Assembly (NCBI GenBank): GCA_040398805.1
Contig: JBBATK010000001.1
Span: 249,933-313,932 of the forward strand
Length of the DNA: 64,000 bases
Reading direction: 5' to 3'
From: Candidatus Kapaibacterium sp.
Lineage (GTDB): Bacteria; Bacteroidota; Ignavibacteria; Kapaibacteriales; NICIL-2
The notes beneath the pieces were generated by a model that was given only the letters and a program-made list of their open reading frames with translations, had not been told where the DNA came from and did no database searches. Both the position numbers and the translations under genes were made by a program. This document shows, piece by piece, positions 1 through 64,000 of this stretch; position 1 is the stretch's first letter; the number at the start of each line of letters is the position of its first letter.

Positions 1-153
1 ATTTATTTCGTCGATACCGTCCCCGTCGTCCTTGATATATCCCATAGTATACTTGTCATCGTCATCGCCTCGTGCATCTCCCTGGTCTCAACCTTGATTC
101 CGGGACTCATCGCTTCGCGATTCTCCCCCGTCGCTTCCCTTCGCTTCCGCTGA
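1..153 (+). CDS. 3' end (C-terminal 50 aa) of an FtsX/LolE-family ABC transporter permease; the gene starts upstream of the window
   Basis: Frame 1 translates to ...[34 protein letters not shown] with a stop at 151-153. The hydrophobic last TM plus the 'IPARKAASL(D)P'-like tail is typical of the FtsX/LolC/LolE C-terminus. Confidence 0.5.
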
Positions 154-268
154 GTCACAGCGTTCGCCGGCGTGCGATGTCCTTCTGCGTCACTCGTCGG
201 CTTCGTATTTTTGCACGTCCGCAGTCGACGGTCTTCCTACGATCCATGATAACCTTCTCAACCATCCT

Positions 269-1333
269 ATGATCAACTCCATCATCGAGATGCTCGGCAG
301 TCAGAGCGATTCTCTCCTCAACCACACCTGTACGACCATTCCGAAAGAATCGATTACGGTACCGTCCCCCGACTTCGTCGATACCGTGTTCGCAGGAAGC
401 AACAGGAACAATCGCGTGCTTCGCAACCTCCAATGGATCAATGATACGGGTCGGCTGGCAGGAACGGGATATGTCTCCATCCTCCCGGTCGATCAGGGAA
501 TCGAGCATAGCGCCGGTGCGTCGTTCGCGAAGAATCCCCTATACTTCGATCCGAGCAATATCGTCCGCCTCGCCATCGACGGTGGCTGCAATGCCGTCGC
601 ATCTACCTTCGGTGTCTTGGCCCTGTGCTCACGAACCATGGCTCACAAGATCCCCTTCGTGGTAAAGATCAATCACAATGAGCTCCTGACCCATCCGAAC
701 AAATTCGATCAAGTGCTGTTCGGAACCGTACGTCAGTGTGCCGACATGGGTGCCGCCGCGGTCGGAGCGACCATCTATTTCGGCTCTCCGGAAAGCACCC
801 GTCAGCTCGTCGAGATTGCGGAGGCGTTCGCATTGGCCCATGAGCTGGGAATGGCGACCATCCTTTGGTGCTATCTCAGGAATCCTGCCTTCAAGAGCGA
901 CAAGGACTATCACACGAGTGCCGACCTTACGGGACAGGCCAATCATCTCGGTGTCACGATTCAAGCCGACATCATCAAGCAGAAACTTCCCGAAACCAAT
1001 GGCGGTTTCACGGCGCTGAACATGGGATCGTCCTCGTACGGTAAGACGGACTCCCGCATCTACTCCCAGCTGACAAGCGATCACCCCATCGACCTCTGTC
1101 GCTACCAAGTGGCCAATTGCTATATGGGCAAGATAGGCCTGATCAACAGCGGCGGAGCTTCGGGATCCAATGATTTCGCCGAGGCGACGATGACCGCTGT
1201 CATCAACAAGCGTGCGGGTGGCATGGGCCTTATCTCCGGACGTAAGGCGTTTCAACGTCCGATGAACGAAGGTATCAAACTGCTGAACACGATACAAGAC
1301 GTGTATCTGTGCAACGATGTGACGGTGGCATAA
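269..1333 (+). CDS. fbaB: Class I fructose-bisphosphate aldolase (FbaB/DhnA family)
   Basis: 354 aa, near full-length similarity to E. coli FbaB recalled from memory ([45 protein letters not shown]...[20 protein letters not shown]). Confidence 0.9.
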
Positions 1334-1343
1334 AACGACATCC

Positions 1344-3092
1344 ATGAAATCACTGCTCGCGCTCCGACCGTACATCGCTCGGTATTCCCGCTACATTTTC
1401 AGCGGCTTGGTCTTCGTGACCATTTCCAATGCGTGCTCCGCATACTATCCGCGCGTCATCGGTGCGACGGTGGACCTCATGAAGAATGAGGGATTCGATA
1501 CGTCGAGTGTCATGACGAACATCGGGATGATCCTGCTGTTGACCGCCGGGAGCGGATTCTTCATGTTCCTAACCCGCAAGACGATCATCGTCGCGTCGCG
1601 TAAAGTGGAGTATGACCTGCGCCGCGATTTCTTGGAAGGAATCGAGCGCCAAGATCCCCTCTACTTCGCCCGCACTCCCACGGGCTCCCTTATGGCTCAT
1701 GCAACGAACGATATCGCCGCTGTCCGGGAATTCATGGGACCTGCCATCATGTACGGGGCCAATACCATCACGACCTTCTCGTTCGCGCTTGCGCTCATGT
1801 TCGGGCTGAGCACGGACATCACCCTGGTCGCTCTCATACCGCTGCCCTTCATGGCCGTGGCCACGTTCATTCTTGGCAAGAAAATCCACATCGCCTACAA
1901 GCAGGTGCAGGAGCAGTTTGAGCATGTGACGACGGAGTCGCAGGAAGTGTTTTCCGGCATTCGCATCATCCGCGCGTTCGTCCGCGAAATGCAGGAGCGT
2001 ACCATCTTCTACAAGGAAAGTCACGCGTATCTGACGAAGACCATGACCCTGGCGAGAATCCAGTCCATCATGATGCCGTCGATGATGGTACTCGTGGGAA
2101 GTTCACAGGTACTCGTGTTGAGTTATGGCGGGAATGCGGTCATCGAAGGGCGAGCGAGTATCGGTGACCTTACCCAGTTTTTCATCTATCTCAATCAGCT
2201 CATCTGGCCGGTGGCTGCCATCGGTTGGGTGACGAATATCGTACAGCGTGCGTCCGCCTCCACCGGTCGTATCATGTCCATCATGCATCGGACGTCGGAT
2301 CTGGTGGATTCCGGCACGACACCCTTGGGAACGGAGTTCGATATCGAATTCGAAAATGTCTCGTATCGGTATGCGGAATCCTTGCCGAACGTGCTCACCG
2401 GCATTCGGTTCCGTATACCTTTCCGCTCGCACATCGGCATCGTGGGAACGGTAGGATCGGGCAAGTCGACGCTTGTGAAACTGATTCCGCGTCTCTTCGA
2501 CTGCACGGAGGGCTCCGTCCTTCTTGCAGGCCGCCCCATCGCTTCCTACCGGCTCGAGGATGTGCGAGGTTCCGTCGGTATGGTCATGCAGGAACCCTTC
2601 CTTTTCAGCATGAGTGTGCGGGACAATATCCGCATGGGCAAGAAGGATGCGTCGGACGATGACGTGATCGCGGCTGCGACCATGGCGCAATTGCATTCGG
2701 AAGTGTTGACCTTTACGAACGGGTATGATACCATTGTCGGTGAGCGCGGTATCAGTCTGTCCGGCGGACAGAAACAACGTCTTGCCATTGCGCGGGCTTT
2801 GATTCGCAAACCATCGGTGTTGATCCTCGACGACGCCCTCAGCGCCGTCGATACCGCCACGGAGCGTGAGCTTCTCAATTCGCTGGGTAGGATGCGGAAT
2901 AACCAGACGACCATCACCGTTGCGCACCGTTTGTCGAGTGTCATGGGCTGCGATCACATCATAGTCATGGACCACGGCACCATCATTGAAGAAGGCACAC
3001 ACGAAGAGTTGCTCGCTCAGCAAGGTCAATACGCCATGTTGTATGAACGCCAGCGACTGGAAGAAGAGATCAGCGAGGAGTCGGTTCCCTGA
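1344..3092 (+). CDS. ABC exporter, fused permease-ATPase (MsbA/multidrug-type half transporter). Walker B is followed by Asp instead of the catalytic Glu.
   Basis: 582 aa with an N-terminal 6-TM domain, Walker A GTVGSGKST, signature LSGGQKQRLAIARAL, Walker B LILDDALSAVD and an H-loop (AHRLSS). Confidence 0.85.
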   Translation: MKSLLALRPYIARYSRYIFSGLVFVTISNACSAYYPRVIGATVDLMKNEGFDTSSVMTNIGMILLLTAGSGFFMFLTRKTIIVASRKVEYDLRRDFLEGIERQDPLYFARTPTGSLMAHATNDIAAVREFMGPAIMYGANTITTFSFALALMFGLSTDITLVALIPLPFMAVATFILGKKIHIAYKQVQEQFEHVTTESQEVFSGIRIIRAFVREMQERTIFYKESHAYLTKTMTLARIQSIMMPSMMVLVGSSQVLVLSYGGNAVIEGRASIGDLTQFFIYLNQLIWPVAAIGWVTNIVQRASASTGRIMSIMHRTSDLVDSGTTPLGTEFDIEFENVSYRYAESLPNVLTGIRFRIPFRSHIGIVGTVGSGKSTLVKLIPRLFDCTEGSVLLAGRPIASYRLEDVRGSVGMVMQEPFLFSMSVRDNIRMGKKDASDDDVIAAATMAQLHSEVLTFTNGYDTIVGERGISLSGGQKQRLAIARALIRKPSVLILDDALSAVDTATERELLNSLGRMRNNQTTITVAHRLSSVMGCDHIIVMDHGTIIEEGTHEELLAQQGQYAMLYERQRLEEEISEESVP

Positions 3093-3159
3093 ACGGTAAC
3101 CACTGCTGTCCAACGGACAGACCTCATCACGAGAACCCATAATTATTTCCGCTCCGCTT

Positions 3160-4521
3160 ATGCATTTCTCCGCAAGCATCCTCGATCAGATCGGCAATAC
3201 GCCTCTTGTGCAACTACGTGTTCTGGACGGGGACTTGGCTCCGACCATTCTTCTGAAGATGGAGAGCTTCAATCCCGGTGGATCGGTCAAGGACAGGATC
3301 GGCATTTCCATGATCGAAGCCGCCGAACGGGACGGCCTCATTTCGCCGGGCGATCTGATCATCGAGCCGACCAGCGGTAACACCGGAATCGGTTTGGCGT
3401 TGGCGGCCAGACTCAAAGGGTACCGGTGCCTCTTCGTCATGACAGATAAAGCGTCGCAGGAACGCGTGCGATATCTGAAAGCACTCGGTGCGGACGTGCT
3501 CATCGTTTCGTCGGCCGCAAAACCGAGCTCGCCCGAGTACTATTTCAATACCGCACAGCGACTCGCAGCGGAGATTCCCGGGGCCGTCATGCTGAACCAG
3601 TATGATAACCCCGCCAACCCCGAAGCACACTACAAGACCACAGGTCCGGAAATCTGGAAGCAGACCGAGGGACGTGTCACGCATTTCATTGCTGGCATAG
3701 GAACAGGAGGGACAATTTCAGGCACAGGACGGTACCTGAAGGAGCAGAATGCGGCTGTTAAAGTAATCGCCGCCGACCCCATAGGATCGAGCATCAAGTC
3801 CTTCAAGGACTTCGGACGTCTTGTCGAACCTCTTCCCTACCTCATCGAAGGCGTCGGACAAGAACGTATCCCGGGAAACCTTGATTTGCGGTTGCTGGAT
3901 GATATCATCAACGTCTCGGATAAGGATGCGTTCATGACCGCCCGTCAATTGGCCCGACTCGAAGGGGTCTTCTGTGGCGGCTCGTCCGGAATGAACGTGT
4001 TCGCCGCTCTTCATCTCGCCAAGAACCTCGGACCGGACGACGTGATCGTCTCTATCATCTGTGATACCGGTGAACGATATCTGACGAAGCACCACAGTGA
4101 TGAATGGCTCGCCGAAAAGCAGTTATTGCCCGATGATTCGCCGTCGGTCGGACTCGTCCTCGCCTCCAAGGTCCGCGGATCATCCGTCCCTGCCCTCGTG
4201 GCCGTTCAACACTCCGCGACGGTCGCAGAAACCCTTCAGCACATGCAGAGATACGGAATATCACAGATACCGGTCTTGGATGGAGATCTGGTTACCGGAA
4301 ATGTTCGTGAGAACAAACTGATGGCCGCGGTGATCGAGAACCGCGAGGCGATGATTCATCCTGTCGGGCAATACGCGGAAGCTGCGCCTCCGATCGTCGA
4401 ATCTCACGAAGACATCGCTGCCGCCATCAGGCTGCTTCGCGACAACACCTACGTCCTTGTGCACGAATATCAACGGGTGGTCGGCGTGCTCAGTCGCCAT
4501 GACGTCCTACAGTTCCTCTAG
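3160..4521 (+). CDS. PLP-dependent cysteine synthase / cystathionine beta-synthase with a C-terminal CBS-domain pair
   Basis: 453 aa. The N-terminal fold-II PLP domain (NPGGSVKDRIG, TSGNTGIGLA, GxGTGGT) is followed by about 130 aa with a CBS-pair pattern. Confidence 0.8.
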   Translation: MHFSASILDQIGNTPLVQLRVLDGDLAPTILLKMESFNPGGSVKDRIGISMIEAAERDGLISPGDLIIEPTSGNTGIGLALAARLKGYRCLFVMTDKASQERVRYLKALGADVLIVSSAAKPSSPEYYFNTAQRLAAEIPGAVMLNQYDNPANPEAHYKTTGPEIWKQTEGRVTHFIAGIGTGGTISGTGRYLKEQNAAVKVIAADPIGSSIKSFKDFGRLVEPLPYLIEGVGQERIPGNLDLRLLDDIINVSDKDAFMTARQLARLEGVFCGGSSGMNVFAALHLAKNLGPDDVIVSIICDTGERYLTKHHSDEWLAEKQLLPDDSPSVGLVLASKVRGSSVPALVAVQHSATVAETLQHMQRYGISQIPVLDGDLVTGNVRENKLMAAVIENREAMIHPVGQYAEAAPPIVESHEDIAAAIRLLRDNTYVLVHEYQRVVGVLSRHDVLQFL

Positions 4522-4648
4522 GGTTAGACCATGTCGCCGGAGAACGGAACCTCAGGATGGAACGACGACACCGCGAGCACTGCGGACGGATGGGAATTCG
4601 GGGCGGCTTTTGTCGAAAAAAAAAACGCCATGTTCAACACAATCAATC

Positions 4649-4690
4649 AAAAAAAAAGGAGCAACAATGTTGCTCCTTTTGCATTTTGTT
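4649..4690. terminator. Bidirectional rho-independent terminator between the convergent CBS-cysteine synthase (+) and porV (-) genes
   Basis: Perfect hairpin aggagcaac-aat-gttgctcct with an A-run 5' and a T-run 3' (aaaaaaaaaggagcaacaatgttgctcctttttgcatttt). Confidence 0.7.
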
Positions 4691-4730
4691 TGCACACTTC
4701 TGTGCTAACGGGCGGGCAAAATAACACCTG

Positions 4731-5801
4731 TCACCAATTCACCAAAGCGGAAAATCTCATGGTGTTGGCAAGAGGATGGTTTTCCTCGATCGTATTGATG
4801 AAACTGAAGTCGAGCGTGAACATATCGTACTTCACACCTGCCCCAAACGTCAAGAATTTGCGGTTTCCGATGCTTGCGGGCTCGGTAAAATACCCGGCGC
4901 GCAGTGCAACGACTTTTTCATACCAGTACTCCGTTCCGAAAGAGAATTCCTGCCCTCCGACACTCCAAGCCGTTACAAATGAACGAGGTAGCGCGTCCGA
5001 GCTCGTAGCGTTCCGCTTCACGAGGAGTTTTCCCATGTCAACTGCGAACGTCAAGTCGTTGAATTCGTCATGGATAGCATTGATTGCGATACCAAGTTTC
5101 AACATCGTAGGGAGAGGATCGGATTCGTTACGATAGGTCATCTTCGGACCAACATTGGCCAAGTTGAATCCAAGGTTAATCATGTTCGACAGGTCGATAT
5201 CATCGGAGATTCTCCAGTTGCTCGGTTTCCACAGGAGGCCGAAGTCGAAACCACCGCTCACACCGATTCCCGCGGCTGTTTGACCGGCTTGTGCGGGTGC
5301 GAGGTTGGAGCGGATGTACCGCAGTTGAACGCCGGCTCCAAGATCGTCACCGATGAGGGTTCCATAGGAGAGGCCGAGCGCAAACTCATCCGAGCGGAAG
5401 GTACCGTGAACGCCGCCATTCTCATCCGTCCGCTGGAACTGACCCAGATTCATCAGGATGACGTTCGCGGCGATGGTGCCGTCAAGATCCGGGACGTACT
5501 GGCCGTAGGTGCCATACGCATAGTAGAGATCCGCATTGAACTGAGGCAACCACTTCGAGTACGAAAAGGAAAACTGATGGTCCTGTTGCTGTTGGAAAGC
5601 TAGGCCACCGGTGTTCCAGAAAATGGCATTGATGTTGTCGGCGAGCGCCGTACCGCACTCACCCATGCCGCTTGCCCGTGCATCGGGGGTGATGAGCAGA
5701 AAGGGCACGGATGAACCACCGGCTTGCGCGAAGAGCGGAGAGCCGACCAGGGCCATAAGAAGGGCTCTGCGAAGAAAGCGTGCCATAGTTTGATGAAGCA
5801 T
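4731..5801 (-). CDS. porV: T9SS outer-membrane shuttle protein, PorV/PorQ family (PorV by synteny with porU)
   Basis: 356 aa with a signal peptide (LLMALVGSPLFAQA), the N-terminal motif PDARASGMGECGTALADNINAIFWNTGGLA typical of the PorV/PorQ family, beta-barrel-like alternating pattern and a C-terminal aromatic residue. The gene lies 29 bp downstream of the C25-peptidase gene on the same strand. Confidence 0.75.
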   Translation of the reverse strand: MLHQTMARFLRRALLMALVGSPLFAQAGGSSVPFLLITPDARASGMGECGTALADNINAIFWNTGGLAFQQQQDHQFSFSYSKWLPQFNADLYYAYGTYGQYVPDLDGTIAANVILMNLGQFQRTDENGGVHGTFRSDEFALGLSYGTLIGDDLGAGVQLRYIRSNLAPAQAGQTAAGIGVSGGFDFGLLWKPSNWRISDDIDLSNMINLGFNLANVGPKMTYRNESDPLPTMLKLGIAINAIHDEFNDLTFAVDMGKLLVKRNATSSDALPRSFVTAWSVGGQEFSFGTEYWYEKVVALRAGYFTEPASIGNRKFLTFGAGVKYDMFTLDFSFINTIEENHPLANTMRFSALVNW

Positions 5802-5829
5802 AAACGACTCCTGAAGATAGATTGATGTA

Positions 5830-8800
5830 TTATCGACTCAAGACCGCCAAAGCCGTAATCGTTGAGAGATTGCCGGAAGCGGTGGTAATGTGTAAAACGA
5901 CGGGATAAACACCCGATGGCAGTTCGTTACCCGAGGCATCCTGTCCATCCCACACGAAACGCGCACTCTGCAAGGACGTGGAGGTCATGGATTCTTCGCG
6001 AACGAGGACGCCATTGACGGAATATACCTTGGCAACGATCGACAAAGGAAACGACTGGTTGTGGGTGAAGAGGACCGTTGTCCGGGTTTCGAACGGATTC
6101 GGGTACACCACCACCCTGCCGCTGACAAAGGTACTGTCTCCCGGGGCGACGGAAAAGTAGGTGGAACGTTCACTGTAATTGTTCAGCACGTCCCATACCC
6201 GCACACGAACGGAGTGCATGCCCGGAACGAGGTCGAACAACTGCTTGGTTGCGCTTCCAACGCGGGAGTCGGTGAGTGAGCTCACATAGTTCTCACTGAG
6301 ATCGATGGACTCTTCAGAGTCGTCCAACCATGCTTCGATCTTATGACCCACACCCAGTCCGGTGCTATTGATACCCGTTTCGTCCCGCAGTGCAACGATG
6401 AGCAACGGATTCTTACGAACGATATCACCTGGGAGGAAGGTCGTATTGTCAAGGAAGAGACCGACAGTAGGTCCCTCACTATCAGCGCGATCGGTCGTGT
6501 CGATCCCGCCGACAGAGAATGCCCTGGAGTTGCCGCGGGCGTGCCGGTTGTCGTCTGACTGGGCGTAGATGAAGATGCGGCCGTTCTTATTGGTAAATGC
6601 TATGTCTTTCGGAACGACGAACACTGCACGAAAGACGCCACCATCCACTTTGTAATTACCGCGATGGAGCGTACCGCCGAATTTCACCATATCGTAACTA
6701 CTGGAATCGCCGATGGAAAATGCCGATGGATCCATGAATCGGCGGAGAATGTCCGCATCGAACATGCTGACGGTAGCTGCACCGTTGAAGTCGCGTACTG
6801 TTTCGTCGGAACCGAATTTGCGGATACGTCCCGCGAGATTCACTGTGGATACCGCCCTCACGTTTGCCGATGTCTTGGAATCGGTTGAGATGCCGTTGAT
6901 GGAGTCGACGGAAGCCACGAGATCCGGAAGAACGAGCTTGAGAGTCGGATCGCCAAGCAACATGAACTTCTGGTCGTTCTCCCCGCTGTGCAACTGCTTG
7001 GTGGCATTGACGACGTCACCCATGGTGAGGTAGTTGCCCTTCACATCGCGACTGAACATCTTGCGGAACAGGGTTCGACCGATCATAGCATTCAGCGCCG
7101 AGAACGACACCCGACTGGACGTAAACGCACCGATCGCACCGCCGCGACGGCTGGTGAGCATGAGTTCGGCACCGCTCTGGCTCTCCGGCAGATCCCAGCG
7201 TCCGAAATCGCACGTGGCTGCCACAAGGAAGAAGAGTTTGTCGTAGTTCGTGAATTGCGGAATCGTGACATCACGCGACAGCACGGTCTCATGCGCCCAT
7301 ACTTTTGGGTTGCCGTGTCCGATCCAGTTCAGCAACAAGGTACCTTGATTGTTGACGGCAGACAGGATATCCTCCGTGACTCGGGGTTTGAGCTTCCCTT
7401 TCGGGATATTCTCGGCAGGATACTCGGCCATGTAAATCTTCCGCTGGATCATGTCTGCCGGCATGCAGGTCGTGTCATTGGACAGTACCTCCGATTGATT
7501 CGTATGCAGGTCGCCGTCCGACCTTCCGTTCGACGTGGGACCGTCATCGGCAACAAAGGTTGCCGTGGTCCTCCAGAGATCCTTCGAGGATGATTCTTCG
7601 TAGTGTCTGATCTTCGCGATGGCAGCATCGCCACCGGCTCGGGAGTCGATCGGTAAACGACCGATCGGGATATCGGTCACCTCATCGTCTCCGACGATTC
7701 GGACGAAGAAATCGTCCGTGACATAGCTGCTTGTGTAGTAGCCGATATTGATGTCATTGAAACGTTCATCCGTCTCGATGGTCTGCCACGAAGGTATGTA
7801 ACTGGTCCTCTGCGTCGTGATGTTCTTGTAATCGTAATGACCGTCACCCCACAGAACCACGTACTTCGGTTTGACTGTCCATGTCCTGTATGCATGCGAT
7901 ATGAAATCGCGGATGGCACCAGGATCACCGACGCCACTGCCGAACTCGTTGACGATGGCGCTCATGGGCACGACGCGAACATTCATTCCGGATTTTCCTG
8001 CGCGATATGTTGCGAAGTCGTTGGCAGACGAGAGGAATTCATCAGCACTCACGACAATGACCTCTGCCGAGATCTCCTCGTCGCGAAGGTATGTCCAGGT
8101 GACAGGAACGGGATCCGCCGTTCGAGTTTTCGCTGAGAGGAAATAGGTCCGCGGACCGGTCACCGAGTCCAACGCAACGGCGAATTGAAAAATGTTACCG
8201 ACTGACGACGTATTCCGCAAAAGAATAGGATTCTGCGGATCACTCACATCGAAACCGAGGAGGGCCGGATTACTGAAGCCACCGATGGAATACTGCGTGG
8301 TGCCTACTGCTCCTATGTCCGAGTATAGCGTCAGCTCGTCATTGACGGCAGAACACACGGCAGGATAATGGATCTCGAAGAAATCAAGAAAGGCATTACC
8401 TCCGCCGCTGACATACGGATTCGCGTATTCGAAGCGAAGGTAACTGTTCCCGTCGGCATTCACGGACTGCGCGGGAAGCGTCCCGCGGACTTTCATGGAC
8501 ACATATTCCGCATATCCTGGCTCGTTGACGCCGATGAGCGGAACATCGGTGACCTTGACACCATTCTCACTGACGGATACCTTTGCCGAGAGGTCCGGAC
8601 TGAAGACCTCCTTGTGTGCCACATCGATGACATACTCTACAGAGCCATTGCGAATCAACCCAGGAAGTTTCGTCGAAAACGTCCGCGGGAGCACAGCATC
8701 TATCTGCTGACCGAACCATCGCCGACCGGAGCCTCCCGAGTACGCATTGACCAGTTCTTCTTCTTGAAACACTCTCGCGGTGAATTGCGTAGGGGTATTC

Positions 8801-9948
8801 GCATAGGGAGCGGGTGCAGGAGTCGCCTCAATCGCTCGCTTTCCAGGCGTCCCACCCCACGTAAGGAAGTAGTACGACTGTTCGTCATAATGATTGATCC
8901 GGTGTTCAAAGCGACGGTTCTTCGCGTTAAAGGTGAATCCACGTTGAGCCGAGGCGTAGAAGATGACATCTAAAACATCTCCATTCGACGTGGTATTGAC
9001 GATGATCGGTATCTCGTTCAGTCGGTTCTTGATTGACAACGAGGGCGCTTCCGGAAGCTCCGAACCACCTCTGCCGTAGATTTTGACCGTACCTGCTTTA
9101 ACCGTCTCCAGTCGAACGCCAAGCTTGGCAAGCGACTCGGCACGTACTCGGTAGACACCCGACTCTTTGATCGGAATCTTGTACCACGTGGACTGACGAG
9201 ACGAGTCCGAAGCGACAGATCGTTTCTTCGATGTTTGGAGCCGAACGCCCGAGGATTTGCCCTCAGCGGATTTGCCCTCAGCCCCGAGACTCTTGTTCCA
9301 CAAGCGCACAGCGTGGTCGTTCAGCGTCTGCGTCGAAACGACGGGAAGCCGATCAGACTCCGCGAACGTCCCTTCGACGGAACCGAGTATGGGCGTGAAT
9401 GTTAGTGTCATGAGCACCGAATCGCAGACGATGCGGGATTCGGAGTTCTTTGCAGGCTGTTCGCAGACGGAAATGAATCGAACCAGATGCTGCGATCCGC
9501 TCTGTCCTAGATAGCTCAAACGAACGTATGGTACACTGCATCGGTCATCTGCGAGGTTCCATACTCCTTCGTTCGGCGTGCCGGTACCGCTGACGGTGAA
9601 CGTCTCGAACGTACCATCAGGCCTGACGAGTCGGCAATAAAGAACGCAAGATGCCACATGCCAATCTTTCTCTCCCGGAACGCTGATGAGCTCTCGAACG
9701 GCAGGAGCAACGACCGGGCGAGGACCTTCGGCAATGACGATTTCCGATGGGGCGTTGACCCGTGGAACGAGGCGTAAGAAATTATCAGACCGGAGAGAAT
9801 CCCAGCGAGCTATCGGCGACGTGACTCGGAGTGTGAGCCGGTCGCCCGTGGACTCCACGACGCGGACCGTCGCACCTTCTGCACAAAGCAGAGCGGAACT
9901 CACGATGAAGTTGAAGGCAAGGAAGAGAATGTGCGCGCGTAACCGCAT
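5830..9948 (-). CDS. porU: T9SS C-terminal signal peptidase PorU (gingipain-like peptidase C25 domain) with its own T9SS C-terminal sorting domain
   Basis: C25-like block (WGDGHYDYKN...NWIGHGNPKVWAHE...LFFLVAATCDFGRWDLP) and a C-terminal CTD (VVVYPNPFETRTTVLF...GVYPVVLHITTASG...). The start is chosen at MRLRAHILFLAFNFIVSSALLCA, a classic signal peptide. The ORF track extends to 10269 and 9978 is an alternative start. Confidence 0.8.
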   Translation of the reverse strand: MRLRAHILFLAFNFIVSSALLCAEGATVRVVESTGDRLTLRVTSPIARWDSLRSDNFLRLVPRVNAPSEIVIAEGPRPVVAPAVRELISVPGEKDWHVASCVLYCRLVRPDGTFETFTVSGTGTPNEGVWNLADDRCSVPYVRLSYLGQSGSQHLVRFISVCEQPAKNSESRIVCDSVLMTLTFTPILGSVEGTFAESDRLPVVSTQTLNDHAVRLWNKSLGAEGKSAEGKSSGVRLQTSKKRSVASDSSRQSTWYKIPIKESGVYRVRAESLAKLGVRLETVKAGTVKIYGRGGSELPEAPSLSIKNRLNEIPIIVNTTSNGDVLDVIFYASAQRGFTFNAKNRRFEHRINHYDEQSYYFLTWGGTPGKRAIEATPAPAPYANTPTQFTARVFQEEELVNAYSGGSGRRWFGQQIDAVLPRTFSTKLPGLIRNGSVEYVIDVAHKEVFSPDLSAKVSVSENGVKVTDVPLIGVNEPGYAEYVSMKVRGTLPAQSVNADGNSYLRFEYANPYVSGGGNAFLDFFEIHYPAVCSAVNDELTLYSDIGAVGTTQYSIGGFSNPALLGFDVSDPQNPILLRNTSSVGNIFQFAVALDSVTGPRTYFLSAKTRTADPVPVTWTYLRDEEISAEVIVVSADEFLSSANDFATYRAGKSGMNVRVVPMSAIVNEFGSGVGDPGAIRDFISHAYRTWTVKPKYVVLWGDGHYDYKNITTQRTSYIPSWQTIETDERFNDINIGYYTSSYVTDDFFVRIVGDDEVTDIPIGRLPIDSRAGGDAAIAKIRHYEESSSKDLWRTTATFVADDGPTSNGRSDGDLHTNQSEVLSNDTTCMPADMIQRKIYMAEYPAENIPKGKLKPRVTEDILSAVNNQGTLLLNWIGHGNPKVWAHETVLSRDVTIPQFTNYDKLFFLVAATCDFGRWDLPESQSGAELMLTSRRGGAIGAFTSSRVSFSALNAMIGRTLFRKMFSRDVKGNYLTMGDVVNATKQLHSGENDQKFMLLGDPTLKLVLPDLVASVDSINGISTDSKTSANVRAVSTVNLAGRIRKFGSDETVRDFNGAATVSMFDADILRRFMDPSAFSIGDSSSYDMVKFGGTLHRGNYKVDGGVFRAVFVVPKDIAFTNKNGRIFIYAQSDDNRHARGNSRAFSVGGIDTTDRADSEGPTVGLFLDNTTFLPGDIVRKNPLLIVALRDETGINSTGLGVGHKIEAWLDDSEESIDLSENYVSSLTDSRVGSATKQLFDLVPGMHSVRVRVWDVLNNYSERSTYFSVAPGDSTFVSGRVVVYPNPFETRTTVLFTHNQSFPLSIVAKVYSVNGVLVREESMTSTSLQSARFVWDGQDASGNELPSGVYPVVLHITTASGNLSTITALAVLSR

Positions 9949-10074
9949 GGGATACAGCAGTTGATCGTTAATACTCATGGCATGCAGACCGGAACCGCGT
10001 CCGATGTGACGAGCCGTTGAAAAAGAGTAGAGAATGATCGATAGGCGCGTGAGGAATTTTCGTAGAGAGACGAC

Positions 10075-10105
10075 CAAATATAGCCGAAGATTGTTCACCT
10101 TCAAA
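10075..10105 (-). promoter_or_regulatory. Candidate Bacteroidetes-type sigma-A promoter for porU (-7 TATATTTG, -33 TTTG, 19-nt spacer)
   Basis: Plus-strand caaatata (10075-10082) is the reverse complement of TAnnTTTG. Plus-strand caaa (10102-10105) is the reverse complement of TTTG. Confidence 0.3.
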
Positions 10106-10155
10106 AAAAGAATCTCTCGTGACGATGACGCATATTTTCCTACGTTTTTCTCCAC

Positions 10156-11397
10156 TTGGTACCAGCCCATCTCCAACGTGCCGTATTTTGCCACGTATTT
10201 CATTGGCAAAGCATGGCTTCGACTCTCGTTTTTGCGGTCTTTTGGCTTTCCGTCGCCGGAATCATCCATACGTACCTTTTGTTCCCGTTGCTTCTGAGTT
10301 CAATTGCGGGAATCAAGAGGCGCTCTTTAGGCGAAAAACACATGGATGATGCGGTTGTTTCCGTTCCGGACATCACCATCCTGATCGCAGCATACAACGA
10401 GGAGAAGAACATTCGTGAACGGATCGAGAATCTTGCTCAGTGCCAGTATCCGATTGGAAAAATGTCGGTCTTGGTAGGTTCTGACGGGTCCACCGATGCC
10501 ACGAATGCCATTCTTGCGGAGCTATCCTTGAAGTATGATTGGCTCGACGTGGTCGTTTTTGCTGAGAATCGAGGTAAGACCCCTGTCGTGAATTCCTTGA
10601 TCGCCAAAGTACGAACGCCGATAACCGTTCTCACCGACGCGGACACCATTTTCTCGACGGATGCACTTGTATCCATCGTCCAACCGTTCCGTGACCTGAG
10701 GGTGGGGTGCGTGGCCGGCGTGAGACGGGTACGCAATCAAGCAGTCGAATCCGTGACCTCGCTCCAGGAGTCATCGTACTTGGATCTCGACAATAGAATC
10801 CGCGTCGCCGAAGGTGAACTCGGTTGCATCATAGGTGCGCATGGAAGTCTGTACGCAATCCGCACGGAGCTCCTGGAACGGATTCCGGAAGATCGGCCCT
10901 TCACGGACGACTTTTTCCTCTCGATGATTCCGTTGGAGCGTGGTTTCAGGGTGATGCAGGCAGATCGTGCACTTTCTTTTGCGGAGGCCGCGGCGAGTCC
11001 GATGAAAGACTTCATGCGCAAGGTACGCTACTCTTCTACCGCATTCGCCACTTGTTTCCGTTTCGGCCACCTTTTATGGAGCAGTCGGCCGCTGGTCGCC
11101 TACTGCTTCTTTTCGCATCGTGTCTCGCGGTGGTTCCTTCCCTTTTTCTTAATGATTGCAGTCATCACAAACGTCGCTCTGCTGGGGACCGGATTCGTGT
11201 ATTCCGTTGCTCTTGCGATTCAGTCGCTCTTCTATCTTGGGGCTGTCATTGGCATTCTCATCCCGTCTACCGTAGCCCGCTCGCGGGTTTTCTCGCTTTC
11301 GGCGTATTTTGTGTACTCGAACGCAGCGTTGTTCGTCGGATTCTTCCGTTGGATATCCGGTCGCGCCTCTCATCGTTGGGTACCGAGCCGGAATTGA
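10156..11397 (+). CDS. Family 2 glycosyltransferase, membrane-integrated (N- and C-terminal TM helices). The likely ATG start is 10213 (MASTLVF...); the ORF-track start at 10156 is a TTG.
   Basis: ILIAAYNEEKNI...VGSDGSTD (the DxD region of GT2), a catalytic domain, then about 4 C-terminal TM helices. Confidence 0.8.
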   Translation: MVPAHLQRAVFCHVFHWQSMASTLVFAVFWLSVAGIIHTYLLFPLLLSSIAGIKRRSLGEKHMDDAVVSVPDITILIAAYNEEKNIRERIENLAQCQYPIGKMSVLVGSDGSTDATNAILAELSLKYDWLDVVVFAENRGKTPVVNSLIAKVRTPITVLTDADTIFSTDALVSIVQPFRDLRVGCVAGVRRVRNQAVESVTSLQESSYLDLDNRIRVAEGELGCIIGAHGSLYAIRTELLERIPEDRPFTDDFFLSMIPLERGFRVMQADRALSFAEAAASPMKDFMRKVRYSSTAFATCFRFGHLLWSSRPLVAYCFFSHRVSRWFLPFFLMIAVITNVALLGTGFVYSVALAIQSLFYLGAVIGILIPSTVARSRVFSLSAYFVYSNAALFVGFFRWISGRASHRWVPSRN

Positions 11398-11412
11398 GAA
11401 AGTAATCTTCCA

Positions 11413-13461
11413 TTGAACATGTCCATGTCTATGTCTCGCCATGCTATCGTCGGTCTGATTTTCGTCATCCTCGTCTCCTTGTCGGCACACGCGGCGATCG
11501 ATCCTACATCCTGGTCCCTCTCTCCGACGAAGGTGATCATGGCGGCCGGTGACACGGTCGTCGTCAAGCTCAAAGCGAAGATCGATGAGGGATGGCATAT
11601 CTACGGACTCAAGGACTACATCTCAGCCGATGGCGGGGGTCCGCAGAAGACGGAGATAACCATGGATGGTAAGACATTTTCTCTGCTTTCCCAGCGGTTC
11701 AAGACGTCGAAGCCTCTTGCCGTCTTCGATTCCAGTTTTGAGGTGAATGTCGAGAAGTTCAAGCACGATGCGGAGTTCACCCTCCCCATTACATGTCTGC
11801 GATCGCTCGCACCGGGAACTTATACAGCAACCATCGTCGTGTACTTCCAAACGTGTACCTCGAGGAACTGCCTGCCGCCGAAAGAGATCAAACTTCCTCT
11901 GACCATCCAGGTGACAGAGGCCAAGCAAAGCGCGTTACCAGAGGGTGGCGTCGTTCCGCCGCCGGCATCCTCGGACGGGAGCTCGGCACCTGCGACTCAA
12001 CCCGAGGAAGAGAAGCCTTCGCAGAACATACCTTCAACGAATTCGTCTCCGTCCTCGACCGACGAGGAGTCGGCAGGAGGACAGGATGTACCGAAGAGCT
12101 TGATGGCTCTCATACTGCTCGCTATGGGATTCGGTGCGAGCTCGTGGGTCATGCCATGTGTCTATCCCATGATTCCGATCACGGTTTCCTTTTTCACAAA
12201 ACGTTCGGAGAAGGAACATACCAGACCCATCGTCGATTCGCTCGTGTACTCGGCCGGAATCATGAGTACGTACGTCGTCTTCGGGGCTATTGCCGCCATC
12301 TTCTTCGGGGCGACTGCAGGACGTGATTTCGCTTCGAACCCGTCGGTGAATCTTGTGCTGGCGCTTCTCTTTGTCGTCATCGCCGGCAATCTATTCGGGA
12401 TGTACGAGATCGCTCTTCCCGCATCATGGGTCAACTCGCTCAATCGTCAGTCATCGAAGAAGAAGGGATATTCGTCCTCGTTCCTCATGGGTATGGTGTT
12501 TTCGCTGACGGCGTTCACATGCACGGTGCCGTTCATCGACTTGGTGGGTAAGATATCCGCCGGTGGAGAGTGGTTTCGTCCCATCATCGGCATGAGTGTC
12601 TATGCTGCTGTCTTCGCCTTGCCGTTCTTCCTTCTCGCACTCTTCCCGTCCACCCTCACCCGTCTGCCGCGCTCGGGTGCGTGGATGAATAACATCAAGG
12701 TCGTCTTCGGATTCGTCGAGCTTGCCTTCGCCATCAGCTACTTCGCCCGTGTGGATAGTCTGTCAGGAACGGGCATCCTCTCTCGTGAAGCGGTCTTGAG
12801 CATTTGGGCAGGATGTTCCTTCCTCATCATGCTCTATATACTCGGCGTCTTCCGCATGAAAATGGATAGTCACGTGGACCATATCGGCGGATTTCGTGCA
12901 ACGCTCGCCCTCGTGTTCGCGGCATTGACCTTCTACATTTTCGACGGCATCAAAAGTTCGTCAGTCGGTCCGCTGGAACCGTTCGTCTACGTGGAGTCGG
13001 CGAATCTTTCGGCCGGCGCAGGCACACCAAGCACCTCGCAGACGAAAGGAGGATCGTCAGTCTACAATGGCGAGTGGCTGGAGGATCTTGACAGCGCCCT
13101 TGTCATCGCAAAGAAGATCAACAAGCCGGTGTTCATCGACTTCACGGGGATAAGCTGCACGAACTGTCGTTGGATGGAGAAAAACATGTTCCCGAAACCT
13201 GAGGTACGCGCGCTGATGCAGCAGATGGTGCTCGTTCGGGCTTATACGGACCGACGACATGTGGCTCGTGACCGGGCATACCAGGAGATGGAAGACCGAC
13301 GGTTCCACTCCACCCTTCTTCCGTTGTACGTTCTTCTCACGCCGAACGATACGTTTATCGCATCGGCTACGTACACGCCGGATGTTCAGGAATTCGTCAC
13401 CTTCCTCAAGTCCGCAGTCCCAGGCGGCGTCGCCATCTCGCAAGCGATAGAGTCACGCTGA
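11413..13461 (+). CDS. dsbD: Thiol:disulfide interchange protein DsbD (all three domains: alpha, TM beta, thioredoxin gamma)
   Basis: 682 aa with a signal peptide, N-terminal periplasmic domain with TCTSRNC, a TM core with the two conserved Cys (MPCVYPM, FTCTVPF) and a C-terminal thioredoxin fold with CTNC (CXXC). Confidence 0.85.
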   Translation: MNMSMSMSRHAIVGLIFVILVSLSAHAAIDPTSWSLSPTKVIMAAGDTVVVKLKAKIDEGWHIYGLKDYISADGGGPQKTEITMDGKTFSLLSQRFKTSKPLAVFDSSFEVNVEKFKHDAEFTLPITCLRSLAPGTYTATIVVYFQTCTSRNCLPPKEIKLPLTIQVTEAKQSALPEGGVVPPPASSDGSSAPATQPEEEKPSQNIPSTNSSPSSTDEESAGGQDVPKSLMALILLAMGFGASSWVMPCVYPMIPITVSFFTKRSEKEHTRPIVDSLVYSAGIMSTYVVFGAIAAIFFGATAGRDFASNPSVNLVLALLFVVIAGNLFGMYEIALPASWVNSLNRQSSKKKGYSSSFLMGMVFSLTAFTCTVPFIDLVGKISAGGEWFRPIIGMSVYAAVFALPFFLLALFPSTLTRLPRSGAWMNNIKVVFGFVELAFAISYFARVDSLSGTGILSREAVLSIWAGCSFLIMLYILGVFRMKMDSHVDHIGGFRATLALVFAALTFYIFDGIKSSSVGPLEPFVYVESANLSAGAGTPSTSQTKGGSSVYNGEWLEDLDSALVIAKKINKPVFIDFTGISCTNCRWMEKNMFPKPEVRALMQQMVLVRAYTDRRHVARDRAYQEMEDRRFHSTLLPLYVLLTPNDTFIASATYTPDVQEFVTFLKSAVPGGVAISQAIESR

Positions 13462-13471
13462 TCAACCAAGA

Positions 13472-14932
13472 CTAGAATGGAGCGTCGGCGGGCAACTGCG
13501 GATAACCACCACCGCTACCATCGTCGAATCGTGCATACGCAAGGTTCTCAAAGCGCGCGTAGTCTTTGATATACGCCGTGCGCACAGTATCGATAGGACC
13601 GTTCCGTTGCTTCGCGATAATCAGTTCGGCCGTACCTTCCGTCGGCGTACCGTCGTCGTATTGCATGATTTCATAGACCTCCGGACGTGTCACGAACATG
13701 ACCACATCGGCGTCCTGCTCGATACTGCCGCTCTCTCGAAGGTCCGAGAGCATGGGACGTTTGTCGCTCCGCGCTTCGACGGTGCGGTTTAGCTGGGCGA
13801 GCGCAACGACGGGAATATCCAACTCCTTGGCAATCTGCTTGAGGGTCCGGGATATGATGGAGATCTCCCGCTCACGACTCTCGGCTTTCGGTGCGTGCAT
13901 GAGCTGTAAGTAGTCCACGAATATCAAGCGAACGTCGTGTTCGACTTTCAATCGCCGGCACTTGGCGCGGAGTTCCATCAAACTCAACGAGGGACTGTCA
14001 TCGATGAACATCTTCGCTTTCTCGAGGCGTCCAATGGCTCCGACGATTTTCTGCATTTGATCGCCCGAAATCCTTCCTGTCCGGATGTTATGAGCATTGA
14101 TGCGCGTTTCTGCACTGATGAGACGCATGATCAATTGCACGCTCGCCATTTCAATGGAAAAGAAGGCGACAGGAACATCGTATTCGATGGCGGCGTTTCG
14201 CGCAATGCTCAGCGCCAGTGCGGTCTTCCCCATGGAGGGACGAGCGGCAATGATGATGAGGTCCGACTTCTGAAACCCACCAAGGAGTTCGTCAAGTTTC
14301 ACGAAGCCCGTCGGCACTCCGCTGACACCGCTGTCTCCGCCCCGATCCACGAGCTTGGCGATGACGTTGAATGTCTCCCGAGCAAGCTTATTCATTCCTG
14401 CGTACGTTTTTCGAAGCCGCTTTTCGGCGATGTCGAAAATCTCCTGCTCCGCTCTATCGATCTCTTCAAGGGCATCCGTCGTGTCGTCATAGCATGATTC
14501 AATCATGTTGCCCGCTGCTTGAATAAGGCGTCGTTTCAGATAATGCTCTTGAACGATACGCGCATGATGTTCCACAGCGAACGATGTCGGTGTCTGCGCA
14601 TTGATTTCCGTCAGGTAGAACGTGCCGCCTATGCGCTCAAGTTGTCCTTGTCGACGCAGTTCTTGCGATAACGTGATGATGTCCACCGGAGTTCCGCTCT
14701 CGAACAGCGCACAGATGGCAGCATAGATGGTCGTATTCGCTTCCGAATAGAAACTGTCGAAGTCCAGGATCTCGATGGTCTTTGCTATGGCACCGCGATC
14801 AACCATCATCGAACCCAAGACATTGACCTCCGCCTCGATGGAGTGAGGTGGGATATTCTGCGTACGCAGATCCATGGAGGGAGCTTGTTCTCGGGATCGC
14901 GAGCGAACGCGAGCTTTTCCTGTATCGTTCAT
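13472..14932 (-). CDS. dnaB: Replicative DNA helicase DnaB
   Basis: 486 aa. The N-terminal DnaB domain is followed by a RecA-like core with Walker A (PSMGKTALAL) and conserved DnaB motifs. No intein is present. Confidence 0.95.
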   Translation of the reverse strand: MNDTGKARVRSRSREQAPSMDLRTQNIPPHSIEAEVNVLGSMMVDRGAIAKTIEILDFDSFYSEANTTIYAAICALFESGTPVDIITLSQELRRQGQLERIGGTFYLTEINAQTPTSFAVEHHARIVQEHYLKRRLIQAAGNMIESCYDDTTDALEEIDRAEQEIFDIAEKRLRKTYAGMNKLARETFNVIAKLVDRGGDSGVSGVPTGFVKLDELLGGFQKSDLIIIAARPSMGKTALALSIARNAAIEYDVPVAFFSIEMASVQLIMRLISAETRINAHNIRTGRISGDQMQKIVGAIGRLEKAKMFIDDSPSLSLMELRAKCRRLKVEHDVRLIFVDYLQLMHAPKAESREREISIISRTLKQIAKELDIPVVALAQLNRTVEARSDKRPMLSDLRESGSIEQDADVVMFVTRPEVYEIMQYDDGTPTEGTAELIIAKQRNGPIDTVRTAYIKDYARFENLAYARFDDGSGGGYPQLPADAPF

Positions 14933-15139
14933 GAGGGCTTAGTGGTTGTTCGTTGGGTGACGAAAATAGCACGATAGATGTCCAGGGAGCGTATGTCGAT
15001 TATGGACATTTTGTGCACACGTTTTCTACAATGTGCTTTCTTTCATTTTTTTCTGCTTTGCAGAGGAAGAAGTCTTATATTGACGCACGACGTGTGAAAT
15101 CTTGCTACCTTTAACGCTCTTCAACATTCGTTCTCTTCT

Positions 15140-15652
15140 ATGATTTTTTCCCGCGCATCCGAATATGCAATTCAGGCAATGCTCTACCTGGCAAAACGCA
15201 CAGAGTCTGAAGGCAAGAAGGTCATTCAAACACGCGAGATAGCAGACGCGCACGGTATACCGTATCACTTCCTCGCGAAGATCGTTCAGGACCTGGCGAA
15301 GGCAGATCTGATCATATCGCTCAAGGGACCCAACGGAGGTATAGGCCTGGCGCACTCTGCGTCGAACATCACCGTTTTGGAAATCGTCCGTTCCGTCGAC
15401 AACATCCAGTATGTTACGGACTGCGTCGTCGGCTACGATAAATGCAACTCCGAGAATCCTTGTCCGTTGCATCATGACTGGGAGAAGATCCGTGAAATCA
15501 TCTTCAATCTCATTCGTGAGAAGAAGCTCGCCGACTTGATTCACGAGACGGAGTTCGTCAACGGGCGCTTGCTCCGTGTAAAGGCACCCGCAGCCCAAGC
15601 GGCCGCGAAGAAAGTCGCCAAACGCATTACGAAGTCGGAACCCGCTGCGTAA
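15140..15652 (+). CDS. Rrf2-family transcriptional regulator with three Fe-S-ligating Cys (C-x8-C-x5-C) and an unusual Lys/Ala-rich C-terminal tail
   Basis: MIFSRASEYAIQAMLYLA wHTH N-terminus, a Cys triad in DCVVGYDKCNSENPC and the tail APAAQAAAKKVAKRITKSEPAA. It is 170 aa against a typical length of about 140-150 aa. Confidence 0.8.
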   Translation: MIFSRASEYAIQAMLYLAKRTESEGKKVIQTREIADAHGIPYHFLAKIVQDLAKADLIISLKGPNGGIGLAHSASNITVLEIVRSVDNIQYVTDCVVGYDKCNSENPCPLHHDWEKIREIIFNLIREKKLADLIHETEFVNGRLLRVKAPAAQAAAKKVAKRITKSEPAA

Positions 15653-15656
15653 TTCC

Positions 15657-16103
15657 CTAGTTCGCCATCAGCTCGATTCGCTGAGCCCGCAGGACGACGG
15701 TGGGCTTGGTCGTGCTTTCCGTACCCTCGCAAAGCTTCTCGTACTCTGCATATCCCTTGCTGGATGGCAGTATGAGTTTGCGCATTAAACGTCCGTCGAC
15801 GCGGACCGAACGCTCACGCCATTGACCCGGTACCTCCCCGACGTTTTCGTCCGGTTCTATGCGCAGGATGTTTGCCCTGTCTGTGAGGACCACCCAGCAT
15901 CCGTCATCAGGACAGACGTCCTTGACGACTCCTGTGACCGCCACCGATACGTCGTAGGCGGCGTCATGAAGAGCGGAACTCACGCTGATAGACCTCACCA
16001 TCGGCCGCTCAGGGATCCCGATCACGGTGACGGGTTTCGAGCAACCGGAGACGAGACACGACGCGATAATGACGAGATGACAAAGGATTCCTCGCATGAA
16101 CAT
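15657..16103 (-). CDS. Small lipoprotein of unknown function (the ORF-track 5' extension to 16262 overlaps tRNA-Thr and is rejected)
   Basis: Start at MFMRGILCHLVIIASCLVSGCS, which carries a lipobox LVSGC. The region 16104-16262 carries a tRNA and a terminator. Confidence 0.55.
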   Translation of the reverse strand: MFMRGILCHLVIIASCLVSGCSKPVTVIGIPERPMVRSISVSSALHDAAYDVSVAVTGVVKDVCPDDGCWVVLTDRANILRIEPDENVGEVPGQWRERSVRVDGRLMRKLILPSSKGYAEYEKLCEGTESTTKPTVVLRAQRIELMAN

Positions 16104-16140
16104 GCCGAAGGTTGATGATTGAGTCCGCCGCTTCCACCGA

Positions 16141-16177
16141 AAAAAAAAGCCCCGAACGGAGTTCGGGGCTTTTTCAG
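16141..16177. terminator. Rho-independent terminator immediately 3' of tRNA-Thr (minus strand); the palindrome could also act for the plus strand
   Basis: aaaaaaaa-gccccgaac-gga-gttcggggc-ttttt: a 9-bp GC-rich stem flanked by A8 on one side and T5 on the other. Confidence 0.7.
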
Positions 16178-16250
16178 AGCCAACAGACGGACTTGAACCG
16201 ACGACCTGCTCATTACGAATGAGCTGCTCTACCAGCTGAGCTATGTTGGC
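16178..16250 (-). tRNA. tRNA-Thr (anticodon CGU); no encoded CCA
   Basis: The reverse complement GCCAACATAGCTCAGCTGGTAGAGCAGCTCATTCGTAATGAGCAGGTCGTCGGTTCAAGTCCGTCTGTTGGCT folds as a cloverleaf with anticodon loop TTCGTAA. There is one U·U mismatch in the T-stem. Confidence 0.8.
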
Positions 16251-16270
16251 ACTTGTGCTCACAGGGAGTG

Positions 16271-16301
16271 CAAAATTAGTGTTTGTTCTCTATTCCGCAA
16301 A
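16271..16301 (-). promoter_or_regulatory. Bacteroidetes-type promoter for tRNA-Thr (-33 TTTG, 19-nt spacer, -7 TAATTTTG), about 20 nt upstream of the tRNA 5' end
   Basis: Minus-strand reading cgTTTGcggaatagagaacaaacacTAATTTTGcactccctgtgagcacaagt-GCCAAC. It overlaps the last codons of the upstream M32 peptidase gene. Confidence 0.45.
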
Positions 16302-17807
16302 CGATACATCGTAAACTCTTTGAGTTTTTGCTTTCACGTACTCGAGAAAGTCCCGCTCGCTCAGCGCTTCACCGGAAACCTTGACGATGAGTTCGTTCGG
16401 CGTGTACGTCTTACCGTAGGTATGAATGTTGTCACGCAGCCACTGAAGGATGGTCCCGAACTCTCCACGACGGATGGTATCCGTTACACCCGGAACATCG
16501 CGAAGGAGAGCTTTGCGGAGCATGGCGGCATAGAGCTTTCCGAGGGTGTAGCTGGGAAAGTATCCGAATCCACCAAAGGACCAGTGGATGTCCTGTAAGC
16601 ACCCTTCCGCATCATGCGACGGCTCGACACCGAGATACTCCTTCATCTTCGCATTCCAGGCGGCCGGGATGTCCTCAACATTCATGCGTCCATTGATCAA
16701 GGCCTCTTCGATCTCGAAACGAACGATGATGTGGACGTTATAGGTGACTTCGTCCGACTCGATGCGGATGAGCGACGGCTCAATGGTATTGATCGACTTG
16801 TAGAAATCGAATGAGGATATGCCGGCGAGCTGCTGAGGAAAATGATCCTTCATCAATGGTAAGGCCCATTGCCAGAACTCCTCGCTGCGTGCAATGATAT
16901 TCTCCCAGAACAAGGATTGCGACTCGTGTATGCCCATGGATGAGCCGTCCGACGCGAAGGTACGTGCGAGCGCCGGAGCGATACCTTGCTCGTACATACC
17001 ATGTCCGGTCTCATGTATGAGTCCGAAGAGGCATGAACGGAGATCGTCTTCGAAGACACGCGTCGTCAATCGAACATCGGTCTGTGCGAACGACGTGCAG
17101 AACGGGTGGACAGAGAGGTCGACGCGACCAGTGTGCATGTCGAATCCGATGCTCTTGGAGATGAAACGCGCGAACTCCATCTGACGTTCCTTGTCGTAGT
17201 GCTGCGTGAGCACGGAGGAGGAGACGGAAACATCCGAAGACTTGATGGCCTTAATCACCGTCGTCGTGCCTTCACGCAGACGTGCGAAAATCGGACGCAG
17301 CTGCGCCACCGTTATCCCCGGTTCAAAGAGATCGAGGAGTGCGTCGTACTTGTTATCCGCATAGCCGTAACACTCCGCTGCCTGCGTTTTCAGCGAGATG
17401 AGATGCGCGAGGTCTGCTTGAAACAGCTCGAAACGTCGTTCCGACTTCGCCCGTTTCCATGATTCTTGCGCCAACGCACAGGCTCGTGATGTCTCGCGTA
17501 CAAGGGATTCCGGCAGCTTGACTGCTTTATCGAATTCCTTGACGAAGAGACGTGCAACACGGCTTTGTGCATCGTTGCCGTCGACGTCTCGGAGACGGTC
17601 GGCGATCTCCCGCGTGCTCTCCTTCGTCAATTCCGTATGCGCCAGAGTGTCGAGGGTTGCAATTTGCTCCGCACGGGCAGCGCCGGATCCTTCCGGCATG
17701 TAGGTCTCTTGATCCCAGCCAAGAAGGGCCGAGGCCGCGTTGAGGTCCTTGACGACATGCATGACATCAAGGGCTTGACGATACACGTCGTCACGAAGAT
17801 TTGCCAT
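16290..17807 (-). CDS. Carboxypeptidase Taq-type metallopeptidase (family M32)
   Basis: 505 aa with the HEXXH motif in LIHETGHGMYEQG and M32-like length and N-terminus. Confidence 0.8.
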   Translation of the reverse strand: MANLRDDVYRQALDVMHVVKDLNAASALLGWDQETYMPEGSGAARAEQIATLDTLAHTELTKESTREIADRLRDVDGNDAQSRVARLFVKEFDKAVKLPESLVRETSRACALAQESWKRAKSERRFELFQADLAHLISLKTQAAECYGYADNKYDALLDLFEPGITVAQLRPIFARLREGTTTVIKAIKSSDVSVSSSVLTQHYDKERQMEFARFISKSIGFDMHTGRVDLSVHPFCTSFAQTDVRLTTRVFEDDLRSCLFGLIHETGHGMYEQGIAPALARTFASDGSSMGIHESQSLFWENIIARSEEFWQWALPLMKDHFPQQLAGISSFDFYKSINTIEPSLIRIESDEVTYNVHIIVRFEIEEALINGRMNVEDIPAAWNAKMKEYLGVEPSHDAEGCLQDIHWSFGGFGYFPSYTLGKLYAAMLRKALLRDVPGVTDTIRRGEFGTILQWLRDNIHTYGKTYTPNELIVKVSGEALSERDFLEYVKAKTQRVYDVSFAE

Positions 17808-17831
17808 AAGAAAAAGGGATGGGATAGGTTT

Positions 17832-19073
17832 CTACTCGTAGCTCAACATGTGGGTCAACCAAGAGTTACCAAGCTTTTCAAGAACACTGTTCACCCGCAA
17901 CCGGTCTTTCAGATTCCCGAAGTCCACCCGGTCCAGATCCTGATCCTGATTGAAACAGCTGAACACCGGTGCTGTCTCCTCCCCGGTCTCAGGGTTCACA
18001 TGCTTCTGAAGACATTGCGCGCAGATCTCTTTCATCATGCACTGCATCGGCGAGTTGATGGAGCCGATGGCAGCGGCACCGCCGAGGACGTCTTTGAAGG
18101 CTGTGTGTCGCGCCATGCGGACCGCATTCATCATGCCGTCGCTACCGATAGCGATGATTCTCTGTACCGAGGGGAACGATATGCTTTGCTCGCCAAGGCG
18201 TCCTTCGTGATACGCTTTCATGGCCTCGATGATGTTCGCTCGTATGTGACGGTCTTGGGGACGACGCGGAGAAATCTCCTCACCCACATCGGAGCACCAG
18301 ATCACCTGGTCGGTAGAGCCCTCGATATCGTCCATCTTGAACACGTCACTGCCATTCTTGTAGCCGGCAAAGTACAGCACCCGACAACCGTTGGCGCGTA
18401 GGGCTTTCGAAATGGAAAAGAGGACCGCGTTACCCAAACCTCCACCGCAGAGCATGACGTTCTCATTCGCCGGTATGTGGGTGGGTGCGCCGGTCGGACC
18501 CATGACGACGACTCGCTGCCCCGGTTGCAGGCGCGCAATGAGGCGTGACGACGAACCCATCTCCAAAGCGATCATCGAGAGCAGTCCGCGTTCCGGATCC
18601 GTCGATGCTCCGGTCATGGCCAGTCCTTCCATAACTAGCTGTTGTCCGTTGACCGATTCGGCATCGCGCTCGTAATTCTGCAGACGATAGAACTCTCCCG
18701 GCTGAAACTTCCGTGCGGCATACGGTGCATGAACGATCAGCTCGACAATGGTCGGCGTCAACCGACGCACGGCGACGACCGTGGGGGCGAACAGGGCATC
18801 GAGGCGCTCTTGAAACTCGTCCAGCTCGGCAAGGCGTTCGCGGTGTGCCGTATCGTCACCACGGGACAGTTCATCCGCGCTCTGCTCGATGACATCATGA
18901 AACAGCTCAGCAACCTTCGGATACCCGTTCTTCGCGCTTGCCATGGCTTTAACGACACTGCCGGCATAGTGAGGATGGTTGTCACCATAGAACGATATGC
19001 GCTTGCCGTCCTTCTCGTACGACGTGAAGAACGATTGCGAGAGGTCGAGTCCCGGCACGAGTCTGGAGTCCAT
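17832..19073 (-). CDS. PyrK-like FAD/NAD(P)-binding oxidoreductase with a C-terminal 4-Cys [2Fe-2S] cluster and an extra N-terminal domain of about 100 aa
   Basis: FAD-binding RxY-type motif (PGEFYRLQN), NAD-binding GGxG (MLCGGGLGNAV) and a C-terminal Cys cluster CMMKEIC-AQC...SC typical of the DHOD electron-transfer-subunit family. Confidence 0.55.
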   Translation of the reverse strand: MDSRLVPGLDLSQSFFTSYEKDGKRISFYGDNHPHYAGSVVKAMASAKNGYPKVAELFHDVIEQSADELSRGDDTAHRERLAELDEFQERLDALFAPTVVAVRRLTPTIVELIVHAPYAARKFQPGEFYRLQNYERDAESVNGQQLVMEGLAMTGASTDPERGLLSMIALEMGSSSRLIARLQPGQRVVVMGPTGAPTHIPANENVMLCGGGLGNAVLFSISKALRANGCRVLYFAGYKNGSDVFKMDDIEGSTDQVIWCSDVGEEISPRRPQDRHIRANIIEAMKAYHEGRLGEQSISFPSVQRIIAIGSDGMMNAVRMARHTAFKDVLGGAAAIGSINSPMQCMMKEICAQCLQKHVNPETGEETAPVFSCFNQDQDLDRVDFGNLKDRLRVNSVLEKLGNSWLTHMLSYE

Positions 19074-19106
19074 TCGGGTCAGTGGTGATGTGACAGTTCA
19101 GTTACC

Positions 19107-20150
19107 TTACATGATAAGCATGGCGTCGCCGTAGGCGAAGAAGCGATACTCATTCTTCGCAGCGTACTTGTATGCTTTGAAGAGATTATCCTTGCCGGCG
19201 AACGCAGCTGCGATCAATAACGACGTCGATGCCGGCGGATGGAAGTTCGTCAACATGCAGGTAGCGATCTTGAAATCGTACGGCGGAAAAATGTACTTGT
19301 CCGTCCACCCATGATTGGGCTTGACCGTGTGGGACGTGAGGACACTCGACTCCAATGCTCTCATCACCGATGCGCCACACGCGAACACCTTTCGCTTCGA
19401 CTTCAGTGACTTGTTGATGATTTCGGCATTCTCCCGCGTGATCTCGAACTGCTCCGAGTACATACGGTGTTTCGTCAGATCCTCCACTTCAATGGTTTCG
19501 AAGATACCTTGGCCGATGTTCAATGTGATATAGGCGATCCGGACTCCCTTCTTCTCCAAGGCCTTGAGCATCTCCTTCGTGAAGTGCAAGCCGCTTGTCG
19601 GCGGCGCTATGCTCGCATTCTTCGCCGGATTCGCGAAGACGCATTGATAGGTTTCCTTGTCGTCCTCGTTCGGTTCACGTTTGATGTATTCCGGTATCGG
19701 CATCTGCCCTATCTTCTCAATGACCTTGTGCAGGTCGCCGTCGTAGCTGAAGCGGACGGTGCGACCTCGCGACGTGGTGTTGTCAATGATCTCGCAATAG
19801 AACTTACCATTGTCGAAGTAGATCTTGTTGCCTATGCGGACCTTCCGGGCCGGCTCCACGATGACATCCCAGATACGTTCCGGCGCCTTGAGTTCACGGA
19901 GAAGCATGACCTCGATCTTCGCGTTCGTCTTCTCCTTCTTGCCCATGAGCTTCGCCGGAAAGACCCGAGTGTTGTTCAGGACGAGACAATCACCTTTCTC
20001 GAAGAGATCGACGATGTTCTTGAACTTCTTGTCCGTTATTTCTCCCGTTTTCCGGTCAAGAATCATCATCTTTGCAGAGTCTCGCGGCTCGGCCGGAAAT
20101 TTGGCGACGGAGTTTTTGGGGACGGAGAACTTGATCTCGGTGAGCTTCAT
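19107..20150 (-). CDS. queA: S-adenosylmethionine:tRNA ribosyltransferase-isomerase
   Basis: 347 aa, QueA-like over its full length (N-terminal MKLTEIKFSVP...ILD, C-terminal region). Confidence 0.85.
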   Translation of the reverse strand: MKLTEIKFSVPKNSVAKFPAEPRDSAKMMILDRKTGEITDKKFKNIVDLFEKGDCLVLNNTRVFPAKLMGKKEKTNAKIEVMLLRELKAPERIWDVIVEPARKVRIGNKIYFDNGKFYCEIIDNTTSRGRTVRFSYDGDLHKVIEKIGQMPIPEYIKREPNEDDKETYQCVFANPAKNASIAPPTSGLHFTKEMLKALEKKGVRIAYITLNIGQGIFETIEVEDLTKHRMYSEQFEITRENAEIINKSLKSKRKVFACGASVMRALESSVLTSHTVKPNHGWTDKYIFPPYDFKIATCMLTNFHPPASTSLLIAAAFAGKDNLFKAYKYAAKNEYRFFAYGDAMLIM

Positions 20151-20339
20151 GAAGAATCCTGTGATCAGTGAGCGTGCAATACCGCACGAGCCCGAGGTGA
20201 TAGAGGTCAGACGATAGCCTTACATTTCAATCACTTGGCGAGCTTTTTTAAAAACATTTACAGTAAAGTATACAAAACTACGTTTTCCGGAAGCCCATTT
20301 CAAGGGAAACTTCCGTTCTGATGATGTTTTTGCCCTATC

Positions 20340-22421
20340 ATGGACCGATTTCTCCTTCAGTCGAACTACAAGCCATCGGGCGACCAACCCAAAGCCATAC
20401 GCGAACTTGTCGAAGGTTTGCAGCGTCATGATCGTTATCAGACACTGCTCGGTGTCACAGGGTCGGGGAAAACCTTCACCATCTCCAACGTCATTCAATC
20501 CGAGCAGCGACCGACGCTCATCATCTCTCCCAACAAGACGCTTGCCGCGCAACTCTACGCGGAAATGCGCGGGTTCTTTCCGAACAACGCGGTCGAGTTC
20601 TTCATCAGTTACTATGATTACTATCAGCCGGAAGCGTACCTGCCGACGACCGATACGTACATCGAAAAGGACTTCGCCATCAACGACGAGATAGACCGCT
20701 TGCGATTGCGCGCCACCTCTTCCCTCATCGAAGGACGTCGTGATGTCATCGTCGTTGCGAGCGTGAGCTGCATTTACGGTATCGGTTCAAAAGAGGACTT
20801 CGCCTCGATGGTCTACGTCGTGAGACCGGGCATGAAGGTGGAACGCAAGGCTCTCATCTACAAGCTGAACGACATGTTCTTCTCGCGTAATGATGCGGAA
20901 CTATGCCGTTCCTCGTTCCGCGTTCGTGGTGACACTATCGACATCGTTCCGGCGTATGAAGAGGATGTCGCGGTGCGCATCGAACTCTTCGGTGATGTCG
21001 TCGATCGCGTCTCCTTGATCAACAGGATCGACGGCAAGCTCATCGAGCGACTCGAAGCGTATACCTTCTACCCTGCCAGACAGTTCGTGACCTCGCAAGC
21101 CAACCTCAGTCGGGCCATCGGTGCCATATCGGACGAGTTGTACGTGCGACTGAAGGAGCTGCGGGAGATCGGCAAAGGACTTGAAGCTCAAAGGTTGGAG
21201 CAACGCACGACCTATGACATAGCGATGATGAAAGAGGTGGGATACTGCTCGGGTATCGAGAACTATTCCATGCACCTGTCGAACAGGAAGCCTGGAGAGA
21301 AACCCGTGTGCCTTATCGACTATTTCCCGGAGGACTTCCTCCTCGTCATCGATGAGAGTCACGTGACTCTTCCGCAGATTCGTGCCATGTACGCCGGTGA
21401 CCGGAAACGGAAGACGACGCTGGTTGAGCACGGCTTCCGTCTCCCCTCCGCTTTGGAGAACCGTCCGCTCAAGGGCGAGGAATTCGAAAGCCACATCAAT
21501 CAGGTGGTCTACGTGAGCGCGACACCCGGAGATACCGAGCTTGAAAAGTGCAACGGCGTCGTTGTCGAACAGGTCATCCGGCCAACCGGTCTGCTTGATC
21601 CTCTCATCAGCGTGCGGCCCATCAACAATCAGATCGATGATCTCATCGGTGAGATCCGTGGCCGTATCGCGAGCAAACATCGGGTGCTTGTCACGACGTT
21701 GACCAAGCGCATGGCGGAAGACCTTGCGGAATATTTTCAGAACCTCTCGATCAAGGTGGCATACATCCATAGCGAAGTCGATGCCTTGGAACGCGTCGAA
21801 ATCATCAGGGATCTGCGCATCGGAACGTATGATGTACTCGTCGGTGTGAACCTTCTTCGCGAGGGACTCGATATGCCGGAGGTTTCCTTGGTTGCCATTC
21901 TCGATGCCGACAAGGAAGGTTTCCTCCGCAGTGAGCGATCGCTTTTGCAAATCGCCGGACGCACGGCCCGTAACGTCGACGGTCTCGTCATCCTCTACGC
22001 TGATCGCATCACCCGTTCCATGCAAGTGCTCATCGATGAAACGGCTCGCCGCCGGGAATTGCAGACTGCCTACAACAAGGAGCACAACATCAATCCCACG
22101 ACCGTCTATAAGTCGCTCGAGGAGATCCTGAGTGCGACGTCCGTCGCGGATGTGAAGCAACAACGTGAGGAGAAATCCGAGTCCGCCGAGCATGCCCGCC
22201 TGGCGATCGCCGCCGAACCGCTCATGCAGTATCTCTCGAAAGAGCAACAGGGCGACGTCATCCAGCAGATGTTCGAAGAGATGAAGAACGCCGCGAGAGC
22301 GTTGGACTTCGAGCGAGCCGCTGAGCTTCGCGACCAGATCCGTGGCATGGAGCTGCAGATGGAAGCGGTGCAACCGTCCGAGCCACTCGCCAAGAAGCAG
22401 GAAAGAAAACGACGTCGTTAA
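20340..22421 (+). CDS. uvrB: Excinuclease ABC subunit B
   Basis: 693 aa with Walker A (GVTGSGKT), helicase motifs, a beta-hairpin region and a C-terminal UvrC-interaction helix ([13 protein letters not shown]). Confidence 0.95.
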
Positions 22422-23638
22422 GGAAGAGAGATAGAAACGGGAACGGATGTTCCCTCCTCGTCACCGAGATCGGCCGGCGGGTCCCACGTCGTGTTCATTC
22501 TCCGTTCCACCCGATGGATGATGGAAAGCGTGAGATCGTCACAAACGAGGAAACCTTTCATCGTCAAACGGACAGTTTCGTCGATGACCAGATACCCTTC
22601 CGACTCCATCCATGCTTCTTCATCCCTGATGATTGCTGCCAGGTCGCATCCGTCGTATCGTTTGAGTTGTTCGACGTTCACACCCGTACTGCGAAGTCCG
22701 AGAAAAATCGATTCGAACATGAGCTGGTCAGGACGCAGCGTCTCCGACCCTATCGTCGGCAAACGTCCTTCCGTGATCGCGTCCATGTAGCGGGTGATGT
22801 TCCGGACGTTCCTGTAGCGAGTGGTTCCCACGTAGCCGTGGGCTGATGGACCGAAAGCGAGGTAGTTCCGGCCCTCCCAGTAGCAAAGGTTATGATGGCA
22901 ACGACGTCCGTCCTTTGCGAAATTCGATACCTCGTACTGAGCGTATCCATGCTCCTCCAAGAAGGCGACAGCAACCTCGTACATGCGTGCATCCTCCTCC
23001 TCGGCCAGTTTGTCGACCTCCCCTCGAAGGAGTTTCGCATGCAACGGCGTCCCTTCTTCGTAGATGAGACTGTACGCGGATACATGTTCCGGTCGTAACG
23101 CGACGATCCGTCGCAGTGTCTCTCGCAAACCGTCGATTGTCTGATTGGGCAACGCGAACATCACATCAAGATTGATATTCTCGAAGCCCGCATCCCGCGC
23201 CGCTTCCACGCTTGTGACCACGGCCGAGGCATCATGGATCCGTTCAAGGAAGCGAAGCTCGGCTTCGTGAAACGACTGCACGCCGAAACTCAGTCTGTTA
23301 ACGCCAAGCGCCTTGTATGCCGATAAGGATGTGGGTGTCACCGTTCCGGGATTACACTCCATCGTCCATTCGCAATCGTCGCTGAACGTGTAGCACTCAT
23401 GCAAGGTCGAGATGATCCGTTCGATATCTGCCGGCGAGACCAACGAGGGGGTTCCTCCTCCGAAGAACACGGAGGTGAACGGCTCATGAAAACCGGAAGA
23501 CTCTTTCTTGCGCATCCGTATCTCCGAACAGAGGACGGTGACGAATGCAGGAATATCGCTGGTCTTCTCGATCGAGTAGAAATCACAATAGCTGCATTTG
23601 TGCTGACAGTACGGAATATGGAGGTAGAGTCCGGGCAT
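22418..23638 (-). CDS. hemW: Radical SAM HemW/HemN-like protein (heme chaperone / oxygen-independent coproporphyrinogen oxidase family)
   Basis: CxxxCxxC in [16 protein letters not shown]. The start is chosen at [11 protein letters not shown]. The 70-aa 5' extension in the ORF track is not protein-like and would overlap lepB. There is a 4-nt convergent overlap with uvrB. Confidence 0.8.
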
Positions 23639-23651
23639 GGATTGGTTGCTC

Positions 23652-24428
23652 CTAATGGATACCGGTGAAAATTCGTGACCATCGCACGGAACCGGTACCT
23701 GCAGCGGAATCCTTTCCATTGGCAGAGCCGATTCCTGATTTGGTGACGTTGTCAGAGGACCAGTACACGAGCAAGGGTGTGCCGATGACTGACGACTCCG
23801 TGATGAAACCCCAATAGCGGGAATCGAAACTGTTTCCTGCGTTGTCACCCTCGACGTAATAGTAATCGTTCTCCACGAGATACTGCGATGCGGTATTGCT
23901 GTCGATATAGACGATTCCCTGACGCACGTATACCCGATGTCCCTCGGCTTCGATGAGCGTCCTCCACTTCTCTATGGATTCACCGCTGAGCTCCAACCTC
24001 TGACCTTTCCGTGGTATGACATGGACACCGGCGAATGGATACTCGGCGGCCACGCGAACCGTATCATCTGGTACACCGGCGATGCGTTTCACCAGAAGCG
24101 GATAGTTCCGCCGGACACGGGCCACATCAGGGGTTCGGAATACGACGACGTCGCCTTTGGTGTACGAAGGGACGTGAGGAGCTTCGGATTCGTGAGATCC
24201 ACTCGTGAGAGCGGAACGAAGGTGCAGCCAGTTGGCGGCGCCTGTCCAGACGACAACGTAATCGCCCTCCAACAGCGTCGGCTTCATGGACGGTGAGGGG
24301 ATGCTGAAAAAAGAGAAGAAGAACGCGCGGAGAATGGCGACGAGAAGAAATGTCAGAAGGACCGCTCCGCCGATCGTCCGTCGAGAGGCACCCGAAAGAG
24401 CAGATGAGAGCGAAGCGGAAATCGGCAT
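23652..24428 (-). CDS. lepB: Signal peptidase I
   Basis: An N-terminal TM helix, the catalytic Ser box PSMKPTL and the Lys box VKRIAGVPDD. Confidence 0.85.
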   Translation of the reverse strand: MPISASLSSALSGASRRTIGGAVLLTFLLVAILRAFFFSFFSIPSPSMKPTLLEGDYVVVWTGAANWLHLRSALTSGSHESEAPHVPSYTKGDVVVFRTPDVARVRRNYPLLVKRIAGVPDDTVRVAAEYPFAGVHVIPRKGQRLELSGESIEKWRTLIEAEGHRVYVRQGIVYIDSNTASQYLVENDYYYVEGDNAGNSFDSRYWGFITESSVIGTPLLVYWSSDNVTKSGIGSANGKDSAAGTGSVRWSRIFTGIH

Positions 24429-24476
24429 CTGATTGGTCCTCTCGGCAAGACATGGCGCGACAGTCGCCGAACTTGC

Positions 24477-25490
24477 TTACTTGTTGATGATGGAGAGAAG
24501 ACGTGACCAACGGATGTGCATCAGACGCTGGAAGAAGGTCATCTCCTCTTCCTGCATCTCCTCCATGCCTGTGGCAGGATTATAGGAACGCACGAGTCGA
24601 CGGTTCTCCATGGACCAGTACACGACCATCGGTGTCCCCACGACGTCATCTTTGGGAATGAATCCGAAGTAACGACTATCCGCACTGTTCCACCGATTAT
24701 CACCCATACCGAACACATAGTCGCGCTCCACTGTGTACGAGGACCGCGGCTTGCCATCAATGAACACCGTTCCATCGACCCGTTTGACTTCATGTCCTTC
24801 CCTTTGGATGAACACGCTCCACGCCGATATCGTCTCCTCATTCAGCGTCAGCACGTCGCCTTTCTTCGGGATCCGCAGAGGTCCATAGTTCGAGCGCGTA
24901 TAACCATACCCGCGTGGAAACGTATAATACTTGTCGCCCTCGGACATTTCCAACGTATGCTTCAGCATCGGGTCGTGCTGCGCCTTGCCGGGCAAATGAT
25001 ACGGGACACCATTGACATACACGCTATCGTTGACGATGCGAAGGGTATCACCGGAGACGGCGATGCACCGCTTGAGATAGTATTGGAAGTCGTCCGCTTT
25101 CACTTGGTCCCTATTACCGGGAAAGATGAAGACGATGACATCTCCTTGCCGTGGATCACGTAATGCCGGGAGTTTGTAGTACGGTAACGGGATATTGACA
25201 ATCGGTATGATTTGCGGAGTGGAGGGACCGAAAATGATCTTGTTTACGAAGAGGTTCTCGCCGGCGAGGACGGTGGACTCCATCGACGGGGTAGGAACGA
25301 ACATGGAGGCGACGAGTAACCCATTGAGGATGGTGATGACAAGTATGGCATTGAGGATGGTCTTCACCCATGAAACGAGTTTCTGCGAACCGTTCATCTT
25401 CTCATATGCTTCCTGTTCCGCCTTGAGCTTCTGGCGGCGACGTTCCATGTATCGCGAGACGGTGTTCGTTGATGTGCTGTTCTTACTCAT
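24477..25490 (-). CDS. lepB: Signal peptidase I (second, longer paralogue)
   Basis: A TM helix, the Ser box PSMESTV, the Lys box LKRCIAVSGD and GDNRWNSADSRYFG. Confidence 0.85.
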   Translation of the reverse strand: MSKNSTSTNTVSRYMERRRQKLKAEQEAYEKMNGSQKLVSWVKTILNAILVITILNGLLVASMFVPTPSMESTVLAGENLFVNKIIFGPSTPQIIPIVNIPLPYYKLPALRDPRQGDVIVFIFPGNRDQVKADDFQYYLKRCIAVSGDTLRIVNDSVYVNGVPYHLPGKAQHDPMLKHTLEMSEGDKYYTFPRGYGYTRSNYGPLRIPKKGDVLTLNEETISAWSVFIQREGHEVKRVDGTVFIDGKPRSSYTVERDYVFGMGDNRWNSADSRYFGFIPKDDVVGTPMVVYWSMENRRLVRSYNPATGMEEMQEEEMTFFQRLMHIRWSRLLSIINK

Positions 25491-25543
25491 GATTCTGTGG
25501 TATTCGGTACTCGGAAAGATGATGTGGATCGTGCTGTATCCGT

Positions 25544-27346
25544 CTAGTCGTCAAGACTTAACACTGCAAGGAACGCTTCTTGCGGAACCTCGACACGACC
25601 GATCTGCTTCATACGTTTCTTGCCCTCCTTCTGCTTCTCCAATAGCTTCCGCTTACGGGAGATATCACCGCCGTAGCACTTTGCCAAGACGTTCTTCCGT
25701 GTAGCGGAAATGGTGTCACGCGAGATGATCTTCGCGCCGATGGCGGCTTGAATGGCGATTTCGAACATCTGTCGTGGAATCAAGGTCTTGAGTTTCGAGC
25801 AAAGTTTCCGTCCCCACTCATACGACTTCGCGCGGTGCACGATGCATGAGAGGGCATCCACGGGATCCCCATTCAGGAGGATGTCGAGCTTCACAAGATC
25901 ACCTTCCTTGTATTCGCTGTACTCGTAGTCCAACGAGGCGTATCCGCGCGACATGGACTTGAGCTTGTCGTAGAAATCGAAGACCACCTCCGCAAGCGGA
26001 AGCTCGAAGGTGAGATCCACACGGGTCTCCGTGAGATAGTGTTGTCCAAGAATCACACCACGCCGATCCATGCACAGCTTCATGATGGTGCCCACGAACT
26101 CCGTCGGCGTGATGATCTGTGCTTTGATGAACGGTTCAAGGATGGCATCGATGTTTCCTACCGGCGGCATCTGCGCGGGATTATCCACCCACAGTTCTTC
26201 CTTATCCGTCTTGCGAACCAGATAGCGCACGTTCGGTACGGTATTGACGATCGTCTGATTGAACTCGCGCTCCAGACGTTCCTGGACGATGTCCATGTGC
26301 AAGAGACCGAGGAAGCCGCACCGGAACCCGAATCCCAATGCCGACGAGCTCTCCGGTTCGAAGGAAATCGCCGAGTCGTTGAGACTGAGCTTCTCGAGCG
26401 CTTCGCGCAAGTCTTCGAAGTCGTCGCTGTCTGCAGGATAGATACCGCTGAAGACCATGGGCTTCACTTCGCGGAAACCCTCGATGGCGCGCTCACATGG
26501 ACGATCCGCCGCGGTGACGGTATCCCCCACCTTCGTATCATTGAGACGTCGTATGCCGGCCGTGAAATATCCTACATCCCCTGCTTTAAGAATACCCGTA
26601 CGGTGTTCCTTCATGAAGAGAACGCCCACTTCGTCAACGTCGTAATTCTGACCGGCGGCCACGAAACGGATCTTGTCCTTTTCCTTCATGGTACCATCGA
26701 AGACACGCACGTTAACGACGACACCTCGATAGGCATCGTAGATGGAATCGTAGATAAGGGCACGAAGCGGCGCATTGGGATCACCTTTGGGAGAGCGTAT
26801 GCGGGCGACAACCGCTTCGAGTATCTCCTCGATGCCGATGCCCGTTTTCGCCGACGCGAGAATCATGTCTTCCTCCGCGCAGCCGATGAGGTCCATGACC
26901 TGTTTCTTCACACCATCGATGGTCGTGACCGCACTGGGCAAGTCGATCTTGTTAATGACAGGGATGATCTCCAATCCTGCATCGATGGCAAGAAAGAGAT
27001 TACTGATGGTCTGCGCTTCGACGCCTTGGGTGGCATCCACCACGAGGAGTGCACCTTCGCATGCGGCGAGAGACCGAGAGACTTCGTAGGAGAAGTCGAC
27101 GTGGCCTGGCGTGTCGATAAGGTTCAGAGTGTAGGACGAACCGTTCTTCGCTTTATAATCCATCTGTATCGCGTGGAGCTTAATGGTGATACCACGCTCT
27201 TGCTCCAAGGGGTTGTCGTCGAGGATCTGATTGGTGACCATCTCGCGGGCGGTGACCCTTCCCGTGCGCTCCAGAAGACGGTCAGCAAGAGTGGACTTAC
27301 CGTGATCGATGTGTGCGATGATGCAGAAATTTCTGATGTTTTCCAT
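25544..27346 (-). CDS. lepA: Elongation factor 4 (LepA)
   Basis: 600 aa. The G-domain AHIDHGKST is followed by the LepA-specific C-terminal domain. The lepA-lepB arrangement is classic. Confidence 0.95.
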
Positions 27347-27520
27347 GAGGTCTGAGTTCCGCCTTGCGAGCAGTGATGTACGGTGAATGGCAAAAATAGC
27401 GAGACCGTGCGTATGCGGAGGGTGAATTGATGGGAATGCGACCGGAGGTCATCCGTATCCGGTTCCGATGGTCACTCATACCTGTTACCGCACTCGCCAA
27501 GAGTTGGTAAGTTTGTCCTC

Positions 27521-28408
27521 ATGAAAAGCACAACGGACAATCACCTGCGCATCCTCGTCCTCGTCTTTGTGATGCTGGGAGCACCGGCTTTGGTACACGC
27601 GACCGAGTCGAGCGCAGCGGATGATACGGTATCCGCACTCGGGACATGGGATTTCATCACAGAACTCCCAACCGATTGGTCACTGTTCGCCAAAGAGTCC
27701 TTTCAATGGAAACACGCACCCGTCATCGCCGGCATAGCCGTATCCACAGCCGCATCCATCGTGTACGACGACGTTTTGTATCAGTGGGGCCGCTCGTGGT
27801 ACAATTCTTCTCCGGGTATGTCCTTTGCGCAAGACCGAGGGGTGGACATCGGTGATGGAAAATTTCAGTTCGGTATCGCGCTCGGGTTCGCAGCCTACGG
27901 ATACGTAGGTAAGGATTCGCGTGCCCTGAGGACGGCGAGCCAGGTGACGGAGGTCATTCTCGCTGCTGGCGGCGTCGTGCAACTGTTGAAACATACGACC
28001 GGTCGGGAGAGTCCGTTCGTTGCGACAACGCCTACTGGCCGATGGGACTTTTTTCCGAACCAGATCGAATACCACAAGAAGGTTCCTCATTATGACGCAT
28101 TTCCCTCGGGACATGTGTGCACGGCGCTCGCAACCCTCACGGTGGTCATGGAGAACTATCCCGAAGCCACGTGGTTGCCCTACGTGGGGTATCCCGCCGT
28201 GACGTGGCTGGCGATCAGCATGGTGGGTCAAGGTATCCACTGGGCGAGCGATTATCCCTTATCGATTGCACTGGGATATACCTTCGGTCAGATCGTTTCG
28301 CATAAGAAGTCGTTTTCTTCCGCTCTCGGCTCCAAGGTATCGACGCAACTCCTGCCTACTCGATTCGCTGACGGTTCGCCGGGATTACAGGTGGTTTGTT
28401 CATGGTAG
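27521..28408 (+). CDS. Secreted PAP2-superfamily phosphatase-like protein
   Basis: A signal peptide, the PSGH motif (AFPSGHVCTA) and H...D (GIHWASDY), which match the PAP2 acid-phosphatase signature. Confidence 0.6.
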   Translation: MKSTTDNHLRILVLVFVMLGAPALVHATESSAADDTVSALGTWDFITELPTDWSLFAKESFQWKHAPVIAGIAVSTAASIVYDDVLYQWGRSWYNSSPGMSFAQDRGVDIGDGKFQFGIALGFAAYGYVGKDSRALRTASQVTEVILAAGGVVQLLKHTTGRESPFVATTPTGRWDFFPNQIEYHKKVPHYDAFPSGHVCTALATLTVVMENYPEATWLPYVGYPAVTWLAISMVGQGIHWASDYPLSIALGYTFGQIVSHKKSFSSALGSKVSTQLLPTRFADGSPGLQVVCSW

Positions 28409-28428
28409 CGCCTTTCACAGGATGACAA

Positions 28429-29853
28429 ATGAGTAAAGTGTATCTGCTTGGTATCGGTGGAAGTGCGATGGGCGCGCTGGCGTGCGCATTGAGCGATGCC
28501 GGACATGACGTATCGGGATCGGACAGCGGAGTGTACTCGCCGATGAAGGAATTCCTCGGAGAGAAAGATATCGCCTACCATGACTCGTATGATGCGGAGA
28601 ACGTGTCGAACTTCCGACCTGACTACGTCGTCGTCGGCAACGCCATCAGCAGAGGCAACGTGGAACTGGAGCGGGCGCTGAATGAGCGCTTTGTTATCCG
28701 CTCGATGACGGAAGTGCTGCGCGATGAGTTCATCGCCGGCCATACGTCCGTGGTCGTTTCGGGTACCCATGGTAAGACGACCACTTCCTCGCTCGCCGCA
28801 TGGATTCTCCATCACGGAGGTCTACCCACTGGATTCTTCATCGGTGCGGTGACCGGTAACTTCGGTTCGGGCTCACGGTGCGTACCGAATTCCCCGTCCG
28901 ATGGTTTCTTCGTTTCCGAAGGCGATGAGTATGACACCGCGTACTTCGACAAGAGGAGTAAGTTCCTGTCATACCGACCCGATATCGCCGTCATCAACAA
29001 CATCGAGTTCGATCACGCGGACATCTTCCGGTCCTTGGATGAGATCATCGCTTCGTTCCGACTCTTCGCACGACTCGTTCCCATGAACGGCGTCGTCATT
29101 GCCAACGGTGACGATGCGAACGTTCGTACAGCCTGTAGCGATACGCCGGCGCCGGTCGAGACCTTCGGATTCGGCTCCGGGAATACGTGGCGAGCGGTTG
29201 ATATCGACTACCGACAGGATGCGACGCATTTCACGGTGTTGCGCAACGGTATCATCGTTGCGCGGTTTTCTCTCGGACTTCTCGGTGAGCACAATGTCCG
29301 CAATGCGCTTGCCGTCATCGCTGTCGCCATTCGTGCAGGACTTTCCCCCGCCACCATTCAAAGCGGTTTTGATACCTTCACCGCACCCAAGCGTCGACTG
29401 GAGGAAATCGCGTCGTTCCGAGGCAACGTCGTTGTCGACGACTTCGGACATCACCCGACCGCCATCCGGCTGACCATCGGGGCGGTACGGCAGAAGTATC
29501 CAGGACGCCGCATCGTCGCGTGCTTCGAGCCCCGGTCCAACACGACGACGCGTCGCATTTTCCAAGAGGAGCTGATCTCCGCCTTCGACGATGCGGACGA
29601 TGTCGTCATCGGACGTTTGAACAGGCCGGAACGATATGCGGTCGACGATCGGCTCGACCGCGATGCACTGGCCGAGGCGATCCGCGTGCGGGCAAAGAAC
29701 GTCTACGTCGTCCCCCAAGAAGGGAGCAGTGCATGGGGCGAAGATGTGCGTGATCACTTCATCGAGACCGGACTTACCGATGCGGTCATTCTCCTGCTTT
29801 CCAACGGAGACCTGGGAGGCCTTCGAGCCCTCTTGATGAACGATCAAAGCTGA
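28429..29853 (+). CDS. mpl: UDP-N-acetylmuramate:L-alanyl-gamma-D-glutamyl-meso-diaminopimelate ligase (Mpl) / Mur ligase family
   Basis: N-terminus MSKVYLLGIGGSAMGALA, the Mur ligase P-loop GTHGKTTTSS and a length of 474 aa consistent with Mpl rather than MurC. Confidence 0.75.
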   Translation: MSKVYLLGIGGSAMGALACALSDAGHDVSGSDSGVYSPMKEFLGEKDIAYHDSYDAENVSNFRPDYVVVGNAISRGNVELERALNERFVIRSMTEVLRDEFIAGHTSVVVSGTHGKTTTSSLAAWILHHGGLPTGFFIGAVTGNFGSGSRCVPNSPSDGFFVSEGDEYDTAYFDKRSKFLSYRPDIAVINNIEFDHADIFRSLDEIIASFRLFARLVPMNGVVIANGDDANVRTACSDTPAPVETFGFGSGNTWRAVDIDYRQDATHFTVLRNGIIVARFSLGLLGEHNVRNALAVIAVAIRAGLSPATIQSGFDTFTAPKRRLEEIASFRGNVVVDDFGHHPTAIRLTIGAVRQKYPGRRIVACFEPRSNTTTRRIFQEELISAFDDADDVVIGRLNRPERYAVDDRLDRDALAEAIRVRAKNVYVVPQEGSSAWGEDVRDHFIETGLTDAVILLLSNGDLGGLRALLMNDQS

Positions 29854-29907
29854 TCGTATAAAGAACGGACCCAGCTGACAGTGAGTCCGTATTTTTGAAC
29901 TCCGCCC

Positions 29908-29993
29908 GCCCGGGTGGCGAAATGGCAGACGCACAGGACTTAAAATCCTGAGAGGGCAACCTCGTGCGGGTTCGAGTCCCGCCCCGGGCACCA
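29908..29993 (+). tRNA. tRNA-Leu (anticodon UAA), class II long variable arm; CCA is encoded
   Basis: GCCCGGGTGGCGAAATGGCAGACGCACAGGACTTAAAATCCTGAGAGGGCAACCTCGTGCGGGTTCGAGTCCCGCCCCGGGCACCA, with anticodon loop CTTAAAA. Confidence 0.9.
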
Positions 29994-30022
29994 TCCCTTC
30001 CTACCGACCGGATATTCGCCCG

Positions 30023-30805
30023 CTATAAGAGCGACCGCGTGCGACCTCCGTCGATGGTCAGATTTATCCCCGTGATGTACGCGGCTTCGTTCGATGCGAG
30101 AAACACGACGCCATGAGCTACTTCCTCAGGTTTCGCGAAGCGCTTCATGGGAATCTCTGAGACCATCTCCCGCTCCACTTCTTCGATGGTCTTCCCCGTT
30201 CTTCCGGCCGTCGCGTGAATGATGGACGACAGTCTGTGCGTTGCTGTCGCTCCGGGAAGGACGTTGTTTACGGTGATACCGAAGACGGCGACTTCCCGTG
30301 AGAGTGTTTTGGCCCACGCTGAGGTGGCGGAACGAATGGTGTTCGATACCCCGAGGTTATCCAACGGTTGACGGACGGATGTCGAAATGATGTTGATCAC
30401 GCGACCGAACTGCCGCTCCTTCATGCCGGGAAGACACTCCTTGACGATTTCGTGACCGCTAAGGAGCAAGCGGTTCATGGCGATGTGGAATGCTCCAGGA
30501 TCCGCACCCGCCAAAGGTCCGCCGGGAGGTCCACCGGAGTTGTTGACGACGACATCAATGCCGCCATGTCGCTCAAGGTAGTCATGGATAACGGACCGCA
30601 CGTGCGACGGGTCGTCGAAATCGGCGATGAGCATCGCATGACCCGTTCCGCTCAACTCTTCCAATACTGTTGTCAGCTTCTGTTGAGTGCGAGCGAAGGC
30701 GACGACTTTGGCTCCTGAGTTTGCAAAGGCAAGAGCGGTCGCCTTCCCGATGCCGTCGGTTGCGCCGCATACGAGGACCGTTCGGCCTGTGACGTTAAGA
30801 TGCAT
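30023..30805 (-). CDS. Short-chain dehydrogenase/reductase (SDR)
   Basis: TGRTVLVCGATDGIGKA Rossmann motif; the start is chosen at MHLNVTGR (the 100-aa ORF-track extension is rejected). About 260 aa. Confidence 0.75.
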   Translation of the reverse strand: MHLNVTGRTVLVCGATDGIGKATALAFANSGAKVVAFARTQQKLTTVLEELSGTGHAMLIADFDDPSHVRSVIHDYLERHGGIDVVVNNSGGPPGGPLAGADPGAFHIAMNRLLLSGHEIVKECLPGMKERQFGRVINIISTSVRQPLDNLGVSNTIRSATSAWAKTLSREVAVFGITVNNVLPGATATHRLSSIIHATAGRTGKTIEEVEREMVSEIPMKRFAKPEEVAHGVVFLASNEAAYITGINLTIDGGRTRSLL

Positions 30806-31703
30806 GATGGTGGTCTTTCGAATAATCTGATGGGTTGTACTTCCAACGTTTATGCTGCCATGACCATTGTCCCGGGTACTGGCGGATGATATCCTCGATG
30901 ATCGTCGTGCAACGCTGGACGAGCGTTTCCCGACCTTCCGGGGTGTCATCGATTCCATCCATCGAGACACGACCCGTCTTGACGACGTATCGCCCGTCAG
31001 CTTCTCGAATGGCAAACGCCGTGATGATATCGGCATTGAATCGAAGAGCAAGAGTCGCCGGAGCTTCGAATGTGACGGCGGGCCTTCCGAAAAAATCCAC
31101 GAACACATCCTTCCGCGGATCCGCCGCCTGATCGAGCATCATGCAGACGAAGCCGGCGGTGTTCAACGTGCGGACGATCTCTTTGGCGGCGTCGTCCATG
31201 GGTACCACACGAACGTTGTCCGAACTCCGACACTGATTGATGAGATCATTCATCAATCGGTTCCGTTGGGTCTTGGCGATGGAAATGGCACGAACGGATG
31301 CAAGATCCGCTGTCACCGGGACGGCCAATTCCCAATTGCCGATATGAGCACTGAGAAGGATGGCACCTTTGCCCTGGTCGCGGTTTCTCACGATCTCGTT
31401 ATCCTGTTCGAAAGAGAAGAGTGACAATCGCTCCTCCGCCGGCATGGACGAGATGGAGAAAAGTTCCACGTAACAGGTGGCGAAGTTGAGGTACGACTGT
31501 TTGGCGATGGAAGCTATCCACTCCTCTGTCGCATTCGGATACGCACACCTGACGTTATCCAGAGTGGTTCGCCAGCGGGAGGCAGACGACAGGACAAGCA
31601 GACGCGCGACGATGCGGGAAAGGACGGCTCGGACATGCGTTCCGCCTTTACCACCAAGGAACCCGAGAAGCCGTGCCAGCGTGTATGTCAATCTCTCAAG
31701 CAT
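30795..31703 (-). CDS. lpxL: Lipid A biosynthesis acyltransferase (LpxL/HtrB lysophospholipid acyltransferase family)
   Basis: LpxL-family H(X)4D region in ILLSAHIGNWEL and the typical length; the start is chosen at MLERLTY. Confidence 0.7.
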   Translation of the reverse strand: MLERLTYTLARLLGFLGGKGGTHVRAVLSRIVARLLVLSSASRWRTTLDNVRCAYPNATEEWIASIAKQSYLNFATCYVELFSISSMPAEERLSLFSFEQDNEIVRNRDQGKGAILLSAHIGNWELAVPVTADLASVRAISIAKTQRNRLMNDLINQCRSSDNVRVVPMDDAAKEIVRTLNTAGFVCMMLDQAADPRKDVFVDFFGRPAVTFEAPATLALRFNADIITAFAIREADGRYVVKTGRVSMDGIDDTPEGRETLVQRCTTIIEDIIRQYPGQWSWQHKRWKYNPSDYSKDHHHAS

Positions 31704-31707
31704 CGTG

Positions 31708-33093
31708 CTATTTGTTCTGCGACGGATCGATCGCATAGCGTCTATACCATAAGTCGTCGCGATGCTCGTTGAGCGCGGTGGAGTGGACAAGCGTGACATT
31801 GCCGGATCCCCGTTTGTCCACGAAAACGAAGATCACGCCTCCCTGGATGTTATCATACTCCCAGGTCTCGTGCGGGAAAGCGGCATCGTGATTGAAAATC
31901 ACCCTGTTGATATTCGTTGGAAAACCGTACCGAAGAATCACACGCCCGCGATCGCTATCCCACCCCCGCGGTGAGAAAGGATTGGTGAAGTTGAGTTTCG
32001 CATACTCAACCGCTTTTTTGAAGTCCTCATATCGCTCATTGACCGTTGTGGAGGGATTGGGGTCCTTGTGATACCAGTACCGGAAAAGAAACTTCTGTTT
32101 CGCATTCAGGGTGCTTAGTTGCTGGAAGCTCACCAGTTCTATATCGGGTCCGACCCGCTTGGCTTTTTCATATTCCTCTTGGATGCTTTCGGCATTCATG
32201 GTAGCGAACTCGCTTGCCAGAAAAAGCTGGTCCTCACTGAAAAGATCGGAAAGTTCCGGAGGGTACGCGGGGTTGAGGATATAGAATTTCTTCGACACCT
32301 GACTCGTTGGAATCGATGAACCATCCGGATGAAGGAGTGTAGCAGTAATGTAATAGACGCCGCTTGGAAGTATGTGAACCTGCTGCTCATAGACATCGGC
32401 CGCAACTGCATCCTTGACGCGTATGGTATGCGTCATGTCGAGAATGGGACGTCTGACGGCGTCGCTTATCGAATACAGCACCGACACGCTGTCCACCGGG
32501 TTGACAATATCCTGATTGATTTCCACATAGGTGCGTAATACCGGCATGTCACCGCAAACCTCTCTCGATGGAAGGACACTCACAGACGTCAGCGAAATCT
32601 CGTTCTTGCGTGTAGAATCCACCTCCGGTATCTGACAAATCAGGAGGTCACTGAGCGACAAACCTTTCTTCGAAAATGCTCGAATGACAAGAGGTACCTT
32701 GACGAATTCCTTTCGAGATGGACGTTGTCGGTCGGTTACCGAAAAGTTCAGGGTATACTGGCCCGGCTTCAATTGAAATGATTGGCGACTCACAAAGGTT
32801 TTGCGATTCGAATCAGCTGTGTTGGAAAGAGCACTCTCGACGCTGAACCGACGCTTTACTATTGAGTCTAACCCACTGAGACACACGATGTCGAAATCGA
32901 TTGCGCCCATCAACCCCGACGTGCTCTTCTTGTAGATGAACTGGGTGTCGGCCACCGCGACATAGACATCGACTCGAAGACGACCGGAGTCGCCTTTGAA
33001 CTGGGCAACGTCATACCCGAAGCGCGGTCCGTCGGCCCACACGCTCACGTGGAGGAAGAGAACGGATAGGAAGTACAGATAGGGACGACGCAT
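31708..33093 (-). CDS. GWxTD domain-containing secreted protein
   Basis: A signal peptide and a C-terminal GWDSDRGRVILRYGFP block that matches the GWxTDrGrvy-type motif of this FCB-group family. Confidence 0.65.
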   Translation of the reverse strand: MRRPYLYFLSVLFLHVSVWADGPRFGYDVAQFKGDSGRLRVDVYVAVADTQFIYKKSTSGLMGAIDFDIVCLSGLDSIVKRRFSVESALSNTADSNRKTFVSRQSFQLKPGQYTLNFSVTDRQRPSRKEFVKVPLVIRAFSKKGLSLSDLLICQIPEVDSTRKNEISLTSVSVLPSREVCGDMPVLRTYVEINQDIVNPVDSVSVLYSISDAVRRPILDMTHTIRVKDAVAADVYEQQVHILPSGVYYITATLLHPDGSSIPTSQVSKKFYILNPAYPPELSDLFSEDQLFLASEFATMNAESIQEEYEKAKRVGPDIELVSFQQLSTLNAKQKFLFRYWYHKDPNPSTTVNERYEDFKKAVEYAKLNFTNPFSPRGWDSDRGRVILRYGFPTNINRVIFNHDAAFPHETWEYDNIQGGVIFVFVDKRGSGNVTLVHSTALNEHRDDLWYRRYAIDPSQNK

Positions 33094-33160
33094 GAGGCAA
33101 AAATACCAAGTGCCGACATGGTTCCCCGTGTCGGCACTTGCTTCTTACAAAAACCGTTTC

Positions 33161-34291
33161 TTATTGGAAGCGCAGAGCCACACTCAAACGATTGACAACA
33201 CCAAGATCGGTTGTAGGCTGAATAGCGAAATCGACCATTCCGTCGAAGCCACCACCGACATACCGGACGCCGACACCGCCACTCAGTCCGAACTGGTCTT
33301 GATTGTAACGATAGCCGGCGCGGATGCAGAAGAGGTCGTTCCACGTGTATTCGGCACCAATTGCAGCTTGCTCGGGAACATCGGAAAGCGTCTCGAAGTC
33401 AGCAGCCATGACCAAGCGATGTTCTCTCGAGGTGTTGATGCCGAGATCAGGCAACGACTCGTACATCCCGAACCACTCAGACAACACGTCGCAAGCGATA
33501 CCAGCTTTAAAGGTCAGGGGAACATTGAAAGGACTGCTAAGAAGCGTCGCATCCAATTTCTGGTACTGTAACTGCGTAATCAGATCCGTTTTCGTAAACA
33601 GGTTGTTACCAGTGAACTGCATCTGCGATCCGAGATTACTGATCGAGAAGCCAGCACGATAGCCGCCGAAGCGGTACAACGTACCGATATCGACGAACAG
33701 GCCGGAAGCGGAAAGTGACGAGATGTTGTTCTGGACGAACTTCATCGACACGCCGAAACTGAACTGTTCCGTCAAGAATGCCGCAAAAGATCCGGCAATG
33801 GCCATATCGGCGATCTCGTACGAATTGCCTAGGCGGTTTTCGTCTTCGAGCGTCGTCAGCGGGATCGCACCGCTCGACAACGACGTAATGGAAAGGCCTG
33901 CCTTGTACTTCTCCCCTACCGGAAACACGCCGGCCAGGAAATTGTGACTATAGCCACCGAACCACTGCGTATGCGATATGTTAGCAGCATAGCCCTTGAT
34001 GTCGACGATTCCAGCAGAATTATAGAACAACGCGGAAAGATCGTTGGAGACTCCTGCGAAGGCACCTGCCATACCGTTGGCCCGAGCTCCTACGCCGATG
34101 CGCAGAAACTGTCCACCTGCAGCACCGACCTTACGGAACTGGCCACCGCTCACGCCTTGTGCATTATCACGAGGGTTCTGCGCAAGAGCTCCGAATGAGA
34201 GGAGCACCAATGCAGCGAACAGTGTACCGTACACTCGAGAGGTCTTGTTGATTACTGAGTTTTTCATATTCAGGATTAGATGTTTGTACAC
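33161..34291 (-). CDS. Second PorV/PorQ-family T9SS outer-membrane beta-barrel (paralogue of porV)
   Basis: 376 aa with a signal peptide, the motif IGVGARANGMAGAFAGVSNDLSALFYNSAGIV (compare PorV at 4731: PDARASGMGECGTALADNINAIFWNTGGLA), beta-barrel pattern and C-terminal RFQ. It lies 9 bp downstream of the CTD cargo gene. Confidence 0.65.
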   Translation of the reverse strand: MYKHLILNMKNSVINKTSRVYGTLFAALVLLSFGALAQNPRDNAQGVSGGQFRKVGAAGGQFLRIGVGARANGMAGAFAGVSNDLSALFYNSAGIVDIKGYAANISHTQWFGGYSHNFLAGVFPVGEKYKAGLSITSLSSGAIPLTTLEDENRLGNSYEIADMAIAGSFAAFLTEQFSFGVSMKFVQNNISSLSASGLFVDIGTLYRFGGYRAGFSISNLGSQMQFTGNNLFTKTDLITQLQYQKLDATLLSSPFNVPLTFKAGIACDVLSEWFGMYESLPDLGINTSREHRLVMAADFETLSDVPEQAAIGAEYTWNDLFCIRAGYRYNQDQFGLSGGVGVRYVGGGFDGMVDFAIQPTTDLGVVNRLSVALRFQ

Positions 34292-34299
34292 TGTGACGA

Positions 34300-37200
34300 T
34301 TAGCGAACCAGACGAGCACCACCGACGACAACGGAGAACTTCTTGATAGTCTTCGCACCATTTGGCGTCTCGATGACGGCAAAGAGTCCTTGACTCGTCG
34401 CACGTTGCTTGTTGTTGCTCAGAAGGTCCCAGATATCCATACCCTGGCGGTTAGTCCCGTCCTGATCAACGTGTTGAATCGTACGGATCAGATCGCCGTT
34501 CACCGTGTAGACTCTGATCGTGCACTCCTTGGGCAAGCGAGTGAAGAATATCTTGGCGTCGTAGGTAGACTTCTGACCGATGGACGAGATGACATACGGA
34601 TTCGGAACAACAAGGACATTGTTCAGGATATCGTCCGTGACGGCCTGGTTACCGTCCGCATCGAGAGGAAGTTCCGATGGACTGATGGTCATCGTCACCG
34701 TTGCTCCATCCTTCGGCAACCCAAACGCGCCTCCGAATGTCGACAACATGATCTTGTCTCCCGCTTGAAAATCCTTCGTCGGAATCAACGGAGTCTCCTG
34801 CGTGGAATCCGTATAGAGGCGTTCGTACGTTCTTCCACCGGAGGTAGCACCGGATCGTCCACCCTTGGCGGCATAGTCGATGAGGTACTCTGCACCGTCG
34901 ATTGCTATGAAGTGCGTGAAATCCAACGTGTCGTTGTTCTGAATCTTGGACAGGTAATACCGTCCCTGAGCAACCGGACGCCCGGTGTTTGTCTCCAAAG
35001 CTTGATAGCGTCGTGAATTGATTTTACCGATGGAGTTTGATTCCTTATCTGCGATGTTCGAAGCGGAATACCTACCGTTCAACCAGCCGTTCGCCGACAG
35101 ATTGAACGAGCCAACCGGAACAGCTTGGGGATCGGGGAACTCGCGAACAGTGGCCGTACCATTGGGAAGGTTCGGCGCGAGGGTCACCGGTAGCGAAACC
35201 GTTGCATGAGGGATATCTGCGCTGTTGCGAACCTCGATGCTGTCCTTTGTCGTTGCATCGAAACGCTTGAACGAGTACGTATTACGAACCCGAACATTCA
35301 GATATGGCACCTCCGTAAAATTGACCGTCACCGTGTCGACCACCGGAGTAGGAGGTGTCTTCGACGAGTCGATGTACCGACGGAGTCTCTTTGACGTGAT
35401 GTTTTCGACTCCTCCGGGAAGGAACTCCACGTCGTACCGACCAGGTCCGTTGTTGTAGGTCTCGTATCGAAGCAGCGAACCATTCAAGCGCGTGCGTTGA
35501 AGTCGTTCGTTCGGTGTGCTGTTGATCTTGCTATCCGACAACTGGACATCCGAGTTTCCTGCAACATGCTTGATGCCATCGACGCGAAGATATCCGCCCA
35601 GCTGCTGCATCGTGAAGTCGAACTCGATTCCCAGAGCTCCGTTGATGAAACGGTTCGGTGCGTTGCACGGCCGGTTGGTCGAGAACATACCAGACCGAGT
35701 AACGACGGAGCGATTGAACGGATTCGCGAAGTTAGCGGAGTCCGCCAGCAAGGAATCTGCGTCGAAACGACGGCCGGGTGACATTTGAACGACGGAGCAC
35801 TCACTGAAGAGTCCGGAGAACACGCAATCTTGAGGTTCATAGTACACATCGAAGTCGCCGAGCAAGGTGTTGGTCGTCAAATCTCGAACGTTCAGCGTAT
35901 GAGTATAGATACCCTCGAGGAGATTCAACGAATTACGATCAAATGCAGAGTCGACGGATGCATACGCACCATTGAACGCAAGGATATTCCGTTTGAACTC
36001 TAGTTGAATCTTATGACCGCCGAACAGCTCGTTGAAACGCTGTTGATCACCGGCGACGAGACGGAAGTTATGCAAACCCCCAAGGGAATTCGTGTCATAT
36101 TCCACCGAAGCCACGCCCGAATTCACCGAGGAACCCTGCGCCAGCGGGAACGCCTGCTGGAGATTCACTTTCTCCACCCCGTTATTCGTCTTGATGGGAG
36201 TTCTTTGGAAGTAATCCCCTTCGTCATACGCCAAGAGGCGATAGTAGTAATCAACATTATTGATGAGTTTCTCCGTCTTGGTGAGATCGGGGTCTGAGGA
36301 AACAACACCGTCCTGATTGTCATCGCCATAATCGACGTATCGGCGCTTCGACGTCACAGAATCGATGTAACGGCCCACCAGACTGCGATATTCTACTGTG
36401 TTTTCCAAGTCGTCGACAAGCCAGATGAGTTGAGCCTTACTATCGATGACCTGACGATACATGCTGTTGATCGCAACGCGGACGGCGGCTGTATCCGTTG
36501 CGGAGAATTTCGGAACAACCCCATTAGGACGTATGCGGACGAGACCGAGAGTCAAACTATCGTATTTGATCGGTGTGCTATACGCCGCTCGAGGGATCAA
36601 CGGAGCAAAAAACGAACGCCACGGTTCCGATCCCGTATTGGGAATGCGACGTATCAGGAACACACTCGTATCGCGCTCATCTGCGCTTGTGATGAACTTC
36701 GGATACAGTCTGCTGTATCCCGATTTCGTCAGGACCGTCGCGGAGGGGAAGAAGGGCGTCAAGATCGTCGTCGAATCGGCCTTGATGTCCGAAGAAACAT
36801 ACGGCTTCGGACATTCCCACCGTGCGATTTCCTTCCAACCGAACGGCCCCTTACCGAGCGAGTAATTCGCACTCGGAAGAGTCTGATTCACGTCGAAGGT
36901 GTCAAGATTGTTCACGCGAGCACGGAAAAGACGGTACCCGAGAAAGTCCATGCCCTTCTCTTGCGGGTCCACGGATGCCTCAGATGTCTTGTCCCATTCG
37001 ACGATGACACCATTATTGATTGGCTTCCATGTGATAGGGCCCACATCGGGCGGCTTCGGAGTAGCGAACGCATTGTCATAGACCGCTTGAGCGAATTTGT
37101 CACGACGGATGAGCTCGGACAGGTCGGCGCTGTCTCCGGTGGCTTCAGCACCTTTACCGGGAGGGGCGAAAATCATTCCAAGAACGACGCGGGCGGTGTC

Positions 37201-38529
37201 ACCTGGAGCCATGTTGAACGGTCCCGTCGCCATAAGGAATCGCTTATCGCCGGCTGCACCGTCACCGTCACGCTGACCCAACGCCATGAAGTCGTAACGT
37301 CCGATATCGCTCGTCGGATCGTTGGCAATCACCCAGTTTCTGAAGGTGCGAAGACCGATCTGTTCTTCACTCGTGTAGTACCCCTTGTCATGGCGGATGA
37401 AGCCGTTATTCGGATCCACAGCCGGACTCTCGAGAAAGTCCATGCCGATATATCCGAAGCCTTTTCCTCTTTCTACCGCGTTGTTTGTCTCAGACCATTG
37501 GAACGCCAAGTTTAATGTCGTGTCTTGAGAATAATAATTGACGCGGTCGTTATTCGCGATTTGCGCTCCCCCGTTCGGACCTATATCGAAGTCATAGGCA
37601 GGAGCCATCCAACACTTGTTCAGTGTATCCTTCGAGCGATTGATGATGTTATAGGCGATGAACAAGAAGTTCGCGTATTCGCCATAGCCCCATGAGTAGA
37701 TGGTCTGCTCATATTGAAGACGCAACGGATACCCACGACTTTCCGCAATATCCTTACCATCCTCGAACTGACGAAGGTCCGTGTCCTTGTACGTCGCGAA
37801 GATATCTTCATTCGAAACGAAAACTGGTCCCTTCTTCTTGCCATCGTCTGTCGTCGGCATCGACTCGCTGTTCCGCTGATTGACGTCGTACATGTACTTA
37901 CCGAAGTACCGAGTCTTCTCCTTATCGAAAGCATTATAGGAGAGGGTGTCTCCAGGCCCCGAGAAATCCCAGATCGCCCAATTCGGACCGTCAGCGGGAC
38001 GGCGCGGAGAACCGTCCACCTTGAAGTCCGTCGAAATGTATGTACGATACTTGGAGATACTCTCGGGATCGTCCTTCACTTCATCACCGTCTTCGATACG
38101 TCCAGGAGAAAGCCAGGAAGCGCCCGAATTCGGATTGTACGAGATTTCCGACATCTTCCGAATGATCGTATCTGTCGTTCCTGCCGCTGAATCGCGAATG
38201 ATGAGCTTTTTCGTTGCTGCGAACCATACACCTCCACCGAATATATATTGGTTCTGCGAGTTACGAGGCCAAAAGCCCCCACCGACGTTATTGGCAACAT
38301 TCAAACCGAAGATGCCGTAGTTCGTCGTATAGAACTGAATCTTACTGACGGTATTCTGTTGAAGGTCATTCTGTTTGAATACCCGTTGCAACTGATTCTT
38401 CCCTTTCGTCTTCGTTCTATCAATGTCTTTCGCTGATACGGTCGATAGACTTCCTACCAACAGCATCAAAAGACACGACATGCCGACCGGGCGTAGAAGG
38501 TTCATTGTATAATCTCCTAATGTTTTCAT
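34300..38529 (-). CDS. Very large secreted protein (1409 aa) of unknown function carrying a T9SS C-terminal sorting domain
   Basis: A signal peptide (MSCLLMLLVGSLSTVSA), a beta-rich N/T/S/G/Y-biased body with no HEXXH or subtilase motifs, and a C-terminal CTD (LVVPNPYV...CTIRVYTVNGDLIRTI...GLFAVIETPNG...). 38505 is an alternative start. Confidence 0.7.
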   Translation of the reverse strand: MKTLGDYTMNLLRPVGMSCLLMLLVGSLSTVSAKDIDRTKTKGKNQLQRVFKQNDLQQNTVSKIQFYTTNYGIFGLNVANNVGGGFWPRNSQNQYIFGGGVWFAATKKLIIRDSAAGTTDTIIRKMSEISYNPNSGASWLSPGRIEDGDEVKDDPESISKYRTYISTDFKVDGSPRRPADGPNWAIWDFSGPGDTLSYNAFDKEKTRYFGKYMYDVNQRNSESMPTTDDGKKKGPVFVSNEDIFATYKDTDLRQFEDGKDIAESRGYPLRLQYEQTIYSWGYGEYANFLFIAYNIINRSKDTLNKCWMAPAYDFDIGPNGGAQIANNDRVNYYSQDTTLNLAFQWSETNNAVERGKGFGYIGMDFLESPAVDPNNGFIRHDKGYYTSEEQIGLRTFRNWVIANDPTSDIGRYDFMALGQRDGDGAAGDKRFLMATGPFNMAPGDTARVVLGMIFAPPGKGAEATGDSADLSELIRRDKFAQAVYDNAFATPKPPDVGPITWKPINNGVIVEWDKTSEASVDPQEKGMDFLGYRLFRARVNNLDTFDVNQTLPSANYSLGKGPFGWKEIARWECPKPYVSSDIKADSTTILTPFFPSATVLTKSGYSRLYPKFITSADERDTSVFLIRRIPNTGSEPWRSFFAPLIPRAAYSTPIKYDSLTLGLVRIRPNGVVPKFSATDTAAVRVAINSMYRQVIDSKAQLIWLVDDLENTVEYRSLVGRYIDSVTSKRRYVDYGDDNQDGVVSSDPDLTKTEKLINNVDYYYRLLAYDEGDYFQRTPIKTNNGVEKVNLQQAFPLAQGSSVNSGVASVEYDTNSLGGLHNFRLVAGDQQRFNELFGGHKIQLEFKRNILAFNGAYASVDSAFDRNSLNLLEGIYTHTLNVRDLTTNTLLGDFDVYYEPQDCVFSGLFSECSVVQMSPGRRFDADSLLADSANFANPFNRSVVTRSGMFSTNRPCNAPNRFINGALGIEFDFTMQQLGGYLRVDGIKHVAGNSDVQLSDSKINSTPNERLQRTRLNGSLLRYETYNNGPGRYDVEFLPGGVENITSKRLRRYIDSSKTPPTPVVDTVTVNFTEVPYLNVRVRNTYSFKRFDATTKDSIEVRNSADIPHATVSLPVTLAPNLPNGTATVREFPDPQAVPVGSFNLSANGWLNGRYSASNIADKESNSIGKINSRRYQALETNTGRPVAQGRYYLSKIQNNDTLDFTHFIAIDGAEYLIDYAAKGGRSGATSGGRTYERLYTDSTQETPLIPTKDFQAGDKIMLSTFGGAFGLPKDGATVTMTISPSELPLDADGNQAVTDDILNNVLVVPNPYVISSIGQKSTYDAKIFFTRLPKECTIRVYTVNGDLIRTIQHVDQDGTNRQGMDIWDLLSNNKQRATSQGLFAVIETPNGAKTIKKFSVVVGGARLVR

Positions 38530-38547
38530 GTTCTTTTTATAGCCGTG

Positions 38548-41500
38548 TTAAAATCTGATGTTGAAACCGAAGTACACCTGGCGCGGGAACTGATAGTTGG
38601 TTCTGCGCTTGATCGCATCATTGACATACTTGAGGTACATCTGATACTGCTCGTACTGCGTGACGATACCGTCTTTATTGATATCGCTGTTCACGCTATA
38701 CAGTCGGTTTCCAAGGCGGTCGTATTGCGACAAGGCAAGCGAGTTCGGGTTATTCTCATCCGCTCTGCTATACAACGGCAACGAGGGAAATTCCCCTTGC
38801 TGACGATACAACGATACACCATCGTTGTCAGGATCCTTCGTCCGCGTATACACCAGTATCGGCTCGGTACGGTTGAAGACGTTTATCACATCGAGGAAGA
38901 TTTCGATATCGCTGGCACCGAACGAATCTCCGAAGATACTCTTGAAGGGAATACGACGGGAGATACGGCAATCGATGTTCCACAATGACGGATAACGCTC
39001 ACCGTTGAAATCACCAAGCTGATTACCCTTGAGATCAAGCAGCGTATACGGTTGACCTGACTGGAAGACACCGGTGAAGTTCAGATTCACCAACTCCAGA
39101 ATCTTCATTCCCGCAATGGTCGGTCCTTCGCCGGCACCCCACATCAAACCGCCGTTGAAGTTGATACGGTGACGGCGATCATAATCGAGAGGCGATTCGA
39201 CCAAGGGGAAAATCTTCTTGTCCGTAAAAGGATCAGAACCGGCGGTGATGATACCATAGTTCGAACCTACACTCGACGACGTACCCTGAGCATACTGAAG
39301 CGTATAGTTCAGGGTGAACTCGAAGTTGTTCGACAAGCGACGACGGAGGGAGATCTCGGTTCCGCGGACATTGCCGTACTCGCCGTTACTGACGAGTGAA
39401 TACGGCGTGCGGGTGTCTTCAACGTAGACAAGACCGGTGAGAGAGTAGATATCCTTGTAGTAGGCAGCCACGTCGAGGGCGAAATCATCGGAAAGCTGCG
39501 TGCTATACGAGACGTTGTATTGATTGGTACGTTCGGGACGCAGGTCGGGATTGGAAACTATGGTGTTTCCGCGACGGAGCACCGAAGAGATGTTGTCGTA
39601 CAACGAGGAGAAGATGGGAACCTGCGTATAGATACCGTAGGCGATGGTGAAGAAACTCGCATCGGAAATCGGGTATGACACGAACAAACGAGGACTGAAC
39701 TGTGTTTTGAACGACGCATCGACGCGGGAACTCTGGATGCTTTGCGGCTCGATGGCATACGCTGTTTTCGGATCGAACCCGTCGATACGCAGACCGGGAG
39801 TGAAGTTAATACCCTTGTATTGGATCTGATCACTCACGAAAATCGAACCCATGAGTGCCTGCTTGGGCTTGCTTCCCAGCTCACGCTCTTCGGCGAAAAG
39901 ACTATAGATATCACCACCGAATCGATCGTCATACACATCATAGAACGGATTGCTCGACCACGGAAGCGAGTTCGAGTAACGACGCACCGTGAAGCTTCGG
40001 ACGTCGAATCCGGCTTGCAAGACATGCTTCACGTCACCAAGCTGAATCATGTTCTGATAATTGCTCTTTGCTTGGATGAAGCTTGAGCTCCGGAACTCGA
40101 AGCCACCGCCACCGGCACCGATGAAGATACCTGTCAGACCATACGGATTATTCGTACTCGATGCATCCGTACCTTCTTCGATGTAGCCGGTAAGGTTACT
40201 GGGAACGAATGCATTGAAAGGCCGTTTCGGATCGTTGTCCAGGTACACCGTACCCTGAATGGCCGTATAATTATCAACGACTTTATCCCCTTGATCGCCG
40301 GACTTGCGGACAAGGCGCTGGTCGAACTGACGTTGTTGCAGAACATAATCATCGGTCGGCGTGAAGACTTTGTAGCCGGAGAAGAAGCTCGGTCCAGGCA
40401 AATCCGTCGACACCTTCGAGGGATCTACGGGCACACCATTGACAAGCTTCGATCCTGCGCCCATCGGAATGAAACGACGGGAGTTCTCGGTCACGTTGTT
40501 GTTGAACGAAATGGTCGCCTCATAGAAGCTGGTCGTGCTCAACTCATGATTCAAACGGGCGTAATAACTATAGATGAAGTTGTTCGCAACGTTCTGATGT
40601 GCTCTATTGATGGGCACTGTCGAGTAGAGGATGGTATCATTCAATCGTGTGCTGGGATTGTATTCGAACGTCCGTGAGGGAGCATTGGCATACAGCCAAC
40701 CCCAACCGGCGTAGGAAAGAGAGGTGAGACCCCAAGAACCTCCGAATTGGATTCTCATGTCACTCGACAGTTTGATCGGAAGTCGACCCGTTATATTTCG
40801 GACCTGAGACGATTCTCCCGGGATATGTCCCAAAGAGTTACCGGCTATATCCCGAGCATCCAAACCATCACCCAGGTAGTTCGTCGAGTTCACTGTTCGG
40901 AAATTGTCGGAATAATAGCGCACAGACATATAGAAGGTTGAACCGTCAAGTCCCGGCAACGGTCCGCCGAGTCCGAAGTCGAAGGTGTTTTCCAACATTC
41001 CTAAGGCCTGAAGGCCATTACCCGATTTGCCCCAGAGTCCCGGTACATCGGTCTTGAATCCGAAAAACGCTTCGTAACGGTCTGTACGACCGGTCTTGAC
41101 GGTTTGATTGATGACGCCGGCGGTGGTCTGACCATACTCTGCGCTGGCATTACCACGAATGACCTGTACGTCAGCCGTCGCTGCACGCGATGTCGTCGGT
41201 GCATACTTCAAGTCACCAGTCGATGTCGCAGCCGATCCGAAACCACCGGAGATAGCATCGGAAACGTCCTGGTCATCGATGAGAATACGCGTGTCGGTAT
41301 TTCGACCTCCACGGATACTGATACCACCGCCCGTGGACAATACGCCCGTCGTTGTCAACGCGATCTGCTGAGCATTATCCTTACCGGCCGTACGAAGCAT
41401 GACCTCACCGCTGACCTTATCGGCGACTGCGACTTGCTTATCATCATTGATGCGTTGGGCAGTGACGACGACGTCTTTCGTTACGACGTCTTTGGATTTC

Positions 41501-41805
41501 AGACTGATGGATCCCACGTTCGTCGTCTGGTCGGCACTGATGGTGATCTTTCGTTCAACGGTCTCAAGACCCGTGAACGTGATTTTGAGCTCGTAATTTC
41601 CCGCAGGGATGTTGATGATATCAAATGAACCATCCGCCTTCGTGTACGCACCCTTCTTCGTGCCAACGACACTGACGGCTGCACCCTTCAGGCGCTTACC
41701 TTCGTTGTCTTTGACGACCCCCGCAACCGATCCGTTCGTTCCGGCAAATGCATGCACGCTCGCGAAGAGGATGGCGATTATGATAAACATCACCCGATGC
41801 TTCAT
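38548..41805 (-). CDS. Oar-like outer-membrane protein: N-terminal carboxypeptidase-regulatory-like domain, then a TonB-dependent-receptor plug and a large beta-barrel (1085 aa)
   Basis: Start at MKHRVMFIIIAILFASVHAFA. GSVAGVVKD...GAAVSV marks the CarbopepD_reg-like domain, ISIRGG the plug, and the barrel ends YFGFNIRF. No SusD-like partner is present. Confidence 0.75.
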   Translation of the reverse strand: MKHRVMFIIIAILFASVHAFAGTNGSVAGVVKDNEGKRLKGAAVSVVGTKKGAYTKADGSFDIINIPAGNYELKITFTGLETVERKITISADQTTNVGSISLKSKDVVTKDVVVTAQRINDDKQVAVADKVSGEVMLRTAGKDNAQQIALTTTGVLSTGGGISIRGGRNTDTRILIDDQDVSDAISGGFGSAATSTGDLKYAPTTSRAATADVQVIRGNASAEYGQTTAGVINQTVKTGRTDRYEAFFGFKTDVPGLWGKSGNGLQALGMLENTFDFGLGGPLPGLDGSTFYMSVRYYSDNFRTVNSTNYLGDGLDARDIAGNSLGHIPGESSQVRNITGRLPIKLSSDMRIQFGGSWGLTSLSYAGWGWLYANAPSRTFEYNPSTRLNDTILYSTVPINRAHQNVANNFIYSYYARLNHELSTTSFYEATISFNNNVTENSRRFIPMGAGSKLVNGVPVDPSKVSTDLPGPSFFSGYKVFTPTDDYVLQQRQFDQRLVRKSGDQGDKVVDNYTAIQGTVYLDNDPKRPFNAFVPSNLTGYIEEGTDASSTNNPYGLTGIFIGAGGGGFEFRSSSFIQAKSNYQNMIQLGDVKHVLQAGFDVRSFTVRRYSNSLPWSSNPFYDVYDDRFGGDIYSLFAEERELGSKPKQALMGSIFVSDQIQYKGINFTPGLRIDGFDPKTAYAIEPQSIQSSRVDASFKTQFSPRLFVSYPISDASFFTIAYGIYTQVPIFSSLYDNISSVLRRGNTIVSNPDLRPERTNQYNVSYSTQLSDDFALDVAAYYKDIYSLTGLVYVEDTRTPYSLVSNGEYGNVRGTEISLRRRLSNNFEFTLNYTLQYAQGTSSSVGSNYGIITAGSDPFTDKKIFPLVESPLDYDRRHRINFNGGLMWGAGEGPTIAGMKILELVNLNFTGVFQSGQPYTLLDLKGNQLGDFNGERYPSLWNIDCRISRRIPFKSIFGDSFGASDIEIFLDVINVFNRTEPILVYTRTKDPDNDGVSLYRQQGEFPSLPLYSRADENNPNSLALSQYDRLGNRLYSVNSDINKDGIVTQYEQYQMYLKYVNDAIKRRTNYQFPRQVYFGFNIRF

Positions 41806-41953
41806 AGTTTCTCCAATGTATAGATGATTTGGAATAAAAGACTCGTTCATTTGCACCTGGCGAACACTACGCTTGACGGACGGTGCATTCCCCACTCTCC
41901 CCTCGTCTGCCCGCCGAACATTCAGCGACCACAGGACAGACCAACGGTACTCC

Positions 41954-44026
41954 TTATCGGAGTACCGTGATATTCTTTGTGACAACGCCGTCGGCCGTGC
42001 GAACCGAAAGTACATACGCACCTACCGCCAGGTTGTTCGTCGAAATCGTCTTGTAGACTCGACCAATTTCATTGATAGCCGCCGAATACACGATTTGGCC
42101 GACAGCATTGCTCATTGTTACGGTTCCATTGCCGCCATTGTTCTCGAAAGCGACCGTCAGTTCTTCGCTTGCCGGATTCGGTGATGCGACGAGGCCAATG
42201 GTTTCCGACGTATTATCACGTACACTCACCTGCGTAAGACCGTTCCACGCCGGAAGGTCTGCAACCGTGAAGTTCGAGACCGTCAGGTACTGCTTGTACA
42301 AGTCGAAGTTGTCGGCATTGGACGACGCGAGACGCATCTGCGAATCATACAGTCTCTCACGAATGGTCAACCCCTTGTCAGCAGTTTGCAATGTGACCAG
42401 CGGTATGTTTTTCATGTCGCTAGGCACTACCGTCGGCAACCATGTCGTGCGATCGACGATGTCGCTTTGTGTGACGTTCTTGACGATCGACCAATCTCCA
42501 CCGGACTTGGCACGCGTGCTGAGAACGACATCTGTTGAGAGAATCGTGTCTTGGACACCGTCTTCGTTCTTGAACGTGACATACTTTGCCTCAAGGAACT
42601 TGCAGATGATGGTATTCTCGTCGGCAGTGACAGCAGCCTGAAGTTCATTACCCATCTGCGTGGGGCTGAGTGAACCGTCGTTATCAAAAGCTCTCCAGAA
42701 ATCCGCATTCTCGAACAAGGAAACGTTCGCCACCTTACGGATACCCCATTGACCATTATTGAAGTAACATTCTACCAGATGTGTCTCCGCAGGCTGCGAC
42801 GACGGAACATAGAACTGGGTGAAACAGCTGTACATGTCAGGACCGTAGGCGACAAAAGCATAGGTGGTCAGACGGATGCCCACGCTGGCATCTGAGGAGC
42901 TGCGCGTCCAATCGAAGAACACACTATCGGGATCACAGTTCAGCGACCGTGCATACGCAGCGAAAACGGACTGCGGAAGGATGTTGAAGTTACCCCATGC
43001 TTCTCCATGATTCGTCGACTTCGAAACGCCAAAGGTTCTGAAGGTGGAATCGTCGTTAGCAACGAAAAACCCGAAGCTGGCATTGTAGAAATTGCCCGCC
43101 TTGTCACGGCTCATTCCTACGTGATTACGCGTGCGGCTGCTGGCAGAGGAGACGCTAAGGAACTTGTTGCTTGCCCACTGAGCCGGAACGGTCAGCTTTG
43201 GCTTCGTTGCTGATTCGTAGAAATCCTTTCTCCACAGGCCGACAGAGTTCACATCGGCAGGGCTCGTGCTCGACGAATCACTGGGAATGAGGTCTACGGA
43301 AAAGCACGAAATGAGCTTGTCGTCAGCAGAGGTACGATAGCTTGCCGTCGTACATTCCGTACCCCACCAGAAGGGAGAGCCGTTGATGATGATTTCGTCG
43401 CCGATTTCGTCGTAGGCGGCCGACGAAGTGGGATCGTTCGCTTGGTAGCCGATCACCGAGCCGTCCCAGCCACGCTCTCGACCGCCCGTGCCCGTCGCAT
43501 TTTTTGTCAACGGTGCAAAGAACGTGAAGACCGCTTCATCGATGACTTTACCGCCCTCAGGAACGACGATATCAACCGATGGGTACCGAGGCAAACCACC
43601 GCGGGAAGCGTCACCGGTATGCAATGAGAACGGGCGTTCCCATGTCTTGCCAAGATTTCCAGAAACCAGCAATCTCAGGCAGTTCGAATTATCAGGATTG
43701 CCCGGTGCGTTCGGAGCCGGAAGCGCTCCTCGTTTGATGACGGCGAAAAGACCCGTTCCAGGCTCGTAAGAGATAGGTTGTTGCTCTGAACCATAGAACG
43801 AATACGCATTGAACAACGAATCAATCACTCTGTATTCCGCAGCCGCTTGGATGCGATTGGACTTGAGACCAAGTGTCGTCACCGGGACGTTCGAAAGACG
43901 CGTCGGGACCGCACGGGTGTCCGGTGCGAACGTGGGTCGTGATGATGGAATCTCCTGTGCAACCGCAGAAATGGTGCCGAGAAACAACGAAACCGCGGCA
44001 AATGCGCCGGAAAACAAGTGCTTCAT
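41954..44026 (-). CDS. BNR/Asp-box repeat protein with a T9SS C-terminal sorting domain
   Basis: A signal peptide, Asp-box-like SxxxGxxW repeats (SGNLGKTW, STNHGEAW, SGGDWS) and a C-terminal CTD (LVASPNPASEELTVAF...GAYVLSVRTADG...). Confidence 0.6.
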   Translation of the reverse strand: MKHLFSGAFAAVSLFLGTISAVAQEIPSSRPTFAPDTRAVPTRLSNVPVTTLGLKSNRIQAAAEYRVIDSLFNAYSFYGSEQQPISYEPGTGLFAVIKRGALPAPNAPGNPDNSNCLRLLVSGNLGKTWERPFSLHTGDASRGGLPRYPSVDIVVPEGGKVIDEAVFTFFAPLTKNATGTGGRERGWDGSVIGYQANDPTSSAAYDEIGDEIIINGSPFWWGTECTTASYRTSADDKLISCFSVDLIPSDSSSTSPADVNSVGLWRKDFYESATKPKLTVPAQWASNKFLSVSSASSRTRNHVGMSRDKAGNFYNASFGFFVANDDSTFRTFGVSKSTNHGEAWGNFNILPQSVFAAYARSLNCDPDSVFFDWTRSSSDASVGIRLTTYAFVAYGPDMYSCFTQFYVPSSQPAETHLVECYFNNGQWGIRKVANVSLFENADFWRAFDNDGSLSPTQMGNELQAAVTADENTIICKFLEAKYVTFKNEDGVQDTILSTDVVLSTRAKSGGDWSIVKNVTQSDIVDRTTWLPTVVPSDMKNIPLVTLQTADKGLTIRERLYDSQMRLASSNADNFDLYKQYLTVSNFTVADLPAWNGLTQVSVRDNTSETIGLVASPNPASEELTVAFENNGGNGTVTMSNAVGQIVYSAAINEIGRVYKTISTNNLAVGAYVLSVRTADGVVTKNITVLR

Positions 44027-44362
44027 GATGAACGTGTAAGAGGTAAAAAATCGAATTCTGTTCAGGTGTTAAGGTTTGCTAACGGTCTGGCAATATAAGA
44101 AGCTCGAAATGAGCGACCGAGGGAAAATTTCCCACACGGATGGTGGCGTCGAACCGCGTCTTTCGTCACGGAAAAGATGTTTTTGCCCACGTTTCACCGA
44201 GTGTCCCGCTGTCAAGGCCAACGTCGGCGTGAACCCGTTTCCAAACGTCCGGCTATGTGACCTATACAGATGGACGGATTCGCCAGTGCAGCCGTCATAG
44301 TGCATCAACCCCACCTGTCGTACCTTTGTTTCACACGCGTTTGTCCGAGAATCGGGACTCAC

Positions 44363-46171
44363 TTAGCGATGAAGCCAGAAATCCCGTAGGCGCTGCGCAT
44401 CTGGCGACGGTCCCTCCACCATGGTCATCGCATATCGCGCTTTTCTCTCTCGACGCAGATGCGTGGTGTACGTCTTGCCATCGCACGAAGCCAATATCTC
44501 AAGGTCGTCGCCAGGGGCCTGCGCAACGACATCGTGGAACAATGCCGACGTGGCCGTACGTAGTCCGTTGACCGCGATGATCTCGTCGTCAATAGACATT
44601 CCGGCCTGCTGTGCGGGTGCGGCATCTGCGAGGGTGGTGATCACGAGCCGACCCGACTCCTCCTTCAATCCAAGACCCAGCGAAACGGAACCTCGCACGA
44701 ACTCACCGTCAACGGTCGTCTTCGTCCATCTCAAACCCAACGGCTCTAGATACTCGTTGTAATCAAGCTCTTCGGTGCCACTGAGCCAGGTACTCATAAG
44801 CGTTGCAACCTCGCACCCGGTGGATCGTTGAATGGCATCGAAGACTTCCGACTCGGTCACTCCGCACTCGGGTCGACGTTCGTACATGTCCCATAGCTCC
44901 CGCATGGCATCGTCCAACGAACGCGTCCCGTTCGATTGGCGGATGATATGAAGATCCAACAAGAGGGTGATGACGCCACCCTTCAGGTAGTACGAGGGAT
45001 GTCTGTTGTTGCCATCCGGAGATTGGGCGTAGAGTTTCACCCACGCCAGCGTGGATGCATCCCGTGTGCTCATGGCGAAACGTCCGCGAACATCATCAAG
45101 CCTGCCCAGGTGCTCCTCGGCAAGGGACTTGAGATACTGCGGCTCTTCCATGAAACCGCACCGGTACGAGAAAAGGTCGTCGTAATAGGACGTGAATCCC
45201 TCAGCAAGCCAGAGCATCGGAGAGTAAACCTCCCGCGTATAGTCGAACGGACCGTACTCGCGGGGTCGTATACGCTTCACATTCCATGTGTGGAAATACT
45301 CGTGACATAACAAAGCAAGCAATCGACCGGAGGTCGCCGTATCCGTCAGTGCCGTGTAGTCGATCATGTTCACACTGCATCGAGCGTGCTCAAGTCCGCC
45401 GAAGATGTTCGAGCCCACCTGGATCATGAAGACGTATCGATCGTACGGTACTCCTCCGAACATCGCTCCCTCTTTCTCAACGATGGTCTTGCATTGACGT
45501 GTGATCCATTCGGGATCCAGCGGCATCGATGAGACCAACGCGACTTCATGCACAGCACCGTGCGCTTCGAACGTCCCGACCACATGATTACCCACCTCGA
45601 TCGGCGAGTCGACAAGGATGTCATAGTTCAACGCCCCGACGACAACGGGTCCGTCCGCATTCGACAGATGCGGCACCGGAGACAAGGCGGTCGACACGAC
45701 AGACCACTCGCATGCCGCCGAATACACGTACACGTGATGGATCTCATGCTGCCTCCCCTCCACATACATCATGCAATTGGCCGGATTGATGAACGCCCGC
45801 CATCGATTGATATGCATGGTCCGGACCGTTCGCTCGTTCGCGTAATAGGTATAGGAGATTTTCACACAGCGTACACCTTCGCCACATGAAATGCGGAGGC
45901 GATTCTTCTCCACCCAGGAATAAGACAGCGACCGTCCGCTCTCATCCGCCACGACCACGTTGCCCTGATGAGAGACGAAGTCACGCACCTTGTAGGAACC
46001 CGGTATCCAGGACGGCATGACGAGGGTGAGCTCGGATTCCGTCGTCTCGACTTCCATATCCACGCACAACAGATGCTGCGAAGCCCGATGGAAGTGACAA
46101 TGGTAACGGATGGCCGCTGCGGTTCCGGTGAGTTGCTCGTCACGTTGTTCGATGGTATAGTTCTGGTTCAT
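44363..46171 (-). CDS. M61-family metallopeptidase (glycyl aminopeptidase-like) with a C-terminal PDZ domain
   Basis: HEXXH in LLCHEYFHTW, a PDZ-like segment GLKEESGRLVITTLADAAPAQQAGMSIDDEIIAVNG and a length of about 600 aa. Confidence 0.65.
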   Translation of the reverse strand: MNQNYTIEQRDEQLTGTAAAIRYHCHFHRASQHLLCVDMEVETTESELTLVMPSWIPGSYKVRDFVSHQGNVVVADESGRSLSYSWVEKNRLRISCGEGVRCVKISYTYYANERTVRTMHINRWRAFINPANCMMYVEGRQHEIHHVYVYSAACEWSVVSTALSPVPHLSNADGPVVVGALNYDILVDSPIEVGNHVVGTFEAHGAVHEVALVSSMPLDPEWITRQCKTIVEKEGAMFGGVPYDRYVFMIQVGSNIFGGLEHARCSVNMIDYTALTDTATSGRLLALLCHEYFHTWNVKRIRPREYGPFDYTREVYSPMLWLAEGFTSYYDDLFSYRCGFMEEPQYLKSLAEEHLGRLDDVRGRFAMSTRDASTLAWVKLYAQSPDGNNRHPSYYLKGGVITLLLDLHIIRQSNGTRSLDDAMRELWDMYERRPECGVTESEVFDAIQRSTGCEVATLMSTWLSGTEELDYNEYLEPLGLRWTKTTVDGEFVRGSVSLGLGLKEESGRLVITTLADAAPAQQAGMSIDDEIIAVNGLRTATSALFHDVVAQAPGDDLEILASCDGKTYTTHLRRERKARYAMTMVEGPSPDAQRLRDFWLHR

Positions 46172-46175
46172 AGGT

Positions 46176-48023
46176 TCAATCCTTGTGGTTTCGTTCGTGT
46201 TCTATCCACGCAGTCACATTCGCCTCCAACATTTGCAACGGTATCGCGCCCTCGCGCAACACAGCATCGTGAAACCTGTCGAGTTTGAAGGCCGATCCCA
46301 GCTCCTGTTCCGCCTTCGCCCGCAGACGCAAAATCGTCAACTGCCCAATCTTGTAGGCGCACGCCTGTCCTGCATCGGCGATGTATCGATCGATTTCATT
46401 AGCGATATCCACTTCGGAATTCGGAATGTGCTTCTTCATGAATGCGATTGCTTCATCCCGGGTCCAGTTTTTCATGTGCATGCCGACGTCAACGACCAAT
46501 CGGCATGCTCGCCACATTTCAAAACCAAGTGCACCATACTCCTGAATCGGATCCGCATACATGCCCATCTCGTAACCAAGCCGTTCCGCATACAGTGCCC
46601 AACCTTCGACGAACGCTGTCGTTCCCAACTGACGACGGAACCACGGTTGCTCCGGCATCTCCTGTGCAAGGGCGACCTGAAGGTGATGTCCGGGAACCGC
46701 TTCGTGCAGTGTCAGCGCGGTCATGGTGTAGATAGGTCGTGCAGGAAGATTGTACGTGTTCACGTAGAAATACCCCGGCTTCGAACCATTCTCCGGAGGA
46801 GCATTGTAATATGCCTGCGGGGCGGATTCGGCCCTGAACGATTCTAGTTCTTTGATTTGACAATCGGCTTTCGGCAGACGACCGAACAGCGGACCGATCT
46901 TCTGCTTGGCTTCGGAGAGAAGTGCATCGAATCCTCGCAACAACTCCTCTCCCGATTGGTAGTAATACTTCTCCGATTTCCGCAAATGGTTGTTGAACTC
47001 CTCGACTGTTCCTTGGAACTCAAGTTTCTTCTTCACGCGATGCATTTCACCGAGAATCCGCTGCACCTCACGCATCCCCGTTTGGAAAACCTCCTCGGGT
47101 TGCGAAGGGACGGTCGTGTGAACAAGCAGACGCGATGCGTACCGCTTAGCGCCCTGAGGCAACGACGACATGCCGATGGACTTCCTGCTTGCGGGCAGAT
47201 ACTCGTTTCGAACGAATTGCTGTAGCCGACGATATGCCTCCGACACCTGCAAACCCACGGTCTTCAGCTCTATTTCGAACGGCGACTTTTGCGATGCATC
47301 TTTCGAGGTCGTCAGCGGATCCACAACCATGGTGCTCGCCACTTGGACCTCGGCTGTCTCCGTGACAGCGGAACCGATCGAGGAGCGCATGCCGAGCGGT
47401 CTCGTGAACAACGGACTCTGATCAAAGGGTGTCGATACTGCCGCATCAAGCTGCACCAAGACCTTCTGTGTTATCAGCTCAGGCAAGACGATTTTCTTGC
47501 GTATTCCTATTCGTAGCAGAGCAATGACCTCGTCGACCTGCCTGCCGAACCCCTGTAATCTGGCCACATAGCTTGCTCTGTCACGGTCGCTCTCGAATCT
47601 TGTCTGATCGGCCAATAGTTGAATGTCGAGATGCAACCCGTTAAGCTGATTCAAGGGCAAAAGAAACTCGTACGTCTCGATACTCACGATCCACTCCCGA
47701 ACGCTGCGGATGAAGAGCTCACGATTGAGCATGTCCTTGCTCGTCAGTTCGCGCGTATCCACTTGCTCGGCTCTTTGCAGGAGCTCCGTCAGTTTCTTCT
47801 GCCTTCTCTCGTATGCGGCCTCGGAGTAGTCCGTGGTCAAGGAATCATACCGATGATCACCGTTGAAGGTTGCACTCTCCGGATACTCACGAAGGACGAA
47901 TTCATGATACTCATCGAAAATCTGGGAAAGAATCCTCGACGCAGCAGACTCCTCCATCGACGCTGCAAGCGTGACGACTGAGCATGCGATCATCAAGAAC
48001 GTTGTGACAAGGACTCTCTTCAT
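46176..48023 (-). CDS. Secreted DUF885-family protein (putative metallopeptidase-like)
   Basis: A signal peptide and the family-typical HEAVPGHHLQ motif; 615 aa. Confidence 0.6.
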   Translation of the reverse strand: MKRVLVTTFLMIACSVVTLAASMEESAASRILSQIFDEYHEFVLREYPESATFNGDHRYDSLTTDYSEAAYERRQKKLTELLQRAEQVDTRELTSKDMLNRELFIRSVREWIVSIETYEFLLPLNQLNGLHLDIQLLADQTRFESDRDRASYVARLQGFGRQVDEVIALLRIGIRKKIVLPELITQKVLVQLDAAVSTPFDQSPLFTRPLGMRSSIGSAVTETAEVQVASTMVVDPLTTSKDASQKSPFEIELKTVGLQVSEAYRRLQQFVRNEYLPASRKSIGMSSLPQGAKRYASRLLVHTTVPSQPEEVFQTGMREVQRILGEMHRVKKKLEFQGTVEEFNNHLRKSEKYYYQSGEELLRGFDALLSEAKQKIGPLFGRLPKADCQIKELESFRAESAPQAYYNAPPENGSKPGYFYVNTYNLPARPIYTMTALTLHEAVPGHHLQVALAQEMPEQPWFRRQLGTTAFVEGWALYAERLGYEMGMYADPIQEYGALGFEMWRACRLVVDVGMHMKNWTRDEAIAFMKKHIPNSEVDIANEIDRYIADAGQACAYKIGQLTILRLRAKAEQELGSAFKLDRFHDAVLREGAIPLQMLEANVTAWIEHERNHKD

Positions 48024-48074
48024 ACAGCTACTCCCAAGGTGAAAAACAATTCGTCATGGAAACGTGAGCGCGCA

Positions 48075-49178
48075 TCAGCGACCAAGAAGGTCGGCAACAG
48101 ACCACATCTGCAAGACCACATATACCGACGTGAACGCCAGTGTCACGATACGGACGATACGTCCAACGAACGGCGACAGGTTGCTACTTCCGAAAAGAAG
48201 CACCGCGCCAAGTCCACAGCCGAGGACAGTGACGACGAAATCCTCCGGCATCGACTTCAGCATCGTGGACGGAACCGACAGATACCACTCCGGGACCACG
48301 TTCGCCGAACCGACGTCAAGACCTCTCTCTGCGGTAGACCCGATTCCATGAATCATTGTAAGTGCCCATGGTAGTCCGGCACCCGCCAGTACTGCCGTTC
48401 GGTTCAGCGCACCGGATGCAAGACGCTGCACCAGACTCCTGAGAGATATCGCGAAAATCGGTGCAAGGACAAGAGCATGCAGTAGGAACACCCGCATCAA
48501 ATCCGGTTCATGGAAACGCGGACTCGCCCATAGATATCCGGAGACGAGAGCGCCGAGAACCGGTACGTAGTCGCTCAGAAGATGTGTTCCGATACCGAAT
48601 GCCTGATGCGAACGCGCGTCCCACGGAAGAATGCTCCCGGACCACGCACTGATAAGGATGAGCACATACATTCCCACCGACACGTACCATGACGACGCAA
48701 TCACCGTCCGCCGCAATCCCCGCACCATCAAGATGATCAGCACGACGGCAACGGCTATGACCATGAGATCGGTTGCCCGCGCATGCGCGCTCCTGATCAA
48801 GCTTCCATACTCCGTACCGCGCTGAAGCGACACGTTGACGCTATACCAGCTCTTCGGGACGGCTATGGCCGAATCGAAGAGCCGGACGTCGCCTCGCATT
48901 CTACCGTCACTGCTATTCGTCACATCCGTCTCTGCAGCATACCAGTCCCCCCGTCGTCGAACCGTGTCACCGAAGGCATCGAGACGAGTATCCGCTGCCA
49001 GATAAACTGTCTGTTCTCTACCCGAATCGTCCCGTAGCCGTTCCGCATCCGGTCGGTAATACGAAGCCATGAGCAGACCTGTGACGACGAGGCACACGAA
49101 CGCCCCTACCGCCACCGATGCAAGCACGGGTAAGGCAGTGGCCCGCGACGGATCATGCATAGGTCGACCTTCCGTCAT
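48075..49178 (-). CDS. Polytopic membrane protein of unknown function (about 120-aa N-terminal soluble domain, then about 7 TM helices)
   Basis: Hydropathy pattern only; no motif was recognised. Confidence 0.45.
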   Translation of the reverse strand: MTEGRPMHDPSRATALPVLASVAVGAFVCLVVTGLLMASYYRPDAERLRDDSGREQTVYLAADTRLDAFGDTVRRRGDWYAAETDVTNSSDGRMRGDVRLFDSAIAVPKSWYSVNVSLQRGTEYGSLIRSAHARATDLMVIAVAVVLIILMVRGLRRTVIASSWYVSVGMYVLILISAWSGSILPWDARSHQAFGIGTHLLSDYVPVLGALVSGYLWASPRFHEPDLMRVFLLHALVLAPIFAISLRSLVQRLASGALNRTAVLAGAGLPWALTMIHGIGSTAERGLDVGSANVVPEWYLSVPSTMLKSMPEDFVVTVLGCGLGAVLLFGSSNLSPFVGRIVRIVTLAFTSVYVVLQMWSVADLLGR

Positions 49179-49205
49179 CTTCGTTCTTGTTACTCGTGAA
49201 CCGAA

Positions 49206-49814
49206 TCATCGTTGCAGCCATTCACGCACCGACGCCTCGTAGCGATCGGGATCGATCTGCGGCCGATCGTACATTCCCGCACCTCTTCGCTGCCGTGCTA
49301 CCTCGAAAACACTCACTGCGCATGCTACCGAAATGTTCAGACTCTGGACCATCCCTACCTGCGGTATCATGATGGTACCATCGGACAATGCGACGGCATG
49401 GTCACTGACACCGCTATGTTCGTTACCGAATACCAATGCCGTGGGACGCGTCATCTCCACGTCGTAGAGGGACACAGCCGACTCGTCCAGCCTGGTGGAG
49501 TAGATGTTGAATCCCTTGCTCTTCAACATCGCGAAACAGTCTTCCACCGAATCATGTTTGGTTTGACGGACCCATTTGCGAGCTCCTCCCGAGGTCTTCT
49601 TTCCGAAGACCGGCAAGACCTGTCCACTGTGATACACCAGATGCACCTCGTCAATCCCGACAGCATCGCAGGATCGAAGGACGGCAGCGACATTGTGCTC
49701 GTCGTGGACGTTTTCGAGGACGACGGTGAAATCGTACTGACGGTGCGCCACGGCTCGTTCGACGCTCCTGATGCGTGACTCGCTCGCTGAAAGGCGCGGA
49801 TCGTAATCTGTCAT
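49206..49814 (-). CDS. SpoU/TrmH-family RNA 2'-O-methyltransferase
   Basis: HNVAAVLRSCDAVGIDEVHLV (SPOUT motif 1) and the C-terminal SPOUT knot motifs. Confidence 0.8.
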   Translation of the reverse strand: MTDYDPRLSASESRIRSVERAVAHRQYDFTVVLENVHDEHNVAAVLRSCDAVGIDEVHLVYHSGQVLPVFGKKTSGGARKWVRQTKHDSVEDCFAMLKSKGFNIYSTRLDESAVSLYDVEMTRPTALVFGNEHSGVSDHAVALSDGTIMIPQVGMVQSLNISVACAVSVFEVARQRRGAGMYDRPQIDPDRYEASVREWLQR

Positions 49815-49822
49815 GGTCTCAT

Positions 49823-49857
49823 AAAAAAAACGGGACGACCCATCGAGTCTTCCCGTT
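49823..49857 (-). terminator. Rho-independent terminator 3' of nuoD
   Basis: Minus strand reads aacgggaagactcgatgggtcgtcccgtt followed by T8: a 7-bp stem with a 14-nt loop. Confidence 0.55.
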
Positions 49858-49877
49858 CATTGTCGACGTTTCGTTTC

Positions 49878-51161
49878 TTACTTGTCGGCTTCGCCCATCA
49901 CGGGATCGATGCCGCCGATGATGGCGACGACGTCCGAAATCATCGAGCCCTCGGTCATGTACGCAAGACCTTGAAGGTTCGAGGTCGAAGGACTTCTGAT
50001 TTTCAGCTTCCACGGGTATCCCGTTCCGTCCGAGACGATGAAGAATCCCAGCTCGCCTTTCGGAGACTCGATGGCGGTGTAGGTCTCTCCTGCAGGAGGT
50101 GCAGCCCCGAAGTTGACGATCATGAAGTCGTTGATCAGCTCTTCCATCTTCGTGTAAATCTCTGCTTTGTGGGCAGGCACATAGCGCGGATCGTTCAGCT
50201 TCACGTCGCCCGACGGCGGATTATCCAGCAACTGGTGAATGATCTTGATCGATTCACGACATTCGGCCATGCGCACCTTGTATCGTCCGTAACAATCACT
50301 GTCCGCGTGCGAGATGACATCGAAGTCGACCTTGTCATACATGAGGTACGGCATATCCTTGCGAAGGTCGCGCGTGCTGCCGCTTGCGCGGAGGACAGGC
50401 CCCGTCAATCCAAGAGCGATGGCCTTCTCCAAAGAGCAGTAACCGATGCCGGCCATACGGTCGATGAAAATGCGATTGCGATCGATGAGCGCTTCCGACT
50501 TGGCAAGCTCTTCCAGAAAATTCGTCGCCCACAGGCGGATCTTCAGCAACACCTCGGGCGAGATATCGTTGGCGACGCCGCCGATGCGGGTATAACTAGT
50601 CGTGAAGCGGGCTCCGCAGATGAGTTCGAACAGGTCGTACAGGCGCTCACGCTCGGCGAACGTCCACAGGAACACCGTCAACGCCCCGACGTCCATACAC
50701 GACGCACCGACAGCAAGCATATGCGAAGACACACGAGCCATTTCCGCTACCAGGGTACGGATCCACTGGGCACGAGGCGGCGCTTCGATACCAAGCGCAT
50801 TCTCCATGGCAAGGGCGATACCGACGTTGTTCGACATGGGCGCCAGATAGTCGAGTCGGTCCGTATGCGGGATGAACTCGTTATACGTCGTGTTCTCCGC
50901 AAGCTTCTCGTACCCACGATGAAGGTACCCGAGCTCAGGCACGCATTTGATGATGGTCTCACCGTCCAGGCGCAACAGGACACGGAGCACTCCGTGGGTC
51001 GCCGGATGCTGGGGTCCCATGTTGAGAACCATATCGTTCTCAAGCGGATCCTCGAACAAGACGGTCGTATCCTTGTCAATCAGCTCCTTGTAGATCCTGT
51101 CTTGACGTTCTACGCGAACACGTTCGAGCTTCGCGGACGAACCGATCATGATTTCTTCCAT
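49878..51161 (-). CDS. nuoD: NADH-quinone oxidoreductase subunit D homologue, 49-kDa subunit (stand-alone)
   Basis: NMGPQHPATHGVLRV and the C-terminal KIRSPSTSNLQGL...DVVAIIGGIDPVMGEADK are NuoD hallmarks. No other nuo genes are adjacent. Confidence 0.85.
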   Translation of the reverse strand: MEEIMIGSSAKLERVRVERQDRIYKELIDKDTTVLFEDPLENDMVLNMGPQHPATHGVLRVLLRLDGETIIKCVPELGYLHRGYEKLAENTTYNEFIPHTDRLDYLAPMSNNVGIALAMENALGIEAPPRAQWIRTLVAEMARVSSHMLAVGASCMDVGALTVFLWTFAERERLYDLFELICGARFTTSYTRIGGVANDISPEVLLKIRLWATNFLEELAKSEALIDRNRIFIDRMAGIGYCSLEKAIALGLTGPVLRASGSTRDLRKDMPYLMYDKVDFDVISHADSDCYGRYKVRMAECRESIKIIHQLLDNPPSGDVKLNDPRYVPAHKAEIYTKMEELINDFMIVNFGAAPPAGETYTAIESPKGELGFFIVSDGTGYPWKLKIRSPSTSNLQGLAYMTEGSMISDVVAIIGGIDPVMGEADK

Positions 51162-51284
51162 GCGTATGCCTTATGGTACGGGTATAGAGACTTCTGTTTT
51201 GATGCCGGCAAAGTTAGCGCTTTTCGATGTTCAGTACAACGGAAGGGTCAAGGGTTTCGAGGCGGCAATTCGGAGCCATCGGTC

Positions 51285-52562
51285 CTACTTCGCACAGCTC
51301 AACAGATATAATCTCTGATTGATCCTACCAAGTGCTTCATACCGTTTCAGTTTTCTGTTGTACCGTGGCTTCGACGTCTCCTCGCACATGGTCCCCACGG
51401 CAAGGTCCTTACGCTCCAGTTCACGGATCACCAAGCTTGTCAAGGTGCTCATGGCGAACGTGGACGATCCGGGTTCATGCGCGATGGTCACGTCGATAGG
51501 AACGTTCAACTGGACGGGAACGCGACGTCCGTTGATGCTCAGGAAGCAGTCCGTATCGCACCCGAAGAAGACCATCTCCCGTCCATCCCACGTGAAGAAC
51601 GGCCTACCTGTTCCCTGTGTGGCAGCTACATACTCCACTCCGGTCATGAGGACGATATCGTTCCCTGGCTGCTGCACCCTCGCCGCCCACATCGGTTCGG
51701 TGGGATGTAACACAAGGGCGTCGATGGACGGATACTGTTTGCTGATGACCGGCCGCGTATACTCGTCACTGATCAGCACGACACTGCTGAAGCCGCCTTG
51801 CACGACAATCGCTGCCGCACAGGTTCCCATCCTGTTGATCCTCCCCTCACGCATGTCTGTGTACGGTCCGGCCATTTCCTCGTCGCCCAGATACCATCGC
51901 CATTGCATCCCGCTCTTGGCCGCATACATCAATCGGCCATCCACCCAGAATCCGAACATCATGACGTCTTCATAGGTAGACACCAGCTTTCCATTGACAA
52001 TGAGCTGCGTGGCGCTCAGTGGTCCTTGTAGCCATGCGACCGATGTTCCTAACGGCGACACGCACAGAGCACCTCGCCTCTGGACAGCACCATAGACACG
52101 ATCGCCCAGGCGGACGTATTCCTGGGGTCCGTCGAAATACGAAATCACCGATTCCTGGGTGATTGCGCTGTAGACAATCTCTCCGGGCTCCGTACAGACG
52201 ATTTTCTTCGGACCTCCCTCGGAAACCACGAACCACTGGGTATTGAGCTGCGCCCACGCACTCCACTTGTCCCCGTTCGGCGAGAACACCGGAACGGTGA
52301 TCTCCTGATACGCATCCGTGGAGCGACCGTTCACCCAGAGTCTCTTCATTCCGCTGTACGGAACCGTGCGCGCCCACCAATTCACCGTGGTATCCATGCC
52401 AAACAGGTCAAGAGACTCTCCGCCTTGAAGTAAGAGGACGTCCTTACATGGCTGGGAGACCATTGACACTACCCCCCACAAGAACACGAAGAGTGCATTG
52501 ACCAGAAAGGAACGGATATGGCGGAAAAGATACTTCATATGGGGTGACGACACCGGAATCAT
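51285..52562 (-). CDS. Secreted hypothetical protein with a Trp/Gly-rich repeat-like beta structure
   Basis: Signal peptide; no motif recognised. There is a 4-nt overlap with the upstream 5-FCL gene. Confidence 0.45.
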   Translation of the reverse strand: MIPVSSPHMKYLFRHIRSFLVNALFVFLWGVVSMVSQPCKDVLLLQGGESLDLFGMDTTVNWWARTVPYSGMKRLWVNGRSTDAYQEITVPVFSPNGDKWSAWAQLNTQWFVVSEGGPKKIVCTEPGEIVYSAITQESVISYFDGPQEYVRLGDRVYGAVQRRGALCVSPLGTSVAWLQGPLSATQLIVNGKLVSTYEDVMMFGFWVDGRLMYAAKSGMQWRWYLGDEEMAGPYTDMREGRINRMGTCAAAIVVQGGFSSVVLISDEYTRPVISKQYPSIDALVLHPTEPMWAARVQQPGNDIVLMTGVEYVAATQGTGRPFFTWDGREMVFFGCDTDCFLSINGRRVPVQLNVPIDVTIAHEPGSSTFAMSTLTSLVIRELERKDLAVGTMCEETSKPRYNRKLKRYEALGRINQRLYLLSCAK

Positions 52563-53161
52563 AAGGAGATGGCGACCGGTCCGCCGGAACTTTTGCGGGC
52601 ACGGACGATTCCCTGCTCCGTAACAATCGCATCTAACACGGCATCATGCGGCCTCGGTCGGAATTCATCTGCGAAGGCACACGTGAATGCCAAACCGAAC
52701 GCGAAGAACATCCGGTGCTCGAGGAATCGGTCGTAGTACCCTTTGCCGTATCCCATGCGGACCAATCGCTCGTTGAACGCGACCAACGGTACGATGGCCA
52801 GAAACGAAGGTCCTGTCACGTCCGAATCGGACAACCGCTTCTTCCCTTTGGGTTCAGGAACGCCGAACAGGCCGTCGGTAAGCTCATCACCCGGTGCATA
52901 CTCCAGATGCTCCATGCGAAGCGTCTCGGGATCGATTGAAGGTACGAATACCGTCTTGCCATCGTTCCATGCCCTAACGATCAACGGTTGCGTGGCCGGT
53001 TCGGACCCGATGGACATGTAGACATGCAGCGTATCGCATTGCTGATACTCGAACGTTTGAGACACGGTATCAGCCATGACGGTTGACCATTCGTGTGCAA
53101 GGTTCCGATCCAATGCATCTCTTTCGCGAATCTTTGCCTGACGTAAAATTATCGTATCCAT
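52559..53161 (-). CDS. 5-formyltetrahydrofolate cyclo-ligase
   Basis: 200 aa, with the C-terminal GYGKGYYDR family motif. Confidence 0.8.
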   Translation of the reverse strand: MDTIILRQAKIRERDALDRNLAHEWSTVMADTVSQTFEYQQCDTLHVYMSIGSEPATQPLIVRAWNDGKTVFVPSIDPETLRMEHLEYAPGDELTDGLFGVPEPKGKKRLSDSDVTGPSFLAIVPLVAFNERLVRMGYGKGYYDRFLEHRMFFAFGLAFTCAFADEFRPRPHDAVLDAIVTEQGIVRARKSSGGPVAISL

Positions 53162-53168
53162 ACCGCTC

Positions 53169-54221
53169 TTATGATTGTTCCGTTGTCCTCTTCTCCTTCA
53201 GGACATCACCAAGGATGACGGCACCGATCATGAGGACCGCCCCGGAGAACTCGCGGGTTCCCATGCGTTCCGCATGCGTGAAATACGCGATGAACGAAGC
53301 GATGACCGGTTCGAGAGTGAAAATGACGCCCGCCTTCACGGGACTCACGAACCGCTGATACTTCGTCTGCAACGTCGTGGAAGCGAATGATCCGAAGACG
53401 GCGGTGTAGGCAAGTGCCACGATAACCGGTAGCGTCCATGTGGCAGGATTGACGGTCGTCAACGCCTGATTCGTCGCATCGAGCGAGCCCGATTCCAGAC
53501 CCGAGGAGATACCCGCGGCGTAGGCTCCCAGTCCAAGGATGCTTGTCACGGCAAACTGGACGACGACGAGTATCGGCATGTAGAACGGACGCTCTCCGTA
53601 TCTGTTGGAGCTTTTATCGAGGTACGAAATGCAGATGGCCCACATGACGGAACCGATGAGTGTCATGGCGTCACCGACATTCACCTTCCCACCCTCGGGA
53701 TTCGTCAACAAGACCAACCCGATCGTCGCCACGGTCACCGTCAGTAACTGCACGCGCTTGATTCTCGCTCCGCGAATGAACCGGTCCACGGCCGGAACGA
53801 AAACAACGACCATTCCCGTGATGAACGCGCTTTTGGAAATCGAGGTGTATTGAAGTCCCCACGTCTGAAACACGAATCCGAGTCCGTAACATACACCGAT
53901 CAGCATACCGTCCCGAGCAATGGCACGATCCCATTGCCGGAACATGGCTGACCAAAGCATAAGGCAAATAAGCACGGCAAGAACGAATCGGATGCCGACA
54001 AAGAGAAAAGGATCGCACGTGGCAAGAGCCGTTTTCGTGAAGACGAACGTGCCGGCCCAGAACACCGTCGTCAAGACAAGGATCCATTCGGCCTTGCGTT
54101 CCGTGATGTGTTTCGGGGATGAGAGAGAGTTCAAGGGGTTGCTCAGCTGGTTACGGTGAAACCGTTCATTGCATCGATACCTGCGTCGATGACCGACATG
54201 CGCGCATGTTTCGGCGTGCAA
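53169..54221 (-). CDS. EamA/DMT-family transporter (10 TM); the start is uncertain and probably internal to the ORF-track call
   Basis: Two EamA-like 5-TM halves. The first 40 aa of the track ORF are His/Arg-rich and unlikely to be real. Confidence 0.65.
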   Translation of the reverse strand: MHAETCAHVGHRRRYRCNERFHRNQLSNPLNSLSSPKHITERKAEWILVLTTVFWAGTFVFTKTALATCDPFLFVGIRFVLAVLICLMLWSAMFRQWDRAIARDGMLIGVCYGLGFVFQTWGLQYTSISKSAFITGMVVVFVPAVDRFIRGARIKRVQLLTVTVATIGLVLLTNPEGGKVNVGDAMTLIGSVMWAICISYLDKSSNRYGERPFYMPILVVVQFAVTSILGLGAYAAGISSGLESGSLDATNQALTTVNPATWTLPVIVALAYTAVFGSFASTTLQTKYQRFVSPVKAGVIFTLEPVIASFIAYFTHAERMGTREFSGAVLMIGAVILGDVLKEKRTTEQS

Positions 54222-54251
54222 ACATACGGCTTCGGCGAGTGGTTACGGAGC

Positions 54252-56453
54252 TCACAGTCCTACCTGCAGTTGAAACGAGTACTGACGTCCGACCAGTGAC
54301 GGTATGGATCGAAGATTCCGTTCATCCAGAAGATTCGATGCACCAACACCGACGCGAAGTCCGGTCAGTCCGGAAGCCTGCGCCACGCTCGTCAAGGAAT
54401 ACCATACATTCGCCTTCACGTTCCAGTACCCCTTCACAAACTCCGCCGGATCGTCCGGTACCGTTCGAACCGTCGACGAGAGCACACTGCCATTTCGGTC
54501 CAACGCTTCGTCGCCGAAACGACCCGTATAATCCGCTCGCAACGAAACGGTCATACCCGAACGGGACATGAATTCGCATCGCGCATTGATCATATGTGGA
54601 GACCTATACCAAAGTCCGCCGTAGGATGCGACCGTCAACGACAGAAATCTCCCGGTCTTTCCATCGATTGAACCTGCCCGTCCCGCTGCGATGGCATCCA
54701 TCACGTCCATGTCTTCCGCTTCGAGATACTGATACCCGACGCTCACCAGCACCGTGTCGGCTATCTCCGTTACATAATCACAGCGCAGAGTGGACTCGAA
54801 TCCACGCGTCCGTACACGCGAAACATTCCTGTACGAGTACACCGATGTCTGACCTTCAATCCGATGAAGGTAGAACTCGATCATCTGGGAAATACGGTTC
54901 TCGTAGGCGCGAAGGTCGGCGTGAAAGAGCCACGATTCTATCACGTCGTTCCGCATCACAAGCCTGGTATCGTAGGATACCGATACATCGGCCGATACCG
55001 AGCGCTCGGCCCTCAAGTCCTGTCCAAGGAGACGCGCGCCCGTAAGCAGATATCCCGCTCCTTGGAGATTGTTTCGGAAGACCACGTAGAGTTGACGGAA
55101 GTCGGGTGCCTTGAAGCCCGTTCCCATGGACCCGCGCACGCGAACCTCGGGCACGGGTTCGATCATGATGGCAAGCTTGGGATTGAGGTTGTCTCCGAAC
55201 TCGCTGTTCGAATCATACCGTGCGCTCAGCGAGTAATGGAGATTGTCCAGCGGATTGCCCTCCCACTGCCCATACATCACATGGGTCGTGTACGTCGGAT
55301 CGGTAGGATACCTGGATCCGCGGAGTGCATCGATGGCCACTTCTCCCCCCAAGGTGCAGCGGATGCGATCGCTCACGAGAAGATTCGCTTGGACGAACGG
55401 TCTGATAAGCGACCGTTGATATTCGTCCACCGTCCCGGCGGACCCCTGAGCAACATCGAAGTCATACCGCTCCATGAACCGCGTTCCGTATACCTGCGTG
55501 AGCACATGCAGGTTACCACTGCGATAGTTCGCACTCACCGCCCCGTTCACATCCGACTGGGACACCGATCCCTGATTGGCTGCTACTTGCGTGTAGAACG
55601 ACTCGACGAATCTGCCCTGGGACTGTGAGTGGAACATCCTGCCGGTGACATCGACATCCCATTGTTTCGAAATGCGAAGGCGGAGTTTGCTTTGGAGGGT
55701 GACATCGGTGAACCCTGCGTACGGGACGACGATAGTATCGGATCGTTGTTCGAACGCCGGCGATTTCCGAGCATCCGCGAACAGACTCCATTCGAGGTCG
55801 TCGGCACCATGCCCGATACTGATCGAGGATTGAACGCCCTGGATGGACTGCACCACGCTCTGGAACCGTCCGCTCCAACCCTCCGCCGGACGTCGTGAAC
55901 GGATGTTGATGACGCCCGCCAGAGCTTCACTGCCGTACAGACTCGACATAGGACCCTTGACGACTTCGATTTGATCGATGTTTCCCGTGGCAATCCTACT
56001 AATATCGATGACACCAGCCACCCTTCCGACCAGCGGCAATCCATCGACGAGGATCTGTGTGTAATCAGCGCTCAATCCCATCAGCTGGACGCCGGACTGA
56101 AGACTGCTACGATTGGCTACGATGCTCTGCTCTTGGAGGATGGACTGGAGATTCGTCACACCTGCACGTTGCATGCGCGAACTACCGATCACCTCCACCG
56201 CGACGGGCGCTCTCGTCGCCTCGATCTCCTGCCGAGACCCGGTGACGACCACCGGCCCCGTAACGACCGAACGTACGGAATCGATAGTGAGGAACGATCC
56301 GCGCTTTGCGCCGGAGGAACGCGTCTTCGACGAGTCGCGCAGGATGGACGTACGCTCAAGACCGCTCACCGTCACGCCTCCGGCCTGCACCATTCTGGTG
56401 AGACCGAGTATGGCAAGAAAGAGAACGACGACGCGGTGCGAGAGGTTTCTCAT
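54252..56453 (-). CDS. TonB-dependent outer-membrane receptor
   Basis: 733 aa with a signal peptide, a TonB box/plug (DQIEVVKGPMSSLYGSEALAGVINI) and a barrel with a C-terminal aromatic residue (QLQVGL). Confidence 0.85.
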   Translation of the reverse strand: MRNLSHRVVVLFLAILGLTRMVQAGGVTVSGLERTSILRDSSKTRSSGAKRGSFLTIDSVRSVVTGPVVVTGSRQEIEATRAPVAVEVIGSSRMQRAGVTNLQSILQEQSIVANRSSLQSGVQLMGLSADYTQILVDGLPLVGRVAGVIDISRIATGNIDQIEVVKGPMSSLYGSEALAGVINIRSRRPAEGWSGRFQSVVQSIQGVQSSISIGHGADDLEWSLFADARKSPAFEQRSDTIVVPYAGFTDVTLQSKLRLRISKQWDVDVTGRMFHSQSQGRFVESFYTQVAANQGSVSQSDVNGAVSANYRSGNLHVLTQVYGTRFMERYDFDVAQGSAGTVDEYQRSLIRPFVQANLLVSDRIRCTLGGEVAIDALRGSRYPTDPTYTTHVMYGQWEGNPLDNLHYSLSARYDSNSEFGDNLNPKLAIMIEPVPEVRVRGSMGTGFKAPDFRQLYVVFRNNLQGAGYLLTGARLLGQDLRAERSVSADVSVSYDTRLVMRNDVIESWLFHADLRAYENRISQMIEFYLHRIEGQTSVYSYRNVSRVRTRGFESTLRCDYVTEIADTVLVSVGYQYLEAEDMDVMDAIAAGRAGSIDGKTGRFLSLTVASYGGLWYRSPHMINARCEFMSRSGMTVSLRADYTGRFGDEALDRNGSVLSSTVRTVPDDPAEFVKGYWNVKANVWYSLTSVAQASGLTGLRVGVGASNLLDERNLRSIPSLVGRQYSFQLQVGL

Positions 56454-56465
56454 CCAGATGTGGGC

Positions 56466-57089
56466 CTACTTTAGTCGGAGGCCGACTGCTTTGCCATATC
56501 GCATGACGAAGGTTCCAAGCTCCGAGCGGGACATGGGCACGGTAAGCGAAATGAACTGGAGCTTATAGATGGCACCGGATGCGGATTTGACGATGATCGT
56601 CTTCTGTGCGTTCGGCGAGATACTGCGTTTGGCCGGTTCATAATTGAAGATGCCCTTACCGGTAAGATCCACCGACGCGATACGTCCGGAAGGTGCGAGC
56701 GAGTCGACTCGAAGGAGCGCAGGGTTTGCCACCGTGACATTGTCGAAGGTCGTATCTGTCACGTATGCAGTCGTTTTCCCGATGGTGTTGACGGAACCCG
56801 AATTGAAGAGAACATCGATCTGGGTGGTCTTTCCGCCGCCGAACACGGGCTTGACCATCATGTCCCACGTCGTCTCTTGAGTTTTCTCGACGATGACCGG
56901 AATACCTGCATCAAAAGAGAAATAATACGAATCCACCGAGTCTGGCGTGAAGGTCACAGTTTTTACCGTGACGGAATCCGCTGTTGTCGGACCGCTCGGT
57001 GTCGTGTCTGAACAGGAGGACAAGGCAAGAAGCGCCAGTATGGTGAACGATACAACGCTGAATCCGGAAACGAAACGAAGATTTTTCAT
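56466..57089 (-). CDS. Lipoprotein, possibly HmuY-like, encoded immediately upstream of the TonB-dependent receptor
   Basis: Start at MKNLRFVSGFSVVSFTILALLALSSCS (lipobox LSSC), about 207 aa and beta-rich, 12 bp from the receptor gene. The HmuY assignment rests on size and synteny only. Confidence 0.45.
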   Translation of the reverse strand: MKNLRFVSGFSVVSFTILALLALSSCSDTTPSGPTTADSVTVKTVTFTPDSVDSYYFSFDAGIPVIVEKTQETTWDMMVKPVFGGGKTTQIDVLFNSGSVNTIGKTTAYVTDTTFDNVTVANPALLRVDSLAPSGRIASVDLTGKGIFNYEPAKRSISPNAQKTIIVKSASGAIYKLQFISLTVPMSRSELGTFVMRYGKAVGLRLK

Positions 57090-57217
57090 GATGACTAAGA
57101 AGTAGTAGTGTGAATGAGAAAGTGGAGGAAACGAACCGAGCGACAACTAATTGTAACAACAACTAAATATTTTCCTTATTTCTTTCGAGACACGTTATCA
57201 TGATACATATCAACGTT

Positions 57218-58129
57218 TTACGCTCGCGGATGATGCGAAGAATGGACTTGTTGGATGTACTGTCTGTCCAGGTGAGTGTAGATCTGTGTCGTCGAGATAT
57301 CCACGTGGCCGAGCATTTCCTGGACGGCTCTCAGGTCGGCTCCCCCTTCGATAAGGTGGGTAGCGAAGGAGTGACGGAACGAGTGCGGATGCACCTGGAT
57401 ATTGCACACGACGCCGGCCTTGTGGACAATGTTCCATATGGACATCCGGGAAAGCCCGCCGCCTCGCCTGTTCAGGAAGAAGATGTCCTCGCTCTTGTCA
57501 TTTGCCCAGTGAACACGAACCTCCCGTTGATACTGTGCCATCCACTGCAGGGCATTGCCTCCCAAGGGAACGATCCGTTCCTTGGACCCCTTGCCGAACA
57601 CGCGCAGAAGCTGAGTCTCCCACATCACATCGCGCTGATGGAAGGAACAGAGTTCGCTGACGCGGAGTCCGCCGGCATACAACGTTTCGAGAATGGCCCG
57701 GTCTCGGATTCCCGAGGGTGTCGTCACATCGACCGACTCCAGAAGCGACCTCATTTCGTCGACGAGCAAGGCCTCGGGCAACACCCGTCGGGACCGAGGC
57801 AGTTCCAAGAGCTCGGAAGGGTTTCTCGGGATGATTCCACTCGCATGCAGGTACGCGAAGAGTCCCTTGAGCGAAGACGAATACCGTGCCCGTGACCGTT
57901 CCGTGAGTCCGAGATCGGCCAGGACGGAGAGGAATGCGCGCAGGGAATCCATGTCGACCTGGCCATAGGAATGCACCGACTCCCCGCTCAGGAATTCGGC
58001 GAAGCGAAGAAGATCGGAGGCATAGGAGTCCACCGTATTCTGCGAAAGCCCTTTCTCCAACGTAAGAAAGCGCAGGTATTCCCGGAGCGGAAGTTCGAGA
58101 GAACGGCGCAGTGTGGACGTATCTTTCAT
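57218..58129 (-). CDS. xerD: Tyrosine recombinase XerD/XerC
   Basis: The N-terminal SAM-like domain (LEKGLSQNTVDSYASDLLRF) and a C-terminal catalytic domain with HPHSFRHSFATHL...Y. The start is chosen at MKDTSTL, an ATGA overlap with the upstream gene. Confidence 0.85.
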   Translation of the reverse strand: MKDTSTLRRSLELPLREYLRFLTLEKGLSQNTVDSYASDLLRFAEFLSGESVHSYGQVDMDSLRAFLSVLADLGLTERSRARYSSSLKGLFAYLHASGIIPRNPSELLELPRSRRVLPEALLVDEMRSLLESVDVTTPSGIRDRAILETLYAGGLRVSELCSFHQRDVMWETQLLRVFGKGSKERIVPLGGNALQWMAQYQREVRVHWANDKSEDIFFLNRRGGGLSRMSIWNIVHKAGVVCNIQVHPHSFRHSFATHLIEGGADLRAVQEMLGHVDISTTQIYTHLDRQYIQQVHSSHHPRA

Positions 58130-60261
58130 CAGGCGCCGTCTTTGGGTAGTTCCTTGTACACCATGCGCTGATGGTGCGCGCCGATGAGGTTCCGCACGAA
58201 CGACTCTTTGACGAGGGCCAGTTCCCGCATGGTGATATCGCATTCGTCGAGCTGACCATCGATGATCTTCTCCTTGAAGATGTTGTCAACGGCGTGCTCG
58301 AGTGCGTCCCGGTCATCCACGATTCTGGACACAGCCTCGACGCCATCGGCAAGCATGACGAGCGCCGTCTCCTTCGTTTGCGGCTTCGGTCCCGGATAGC
58401 GGAACATATCCTCTGACACGTCTTCGTGGTACTCGTCGTCGGTACGTTCCATGGCCTTGGCATAGAAGTGCTTGATAAGACCGGTACCATGATGCATGGG
58501 AATGAAGTCGATGATCTTTTCCGGAAGAGCGTACTCACGGGCGATCTCGATCCCCTCCGCCACGTGATTGCGGATGATGGATGCGCTCTTCTTCGGCGGC
58601 AAACGGTCGTGCTTGTTATCGATCTCGATCTGGTTCTCGATGAAGTATTCGGATTTCGCGATCTTTCCGATGTCGTGATAGTACGCTCCGACACGGGCTA
58701 GGAGCGGACTTGCCTCGATACTGTACGCCGCAGACTCGACAAGGTGCGCTATGGCGAGAGTATGCTGATACGTACCCGGCGCTTTTTCGCTCATCTGCAC
58801 GAGCAAGGGATGATTGACATTGTCGTATTCGCGAAGCGTAAGATCGGTCATGACGCCGAAATACCTCTCCGTAATGGCGATGACGGCGAAGGTGAGCAAA
58901 GGCGAAACGACGGCGTTCACCACTGCCCAGGAATAGGCGCGCCATTGTTCGGGAATACTACCACCACGCTCCAGTACCATGGCGGTGATGACAAGTACGA
59001 ACCCGATGAGGATGAAACCGATGGAGCGGAACAGCTGTGTGCGGGTCCGCAAGTCACGCACGCTGTACGCCCCAAGCGTACCTGCGATGATGAGTGCAAG
59101 CGCCCCTCCGGCGTCGTTGGCCCGCACACCGGCATACATCAAGGACGAGGTGACGGTGACGATGAAACCGGTACGGGAATCGAAGTAGATGGCGGCCACC
59201 ATGGCACAGGCGGGGATGAGGACGAGGAACTCGACGGAGAACTCGCGAGGGAGCAACAATGTCGCCCATGAAAACCCTGCACTGCTGGTGATAAGCGCGC
59301 TGAGAGAGAGCAGCTGAAGATTATCGTTGTAGATCTTCTTTCGGAGGAAGTAGACGAACAGGACGAGCAACGAGTACACAAGAGCGGCATGGAGGAGTGA
59401 GCCCGTGACATAGGAGACATGCGGCGACGTCCGAGATGTATCGTCCCGGAGATACCCGTAGTTGATGAGCTTCGCGATACTCGCATCGGTAAGGACCTCG
59501 CCCTTCGACACGATGACTTCCCCCTTGCGCACAAGACCGCGGGTCCTGGAAACAGACGCTTCGGCGGCATCCTGAAGTCGACGGGTGCGCTCGGACTGTT
59601 CTTGAAGGGTCGGCGGCACGAGGGCAAGCACCCGTCGTTCCACCGTCTCCCGAATCTCGCGATTGTCCACAGACCGCAGTATCTCGGTCAACTCTGAACG
59701 TATGCGGGAGGAATCGATGACAGACGAGAGCGGCAAACGCCGAAGCGTGGTACCTGACTCGGCTATGTAGATGAACGTACCGGAGAGACTCGACAGAGGA
59801 ACACCGATCATTTCCTTCAGGGTGCTCGCTCTCACCAACTCCCGGATCGACTCCTTTACCGATGGCTCGACGGCATCGCTTCCATTGAAGAGGTCCTCAA
59901 GATCGAAACGGATGGCCCGAGAACTCGTCGCACCCGAAACTGCCGAGAACACGGTAGGAACCTTCGATTTCGCCTTCTCGATCTCTCTTTGCAGTTGTTC
60001 GTCCTCTTTACGGATCGGAAACGTGCTTTCCGCGACGACTGTCTCCTGCTGCCACACCTGACCTTTGGAGAGAAGGACACTTTGCGACGTGCCGAAGACC
60101 ACGTGGGAGAGACTCGGAAAGAATAACGCGCAGATGATGGGTGTGCAGACGAAGATGGCCAGACGCACGGGGTGCGACGTCCGCCAATTCACGGCGGCAG
60201 TCGCGGACGTCGGGCTTTCCTCTTGTAGCTGTTGAAACAGTGTCGGACGTGTCTTGGCCAT
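58129..60261 (-). CDS. 7TM receptor with intracellular HD phosphohydrolase domain (7TMR-HD; PgpH-like putative c-di-AMP phosphodiesterase)
   Basis: 710 aa with an N-terminal extracytoplasmic domain, 7 TM helices and a C-terminal HD domain (YHDIGKI...MHHG). Confidence 0.7.
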   Translation of the reverse strand: MAKTRPTLFQQLQEESPTSATAAVNWRTSHPVRLAIFVCTPIICALFFPSLSHVVFGTSQSVLLSKGQVWQQETVVAESTFPIRKEDEQLQREIEKAKSKVPTVFSAVSGATSSRAIRFDLEDLFNGSDAVEPSVKESIRELVRASTLKEMIGVPLSSLSGTFIYIAESGTTLRRLPLSSVIDSSRIRSELTEILRSVDNREIRETVERRVLALVPPTLQEQSERTRRLQDAAEASVSRTRGLVRKGEVIVSKGEVLTDASIAKLINYGYLRDDTSRTSPHVSYVTGSLLHAALVYSLLVLFVYFLRKKIYNDNLQLLSLSALITSSAGFSWATLLLPREFSVEFLVLIPACAMVAAIYFDSRTGFIVTVTSSLMYAGVRANDAGGALALIIAGTLGAYSVRDLRTRTQLFRSIGFILIGFVLVITAMVLERGGSIPEQWRAYSWAVVNAVVSPLLTFAVIAITERYFGVMTDLTLREYDNVNHPLLVQMSEKAPGTYQHTLAIAHLVESAAYSIEASPLLARVGAYYHDIGKIAKSEYFIENQIEIDNKHDRLPPKKSASIIRNHVAEGIEIAREYALPEKIIDFIPMHHGTGLIKHFYAKAMERTDDEYHEDVSEDMFRYPGPKPQTKETALVMLADGVEAVSRIVDDRDALEHAVDNIFKEKIIDGQLDECDITMRELALVKESFVRNLIGAHHQRMVYKELPKDGA

Positions 60262-60273
60262 GAGTTCCTCGGT

Positions 60274-61071
60274 TTAGCGTCCGCTGAACGCCGGTTTCCG
60301 TTTTTCTTGAAATGCTCGAACACCTTCTGCATAGTCCTGAGTCTCACCGGCTTTCTGCTGATACTCTCGCTCATGGTCCAGCATCTCATCCAATGTCGCC
60401 GTTTGTGCCGTCCGCAGGAGAGTCTTTATGTACCCATACGATGTCGTCGGACCCGCAGCGTATTCTTTCGCAAGGGACAGGACGGCGGCATCGAGAACGT
60501 CGGGGCTCACGACCATGTTCACCATGCCAAGCTTCAACGCCTGTTCGGCCGTGAACTGACCATTCCGTGTTGCGAACTCGAAGGCCTGAGCATAACCAAG
60601 CATGCGCGTGTAAAAAAACGTCGCACCCGAATCCGGAACGAGAGCTATGGCGGAGAATGCCTCGACAAGCTTCGCAGCGCTGCTCATGATGCGGATGTCG
60701 GCGGCAAGGGCAAGGGAGAGTCCGGCTCCTGCGGCGACGCCGTTGATCGACGCGATGATGGGTTTCGGCAGGGACGTCATGGCTCGGATGATGGGATTGT
60801 ATCGTGTCTCCAGCGCATCACGCAGCGTACCTTGGCCCTCACTACCCGGAGCTTCCTTGAGATCCTGTCCGGAACAGAACGCACGACCCGAACCGCTCAG
60901 GACCACGCAGCGTACCCGTTCATCCGTTCCCGCTTCCGAGAACGCCTTCTGCAGCTCGGTGGTCATGACGTTGTTACACGCATTAAAGACCTCGGGTCTG
61001 TTCAGCCGGATGTGCATGATACCGTCGTCGACATGTACCAAAAGAGTCGTCATTTCCATATCTGTTTCCAA
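60274..61071 (-). CDS. Enoyl-CoA hydratase/isomerase (crotonase) family protein
   Basis: The crotonase fold motifs VVLSGSGRAFCSGQDLKE and INGVAAGAG. Confidence 0.8.
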   Translation of the reverse strand: METDMEMTTLLVHVDDGIMHIRLNRPEVFNACNNVMTTELQKAFSEAGTDERVRCVVLSGSGRAFCSGQDLKEAPGSEGQGTLRDALETRYNPIIRAMTSLPKPIIASINGVAAGAGLSLALAADIRIMSSAAKLVEAFSAIALVPDSGATFFYTRMLGYAQAFEFATRNGQFTAEQALKLGMVNMVVSPDVLDAAVLSLAKEYAAGPTTSYGYIKTLLRTAQTATLDEMLDHEREYQQKAGETQDYAEGVRAFQEKRKPAFSGR

Positions 61072-61119
61072 AGTGATAAATCACGAACGGGTTCCACAAG
61101 TCAGGAAAGCGAATTCCTA

Positions 61120-61902
61120 TCAGGAACCCGACCAAACCGGCTTCCGCTTCTCGACGAATGCCGCCATGCCCTCTTTTTGGTCGTTGGACGCAAACAAGAG
61201 GTAGAAGTTCTTCCGCTCCAGTTCCAGTCCTGCGTCCAAGGGTTGTTCGATGGCGGCATTGACCGCCTCCTTGGCAAGGCGAACGGCAAACGGCGGCTTC
61301 GATGCGATACTCGACGCCAGGGAGAATGCTTCCTGAAGGAACATCGCGCTCGGAACGACACGGGAAACCAGTCCGTGCTCGCATGCCTTCGCTGCCGACA
61401 GCATGGAACCGGTCAGAATCATCTCCATTGCCAAGCTTTTCCCAAGCGCCCTGGTGAGCCGCTGAGTACCGCCCGCTCCCGGCATCACCCCGATGTTGAT
61501 CTCCGGCTGACCGAACTGTGCGGTATCGCTCGCGATGATGATGTCACACATCATCGCCAATTCACACCCGCCACCGAGAGCATACCCGCTGACAGCTGCG
61601 ACGAGAGGTTTCTTGATGAGGCGTAAGCGCTCCCACACAGCGAATTGATCGCGTTTCACCATCGTCACCGCATCGGCCTCCTCCATCTCCTTGATATCTG
61701 CACCGGCGGCGAAAACCTTTTCGGTCCCATGAATGACGATGCAACCGATACCGTCATCGGCGTCGAAACGGTTGCACGCGTCGACGATCTCATCCATCAT
61801 GGGCATGTTGAGCGCGTTCATGGCGGTTGGACGGTATAACTCGATGGCGGCCACCCTGGCAGTGGGATTCGATATTCGAATACACGTATATTCGTTCGTC
61901 AT
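61120..61902 (-). CDS. Enoyl-CoA hydratase (second crotonase paralogue)
   Basis: IVIHGTEKVFAAGADIKEM, AVSGYALGGGCELAMMCD; the start is chosen at MTNEYTCIRI. Confidence 0.8.
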   Translation of the reverse strand: MTNEYTCIRISNPTARVAAIELYRPTAMNALNMPMMDEIVDACNRFDADDGIGCIVIHGTEKVFAAGADIKEMEEADAVTMVKRDQFAVWERLRLIKKPLVAAVSGYALGGGCELAMMCDIIIASDTAQFGQPEINIGVMPGAGGTQRLTRALGKSLAMEMILTGSMLSAAKACEHGLVSRVVPSAMFLQEAFSLASSIASKPPFAVRLAKEAVNAAIEQPLDAGLELERKNFYLLFASNDQKEGMAAFVEKRKPVWSGS

Positions 61903-61975
61903 GGGTACGTCGTTCGCGAAAGTGAGAGGACGCGCGAAGATAGCCACCCCTAAAGAATAATCCTGTCGTCGAGCC

Positions 61976-62659
61976 ATGGAGTGTTTGTATATCCCCGAGT
62001 TTCATGCAGAGATGCGGCGTATCGAGGTGACCGATGACGAGTTCCGTCACGGCAAAGCGCTCCGGCTTCGTGAAGGCTCCCCTGTCATGGTGTCGAATGG
62101 TACCGGACTGTGCGCCGAGACGGTCGTCACAGAGCTTCATGCCCGTCATCTCCTTCTCGACTGTCGCCGACTGCTTCCCGGCTACAACGAACCTATTCAC
62201 TCGTCCCACCTTTGCATCGGAAACCTGGACAACAAGGATCGGCTGGAATTCCTGGTCGAGAAAGCGGTGGAGCTCGGCGTCCGATCCATCACCATCGTTC
62301 AGACGCGATATGCGTCACAACGGAAGCTCAATGCCGACCGCCTGCGCACGAAGGCCATAGCGGCCCTGAAACAATCGCGTCGTTCCACGCTGCCGGAAAT
62401 CGCCTCTGCTACGTCGCTTTCCGAAGTCGTGGGCATTATGAATGCGGACGTCCATGTTCTGTGTGATGAACATGGAACCCGCCCGGAAAGAGAAACGGGA
62501 ACGGTGTGCCTGTATGTAGGACCCGAAGGCGGGTTTCACGAGGAGGAAACCTCGTACCTGAAGTCATTGCCGAACATGCGCTCATGGCGCCTTGCCTCTT
62601 CGCGTCTTCGCGCGGAGACCGCGGCGATTTCCGCACTCAGTCATGTAGCGGCGTGGTGA
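61976..62659 (+). CDS. rsmE: 16S rRNA (uracil1498-N3)-methyltransferase
   Basis: 227 aa, a PUA-like N-terminus plus a SPOUT domain with RsmE-like motifs. Confidence 0.75.
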   Translation: MECLYIPEFHAEMRRIEVTDDEFRHGKALRLREGSPVMVSNGTGLCAETVVTELHARHLLLDCRRLLPGYNEPIHSSHLCIGNLDNKDRLEFLVEKAVELGVRSITIVQTRYASQRKLNADRLRTKAIAALKQSRRSTLPEIASATSLSEVVGIMNADVHVLCDEHGTRPERETGTVCLYVGPEGGFHEEETSYLKSLPNMRSWRLASSRLRAETAAISALSHVAAW

Positions 62660-62676
62660 CCTTCCCTCTACTCCGC

Positions 62677-63936
62677 TCAGGGTTGCATCTCTCGCAAACG
62701 CAATGTCGTCCGGGCCTCTTGCGCGAAGATGGAGCGAGGGAACGACCGTAAGAGCTCCTCATACACACCTCTGGCCTCCGTTTTCTTTCCCTCAGCCCTC
62801 CATGCCCGAGCAGTAAGAATGACGGACCTATCAGCGTAGATGCTTTCTGCAGAAAGTGTATGGAGACGTTCGCCGTATGCACGACACTCGGCGTATCTTC
62901 TCTCTGCAAAACACAACTCCGCCGCCTTTATACACGCCAAGTCGGACATGTCCTGGTTTCGTCTCTGCCGGATGATCGACTCATACAGTTTCAAGGCACT
63001 ATCGGCCTGTCGACGCAGCCGTGCCTTGCCCGCTTGTGCGAACGCGACCAGTACCAAGGAATCGTCGGCACACTGCCGGATGGTCGTCATCCGTTCGATG
63101 GCATCATTAGCGAAATCGGATTCCGGCTTCTCGGCAAGAACGGCGTACACGGCCGAAGCGCTGTCCATATATCCCTGGAAAAAGAGGATCTCCGCCCGTT
63201 GAAACTGAGCTTCGTCGATGATCTCTTCCGTGCTCCCGCGCATCGAGACAGCTTGGGATACGTACCGCATGGCCGCATCCATACTATCCTCCATAACGCT
63301 CACTTTGGCCAGCGACAGCACGGCTTGGACCGCTTGCGGGAATCCTTCGTACTGTTTTTGCAGAACCTCGTATTCGCGTTTGATATCGGATGTCGGCGCG
63401 CCGTAGCGCTCGAGCAAGGATGCGACCCGCAGGTACGCATCGGCAGCAGAGGAGGTACGGGGATAATCCCGGATGATCTTCCGGTACAGATCGATGATCT
63501 CCGATGTCCGTGCTTGAGGTCCCCCGTCGTTGGTCCTCGCTTCCGTACACGCCGCATATCCGAAAGCGGCGTATTGCGCTACGTCAGAACTCTTTCCCAT
63601 TCCCATCACTTTGGAGAACGCACGCATGGCGACCTCGTAGTTTCCGTCCGCTCGCATGGTTTCGGCAAAATTGACAAGCTCGCGTCCGCGCGACCCCAAA
63701 CGGTCATCGATACCTTCGACGATGGAGCATGCGTCGTCCGGACGTCGTATCTCACGAAGGAACCACTCGTACAAACGGGCGAACGCGATGTCCTCGCTGC
63801 CATGTCGACCGTACTCTTTGCGCATGAGGTCATACACGATCTGCGATGTCGAATCGTTCGTCAGTAAGGCGCTGACGCGACCCTGGGCATACGGCAATTG
63901 CGCCGACCGTTCAAAGGTCTCCAGTATCTCGCGCAA
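62677..63936 (-). CDS. Tetratricopeptide-repeat protein
   Basis: Repeated A/Y/L-rich 34-aa-like helices throughout. The N-terminus may extend past what the track shows. Confidence 0.55.
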   Translation of the reverse strand: MREILETFERSAQLPYAQGRVSALLTNDSTSQIVYDLMRKEYGRHGSEDIAFARLYEWFLREIRRPDDACSIVEGIDDRLGSRGRELVNFAETMRADGNYEVAMRAFSKVMGMGKSSDVAQYAAFGYAACTEARTNDGGPQARTSEIIDLYRKIIRDYPRTSSAADAYLRVASLLERYGAPTSDIKREYEVLQKQYEGFPQAVQAVLSLAKVSVMEDSMDAAMRYVSQAVSMRGSTEEIIDEAQFQRAEILFFQGYMDSASAVYAVLAEKPESDFANDAIERMTTIRQCADDSLVLVAFAQAGKARLRRQADSALKLYESIIRQRRNQDMSDLACIKAAELCFAERRYAECRAYGERLHTLSAESIYADRSVILTARAWRAEGKKTEARGVYEELLRSFPRSIFAQEARTTLRLREMQP

Positions 63937-64000
63937 TCCGTTCGGTAGGTCGCCGATCGTCGCGTAGAGTTTCGCAAGATCATCAGCGTAGAGCTCGGGT

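Follow-up and report, generated by a model that had tools for sequence, protein, structure and literature searches.

It is established that the T9SS component PorU is bound to PorV, and PorZ to PorQ (PMC12365241), that the CTDs of PorU and PorZ have an extra hairpin between strands 5 and 6, and that the CTD features preventing cleavage are not yet known (PMC11285876). In P. gingivalis, the T9SS includes PorF, which is similar to TonB receptors, acts at a late secretion step and has been suggested to import glycans for A-LPS (PMC12704123; PMC5445135). Here we describe a cluster in a 64,000-nucleotide stretch of Candidatus Kapaibacterium sp. DNA (the window) that encodes a giant secreted protein and, downstream of it, a barrel comparable to the PorZ-PorQ and PorU-PorV pairs, together with a TonB-type barrel that we liken to PorF, all of these likenesses being drawn from the genes. 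The giant-protein family and the cluster are undescribed so far; the earlier note had not recognised a described operon, and the literature searched contained no account of the cluster. Moreover, the region consists of two adjacent, partly coupled units rather than one uniform seven-gene operon, because a conserved terminator lies between the PorV-like and GWxTD genes.

ORF and domain calls confirmed the seven minus-strand genes between 30023 and 44026, with the domains, the short or overlapping junctions and the 336-bp leader attributed to them earlier. In order of transcription they encode a sialidase-fold (BNR/Asp-box) beta-propeller protein of 690 aa with a T9SS type A CTD (41954-44026), an Oar-type TonB-dependent-receptor-like barrel of 1085 aa (38548-41805), the giant protein of 1409 aa (34300-38529), a PorV/PorQ-family 14-strand-type outer-membrane barrel (33161-34291), a secreted GWxTD-domain protein of 461 aa (31708-33093), an LpxL-type lipid A late acyltransferase of 302 aa (30795-31703) and an SDR, a FabG-like short-chain dehydrogenase of 260 aa (30023-30805; adh_short_C2, 145 bits). 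Domain searches supported the count of three T9SS-related genes, and PF03279 (156 bits) that of one lipid A acyltransferase gene. The Oar-type and giant genes are 18 nt apart (42 nt if the giant protein starts at Met9, a residue aligned in at least 90% of homologues), the giant and PorV-like genes 8 nt (32 nt if the barrel starts at ATG 34267), the PorV-like and GWxTD genes 67 nt and the GWxTD and LpxL genes 4 nt; LpxL and SDR overlap by 11 nt. The junctions listed in the earlier note were thus right, but the list omitted the hairpin-bearing spacer between the propeller and Oar-type genes and the terminator gap between the PorV-like and GWxTD genes. The Oar-type gene most likely starts at 41805 (MKHRV..., with a signal peptide) and not at 42021, which leaves a 148-nt gap after the propeller gene, with a 10-bp hairpin (41944-41968, minus strand) that overlaps the propeller stop codon.

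Upstream of the leader (44027-44362) the same-strand run continues with an M61 peptidase, a DUF885 gene and further genes, so that the block is bounded by the leader and, at its downstream edge, by a convergent tRNA-Leu gene (29908-29993), and not by changes of strand. A promoter or operator region is likely at about 44075-44140 of the leader, although a search of the leader found no sigma-70 consensus site, and the number of sites from a consensus promoter and terminator scan of the region did not exceed that in shuffled sequence. The likely promoter or operator stretch contains the palindrome GGAAATTTTCC (44122-44134), which is limited to the closest relatives. In two close relatives (L005 and L008) a leader block of about 60 nt is conserved, and a 97-codon ORF in the leader (44069-44362) is disrupted by indels. 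The GC content of the block is slightly lower (0.50-0.53 against 0.55-0.57); the drop is small and the block is present across 80 related species genomes, which rules out an island in the sense of foreign DNA.

The intrinsic terminator (33098-33139, minus strand) is composed of a GC-rich hairpin (33108-33139) and a U-tract (33098-33107), and ends 4 nt ahead of the GWxTD start codon; the 91-nt spacer taken for folding has an energy of -36.1 kcal/mol (z -4.5). Clear terminators occupy the same position in L008 and in two of three more distant Ignavibacteria/Kapaibacterium contexts with gene calls (L003 and L087; the third is L001). With a strict scan, 36/58 loci were positive at this junction, compared with none of 74 at the Oar-giant junction, 5/76 at the giant-PorV-like junction, 0/51 at another junction and 2/390 intragenic control windows. 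The median distance from the end of the stem to the GWxTD start codon is 21 nt, and since this start codon lies about 20 nt past a conserved terminator, it is most likely that read-through from the upstream unit drives the downstream genes, at a lower level. The stem-loop that follows the propeller gene (-19.3 kcal/mol, z -3.2) is matched by non-homologous hairpins at the same site in L008, L005 and L017, and a stem of at least 9 bp was present in 17 of 57 propeller-Oar spacers against 17 of 300 control windows.

These elements bear on the model of the earlier note, a surface-coat operon of all seven genes under common regulation, with the PorV paralogue as the shuttle that brings the two CTD proteins to the surface and LpxL as the enzyme that modifies their covalent lipid A anchor. 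The common strand, the short gaps, the single long leader and the presence of two CTD proteins with a PorV-family barrel agree with it, as does the coupling of T9SS activity to lipid A remodelling in P. gingivalis (PMC12704123), and read-through of the terminator would still yield co-regulation. However, a single operon is contradicted by the conserved terminator, by the hairpin often found after the first gene and by the genes at the downstream end, where the SDR is unconserved and the GWxTD-LpxL pair is detachable; moreover, the model leaves the TonB-type barrel unaccounted for. We therefore regard it as unlikely.

The linkage itself recurs. Synteny was counted in 80 related species genomes, with testable loci as denominators. 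The four-gene core (propeller, Oar-type barrel, giant and PorV/PorQ-family barrel), which we call unit A, is carried by hundreds of species of Kapabacteria and Ignavibacteria: the Oar-type gene is immediately preceded by a propeller homologue in 59/62 loci and lies upstream of the giant gene in all 67 (median gap 29 nt), and the PorV-like gene is downstream of it in all 73 (median gap 34 nt). The GWxTD gene comes next after the core in 55/65 genomes and LpxL in 52/62, about 85% of loci, which bears out the proposed linkage of lpxL with CTD proteins and a PorV paralogue. Relatives differ in the outer flanks, and their giant proteins share only 35-74% identity, yet this linkage to LPS genes persists. 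In one subclade, the four-gene core is kept and the GWxTD gene is relocated beside lptB-kdsA-lptC, in one genome between Wzx-type O-antigen genes and that group; the lack of adjacency of the core to LPS genes in this subclade counts against an LPS role.

The genes beyond the terminator, unit B, would constitute an LPS-building unit of GWxTD, LpxL and then SDR or GT9. The GWxTD protein exceeds the cut-off of TIGR04514 (65.9 bits) but not that of Pfam (24 bits), contains the motif GWDSDRGR and has no relative in the PDB. LpxL carries the HX4E motif as HIGNWE, its top NCBIfam model being a lauroyl acyltransferase (146 bits, under the equivalog cut-off of 248), and it follows GWxTD with a median gap of 0 nt (51 loci). 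The SDR is a lineage-specific last gene, found at this position in only 9/61 loci and confined to close relatives; in L001, L003 and L087 a GT9 heptosyltransferase takes its place.

The products of unit A, all four with predicted Sec signal peptides, would form an outer-membrane and surface assembly. The propeller protein exceeds the cut-offs of PF18962 (33.1 bits) and TIGR04183 (27.3 bits). A profile of its family hits PDB entries of sialidase/BNR propellers (E 1e-8), GH33 sialidases among them, as well as the solved CTDs 8glj_D and 8glk_D; all 21 family members have a type A CTD and none matches a PorZ or PorU model. No Arg is invariant in the family, and the sialidase arginine triad is therefore missing. 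The Oar-type barrel comprises a signal peptide, a CarboxypepD_reg domain (CarbopepD_reg_2, 64.7 bits), a TonB-box-like DVVVTA motif, a plug (Plug, 21.4 bits) and a large barrel with weak TonB-receptor matches at residues 724-931. Among its homologues, those of L001-L004 and L085 match Plug at E <=1e-5, and those of L086 and L087 give a weak match. A requirement for a TonB-dependent transporter in protein secretion has a precedent (PMC6434023), and it might be proposed that the barrel is the exporter of the giant protein, in the way that Oar serves PopC in Myxococcus, with the PorV-like barrel and the CTD-like domain providing a dedicated, T9SS-independent route. The constant adjacency of the two genes would agree with this. 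However, no finding ties the barrel to export. The giant is a 150-kDa multidomain beta-sandwich protein whose CTD matches T9SS components, and the organism encodes canonical PorU and PorV; export by the T9SS is the simpler assumption, and the dedicated route is very improbable.

The giant protein is built of a signal peptide, a domain that we call domain X (about residues 55-490; 37060-38367), a beta-sandwich array and a PorZ/PorU-type CTD (about residues 1300-1409; 34303-34632). It matches no family in Pfam or NCBIfam, no sequence relative was found in the PDB, and its homologues, at least 455, are without exception named 'hypothetical'; 296 species-level genomes, with hot springs, lakes, groundwater and sludge as sources, encode a relative. 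AlphaFold models reached a mean pLDDT of 91.4 for residues 50-720 and 86.1 for residues 700-1409. Homologues score about 900 bits at 35-40% identity along 1400 aa, and none of the fetched loci showed a second copy of the cluster. Coat proteins are not typically so conserved in sequence, and the conservation of the giant protein would fit a machine or receptor component better than the coat envisaged in the seven-gene model.

Domain X is a novel beta-rich module, for which a role in binding or processing glycans is probable. Its Foldseek matches, to GH116, GH94, dextran dextrinase, HepC and the periplasmic domain of YidC, are all weak, none exceeding a TM of 0.27; the weakness of these fold matches (TM 0.26) counts against the explanation favoured below. 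In an alignment of 27 sequences, namely the giant protein's own domain X and 26 shorter paralogues, the residues conserved in at least 90% are W87, Y95, W102, K107, S166, W184, W187, R219, S239, E241, D249, D313, D315, D328, W345, Y412, D428, R430 and D469. The domain also occurs fused to SBBP propellers and stand-alone, in proteins of about 520-560 aa made of a signal peptide, domain X and a type A CTD.

The description of the giant as a CTD protein stood in so far as a CTD of PorZ/PorU type was detected, but generic CTD models do not detect it. Among 25 family C-termini, the PorZ model of NCBIfam picks up 21 through its last 80 positions (lowest E 3.6e-8), the PorU model nine and the generic models only two; the similarity is modest, with an E of 1e-4 for the 1409-aa protein itself. 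With Foldseek, the PorZ structure 5m11 (136 columns, 15% identity) is alone in combining a probability of 1.0 with an alignment of more than about 110 columns, and the CTD is 31% identical across 48 aa to that of the window's own PorU. The predicted structure has an insertion between strands 5 and 6, the site of the extra hairpin in PorU and PorZ. In type, the giant CTD is thus similar to the CTDs of PorZ and PorU, which are not cleaved, and differs from those of ordinary cargo. The PorV-like barrel belongs to the wider family (NF033709, 161 bits, cut-off 90) but stays far under the cut-offs for PorQ (67 bits), PorV (66) and PorV2 (62); it matches F. johnsoniae PorV (6h3i_F) with an E of 1.6e-6. 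The canonical pair lies 24 kb from the cluster on the same strand (4731-10269), with porU at 5830-10269 (NF033707, 826.7 bits, cut-off 420; Peptidase_C25, 286 bits) and porV at 4731-5801 (NF033710, 250.8 bits, cut-off 250). With canonical PorV and PorU so near, the cluster barrel, 21% identical to that PorV, is a paralogue and not PorV itself. A role for it as general shuttle, as in the surface-coat model, is unlikely, since canonical PorV is at hand for type A cargo and the giant CTD is of the barrel-bound, uncleaved and non-lipid-linked type.

On the evidence of sequence and predicted structure, we tentatively favour an explanation in which the T9SS would export the giant protein, which would then dock on a barrel of its own beside the PorF-like TonB barrel, with the LPS genes expressed through terminator read-through. 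The organism's T9SS, with its canonical PorU and PorV encoded 24 kb away, would take both the propeller protein and the giant protein across the outer membrane. The propeller CTD is of ordinary type A, and handling by PorV and PorU like other cargo is expected. The giant CTD would stay uncleaved and dock non-covalently on the barrel encoded immediately downstream, adding a third such pair to PorU-PorV and PorZ-PorQ and displaying a beta-sandwich stalk and the glycan-site-like domain X beside the TonB-energised partner barrel. This docking is suggested by the invariant core synteny and by a giant CTD of PorZ/PorU type where the propeller family shows the opposite pattern of matches. Domain X, secreted in other proteins as type A cargo and with conserved Trp, Tyr, Asp, Glu and Arg residues, also speaks for the explanation as a whole. 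Should canonical PorZ and PorQ also be encoded in these genomes, a PorZ-like role for the giant protein would be less needed.

A nutrient-uptake locus would likewise be described by a TonB-dependent barrel next to two proteins, one sialidase-fold and one glycan-binding-like. It is possible, if doubtful, that unit A encodes a 'utilisome' for harvesting nutrients, to which SusC and its partners SusD, SusE, SusF and SusG are the analogue. The Oar-type barrel would then be a TonB-dependent importer, the propeller and domain X would trim or capture glycan, the partners would be T9SS-delivered and tethered by the PorV-like barrel instead of lipid anchors, and the LPS genes would be adjacent without shared function. 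The DVVVTA motif, plug and CarboxypepD_reg N-terminus are as in SusC-type transporters, and many CAZymes of Melioribacter have Por sorting domains (PMC3534657). The GH33 matches of the propeller family point the same way, but its missing arginine triad does not. Domain X is like the beta-sandwich domains of glycoside hydrolases and phosphorylases, and its stand-alone paralogues, free T9SS cargo, suggest a general extracellular activity over a machine-specific one; however, no SusD-like or glycoside hydrolase family was detected. In three of five other lineages with gene calls (L001, L003 and L087), an ECF sigma gene and a 450-aa gene without assigned function lie upstream, the former as in polysaccharide utilisation loci. 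Such loci are normally variable and multi-copy, whereas this one occurs in 296 species-level genomes, with 35-74% identity across 1400 aa and in single copy in the loci fetched. The terminator parts the LPS genes from the core, yet they stay adjacent in most genomes despite turnover of the flanks.

The biological role of the cluster may thus be either surface-glycan/LPS handling or nutrient capture. The frequent GWxTD-LpxL adjacency, the GT9 gene often next and the detached GWxTD gene beside lptB, kdsA and lptC argue for the LPS side. With docking as we favour it, the most probable role would be surface glycan or LPS handling at the attachment stage of the T9SS, in which the assembly may bind or trim the glycolipid that anchors cargo.

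The minus strand of the window carries a conserved four-gene core in which a protein with a PorZ/PorU-type T9SS C-terminal domain (CTD) is encoded beside a dedicated PorV-family barrel, with a TonB-type barrel as its invariant upstream neighbor. The core belongs to a block of seven minus-strand genes that an earlier note had delimited, with reading frames present as given and labels confirmed by Pfam and NCBIfam searches: a 690-aa propeller protein with a type A CTD (41954-44026), an Oar-type barrel with CarboxypepD_reg and Plug domains (start most likely at 41805), a 1409-aa protein without a family in either database (34300-38529; hereafter, the giant), a PorV/PorQ-family barrel (33161-34291), a GWxTD protein (31708-33093), an LpxL-type acyltransferase (30795-31703), and an SDR protein (30023-30805). 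The 336-bp leader and the junctions quoted in that note are correct as well; the two junctions that it passed over, propeller/Oar-type barrel and PorV-like/GWxTD, are the informative ones. The block has a GC content slightly below that of the rest of the window, ends at a convergent tRNA-Leu, and is surrounded by housekeeping genes. An M61 glycyl aminopeptidase gene with a PDZ domain (44363-46171, minus strand) recurs near the cluster. It lies directly upstream in the window and in close relatives (loci L005, L008, L011-L015, and L086) and about 7-9 kb downstream of the giant gene in many Ignavibacteria-type loci, and plus-strand M61 matches were found in 25 of 80 loci. Other envelope-lipid genes in the window encode an MsbA-related ABC exporter (1344-3092, plus strand) and a PAP2-family phosphatase (27521-28408, plus strand), a family that includes lipid A phosphatases. 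The PAP2 phosphatase, a Mur ligase, and LepA were considered as conserved neighbors and discarded, as they adjoin the cluster in the nearest relatives only.

Homologs of the giant number at least 455, every one unnamed, and those with as little as 35-40% identity still reach about 900 bits or more; in a pattern scan that took a single genome for each species, 296 genomes had a relative. The best named relatives are Candidatus Kapaibacterium and MAGs labeled "Chlorobiota" or "Bacteroidota", in line with an apparently Kapabacteria-type source of the window. Synteny was assessed by tblastn of the window's proteins against the 80 best loci, counting only loci with enough flanking DNA. The Oar-type barrel gene is directly upstream of the giant gene in 67/67 loci, and the PorV-like gene is directly downstream in 73/73. 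The propeller protein, found in 23/62 loci, is too divergent for tblastn; with an iterated profile, a homologous gene for a 620-725-aa propeller protein was located directly upstream of the barrel gene in 59/62 loci. Moreover, the link between lpxL and T9SS-related genes to which the earlier note had drawn attention is real, since the GWxTD gene comes next after the PorV-like gene in 55/65 loci and lpxL next after it in 52/62. The SDR gene follows in 9/61 loci, and a GT9 heptosyltransferase gene takes the place after lpxL in L001, L003, and L087. The same gene order is present in the gene calls of five other lineages, and the L085 subclade has the four-gene core only. The outer flanks vary between lineages, indicating that it is the block itself that has been retained. 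In three of the five other lineages with gene calls, an ECF sigma gene overlaps the start of an unannotated gene for a 448-463-aa protein directly upstream of the propeller gene (L001:2563-4507, L003:2585-4484, and L087:2750-4670). The two genes may encode a dedicated pair of regulators; the window lacks them. The taxonomy given in many MAG titles is unreliable: several records with a cluster of this Ignavibacteria/Kapabacteria type bear the titles Hyphomicrobiales, Bradyrhizobiaceae, Patescibacteria group, Chitinophagaceae, or Chloroflexota (loci L024, L048, L053, L057, L061, and L080; proteins P0063 and P0145), probably through taxonomic mislabeling or bin contamination.

The short gaps between co-directional genes on which the operon proposal was built are also found in relatives, where the median gaps, estimates that rest on estimated gene starts, are 29 nt from the Oar-type barrel gene to the giant gene (74 loci), 34 nt from the giant gene to the PorV-like gene (76 loci), 84 nt (IQR 78-91) from the PorV-like gene to the GWxTD gene (58 loci), and 0 nt from the GWxTD gene to lpxL (51 loci). 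However, a single seven-gene operon is not supported, as there is a conserved terminator between the PorV-like and GWxTD genes and a hairpin after the first gene. The intrinsic terminator lies on the minus strand inside the 67-nt spacer before the GWxTD gene, with a GC-rich hairpin at 33108-33139 and a U-tract at 33098-33107, and clear terminators stand at the matching position in L008, L003, and L087. A strict scan was positive for this spacer in 36/58 loci, compared with 0/74, 5/76, and 0/51 at other junctions and 2/390 intragenic control windows. The stems have a common TGCCG...CGGCA core that is kept in relatives down to about 35% identity of the giant protein. A consensus promoter and terminator scan returned the same counts as shuffled sequence, and its tail rule made it miss the real terminator. 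The GWxTD start codon falls a median of 21 nt past the stem, too short a distance for a separate sigma-70-type promoter to fit after the terminator; we therefore infer attenuated read-through and not full independence, and the element looks like a conserved attenuator more than a plain operon end. After this terminator the GWxTD gene and lpxL are translationally coupled, and both LPS genes would be expressed through terminator read-through. A "surface coat operon", as the earlier note had it, is the weakest version of the readings considered here.

The junction between the propeller gene and the barrel gene contains 148 nt and a 10-bp hairpin. A GGAG Shine-Dalgarno-like motif 6-8 nt 5' of the barrel-gene start (41806-41820) is invariant between the window and the homologous positions in L005, L008, L009, and L017. 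Hairpins after the propeller gene are enriched (17/57 spacers vs. 17/300 control windows). Those at its stop codon (41944-41968 in the window, about 6560-6590 in L008, and also in L005 and L017) are stable, have no U-tract, and are unrelated in sequence between relatives, with compensatory changes when L008 is compared with L005. They may serve to stabilize or process the mRNA. The leader has a block of about 60 nt (44075-44140, minus strand), conserved in the closest relatives only, that contains the perfect palindrome GGAAATTTTCC and a TATATT box about 90 nt 5' of the first start codon. The palindrome was rejected as a regulon motif: only the two closest relatives share it, and the window has no other copy.

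PorU and PorZ are the two T9SS proteins with unprocessed CTDs, which have extra residues between strands 5 and 6 (PMC11285876), and PorV holds PorU while PorQ holds PorZ (PMC12365241). By sequence, by Foldseek comparison with the PDB, and by its model, the giant ends in a CTD of the PorZ/PorU type, taken here to mean a 3+4 beta-sandwich that resembles theirs and has a longer strand 5-6 loop. AlphaFold models of the giant, for which 90 sequences were aligned, have high confidence, with a pLDDT of 91.4 over residues 50-720 and of 86.1 over residues 700-1409. The C-terminal half is modeled as a chain of beta-sandwich domains, closing with a seven-stranded CTD that has a helix and a loop between strands 5 and 6. 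Its sole specific structural match is PorZ (5m11; Foldseek probability 1.0 over 136 columns), with weaker, low-probability alignments to PorU (6za2). Among 25 C-termini of the family, 21 match positions 666-747 of the NCBIfam PorZ model, 9 match PorU, and only 2 match generic CTD models; the propeller family shows the opposite, with 21/21 on the generic type A model and none on PorZ or PorU. The type of CTD and the adjacency of the two genes suggest that the giant is a T9SS substrate that may keep its CTD after export and stay docked on its own PorV-family barrel.

Such an arrangement would resemble PorZ-PorQ of Porphyromonas gingivalis, in which a surface protein exported by the T9SS is held by its unremoved CTD on a PorV/PorQ-family barrel and binds a glycan (A-LPS) through its body; binding of LPS by the body of the giant is putative. 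The best matches of the giant C-terminus are to the PorZ model and structure, a PorV/PorQ-family barrel is its neighbor, and LPS genes are next door. However, the giant has no similarity to PorZ outside the CTD. PorZ consists of two beta-propellers in about 776 aa, whereas the giant consists of an N-terminal module (domain X, about residues 55-490) and beta-sandwiches in 1409 aa, and the PorQ model, with its cut-off of 220 bits, gives the cluster barrel only 67.3. In P. gingivalis, porZ and porQ are not known to be neighbors. The giant was rejected as a PorZ ortholog: only the CTD matches, over the last 80 or so positions of NF052228 at 20.5 bits against a cut-off of 260, the full-length protein has no NF052228 match, and the N-terminal fold is not a propeller.

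In porU-porV, too, the gene for a PorV-family barrel follows that for a large surface protein with a CTD, and the CTDs of PorU and the giant are weakly similar. This order raised the possibility that the giant is a divergent PorU sortase, which was rejected because the window holds, 24 kb from the cluster, a canonical porU (5830-10269, minus strand; 1479 aa; NF033707, 827 bits vs. a cut-off of 420) and, after it, a canonical porV (4731-5801, minus strand; 356 aa; NF033710, 250.8 bits vs. 250). Canonical PorU has Peptidase_C25 and a FlgD_ig-type CTD, whereas the body of the giant has no Peptidase_C25 or NF033707 match and its N-terminal half model has no PorU or gingipain match by Foldseek. This PorU also has about 350 extra N-terminal residues, the model match beginning at residue 358. 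With the canonical pair present, the giant is not the sortase, the cluster barrel is a paralog, and the same order occurs twice in 64 kb. The cluster barrel belongs to the PorV/PorQ family (NF033709, 161.4 bits vs. a cut-off of 90, positions 4-326 of 326), matches the PorV structure 6h3i_F (E 1.6e-6), and is 21% identical to canonical PorV. As on the PorQ model, it falls below the equivalog cut-offs of PorV (66.4/250 bits) and PorV2 (61.7/325), and since canonical PorV of the same organism passes, this is not simply a matter of lineage distance. In the SprB-SprF type of Flavobacterium johnsoniae, a dedicated barrel sets the final location of its substrate (PMC12618676). As in the cluster, type B CTD cargo is a large T9SS substrate with a genetic link to an outer membrane barrel dedicated to it, the PorP/SprF shuttle; however, the cluster barrel is of the PorV/PorQ family, with a PorP_SprF match of only 21.7 bits, under the cut-off, and no type B CTD model is among the NCBIfam matches to giant C-termini at E up to 1.

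The N-terminal half of the giant is beta-rich with few helices in the model. Foldseek gave weak matches only (TM ≤0.27), to GH116, GH94, dextran dextrinase, heparinase III, and the YidC periplasmic domain, and in view of the few helices the common part was taken to be the beta-sandwich domains of the matched proteins. A sequence search of the PDB with the giant profile yielded nothing useful. An exhaustive HMMER search with this half recovered 1005 cluster representatives (E ≤1e-3), among them many of about 520-560 aa that align with residues 55-490 at 38-49% identity. Within proteins P0293-P0376, the short ones are an unannotated family in which domain X stands between a signal peptide and a standard type A CTD, and a few others fuse SBBP propeller repeats, domain X, and a CTD (1076 aa), indicating that domain X is an autonomous T9SS-secreted module. 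Short paralogs occur in the same genomes as the giant, and both contexts inspected (L088:10001-11557 and L089:10001-11584) are isolated genes; no second copy of domain X was found in the window or in the fetched cluster loci. The residues conserved across long and short proteins are mainly Trp, Tyr, Asp, Glu, and Arg, a pattern typical of glycan sites.

The Oar-type barrel has a Plug match of 21.4 bits against a cut-off of 23.9 in the window, unmarked (E ≤1e-5) in L001-L004 and L085 and weak in L086 and L087. A TonB-box-like DVVVTA motif is visible, residues 724-931 have weak matches only, and a sequence search of the PDB with the Oar-like protein found no relative. Compared by architecture alone, it is like Oar of Myxococcus xanthus, with CarboxypepD_reg, plug, and barrel in more than 1000 aa in all; Oar has a role in PopC secretion (PMC6434023); for the cluster barrel, a comparable role would be speculative. 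PorF of P. gingivalis is a TonB-receptor-like T9SS component that acts late and is a proposed glycan importer for A-LPS (PMC12704123; PMC5445135). Compared by description, PorF (PG0534) is likewise a TonB-receptor-type barrel linked to a late, LPS-linked stage of the T9SS, although it is of 92 kDa and the Oar-type barrel of about 120 kDa with a CarboxypepD_reg domain. With PorF as precedent, the TonB-type barrel may work with the giant.

The propeller protein has a predicted signal peptide ending AVA-QE and a type A cargo CTD (PF18962, 33.1 vs. 27 bits; TIGR04183, 27.3 vs. 23 bits), and its family profile matches the solved CTDs 8glj_D and 8glk_D. The profile also matches PDB sialidases and BNR proteins (E 1e-8 to 1e-5, positions 225-525), and Asp-box-like motifs are visible, in keeping with a six-bladed BNR/Asp-box propeller. 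An active GH33 sialidase was rejected: the fold matches and the arginine triad does not, as no invariant or nearly invariant Arg was found among 21 family members, in a divergent alignment that makes this indicative and not final. The cluster may be a T9SS-tethered nutrient-capture device, a reading favored by its TonB barrel and sialidase fold, by the ECF sigma genes, and by the free paralogs of domain X. SusC/SusD utilisomes have a comparable TonB-dependent barrel with an N-terminal CarboxypepD_reg-like domain and surface glycan partners encoded next to it. However, in the cluster there is no SusD-like lipoprotein and the partners carry T9SS CTDs instead of lipoprotein signals, and SusC/SusD loci are substrate-specific and variable whereas the cluster is conserved in 296 species-level genomes. 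That conservation, its strength, and the LPS neighbors speak for another role, in which the cluster may handle the cell's own surface glycolipid at the attachment stage.

With regard to those neighbors, the LpxL protein is of the LpxL/LpxM kind (PF03279, 156 bits vs. 22.3; HX4E motif HIGNWE) and below the NCBIfam equivalog cut-off (146 vs. 248). The GWxTD protein belongs to its family by TIGR04514 (65.9 vs. 28 bits) and is under the cut-off of Pfam PF20094 (24 vs. 26.9); its motif reads GWDSD, with a clade consensus of GWxSDRGR, and a profile search of the PDB yielded nothing useful. In a genome of the L085 subclade (L090 vs. L038), the GWxTD gene lies between Wzx-type O-antigen genes and lptB-kdsA-lptC, a second, independent association with LPS. 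In that genome (GCA_016788785.1) it occupies L090:8001-9416; its neighbors to one side are genes for a Wzx-type flippase and for O-antigen modification, and to the other the lptB-kdsA-lptC run. In the window, the N-terminal part of the GWxTD protein has a weak match to Wzt_C, an O-antigen-binding domain (E 0.002).

The kinds of protein found here (T9SS cargo, PorV-family barrel, TonB-type barrel, LpxL) are known. Their combination, the 1409-aa family, and domain X are undescribed in the literature searched, in which there was no description of the cluster, no mention of GWxTD, and nothing on T9SS attachment components in Ignavibacteria or Kapabacteria. Nearly all knowledge of the T9SS comes from a handful of Bacteroidia and Flavobacteriia, and we know of no account of how cargo is anchored in these deeper branches. 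A speculative and rather improbable proposal is that the giant and the PorV-family and Oar-type barrels are a lineage-specific third T9SS attachment arm, which would functionally replace or extend PorZ-PorQ-PorF. Domain X would be an unrecognized glycan-binding or glycan-processing fold that captures or trims the cell's own LPS-type glycolipid, TonB energy would be used at the outer membrane, and the attenuating terminator would couple synthesis of the arm to the assembly of lipid A and core (GWxTD-LpxL-GT9).

The cluster offers a testable candidate, a protein with a PorZ/PorU-type CTD beside its own PorV-family barrel and a TonB-type barrel in 296 species-level genomes, and it links surface assembly to lipid A and core genes. 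Two unannotated families can now be named, the 1409-aa/domain X family and the GWxTD family, which occurs independently in two LPS gene contexts. Cooperation between the TonB-type barrel and a docked giant would, if real, bear on the question of what PorF does in P. gingivalis.

Follow-up and report, generated by a model that had tools for sequence, protein, structure and literature searches.

In the type IX system (T9SS), the dedication of one outer membrane barrel to one protein with a C-terminal domain (CTD) is already known from PorQ-PorZ, PorV-PorU, and the PorP/SprF barrels (PMC10947112, PMC12618676). PorQ binds PorZ without the need for PorU or PorV and has been proposed to collect PorZ at the translocon (PMC10947112), and PorP/SprF barrels are the cognate shuttles of adjacent type-B cargo (PMC12618676). 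The noncleaved CTDs of PorZ and PorU are 96 and 108 aa long, respectively, while cleaved CTDs are 67 to 88 aa (PMC11285876). Knowledge of the T9SS is drawn almost wholly from a few Bacteroidota, and both the choice of partner by PorV-family paralogs and the joint role of PorF, PorQ, and PorZ are unsettled in the field.

Here, we describe a locus from a sister lineage, in which genes for a barrel, a giant protein with a PorZ/PorU-like tail, and a TonB-dependent receptor are joined in one operon near lipid A/LPS genes (Table 1). It lies in a 64,000-nucleotide stretch of a Candidatus Kapaibacterium sp. contig (the window), for which an original prediction had described two PorV/PorQ-family barrels, one behind porU and the other (barrel 2) behind the gene of the giant protein. 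The canonical porU-porV pair was confirmed (4731 to 10269), and its presence in the same window indicates that a type IX system is present; the long N-terminal extension of the PorU open reading frame (ORF) is probably untranslated.

TABLE 1 Features of the barrel 2 locus and of the porU-porV pair, in coordinates of the window
Feature	Coordinates	Strand	Details
PorV, canonical	4731..5801	(-)	PorV_fam, 290 bits; PorV equivalog, 250.8 bits (cutoff, 250)
PorU sortase	5830..10269	(-)	T9SS_sortase, 826.7 bits, residues 358-1467; Peptidase_C25, 286 bits
Lipid A biosynthesis (LpxL-type) acyltransferase	30795..31799	(-)	PF03279, 156 bits
GWxTD-domain protein, 461 aa	31708..33093	(-)	TIGR04514, 65.9 bits (cutoff, 28)
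Barrel 2, PorV/PorQ-family outer membrane beta-barrel	33161..34267	(-)	Match to NF033709 (PorV_fam)
Giant, conserved secreted protein, 1409 aa	34300..38529	(-)	In at least 262 species genomes; no Pfam/NCBIfam family
Giant CTD	34303..34611	(-)	Approximately residues 1307-1409, 103 aa; T9SS CTD fold; resembles PorZ/PorU (noncleaved) class
Giant N-terminal conserved domain	37060..38367	(-)	Approximately residues 55-490; modeled as galactose-mutarotase-like beta-supersandwich
TonB-dependent receptor, approximately 1085 aa	38548..41805	(-)	N-terminal CarboxypepD_reg domain; mechanical ORF reaches 42021
690-aa protein with canonical type-A T9SS CTD	41954..44026	(-)	Por_Secre_tail, TIGR04183; Asp-box-like motifs (GKTWE, HGEAWG, GGDWS)

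Barrel 2 belongs to the PorV family

Both ORFs of the predicted pair were found on the minus strand, at 33161 to 34291 (376 aa) and 34300 to 38529 (1409 aa). The mechanical ORF of barrel 2 opens with a GTG at 34291. As a database protein 100% identical to barrel 2 has 368 aa, the start was placed at the ATG at 34267, 32 nt past the TAA of the giant gene. The giant gene directly precedes that of barrel 2, as had been described, but the reported 9-bp spacing holds only with the GTG start. Barrel 2 carries a Sec signal peptide that ends in GALA, before QNP.

Profile hidden Markov model searches bore out the family assignment. Barrel 2 matched the NCBIfam model PorV_fam (NF033709) with 161.4 bits (cutoff, 90), residues 60 to 375 aligning to profile positions 4 to 326 of 326, and all 28 orthologs sampled also matched this model. 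None of these 28 attained the equivalog cutoff for PorV, PorQ, or PorV2. Barrel 2 itself scored 66.4 bits against PorV (NF033710; cutoff, 250), with the alignment limited to the N-terminal half, 67.3 bits against PorQ (NF033711; cutoff, 220), and 61.7 bits against PorV2 (NF052325; cutoff, 325); the best PorQ match over the 29 sequences scanned (E value, 6e-29) was far under the cutoff. The score against the PorP/SprF family (PF11751) was 21.7 bits (cutoff, 22.3), without an individually significant stretch, and the PorV_fam match was much stronger. Identity as a FadL/OmpP1/TodX transporter was rejected (PF03349, Toluene_X; 15.9 bits over a 23-residue stretch; cutoff, 29.7).

By sequence, the nearest solved structure to barrel 2 is PorV of F. 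johnsoniae (6H3I_F; E value, 1.6e-6). Barrel 2 and the PorV of the window can be aligned over approximately 330 residues, with 21% identity (E value, 1e-10). The N-terminal signature said to be common to them is an approximate likeness rather than an exact match (ARANGMAG...ALFYNSAG in barrel 2 and ARASGMGE...AIFWNTGG in PorV).

The giant protein represents a family conserved across the lineage

The giant protein had been taken for an unrelated giant cargo. This view needs revision: rather than an arbitrary cargo, the protein represents a family strongly conserved lineage-wide, with 35 to 74% identity in 80 retrieved loci and many invariant residues. A total of 455 homologs were present in the database, and the family is represented in 262 or more Kapabacteria/Ignavibacteria species genomes. 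An alignment of 31 sequences had a mean column identity of 42%. All 31 aligned homologs begin at M9, the codon of which is preceded by GGAG; the protein is therefore probably 1401 aa, starting at 38505. Its signal peptide ends in STVSA, before KD. No Pfam or NCBIfam family was assigned to the giant, and a profile of the whole protein found no matches among PDB sequences. Matches to the C25 peptidase models PF01364 and NF033707 were absent, besides a weak one to the CTD, and the PorU2 model (NF052324) gave no match whatever.

AlphaFold2 models of moderate confidence (pLDDT, 63 to 66; pTM, 0.60 to 0.64) gave an all-beta fold made up of a supersandwich and an array of beta-sandwiches. The N-terminal domain models as a galactose-mutarotase (GalM)-like beta-supersandwich, a fold common to many carbohydrate-active enzymes, which suggests that the role of the giant is related to a surface glycan or to LPS. 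This unannotated domain of approximately 430 residues occurs in thousands of T9SS substrates (2929 cluster representatives) and merits a family model of its own. It is also found in short, multicopy paralogs with a canonical type-A CTD. In the one short-form locus examined, there was no neighboring barrel gene; there, the dedicated barrel thus goes together with the unusual CTD.

The giant CTD resembles those of PorZ and PorU

The C terminus of the giant forms an Ig-like beta-sandwich that has the fold of T9SS CTDs, in line with the sorting domain originally predicted. It resembles the PorZ/PorU-type class, however, and not type A. Among 22 family members, the CTD portion of the PorZ model was matched in 21 and that of the PorU model in 12, while the generic type-A model TIGR04183 was weakly matched in 4 and PF18962 in none. 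The PorZ and PorU matches are weak in absolute terms, at approximately 20 bits for the giant of the window. Neither type-A model matched this protein, even at E values of up to 10, and its match to the full PorZ model (NF052228; approximately 20 bits, cutoff of 260) was confined to the CTD segment, at profile positions 666 to 747. No TIGR04131-type match that would denote a type-B CTD was reported. A profile of the giant CTD returned chance-level matches only among PDB sequences, none of them to a CTD. Within the giant, conservation is highest in the CTD, at 0.71 compared to 0.55 for the body; the neighboring type-A CTD scores 0.40. By analogy with PorZ and PorU, it would escape cleavage by PorU and be retained on the mature protein.

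These features bear on whether barrel 2 could be a transient PorV-like shuttle, one that takes the giant from the translocon to PorU, which would then cleave the CTD and attach the giant to LPS. Such a role would suit the membership of barrel 2 in the PorV family, the presence of PorU in the window, and the giant CTD, which carries the VVPNP and C-terminal motifs known from secreted substrates of the T9SS. We nevertheless regard it as highly improbable, as the class and length of the CTD fit noncleaved PorZ and PorU and not type A (PMC11285876), such high conservation would be unusual in a disposable signal, and the type-A paralogs do without a dedicated barrel in the single locus examined.

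The pair is part of a conserved block with a TonB-dependent receptor

A homolog of barrel 2 was encoded immediately downstream of the giant gene in all 75 related loci with enough flanking sequence, so the pairing is not accidental, and chance adjacency was ruled out. The gene immediately upstream of that for the giant encoded a TonB-dependent receptor in 69 of 69 loci. In the window, this receptor scored 64.7 bits for CarbopepD_reg_2 and 21.4 bits for Plug (cutoff, 23.9); its homologs carry precomputed annotations for PF13715, PF07715, and PF00593, which identifies it as a TonB-dependent receptor. A homolog search retrieved only orthologs from the lineage and generic TonB-dependent receptors. 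The receptor gene had been overlooked in the original prediction, and it is linked to the giant gene as tightly as the barrel gene is.

Directly upstream of the receptor, a CTD-bearing ORF similar in size to the 690-aa protein was found in 59 of 63 loci. The 690-aa protein scored 33 bits for Por_Secre_tail (cutoff, 27) and 27.3 for TIGR04183 (cutoff, 23); that it shares the N-terminal domain of the giant was rejected (hhalign probability, 0.2%). On the other side, 52 of 64 loci had a GWxTD gene downstream of the barrel, as did loci L081 and L083; a literature search on GWxTD found no papers. The LpxL-type gene, the true start of which in the window is probably downstream of 31799, occurred in 50 of 62 loci; in L081 and L083, the gene after it encodes a GT9 glycosyltransferase. 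An ECF sigma factor is encoded close to the block in L081. The block also recurs around a very divergent long form of the giant. A scan for promoters and terminators from 29800 to 44600 gave counts at chance level, and the sole strong minus-strand terminator in this region follows an SDR gene, near 29890 to 29865. The conserved unit is at least a triad with the TonB-dependent receptor, usually flanked by lipid A/LPS genes. The original prediction, which had offered a PorQ-type protein, a dedicated shuttle, or an alternative anchoring route, pointed in the right direction and has to be widened to take in the receptor. Its idea of one barrel for one CTD protein was also less novel than implied, being established for PorQ-PorZ, PorV-PorU, and PorP/SprF.

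The composition of the block raises the alternative of a SusC/SusD-like nutrient acquisition unit, with the giant as a surface glycan-binding or -processing protein that feeds the receptor, barrel 2 as a mere tether, and the LPS genes as chance neighbors by operon history. In its favor, the giant is invariably adjoined by a receptor that has a CarboxypepD_reg domain at its N terminus, and the GalM-like fold modeled for the N-terminal domain of the giant is found in many carbohydrate-active enzymes. Moreover, another secreted protein, which has Asp-box-like motifs, is encoded upstream, and L081 has the ECF sigma factor gene close by. We consider this reading quite unlikely. Polysaccharide utilization loci of the Bacteroidota are usually variable and patchy, unlike this block, which has a single fixed gene order and is found in 262 or more species genomes. 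Furthermore, Pfam/NCBIfam searches revealed no catalytic family of glycoside hydrolases or lyases, and linkage to LpxL-type and GT9 genes is kept in most loci.

Barrel 2 is probably a dedicated anchor for the giant

Barrel 2 is best explained, with somewhat better than even confidence, as a PorQ-like PorV paralog that serves as the dedicated outer membrane receptor and anchor of the giant. Since the barrel-giant pair is conserved lineage-wide and the tail of the giant resembles those of PorZ and PorU, the pair probably forms a dedicated surface-anchoring module of the kind known from PorQ-PorZ. Both proteins would reach the periplasm via Sec, given the signal peptides seen in their sequences, and the giant would then traverse the outer membrane by the type IX translocon, its last approximately 103 residues adopting the T9SS CTD fold. 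By analogy with PorZ on PorQ and PorU on PorV, the CTD, not being cut by PorU, would remain on barrel 2, and this tether would keep the large, beta-sandwich-rich giant at the cell surface. The physical contact between barrel 2 and the giant CTD is inferred, and barrel 2 could instead act for the type-A protein of 690 aa or for the receptor. The pair would act within a conserved envelope operon, with the receptor gene always directly upstream and GWxTD, LpxL-type, and sometimes GT9 genes usually after the pair.

In a more far-reaching reading, the triad corresponds in Ignavibacteriota to the PorF-PorZ-PorQ arm of the T9SS attachment machinery. The giant would then replace PorZ functionally and present an anchor glycolipid of the LPS type to the sortase PorU, with barrel 2 as the local PorQ and the receptor as a PorF-like protein. 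The giant CTD is nearest to that of PorZ, the supersandwich is a typical fold of carbohydrate-binding modules, lipid A/LPS core genes (LpxL-type and GT9) come after the block, and lineage-wide conservation is more in keeping with a part of the machinery than with a cargo. PorF of P. gingivalis is predicted to be TonB-dependent receptor-like, and deletions of porF, porQ, and porZ have a common late-stage phenotype (PMC12704123); in C. hutchinsonii, a PorF-like receptor coimmunoprecipitates with PorV (PMC8564354). However, the giant has no homology to the beta-propellers of PorZ, scoring approximately 20 bits against 260 for the full model, and barrel 2 is equally distant from PorQ (67 bits) and PorV (66 bits). 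In addition, the relatives of the receptor that could be detected beyond the lineage belong to the generic TonB-dependent receptors, and the presence of the N-terminal domain in multicopy type-A cargo suggests a function toward environmental substrates. This reading is thus a tentative possibility, on balance unlikely.

It would follow, equally tentatively, that the LPS delivery arm of T9SS attachment in Ignavibacteriota is one operon built of different parts, namely, a PorF-like receptor, a supersandwich protein of approximately 1400 aa that replaces PorZ but has kept a CTD of the PorZ type, and a PorQ-like barrel, beside lipid A/core LPS genes. If true, this would be the first genetic link tying the function of PorF, PorZ, and PorQ to LPS biosynthesis, and it would show that a protein of unrelated fold can take the role of PorZ. 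The triad also offers a natural test of whether CTD class sets the receiving barrel of a T9SS substrate, of noncleaved CTDs as permanent anchors, and of the role of a TonB-dependent receptor in late T9SS steps.

Comparison with known systems

The PorU2/PorV2 models (NF052324/NF052325) describe a putative second pair, sortase-like and PorV-like, beside the canonical one, a setting similar to that of the barrel-giant pair. However, barrel 2 scores 62 bits compared to the PorV2 cutoff of 325, and the giant has no PorU2 match. As in the PorP/SprF shuttles (SprF-SprB and the F. johnsoniae pairs), a cargo-specific barrel gene adjoins that of a large surface protein (PMC12618676, PMC9143113), but barrel 2 is of the PorV/PorQ subfamily (PF11751, 21.7 versus 22.3 bits), and the giant CTD is not type B.

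The receptor invites comparison with PorF (PG0534), a TonB-dependent receptor-type protein tied to late T9SS steps that involve PorQ and PorZ (PMC12704123), and a PorF-like receptor copurifies with PorV (PMC8564354). PorF was compared here by its published descriptions, and the detectable relatives of the window receptor beyond the lineage belong to the generic TonB-dependent receptors.

In gene order, the locus parallels porU-porV, where the gene of a large CTD protein is likewise followed by that of a PorV-family barrel. PorU retains its CTD, to which 12 of the 22 giant CTDs gave a match. Unlike PorU, the giant lacks a C25 peptidase domain, and barrel 2 is just 21% identical to the PorV of the window.

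With PorQ-PorZ of the P. gingivalis T9SS attachment complex, the differences are that the giant is unrelated to PorZ beyond the CTD, having a supersandwich and beta-sandwich array of approximately 1400 aa rather than two beta-propellers in approximately 776 aa, that barrel 2 falls under the PorQ equivalog cutoff (67 versus 220 bits), and that the barrel 2 and giant genes are adjacent and linked to a TonB-dependent receptor gene. The two systems have in common a PorV-family barrel for one secreted protein with a long, atypical CTD that is noncleaved in PorZ (PMC10947112, PMC11285876) and would be retained in the giant. PorQ is thought to collect PorZ and hold it at the surface, and it is the CTD of PorZ that the giant CTD most resembles.

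Barrel 2 belongs to the PorV/PorQ family

The original prediction that the window carries a second PorV/PorQ-family outer-membrane barrel (here barrel 2) as well as a canonical porU-porV pair was upheld on both counts. The pair was recognized by the NCBIfam T9SS_sortase and PorV models, and barrel 2 matched the NCBIfam PorV/PorQ family model NF033709 over nearly its full length at 161.4 bits (cutoff, 90). On the narrower NCBIfam equivalog models its scores were only 66-67 bits for PorV (cutoff, 250) and PorQ (cutoff, 220) and 62 bits for PorV2 (cutoff, 325); barrel 2 lies inside the family and outside these three equivalog groups. Sub-threshold Pfam matches were to PorV, PorP_SprF (21.7 versus 22.3), and Toluene_X (15.9 versus 29.7), and the sole solved relative found by sequence was F. 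johnsoniae PorV (6H3I_F). As the two window barrels share 21% identity in an end-to-end alignment (E value, 1e-10), they are distant paralogues; given this relationship and the Toluene_X score, a FadL-type transporter identity was rejected for barrel 2.

A database protein identical to barrel 2 is 368 aa long, and the probable start of the gene is the ATG at 34267, which would give this length. This start lies 32 nt past the TAA of the adjacent gene for a 1,409-aa secreted protein (here the giant), not at the 9-bp spacing originally proposed. The PorU model aligned to the mechanical porU ORF from residue 358 only, and a signal-peptide-like stretch lies near residues 108-131 (MRLRAHILFLAFNFIVSSALLCAEG); for these reasons translation of porU probably begins well downstream of 10269.

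Features of the window discussed in the text
Feature	Position	Strand	Details
porV ORF	4731-5801	-	356 aa; PorV equivalog 250.8 bits (cutoff, 250)
porU ORF	5830-10269	-	1479 aa; T9SS_sortase 826.7 bits
GWxTD-domain and LpxL-type lipid A acyltransferase genes	30795-33093	-	Downstream of barrel 2
Barrel 2 ORF	33161-34291	-	376 aa
Giant ORF	34300-38529	-	1409 aa
Giant N-terminal supersandwich domain	37060-38367	-	~430 aa; predicted fold, moderate-confidence models
690-aa type-A CTD protein	41954-44026	-	Asp-box/BNR-like motifs GKTWE, HGEAWG, GGDWS

The giant protein and its terminal domains

Pfam and NCBIfam searches placed the giant in none of their families, even when thresholds were relaxed, and it is a member of an undescribed protein family. 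Its 455 detectable database homologues, nearly all of 1,250 to 1,590 aa and annotated "hypothetical," come from Kapabacteria, Ignavibacteria, and Chlorobiota-type MAGs. When 31 homologues were aligned, mean column identity was 42%, many Asp, Glu, Asn, Trp, and Gly positions were invariant, and conservation was highest across residues 40 to 600 and the last ~110 residues. M9, invariant in this alignment and preceded by GGAG, is the probable start.

The N-terminal domain, with a predicted galactose-mutarotase-like supersandwich fold, has no Pfam or NCBIfam model. It marks out a large family that lacks annotation: an exhaustive profile search returned 2,929 cluster representatives (E < 1e-3), many of ~510 to 570 aa. 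Most of the shorter members sampled are of ~520 to 570 aa, and all four sampled at 513 to 565 aa consist of this domain and a canonical Pfam type-A (generic class) T9SS C-terminal domain (CTD); three longer sampled matches likewise bear a canonical type-A CTD. P0290, P0303, P0353, and P0375 are among the proteins with the domain. Gene context was examined at one locus (L082, 6090-11527), where an ECF sigma factor gene is followed by three short genes of this kind in tandem and the vicinity has no PorV-like barrel; in this instance it is the long form, with its unusual CTD, that a dedicated barrel accompanies, rather than the N-terminal domain as such.

That the giant ends in a T9SS sorting domain holds by fold, in models of moderate confidence, but the class needs qualifying. 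By low-bit HMM matches that were highly consistent across the giant family, 21 of 22 CTDs (~103 residues in the giant) matched the CTD segment of the PorZ model (best E value, 5e-8) and 12 that of PorU, versus 4 for TIGR04183 (type A) and none for Pfam Por_Secre_tail. The CTD is the most conserved part of the giant (majority-residue fraction, 0.71 versus 0.55 for the body); this fraction was 0.40 for the canonical type-A CTD of the neighboring 690-aa protein in a similar genome set.

PorQ, a PorV-like barrel, needs neither PorU nor PorV to bind PorZ and is proposed to take the translocon site of PorV, collecting its own substrate (PMC10947112). Barrels of the PorP/SprF type serve adjacent type-B cargo as cognate shuttles and anchors (PMC12618676). 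The reading that we find most economical, and probable, casts barrel 2 as a PorQ-like receptor and anchor dedicated to the giant. Barrel 2 would keep the giant on the cell surface via a retained PorZ/PorU-type CTD. The analysis establishes the family assignment, the fold and class of the CTD, and the synteny; from these we infer CTD retention and physical contact between the two proteins. The CTD class speaks against barrel 2 as a transient shuttle delivering the giant to PorU, the least likely reading and a highly improbable one.

A conserved envelope block

Relatives were found in 262 genomes, surveyed at one genome per species, and 80 loci were retrieved and searched by tblastn with the window proteins, using as denominators the loci with enough flank. 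A PorV/PorQ-family barrel lay directly downstream of the giant on the same strand at 75/75 loci, as the predicted pairing implied, yet the pair does not stand alone, as a TonB-dependent receptor gene was fixed directly upstream of the giant (69/69). Downstream were genes for a GWxTD-domain protein (52/64) and an LpxL-type acyltransferase (50/62), and a 650- to 700-aa type-A CTD protein was encoded ahead of the receptor at 59/63 loci. Independent gene calls on a distant Ignavibacteria contig (L081) gave a Por_Secre_tail protein, receptor, long form, barrel, GWxTD, Lip_A_acyltrans, and Glyco_transf_9, and the order was identical around a very divergent long form (P0369). In distant genomes the genes behind the barrel include a GT9 (heptosyltransferase-family) gene together with those for the GWxTD and LpxL-type proteins (L081, 15811-19185; L083, 12427-15727). 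This fixed order indicates that the conserved unit is at least the receptor-giant-barrel triad, within a 6- to 7-gene envelope block. The 690-aa protein, probably a beta-propeller from its motifs, is probably part of the block, since most loci have an ORF of comparable length, with a CTD, ahead of the receptor.

Taxonomic labels were MAG record titles, several evidently mis-binned. Hyphomicrobiales, Bradyrhizobiaceae, Patescibacteria, Chloroflexota, or Chitinophagaceae labels were attached to MAGs bearing the block (L019, L044, L049, L053, L057, L075, and L078); on an Ignavibacteriota-type block these are most likely binning or labeling errors in public records.

The receptor is a genuine member of the TonB-dependent receptor family; its homologues bear CarbopepD_reg_2, Plug, and TonB_dep_Rec domains. 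Its mechanical ORF (38548-42021, minus strand) overlaps the stop of the upstream 690-aa gene by 68 nt; an identical database protein is 1,085 aa, placing the start near 41805 and leaving an intergenic gap of ~150 nt. A hairpin with a 10-bp stem (41944-41968, reported on the plus strand) lies inside this gap.

Comparison with known systems

The triad could tentatively be viewed as this lineage's version of the PorF-PorZ-PorQ arm, although we regard this as unlikely. PorF is predicted to be TonB-dependent-receptor-like, and deleting it gives a phenotype similar to that seen on loss of porQ or porZ (PMC12704123), a PorF-like receptor of C. hutchinsonii copurifies with PorV (PMC8564354), and the lipid A and core LPS genes downstream of the block fit such an arm; however, the likeness of the giant to PorZ is limited to the CTD. 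Slightly more doubtful still is an uptake unit of the SusC/D kind, in which a glycan-binding protein would be anchored through the T9SS. Equivalence to the PorF-PorZ-PorQ arm, if confirmed, would raise the interest of the finding. No papers on the GWxTD domain, which shows conserved linkage to a PorV-family barrel and lipid A genes, were found in the literature searched. That literature likewise held no description of such a fixed association with a TonB-dependent receptor and LPS genes; the dedication of a PorV-family or PorP-family barrel to a single CTD protein is already known.
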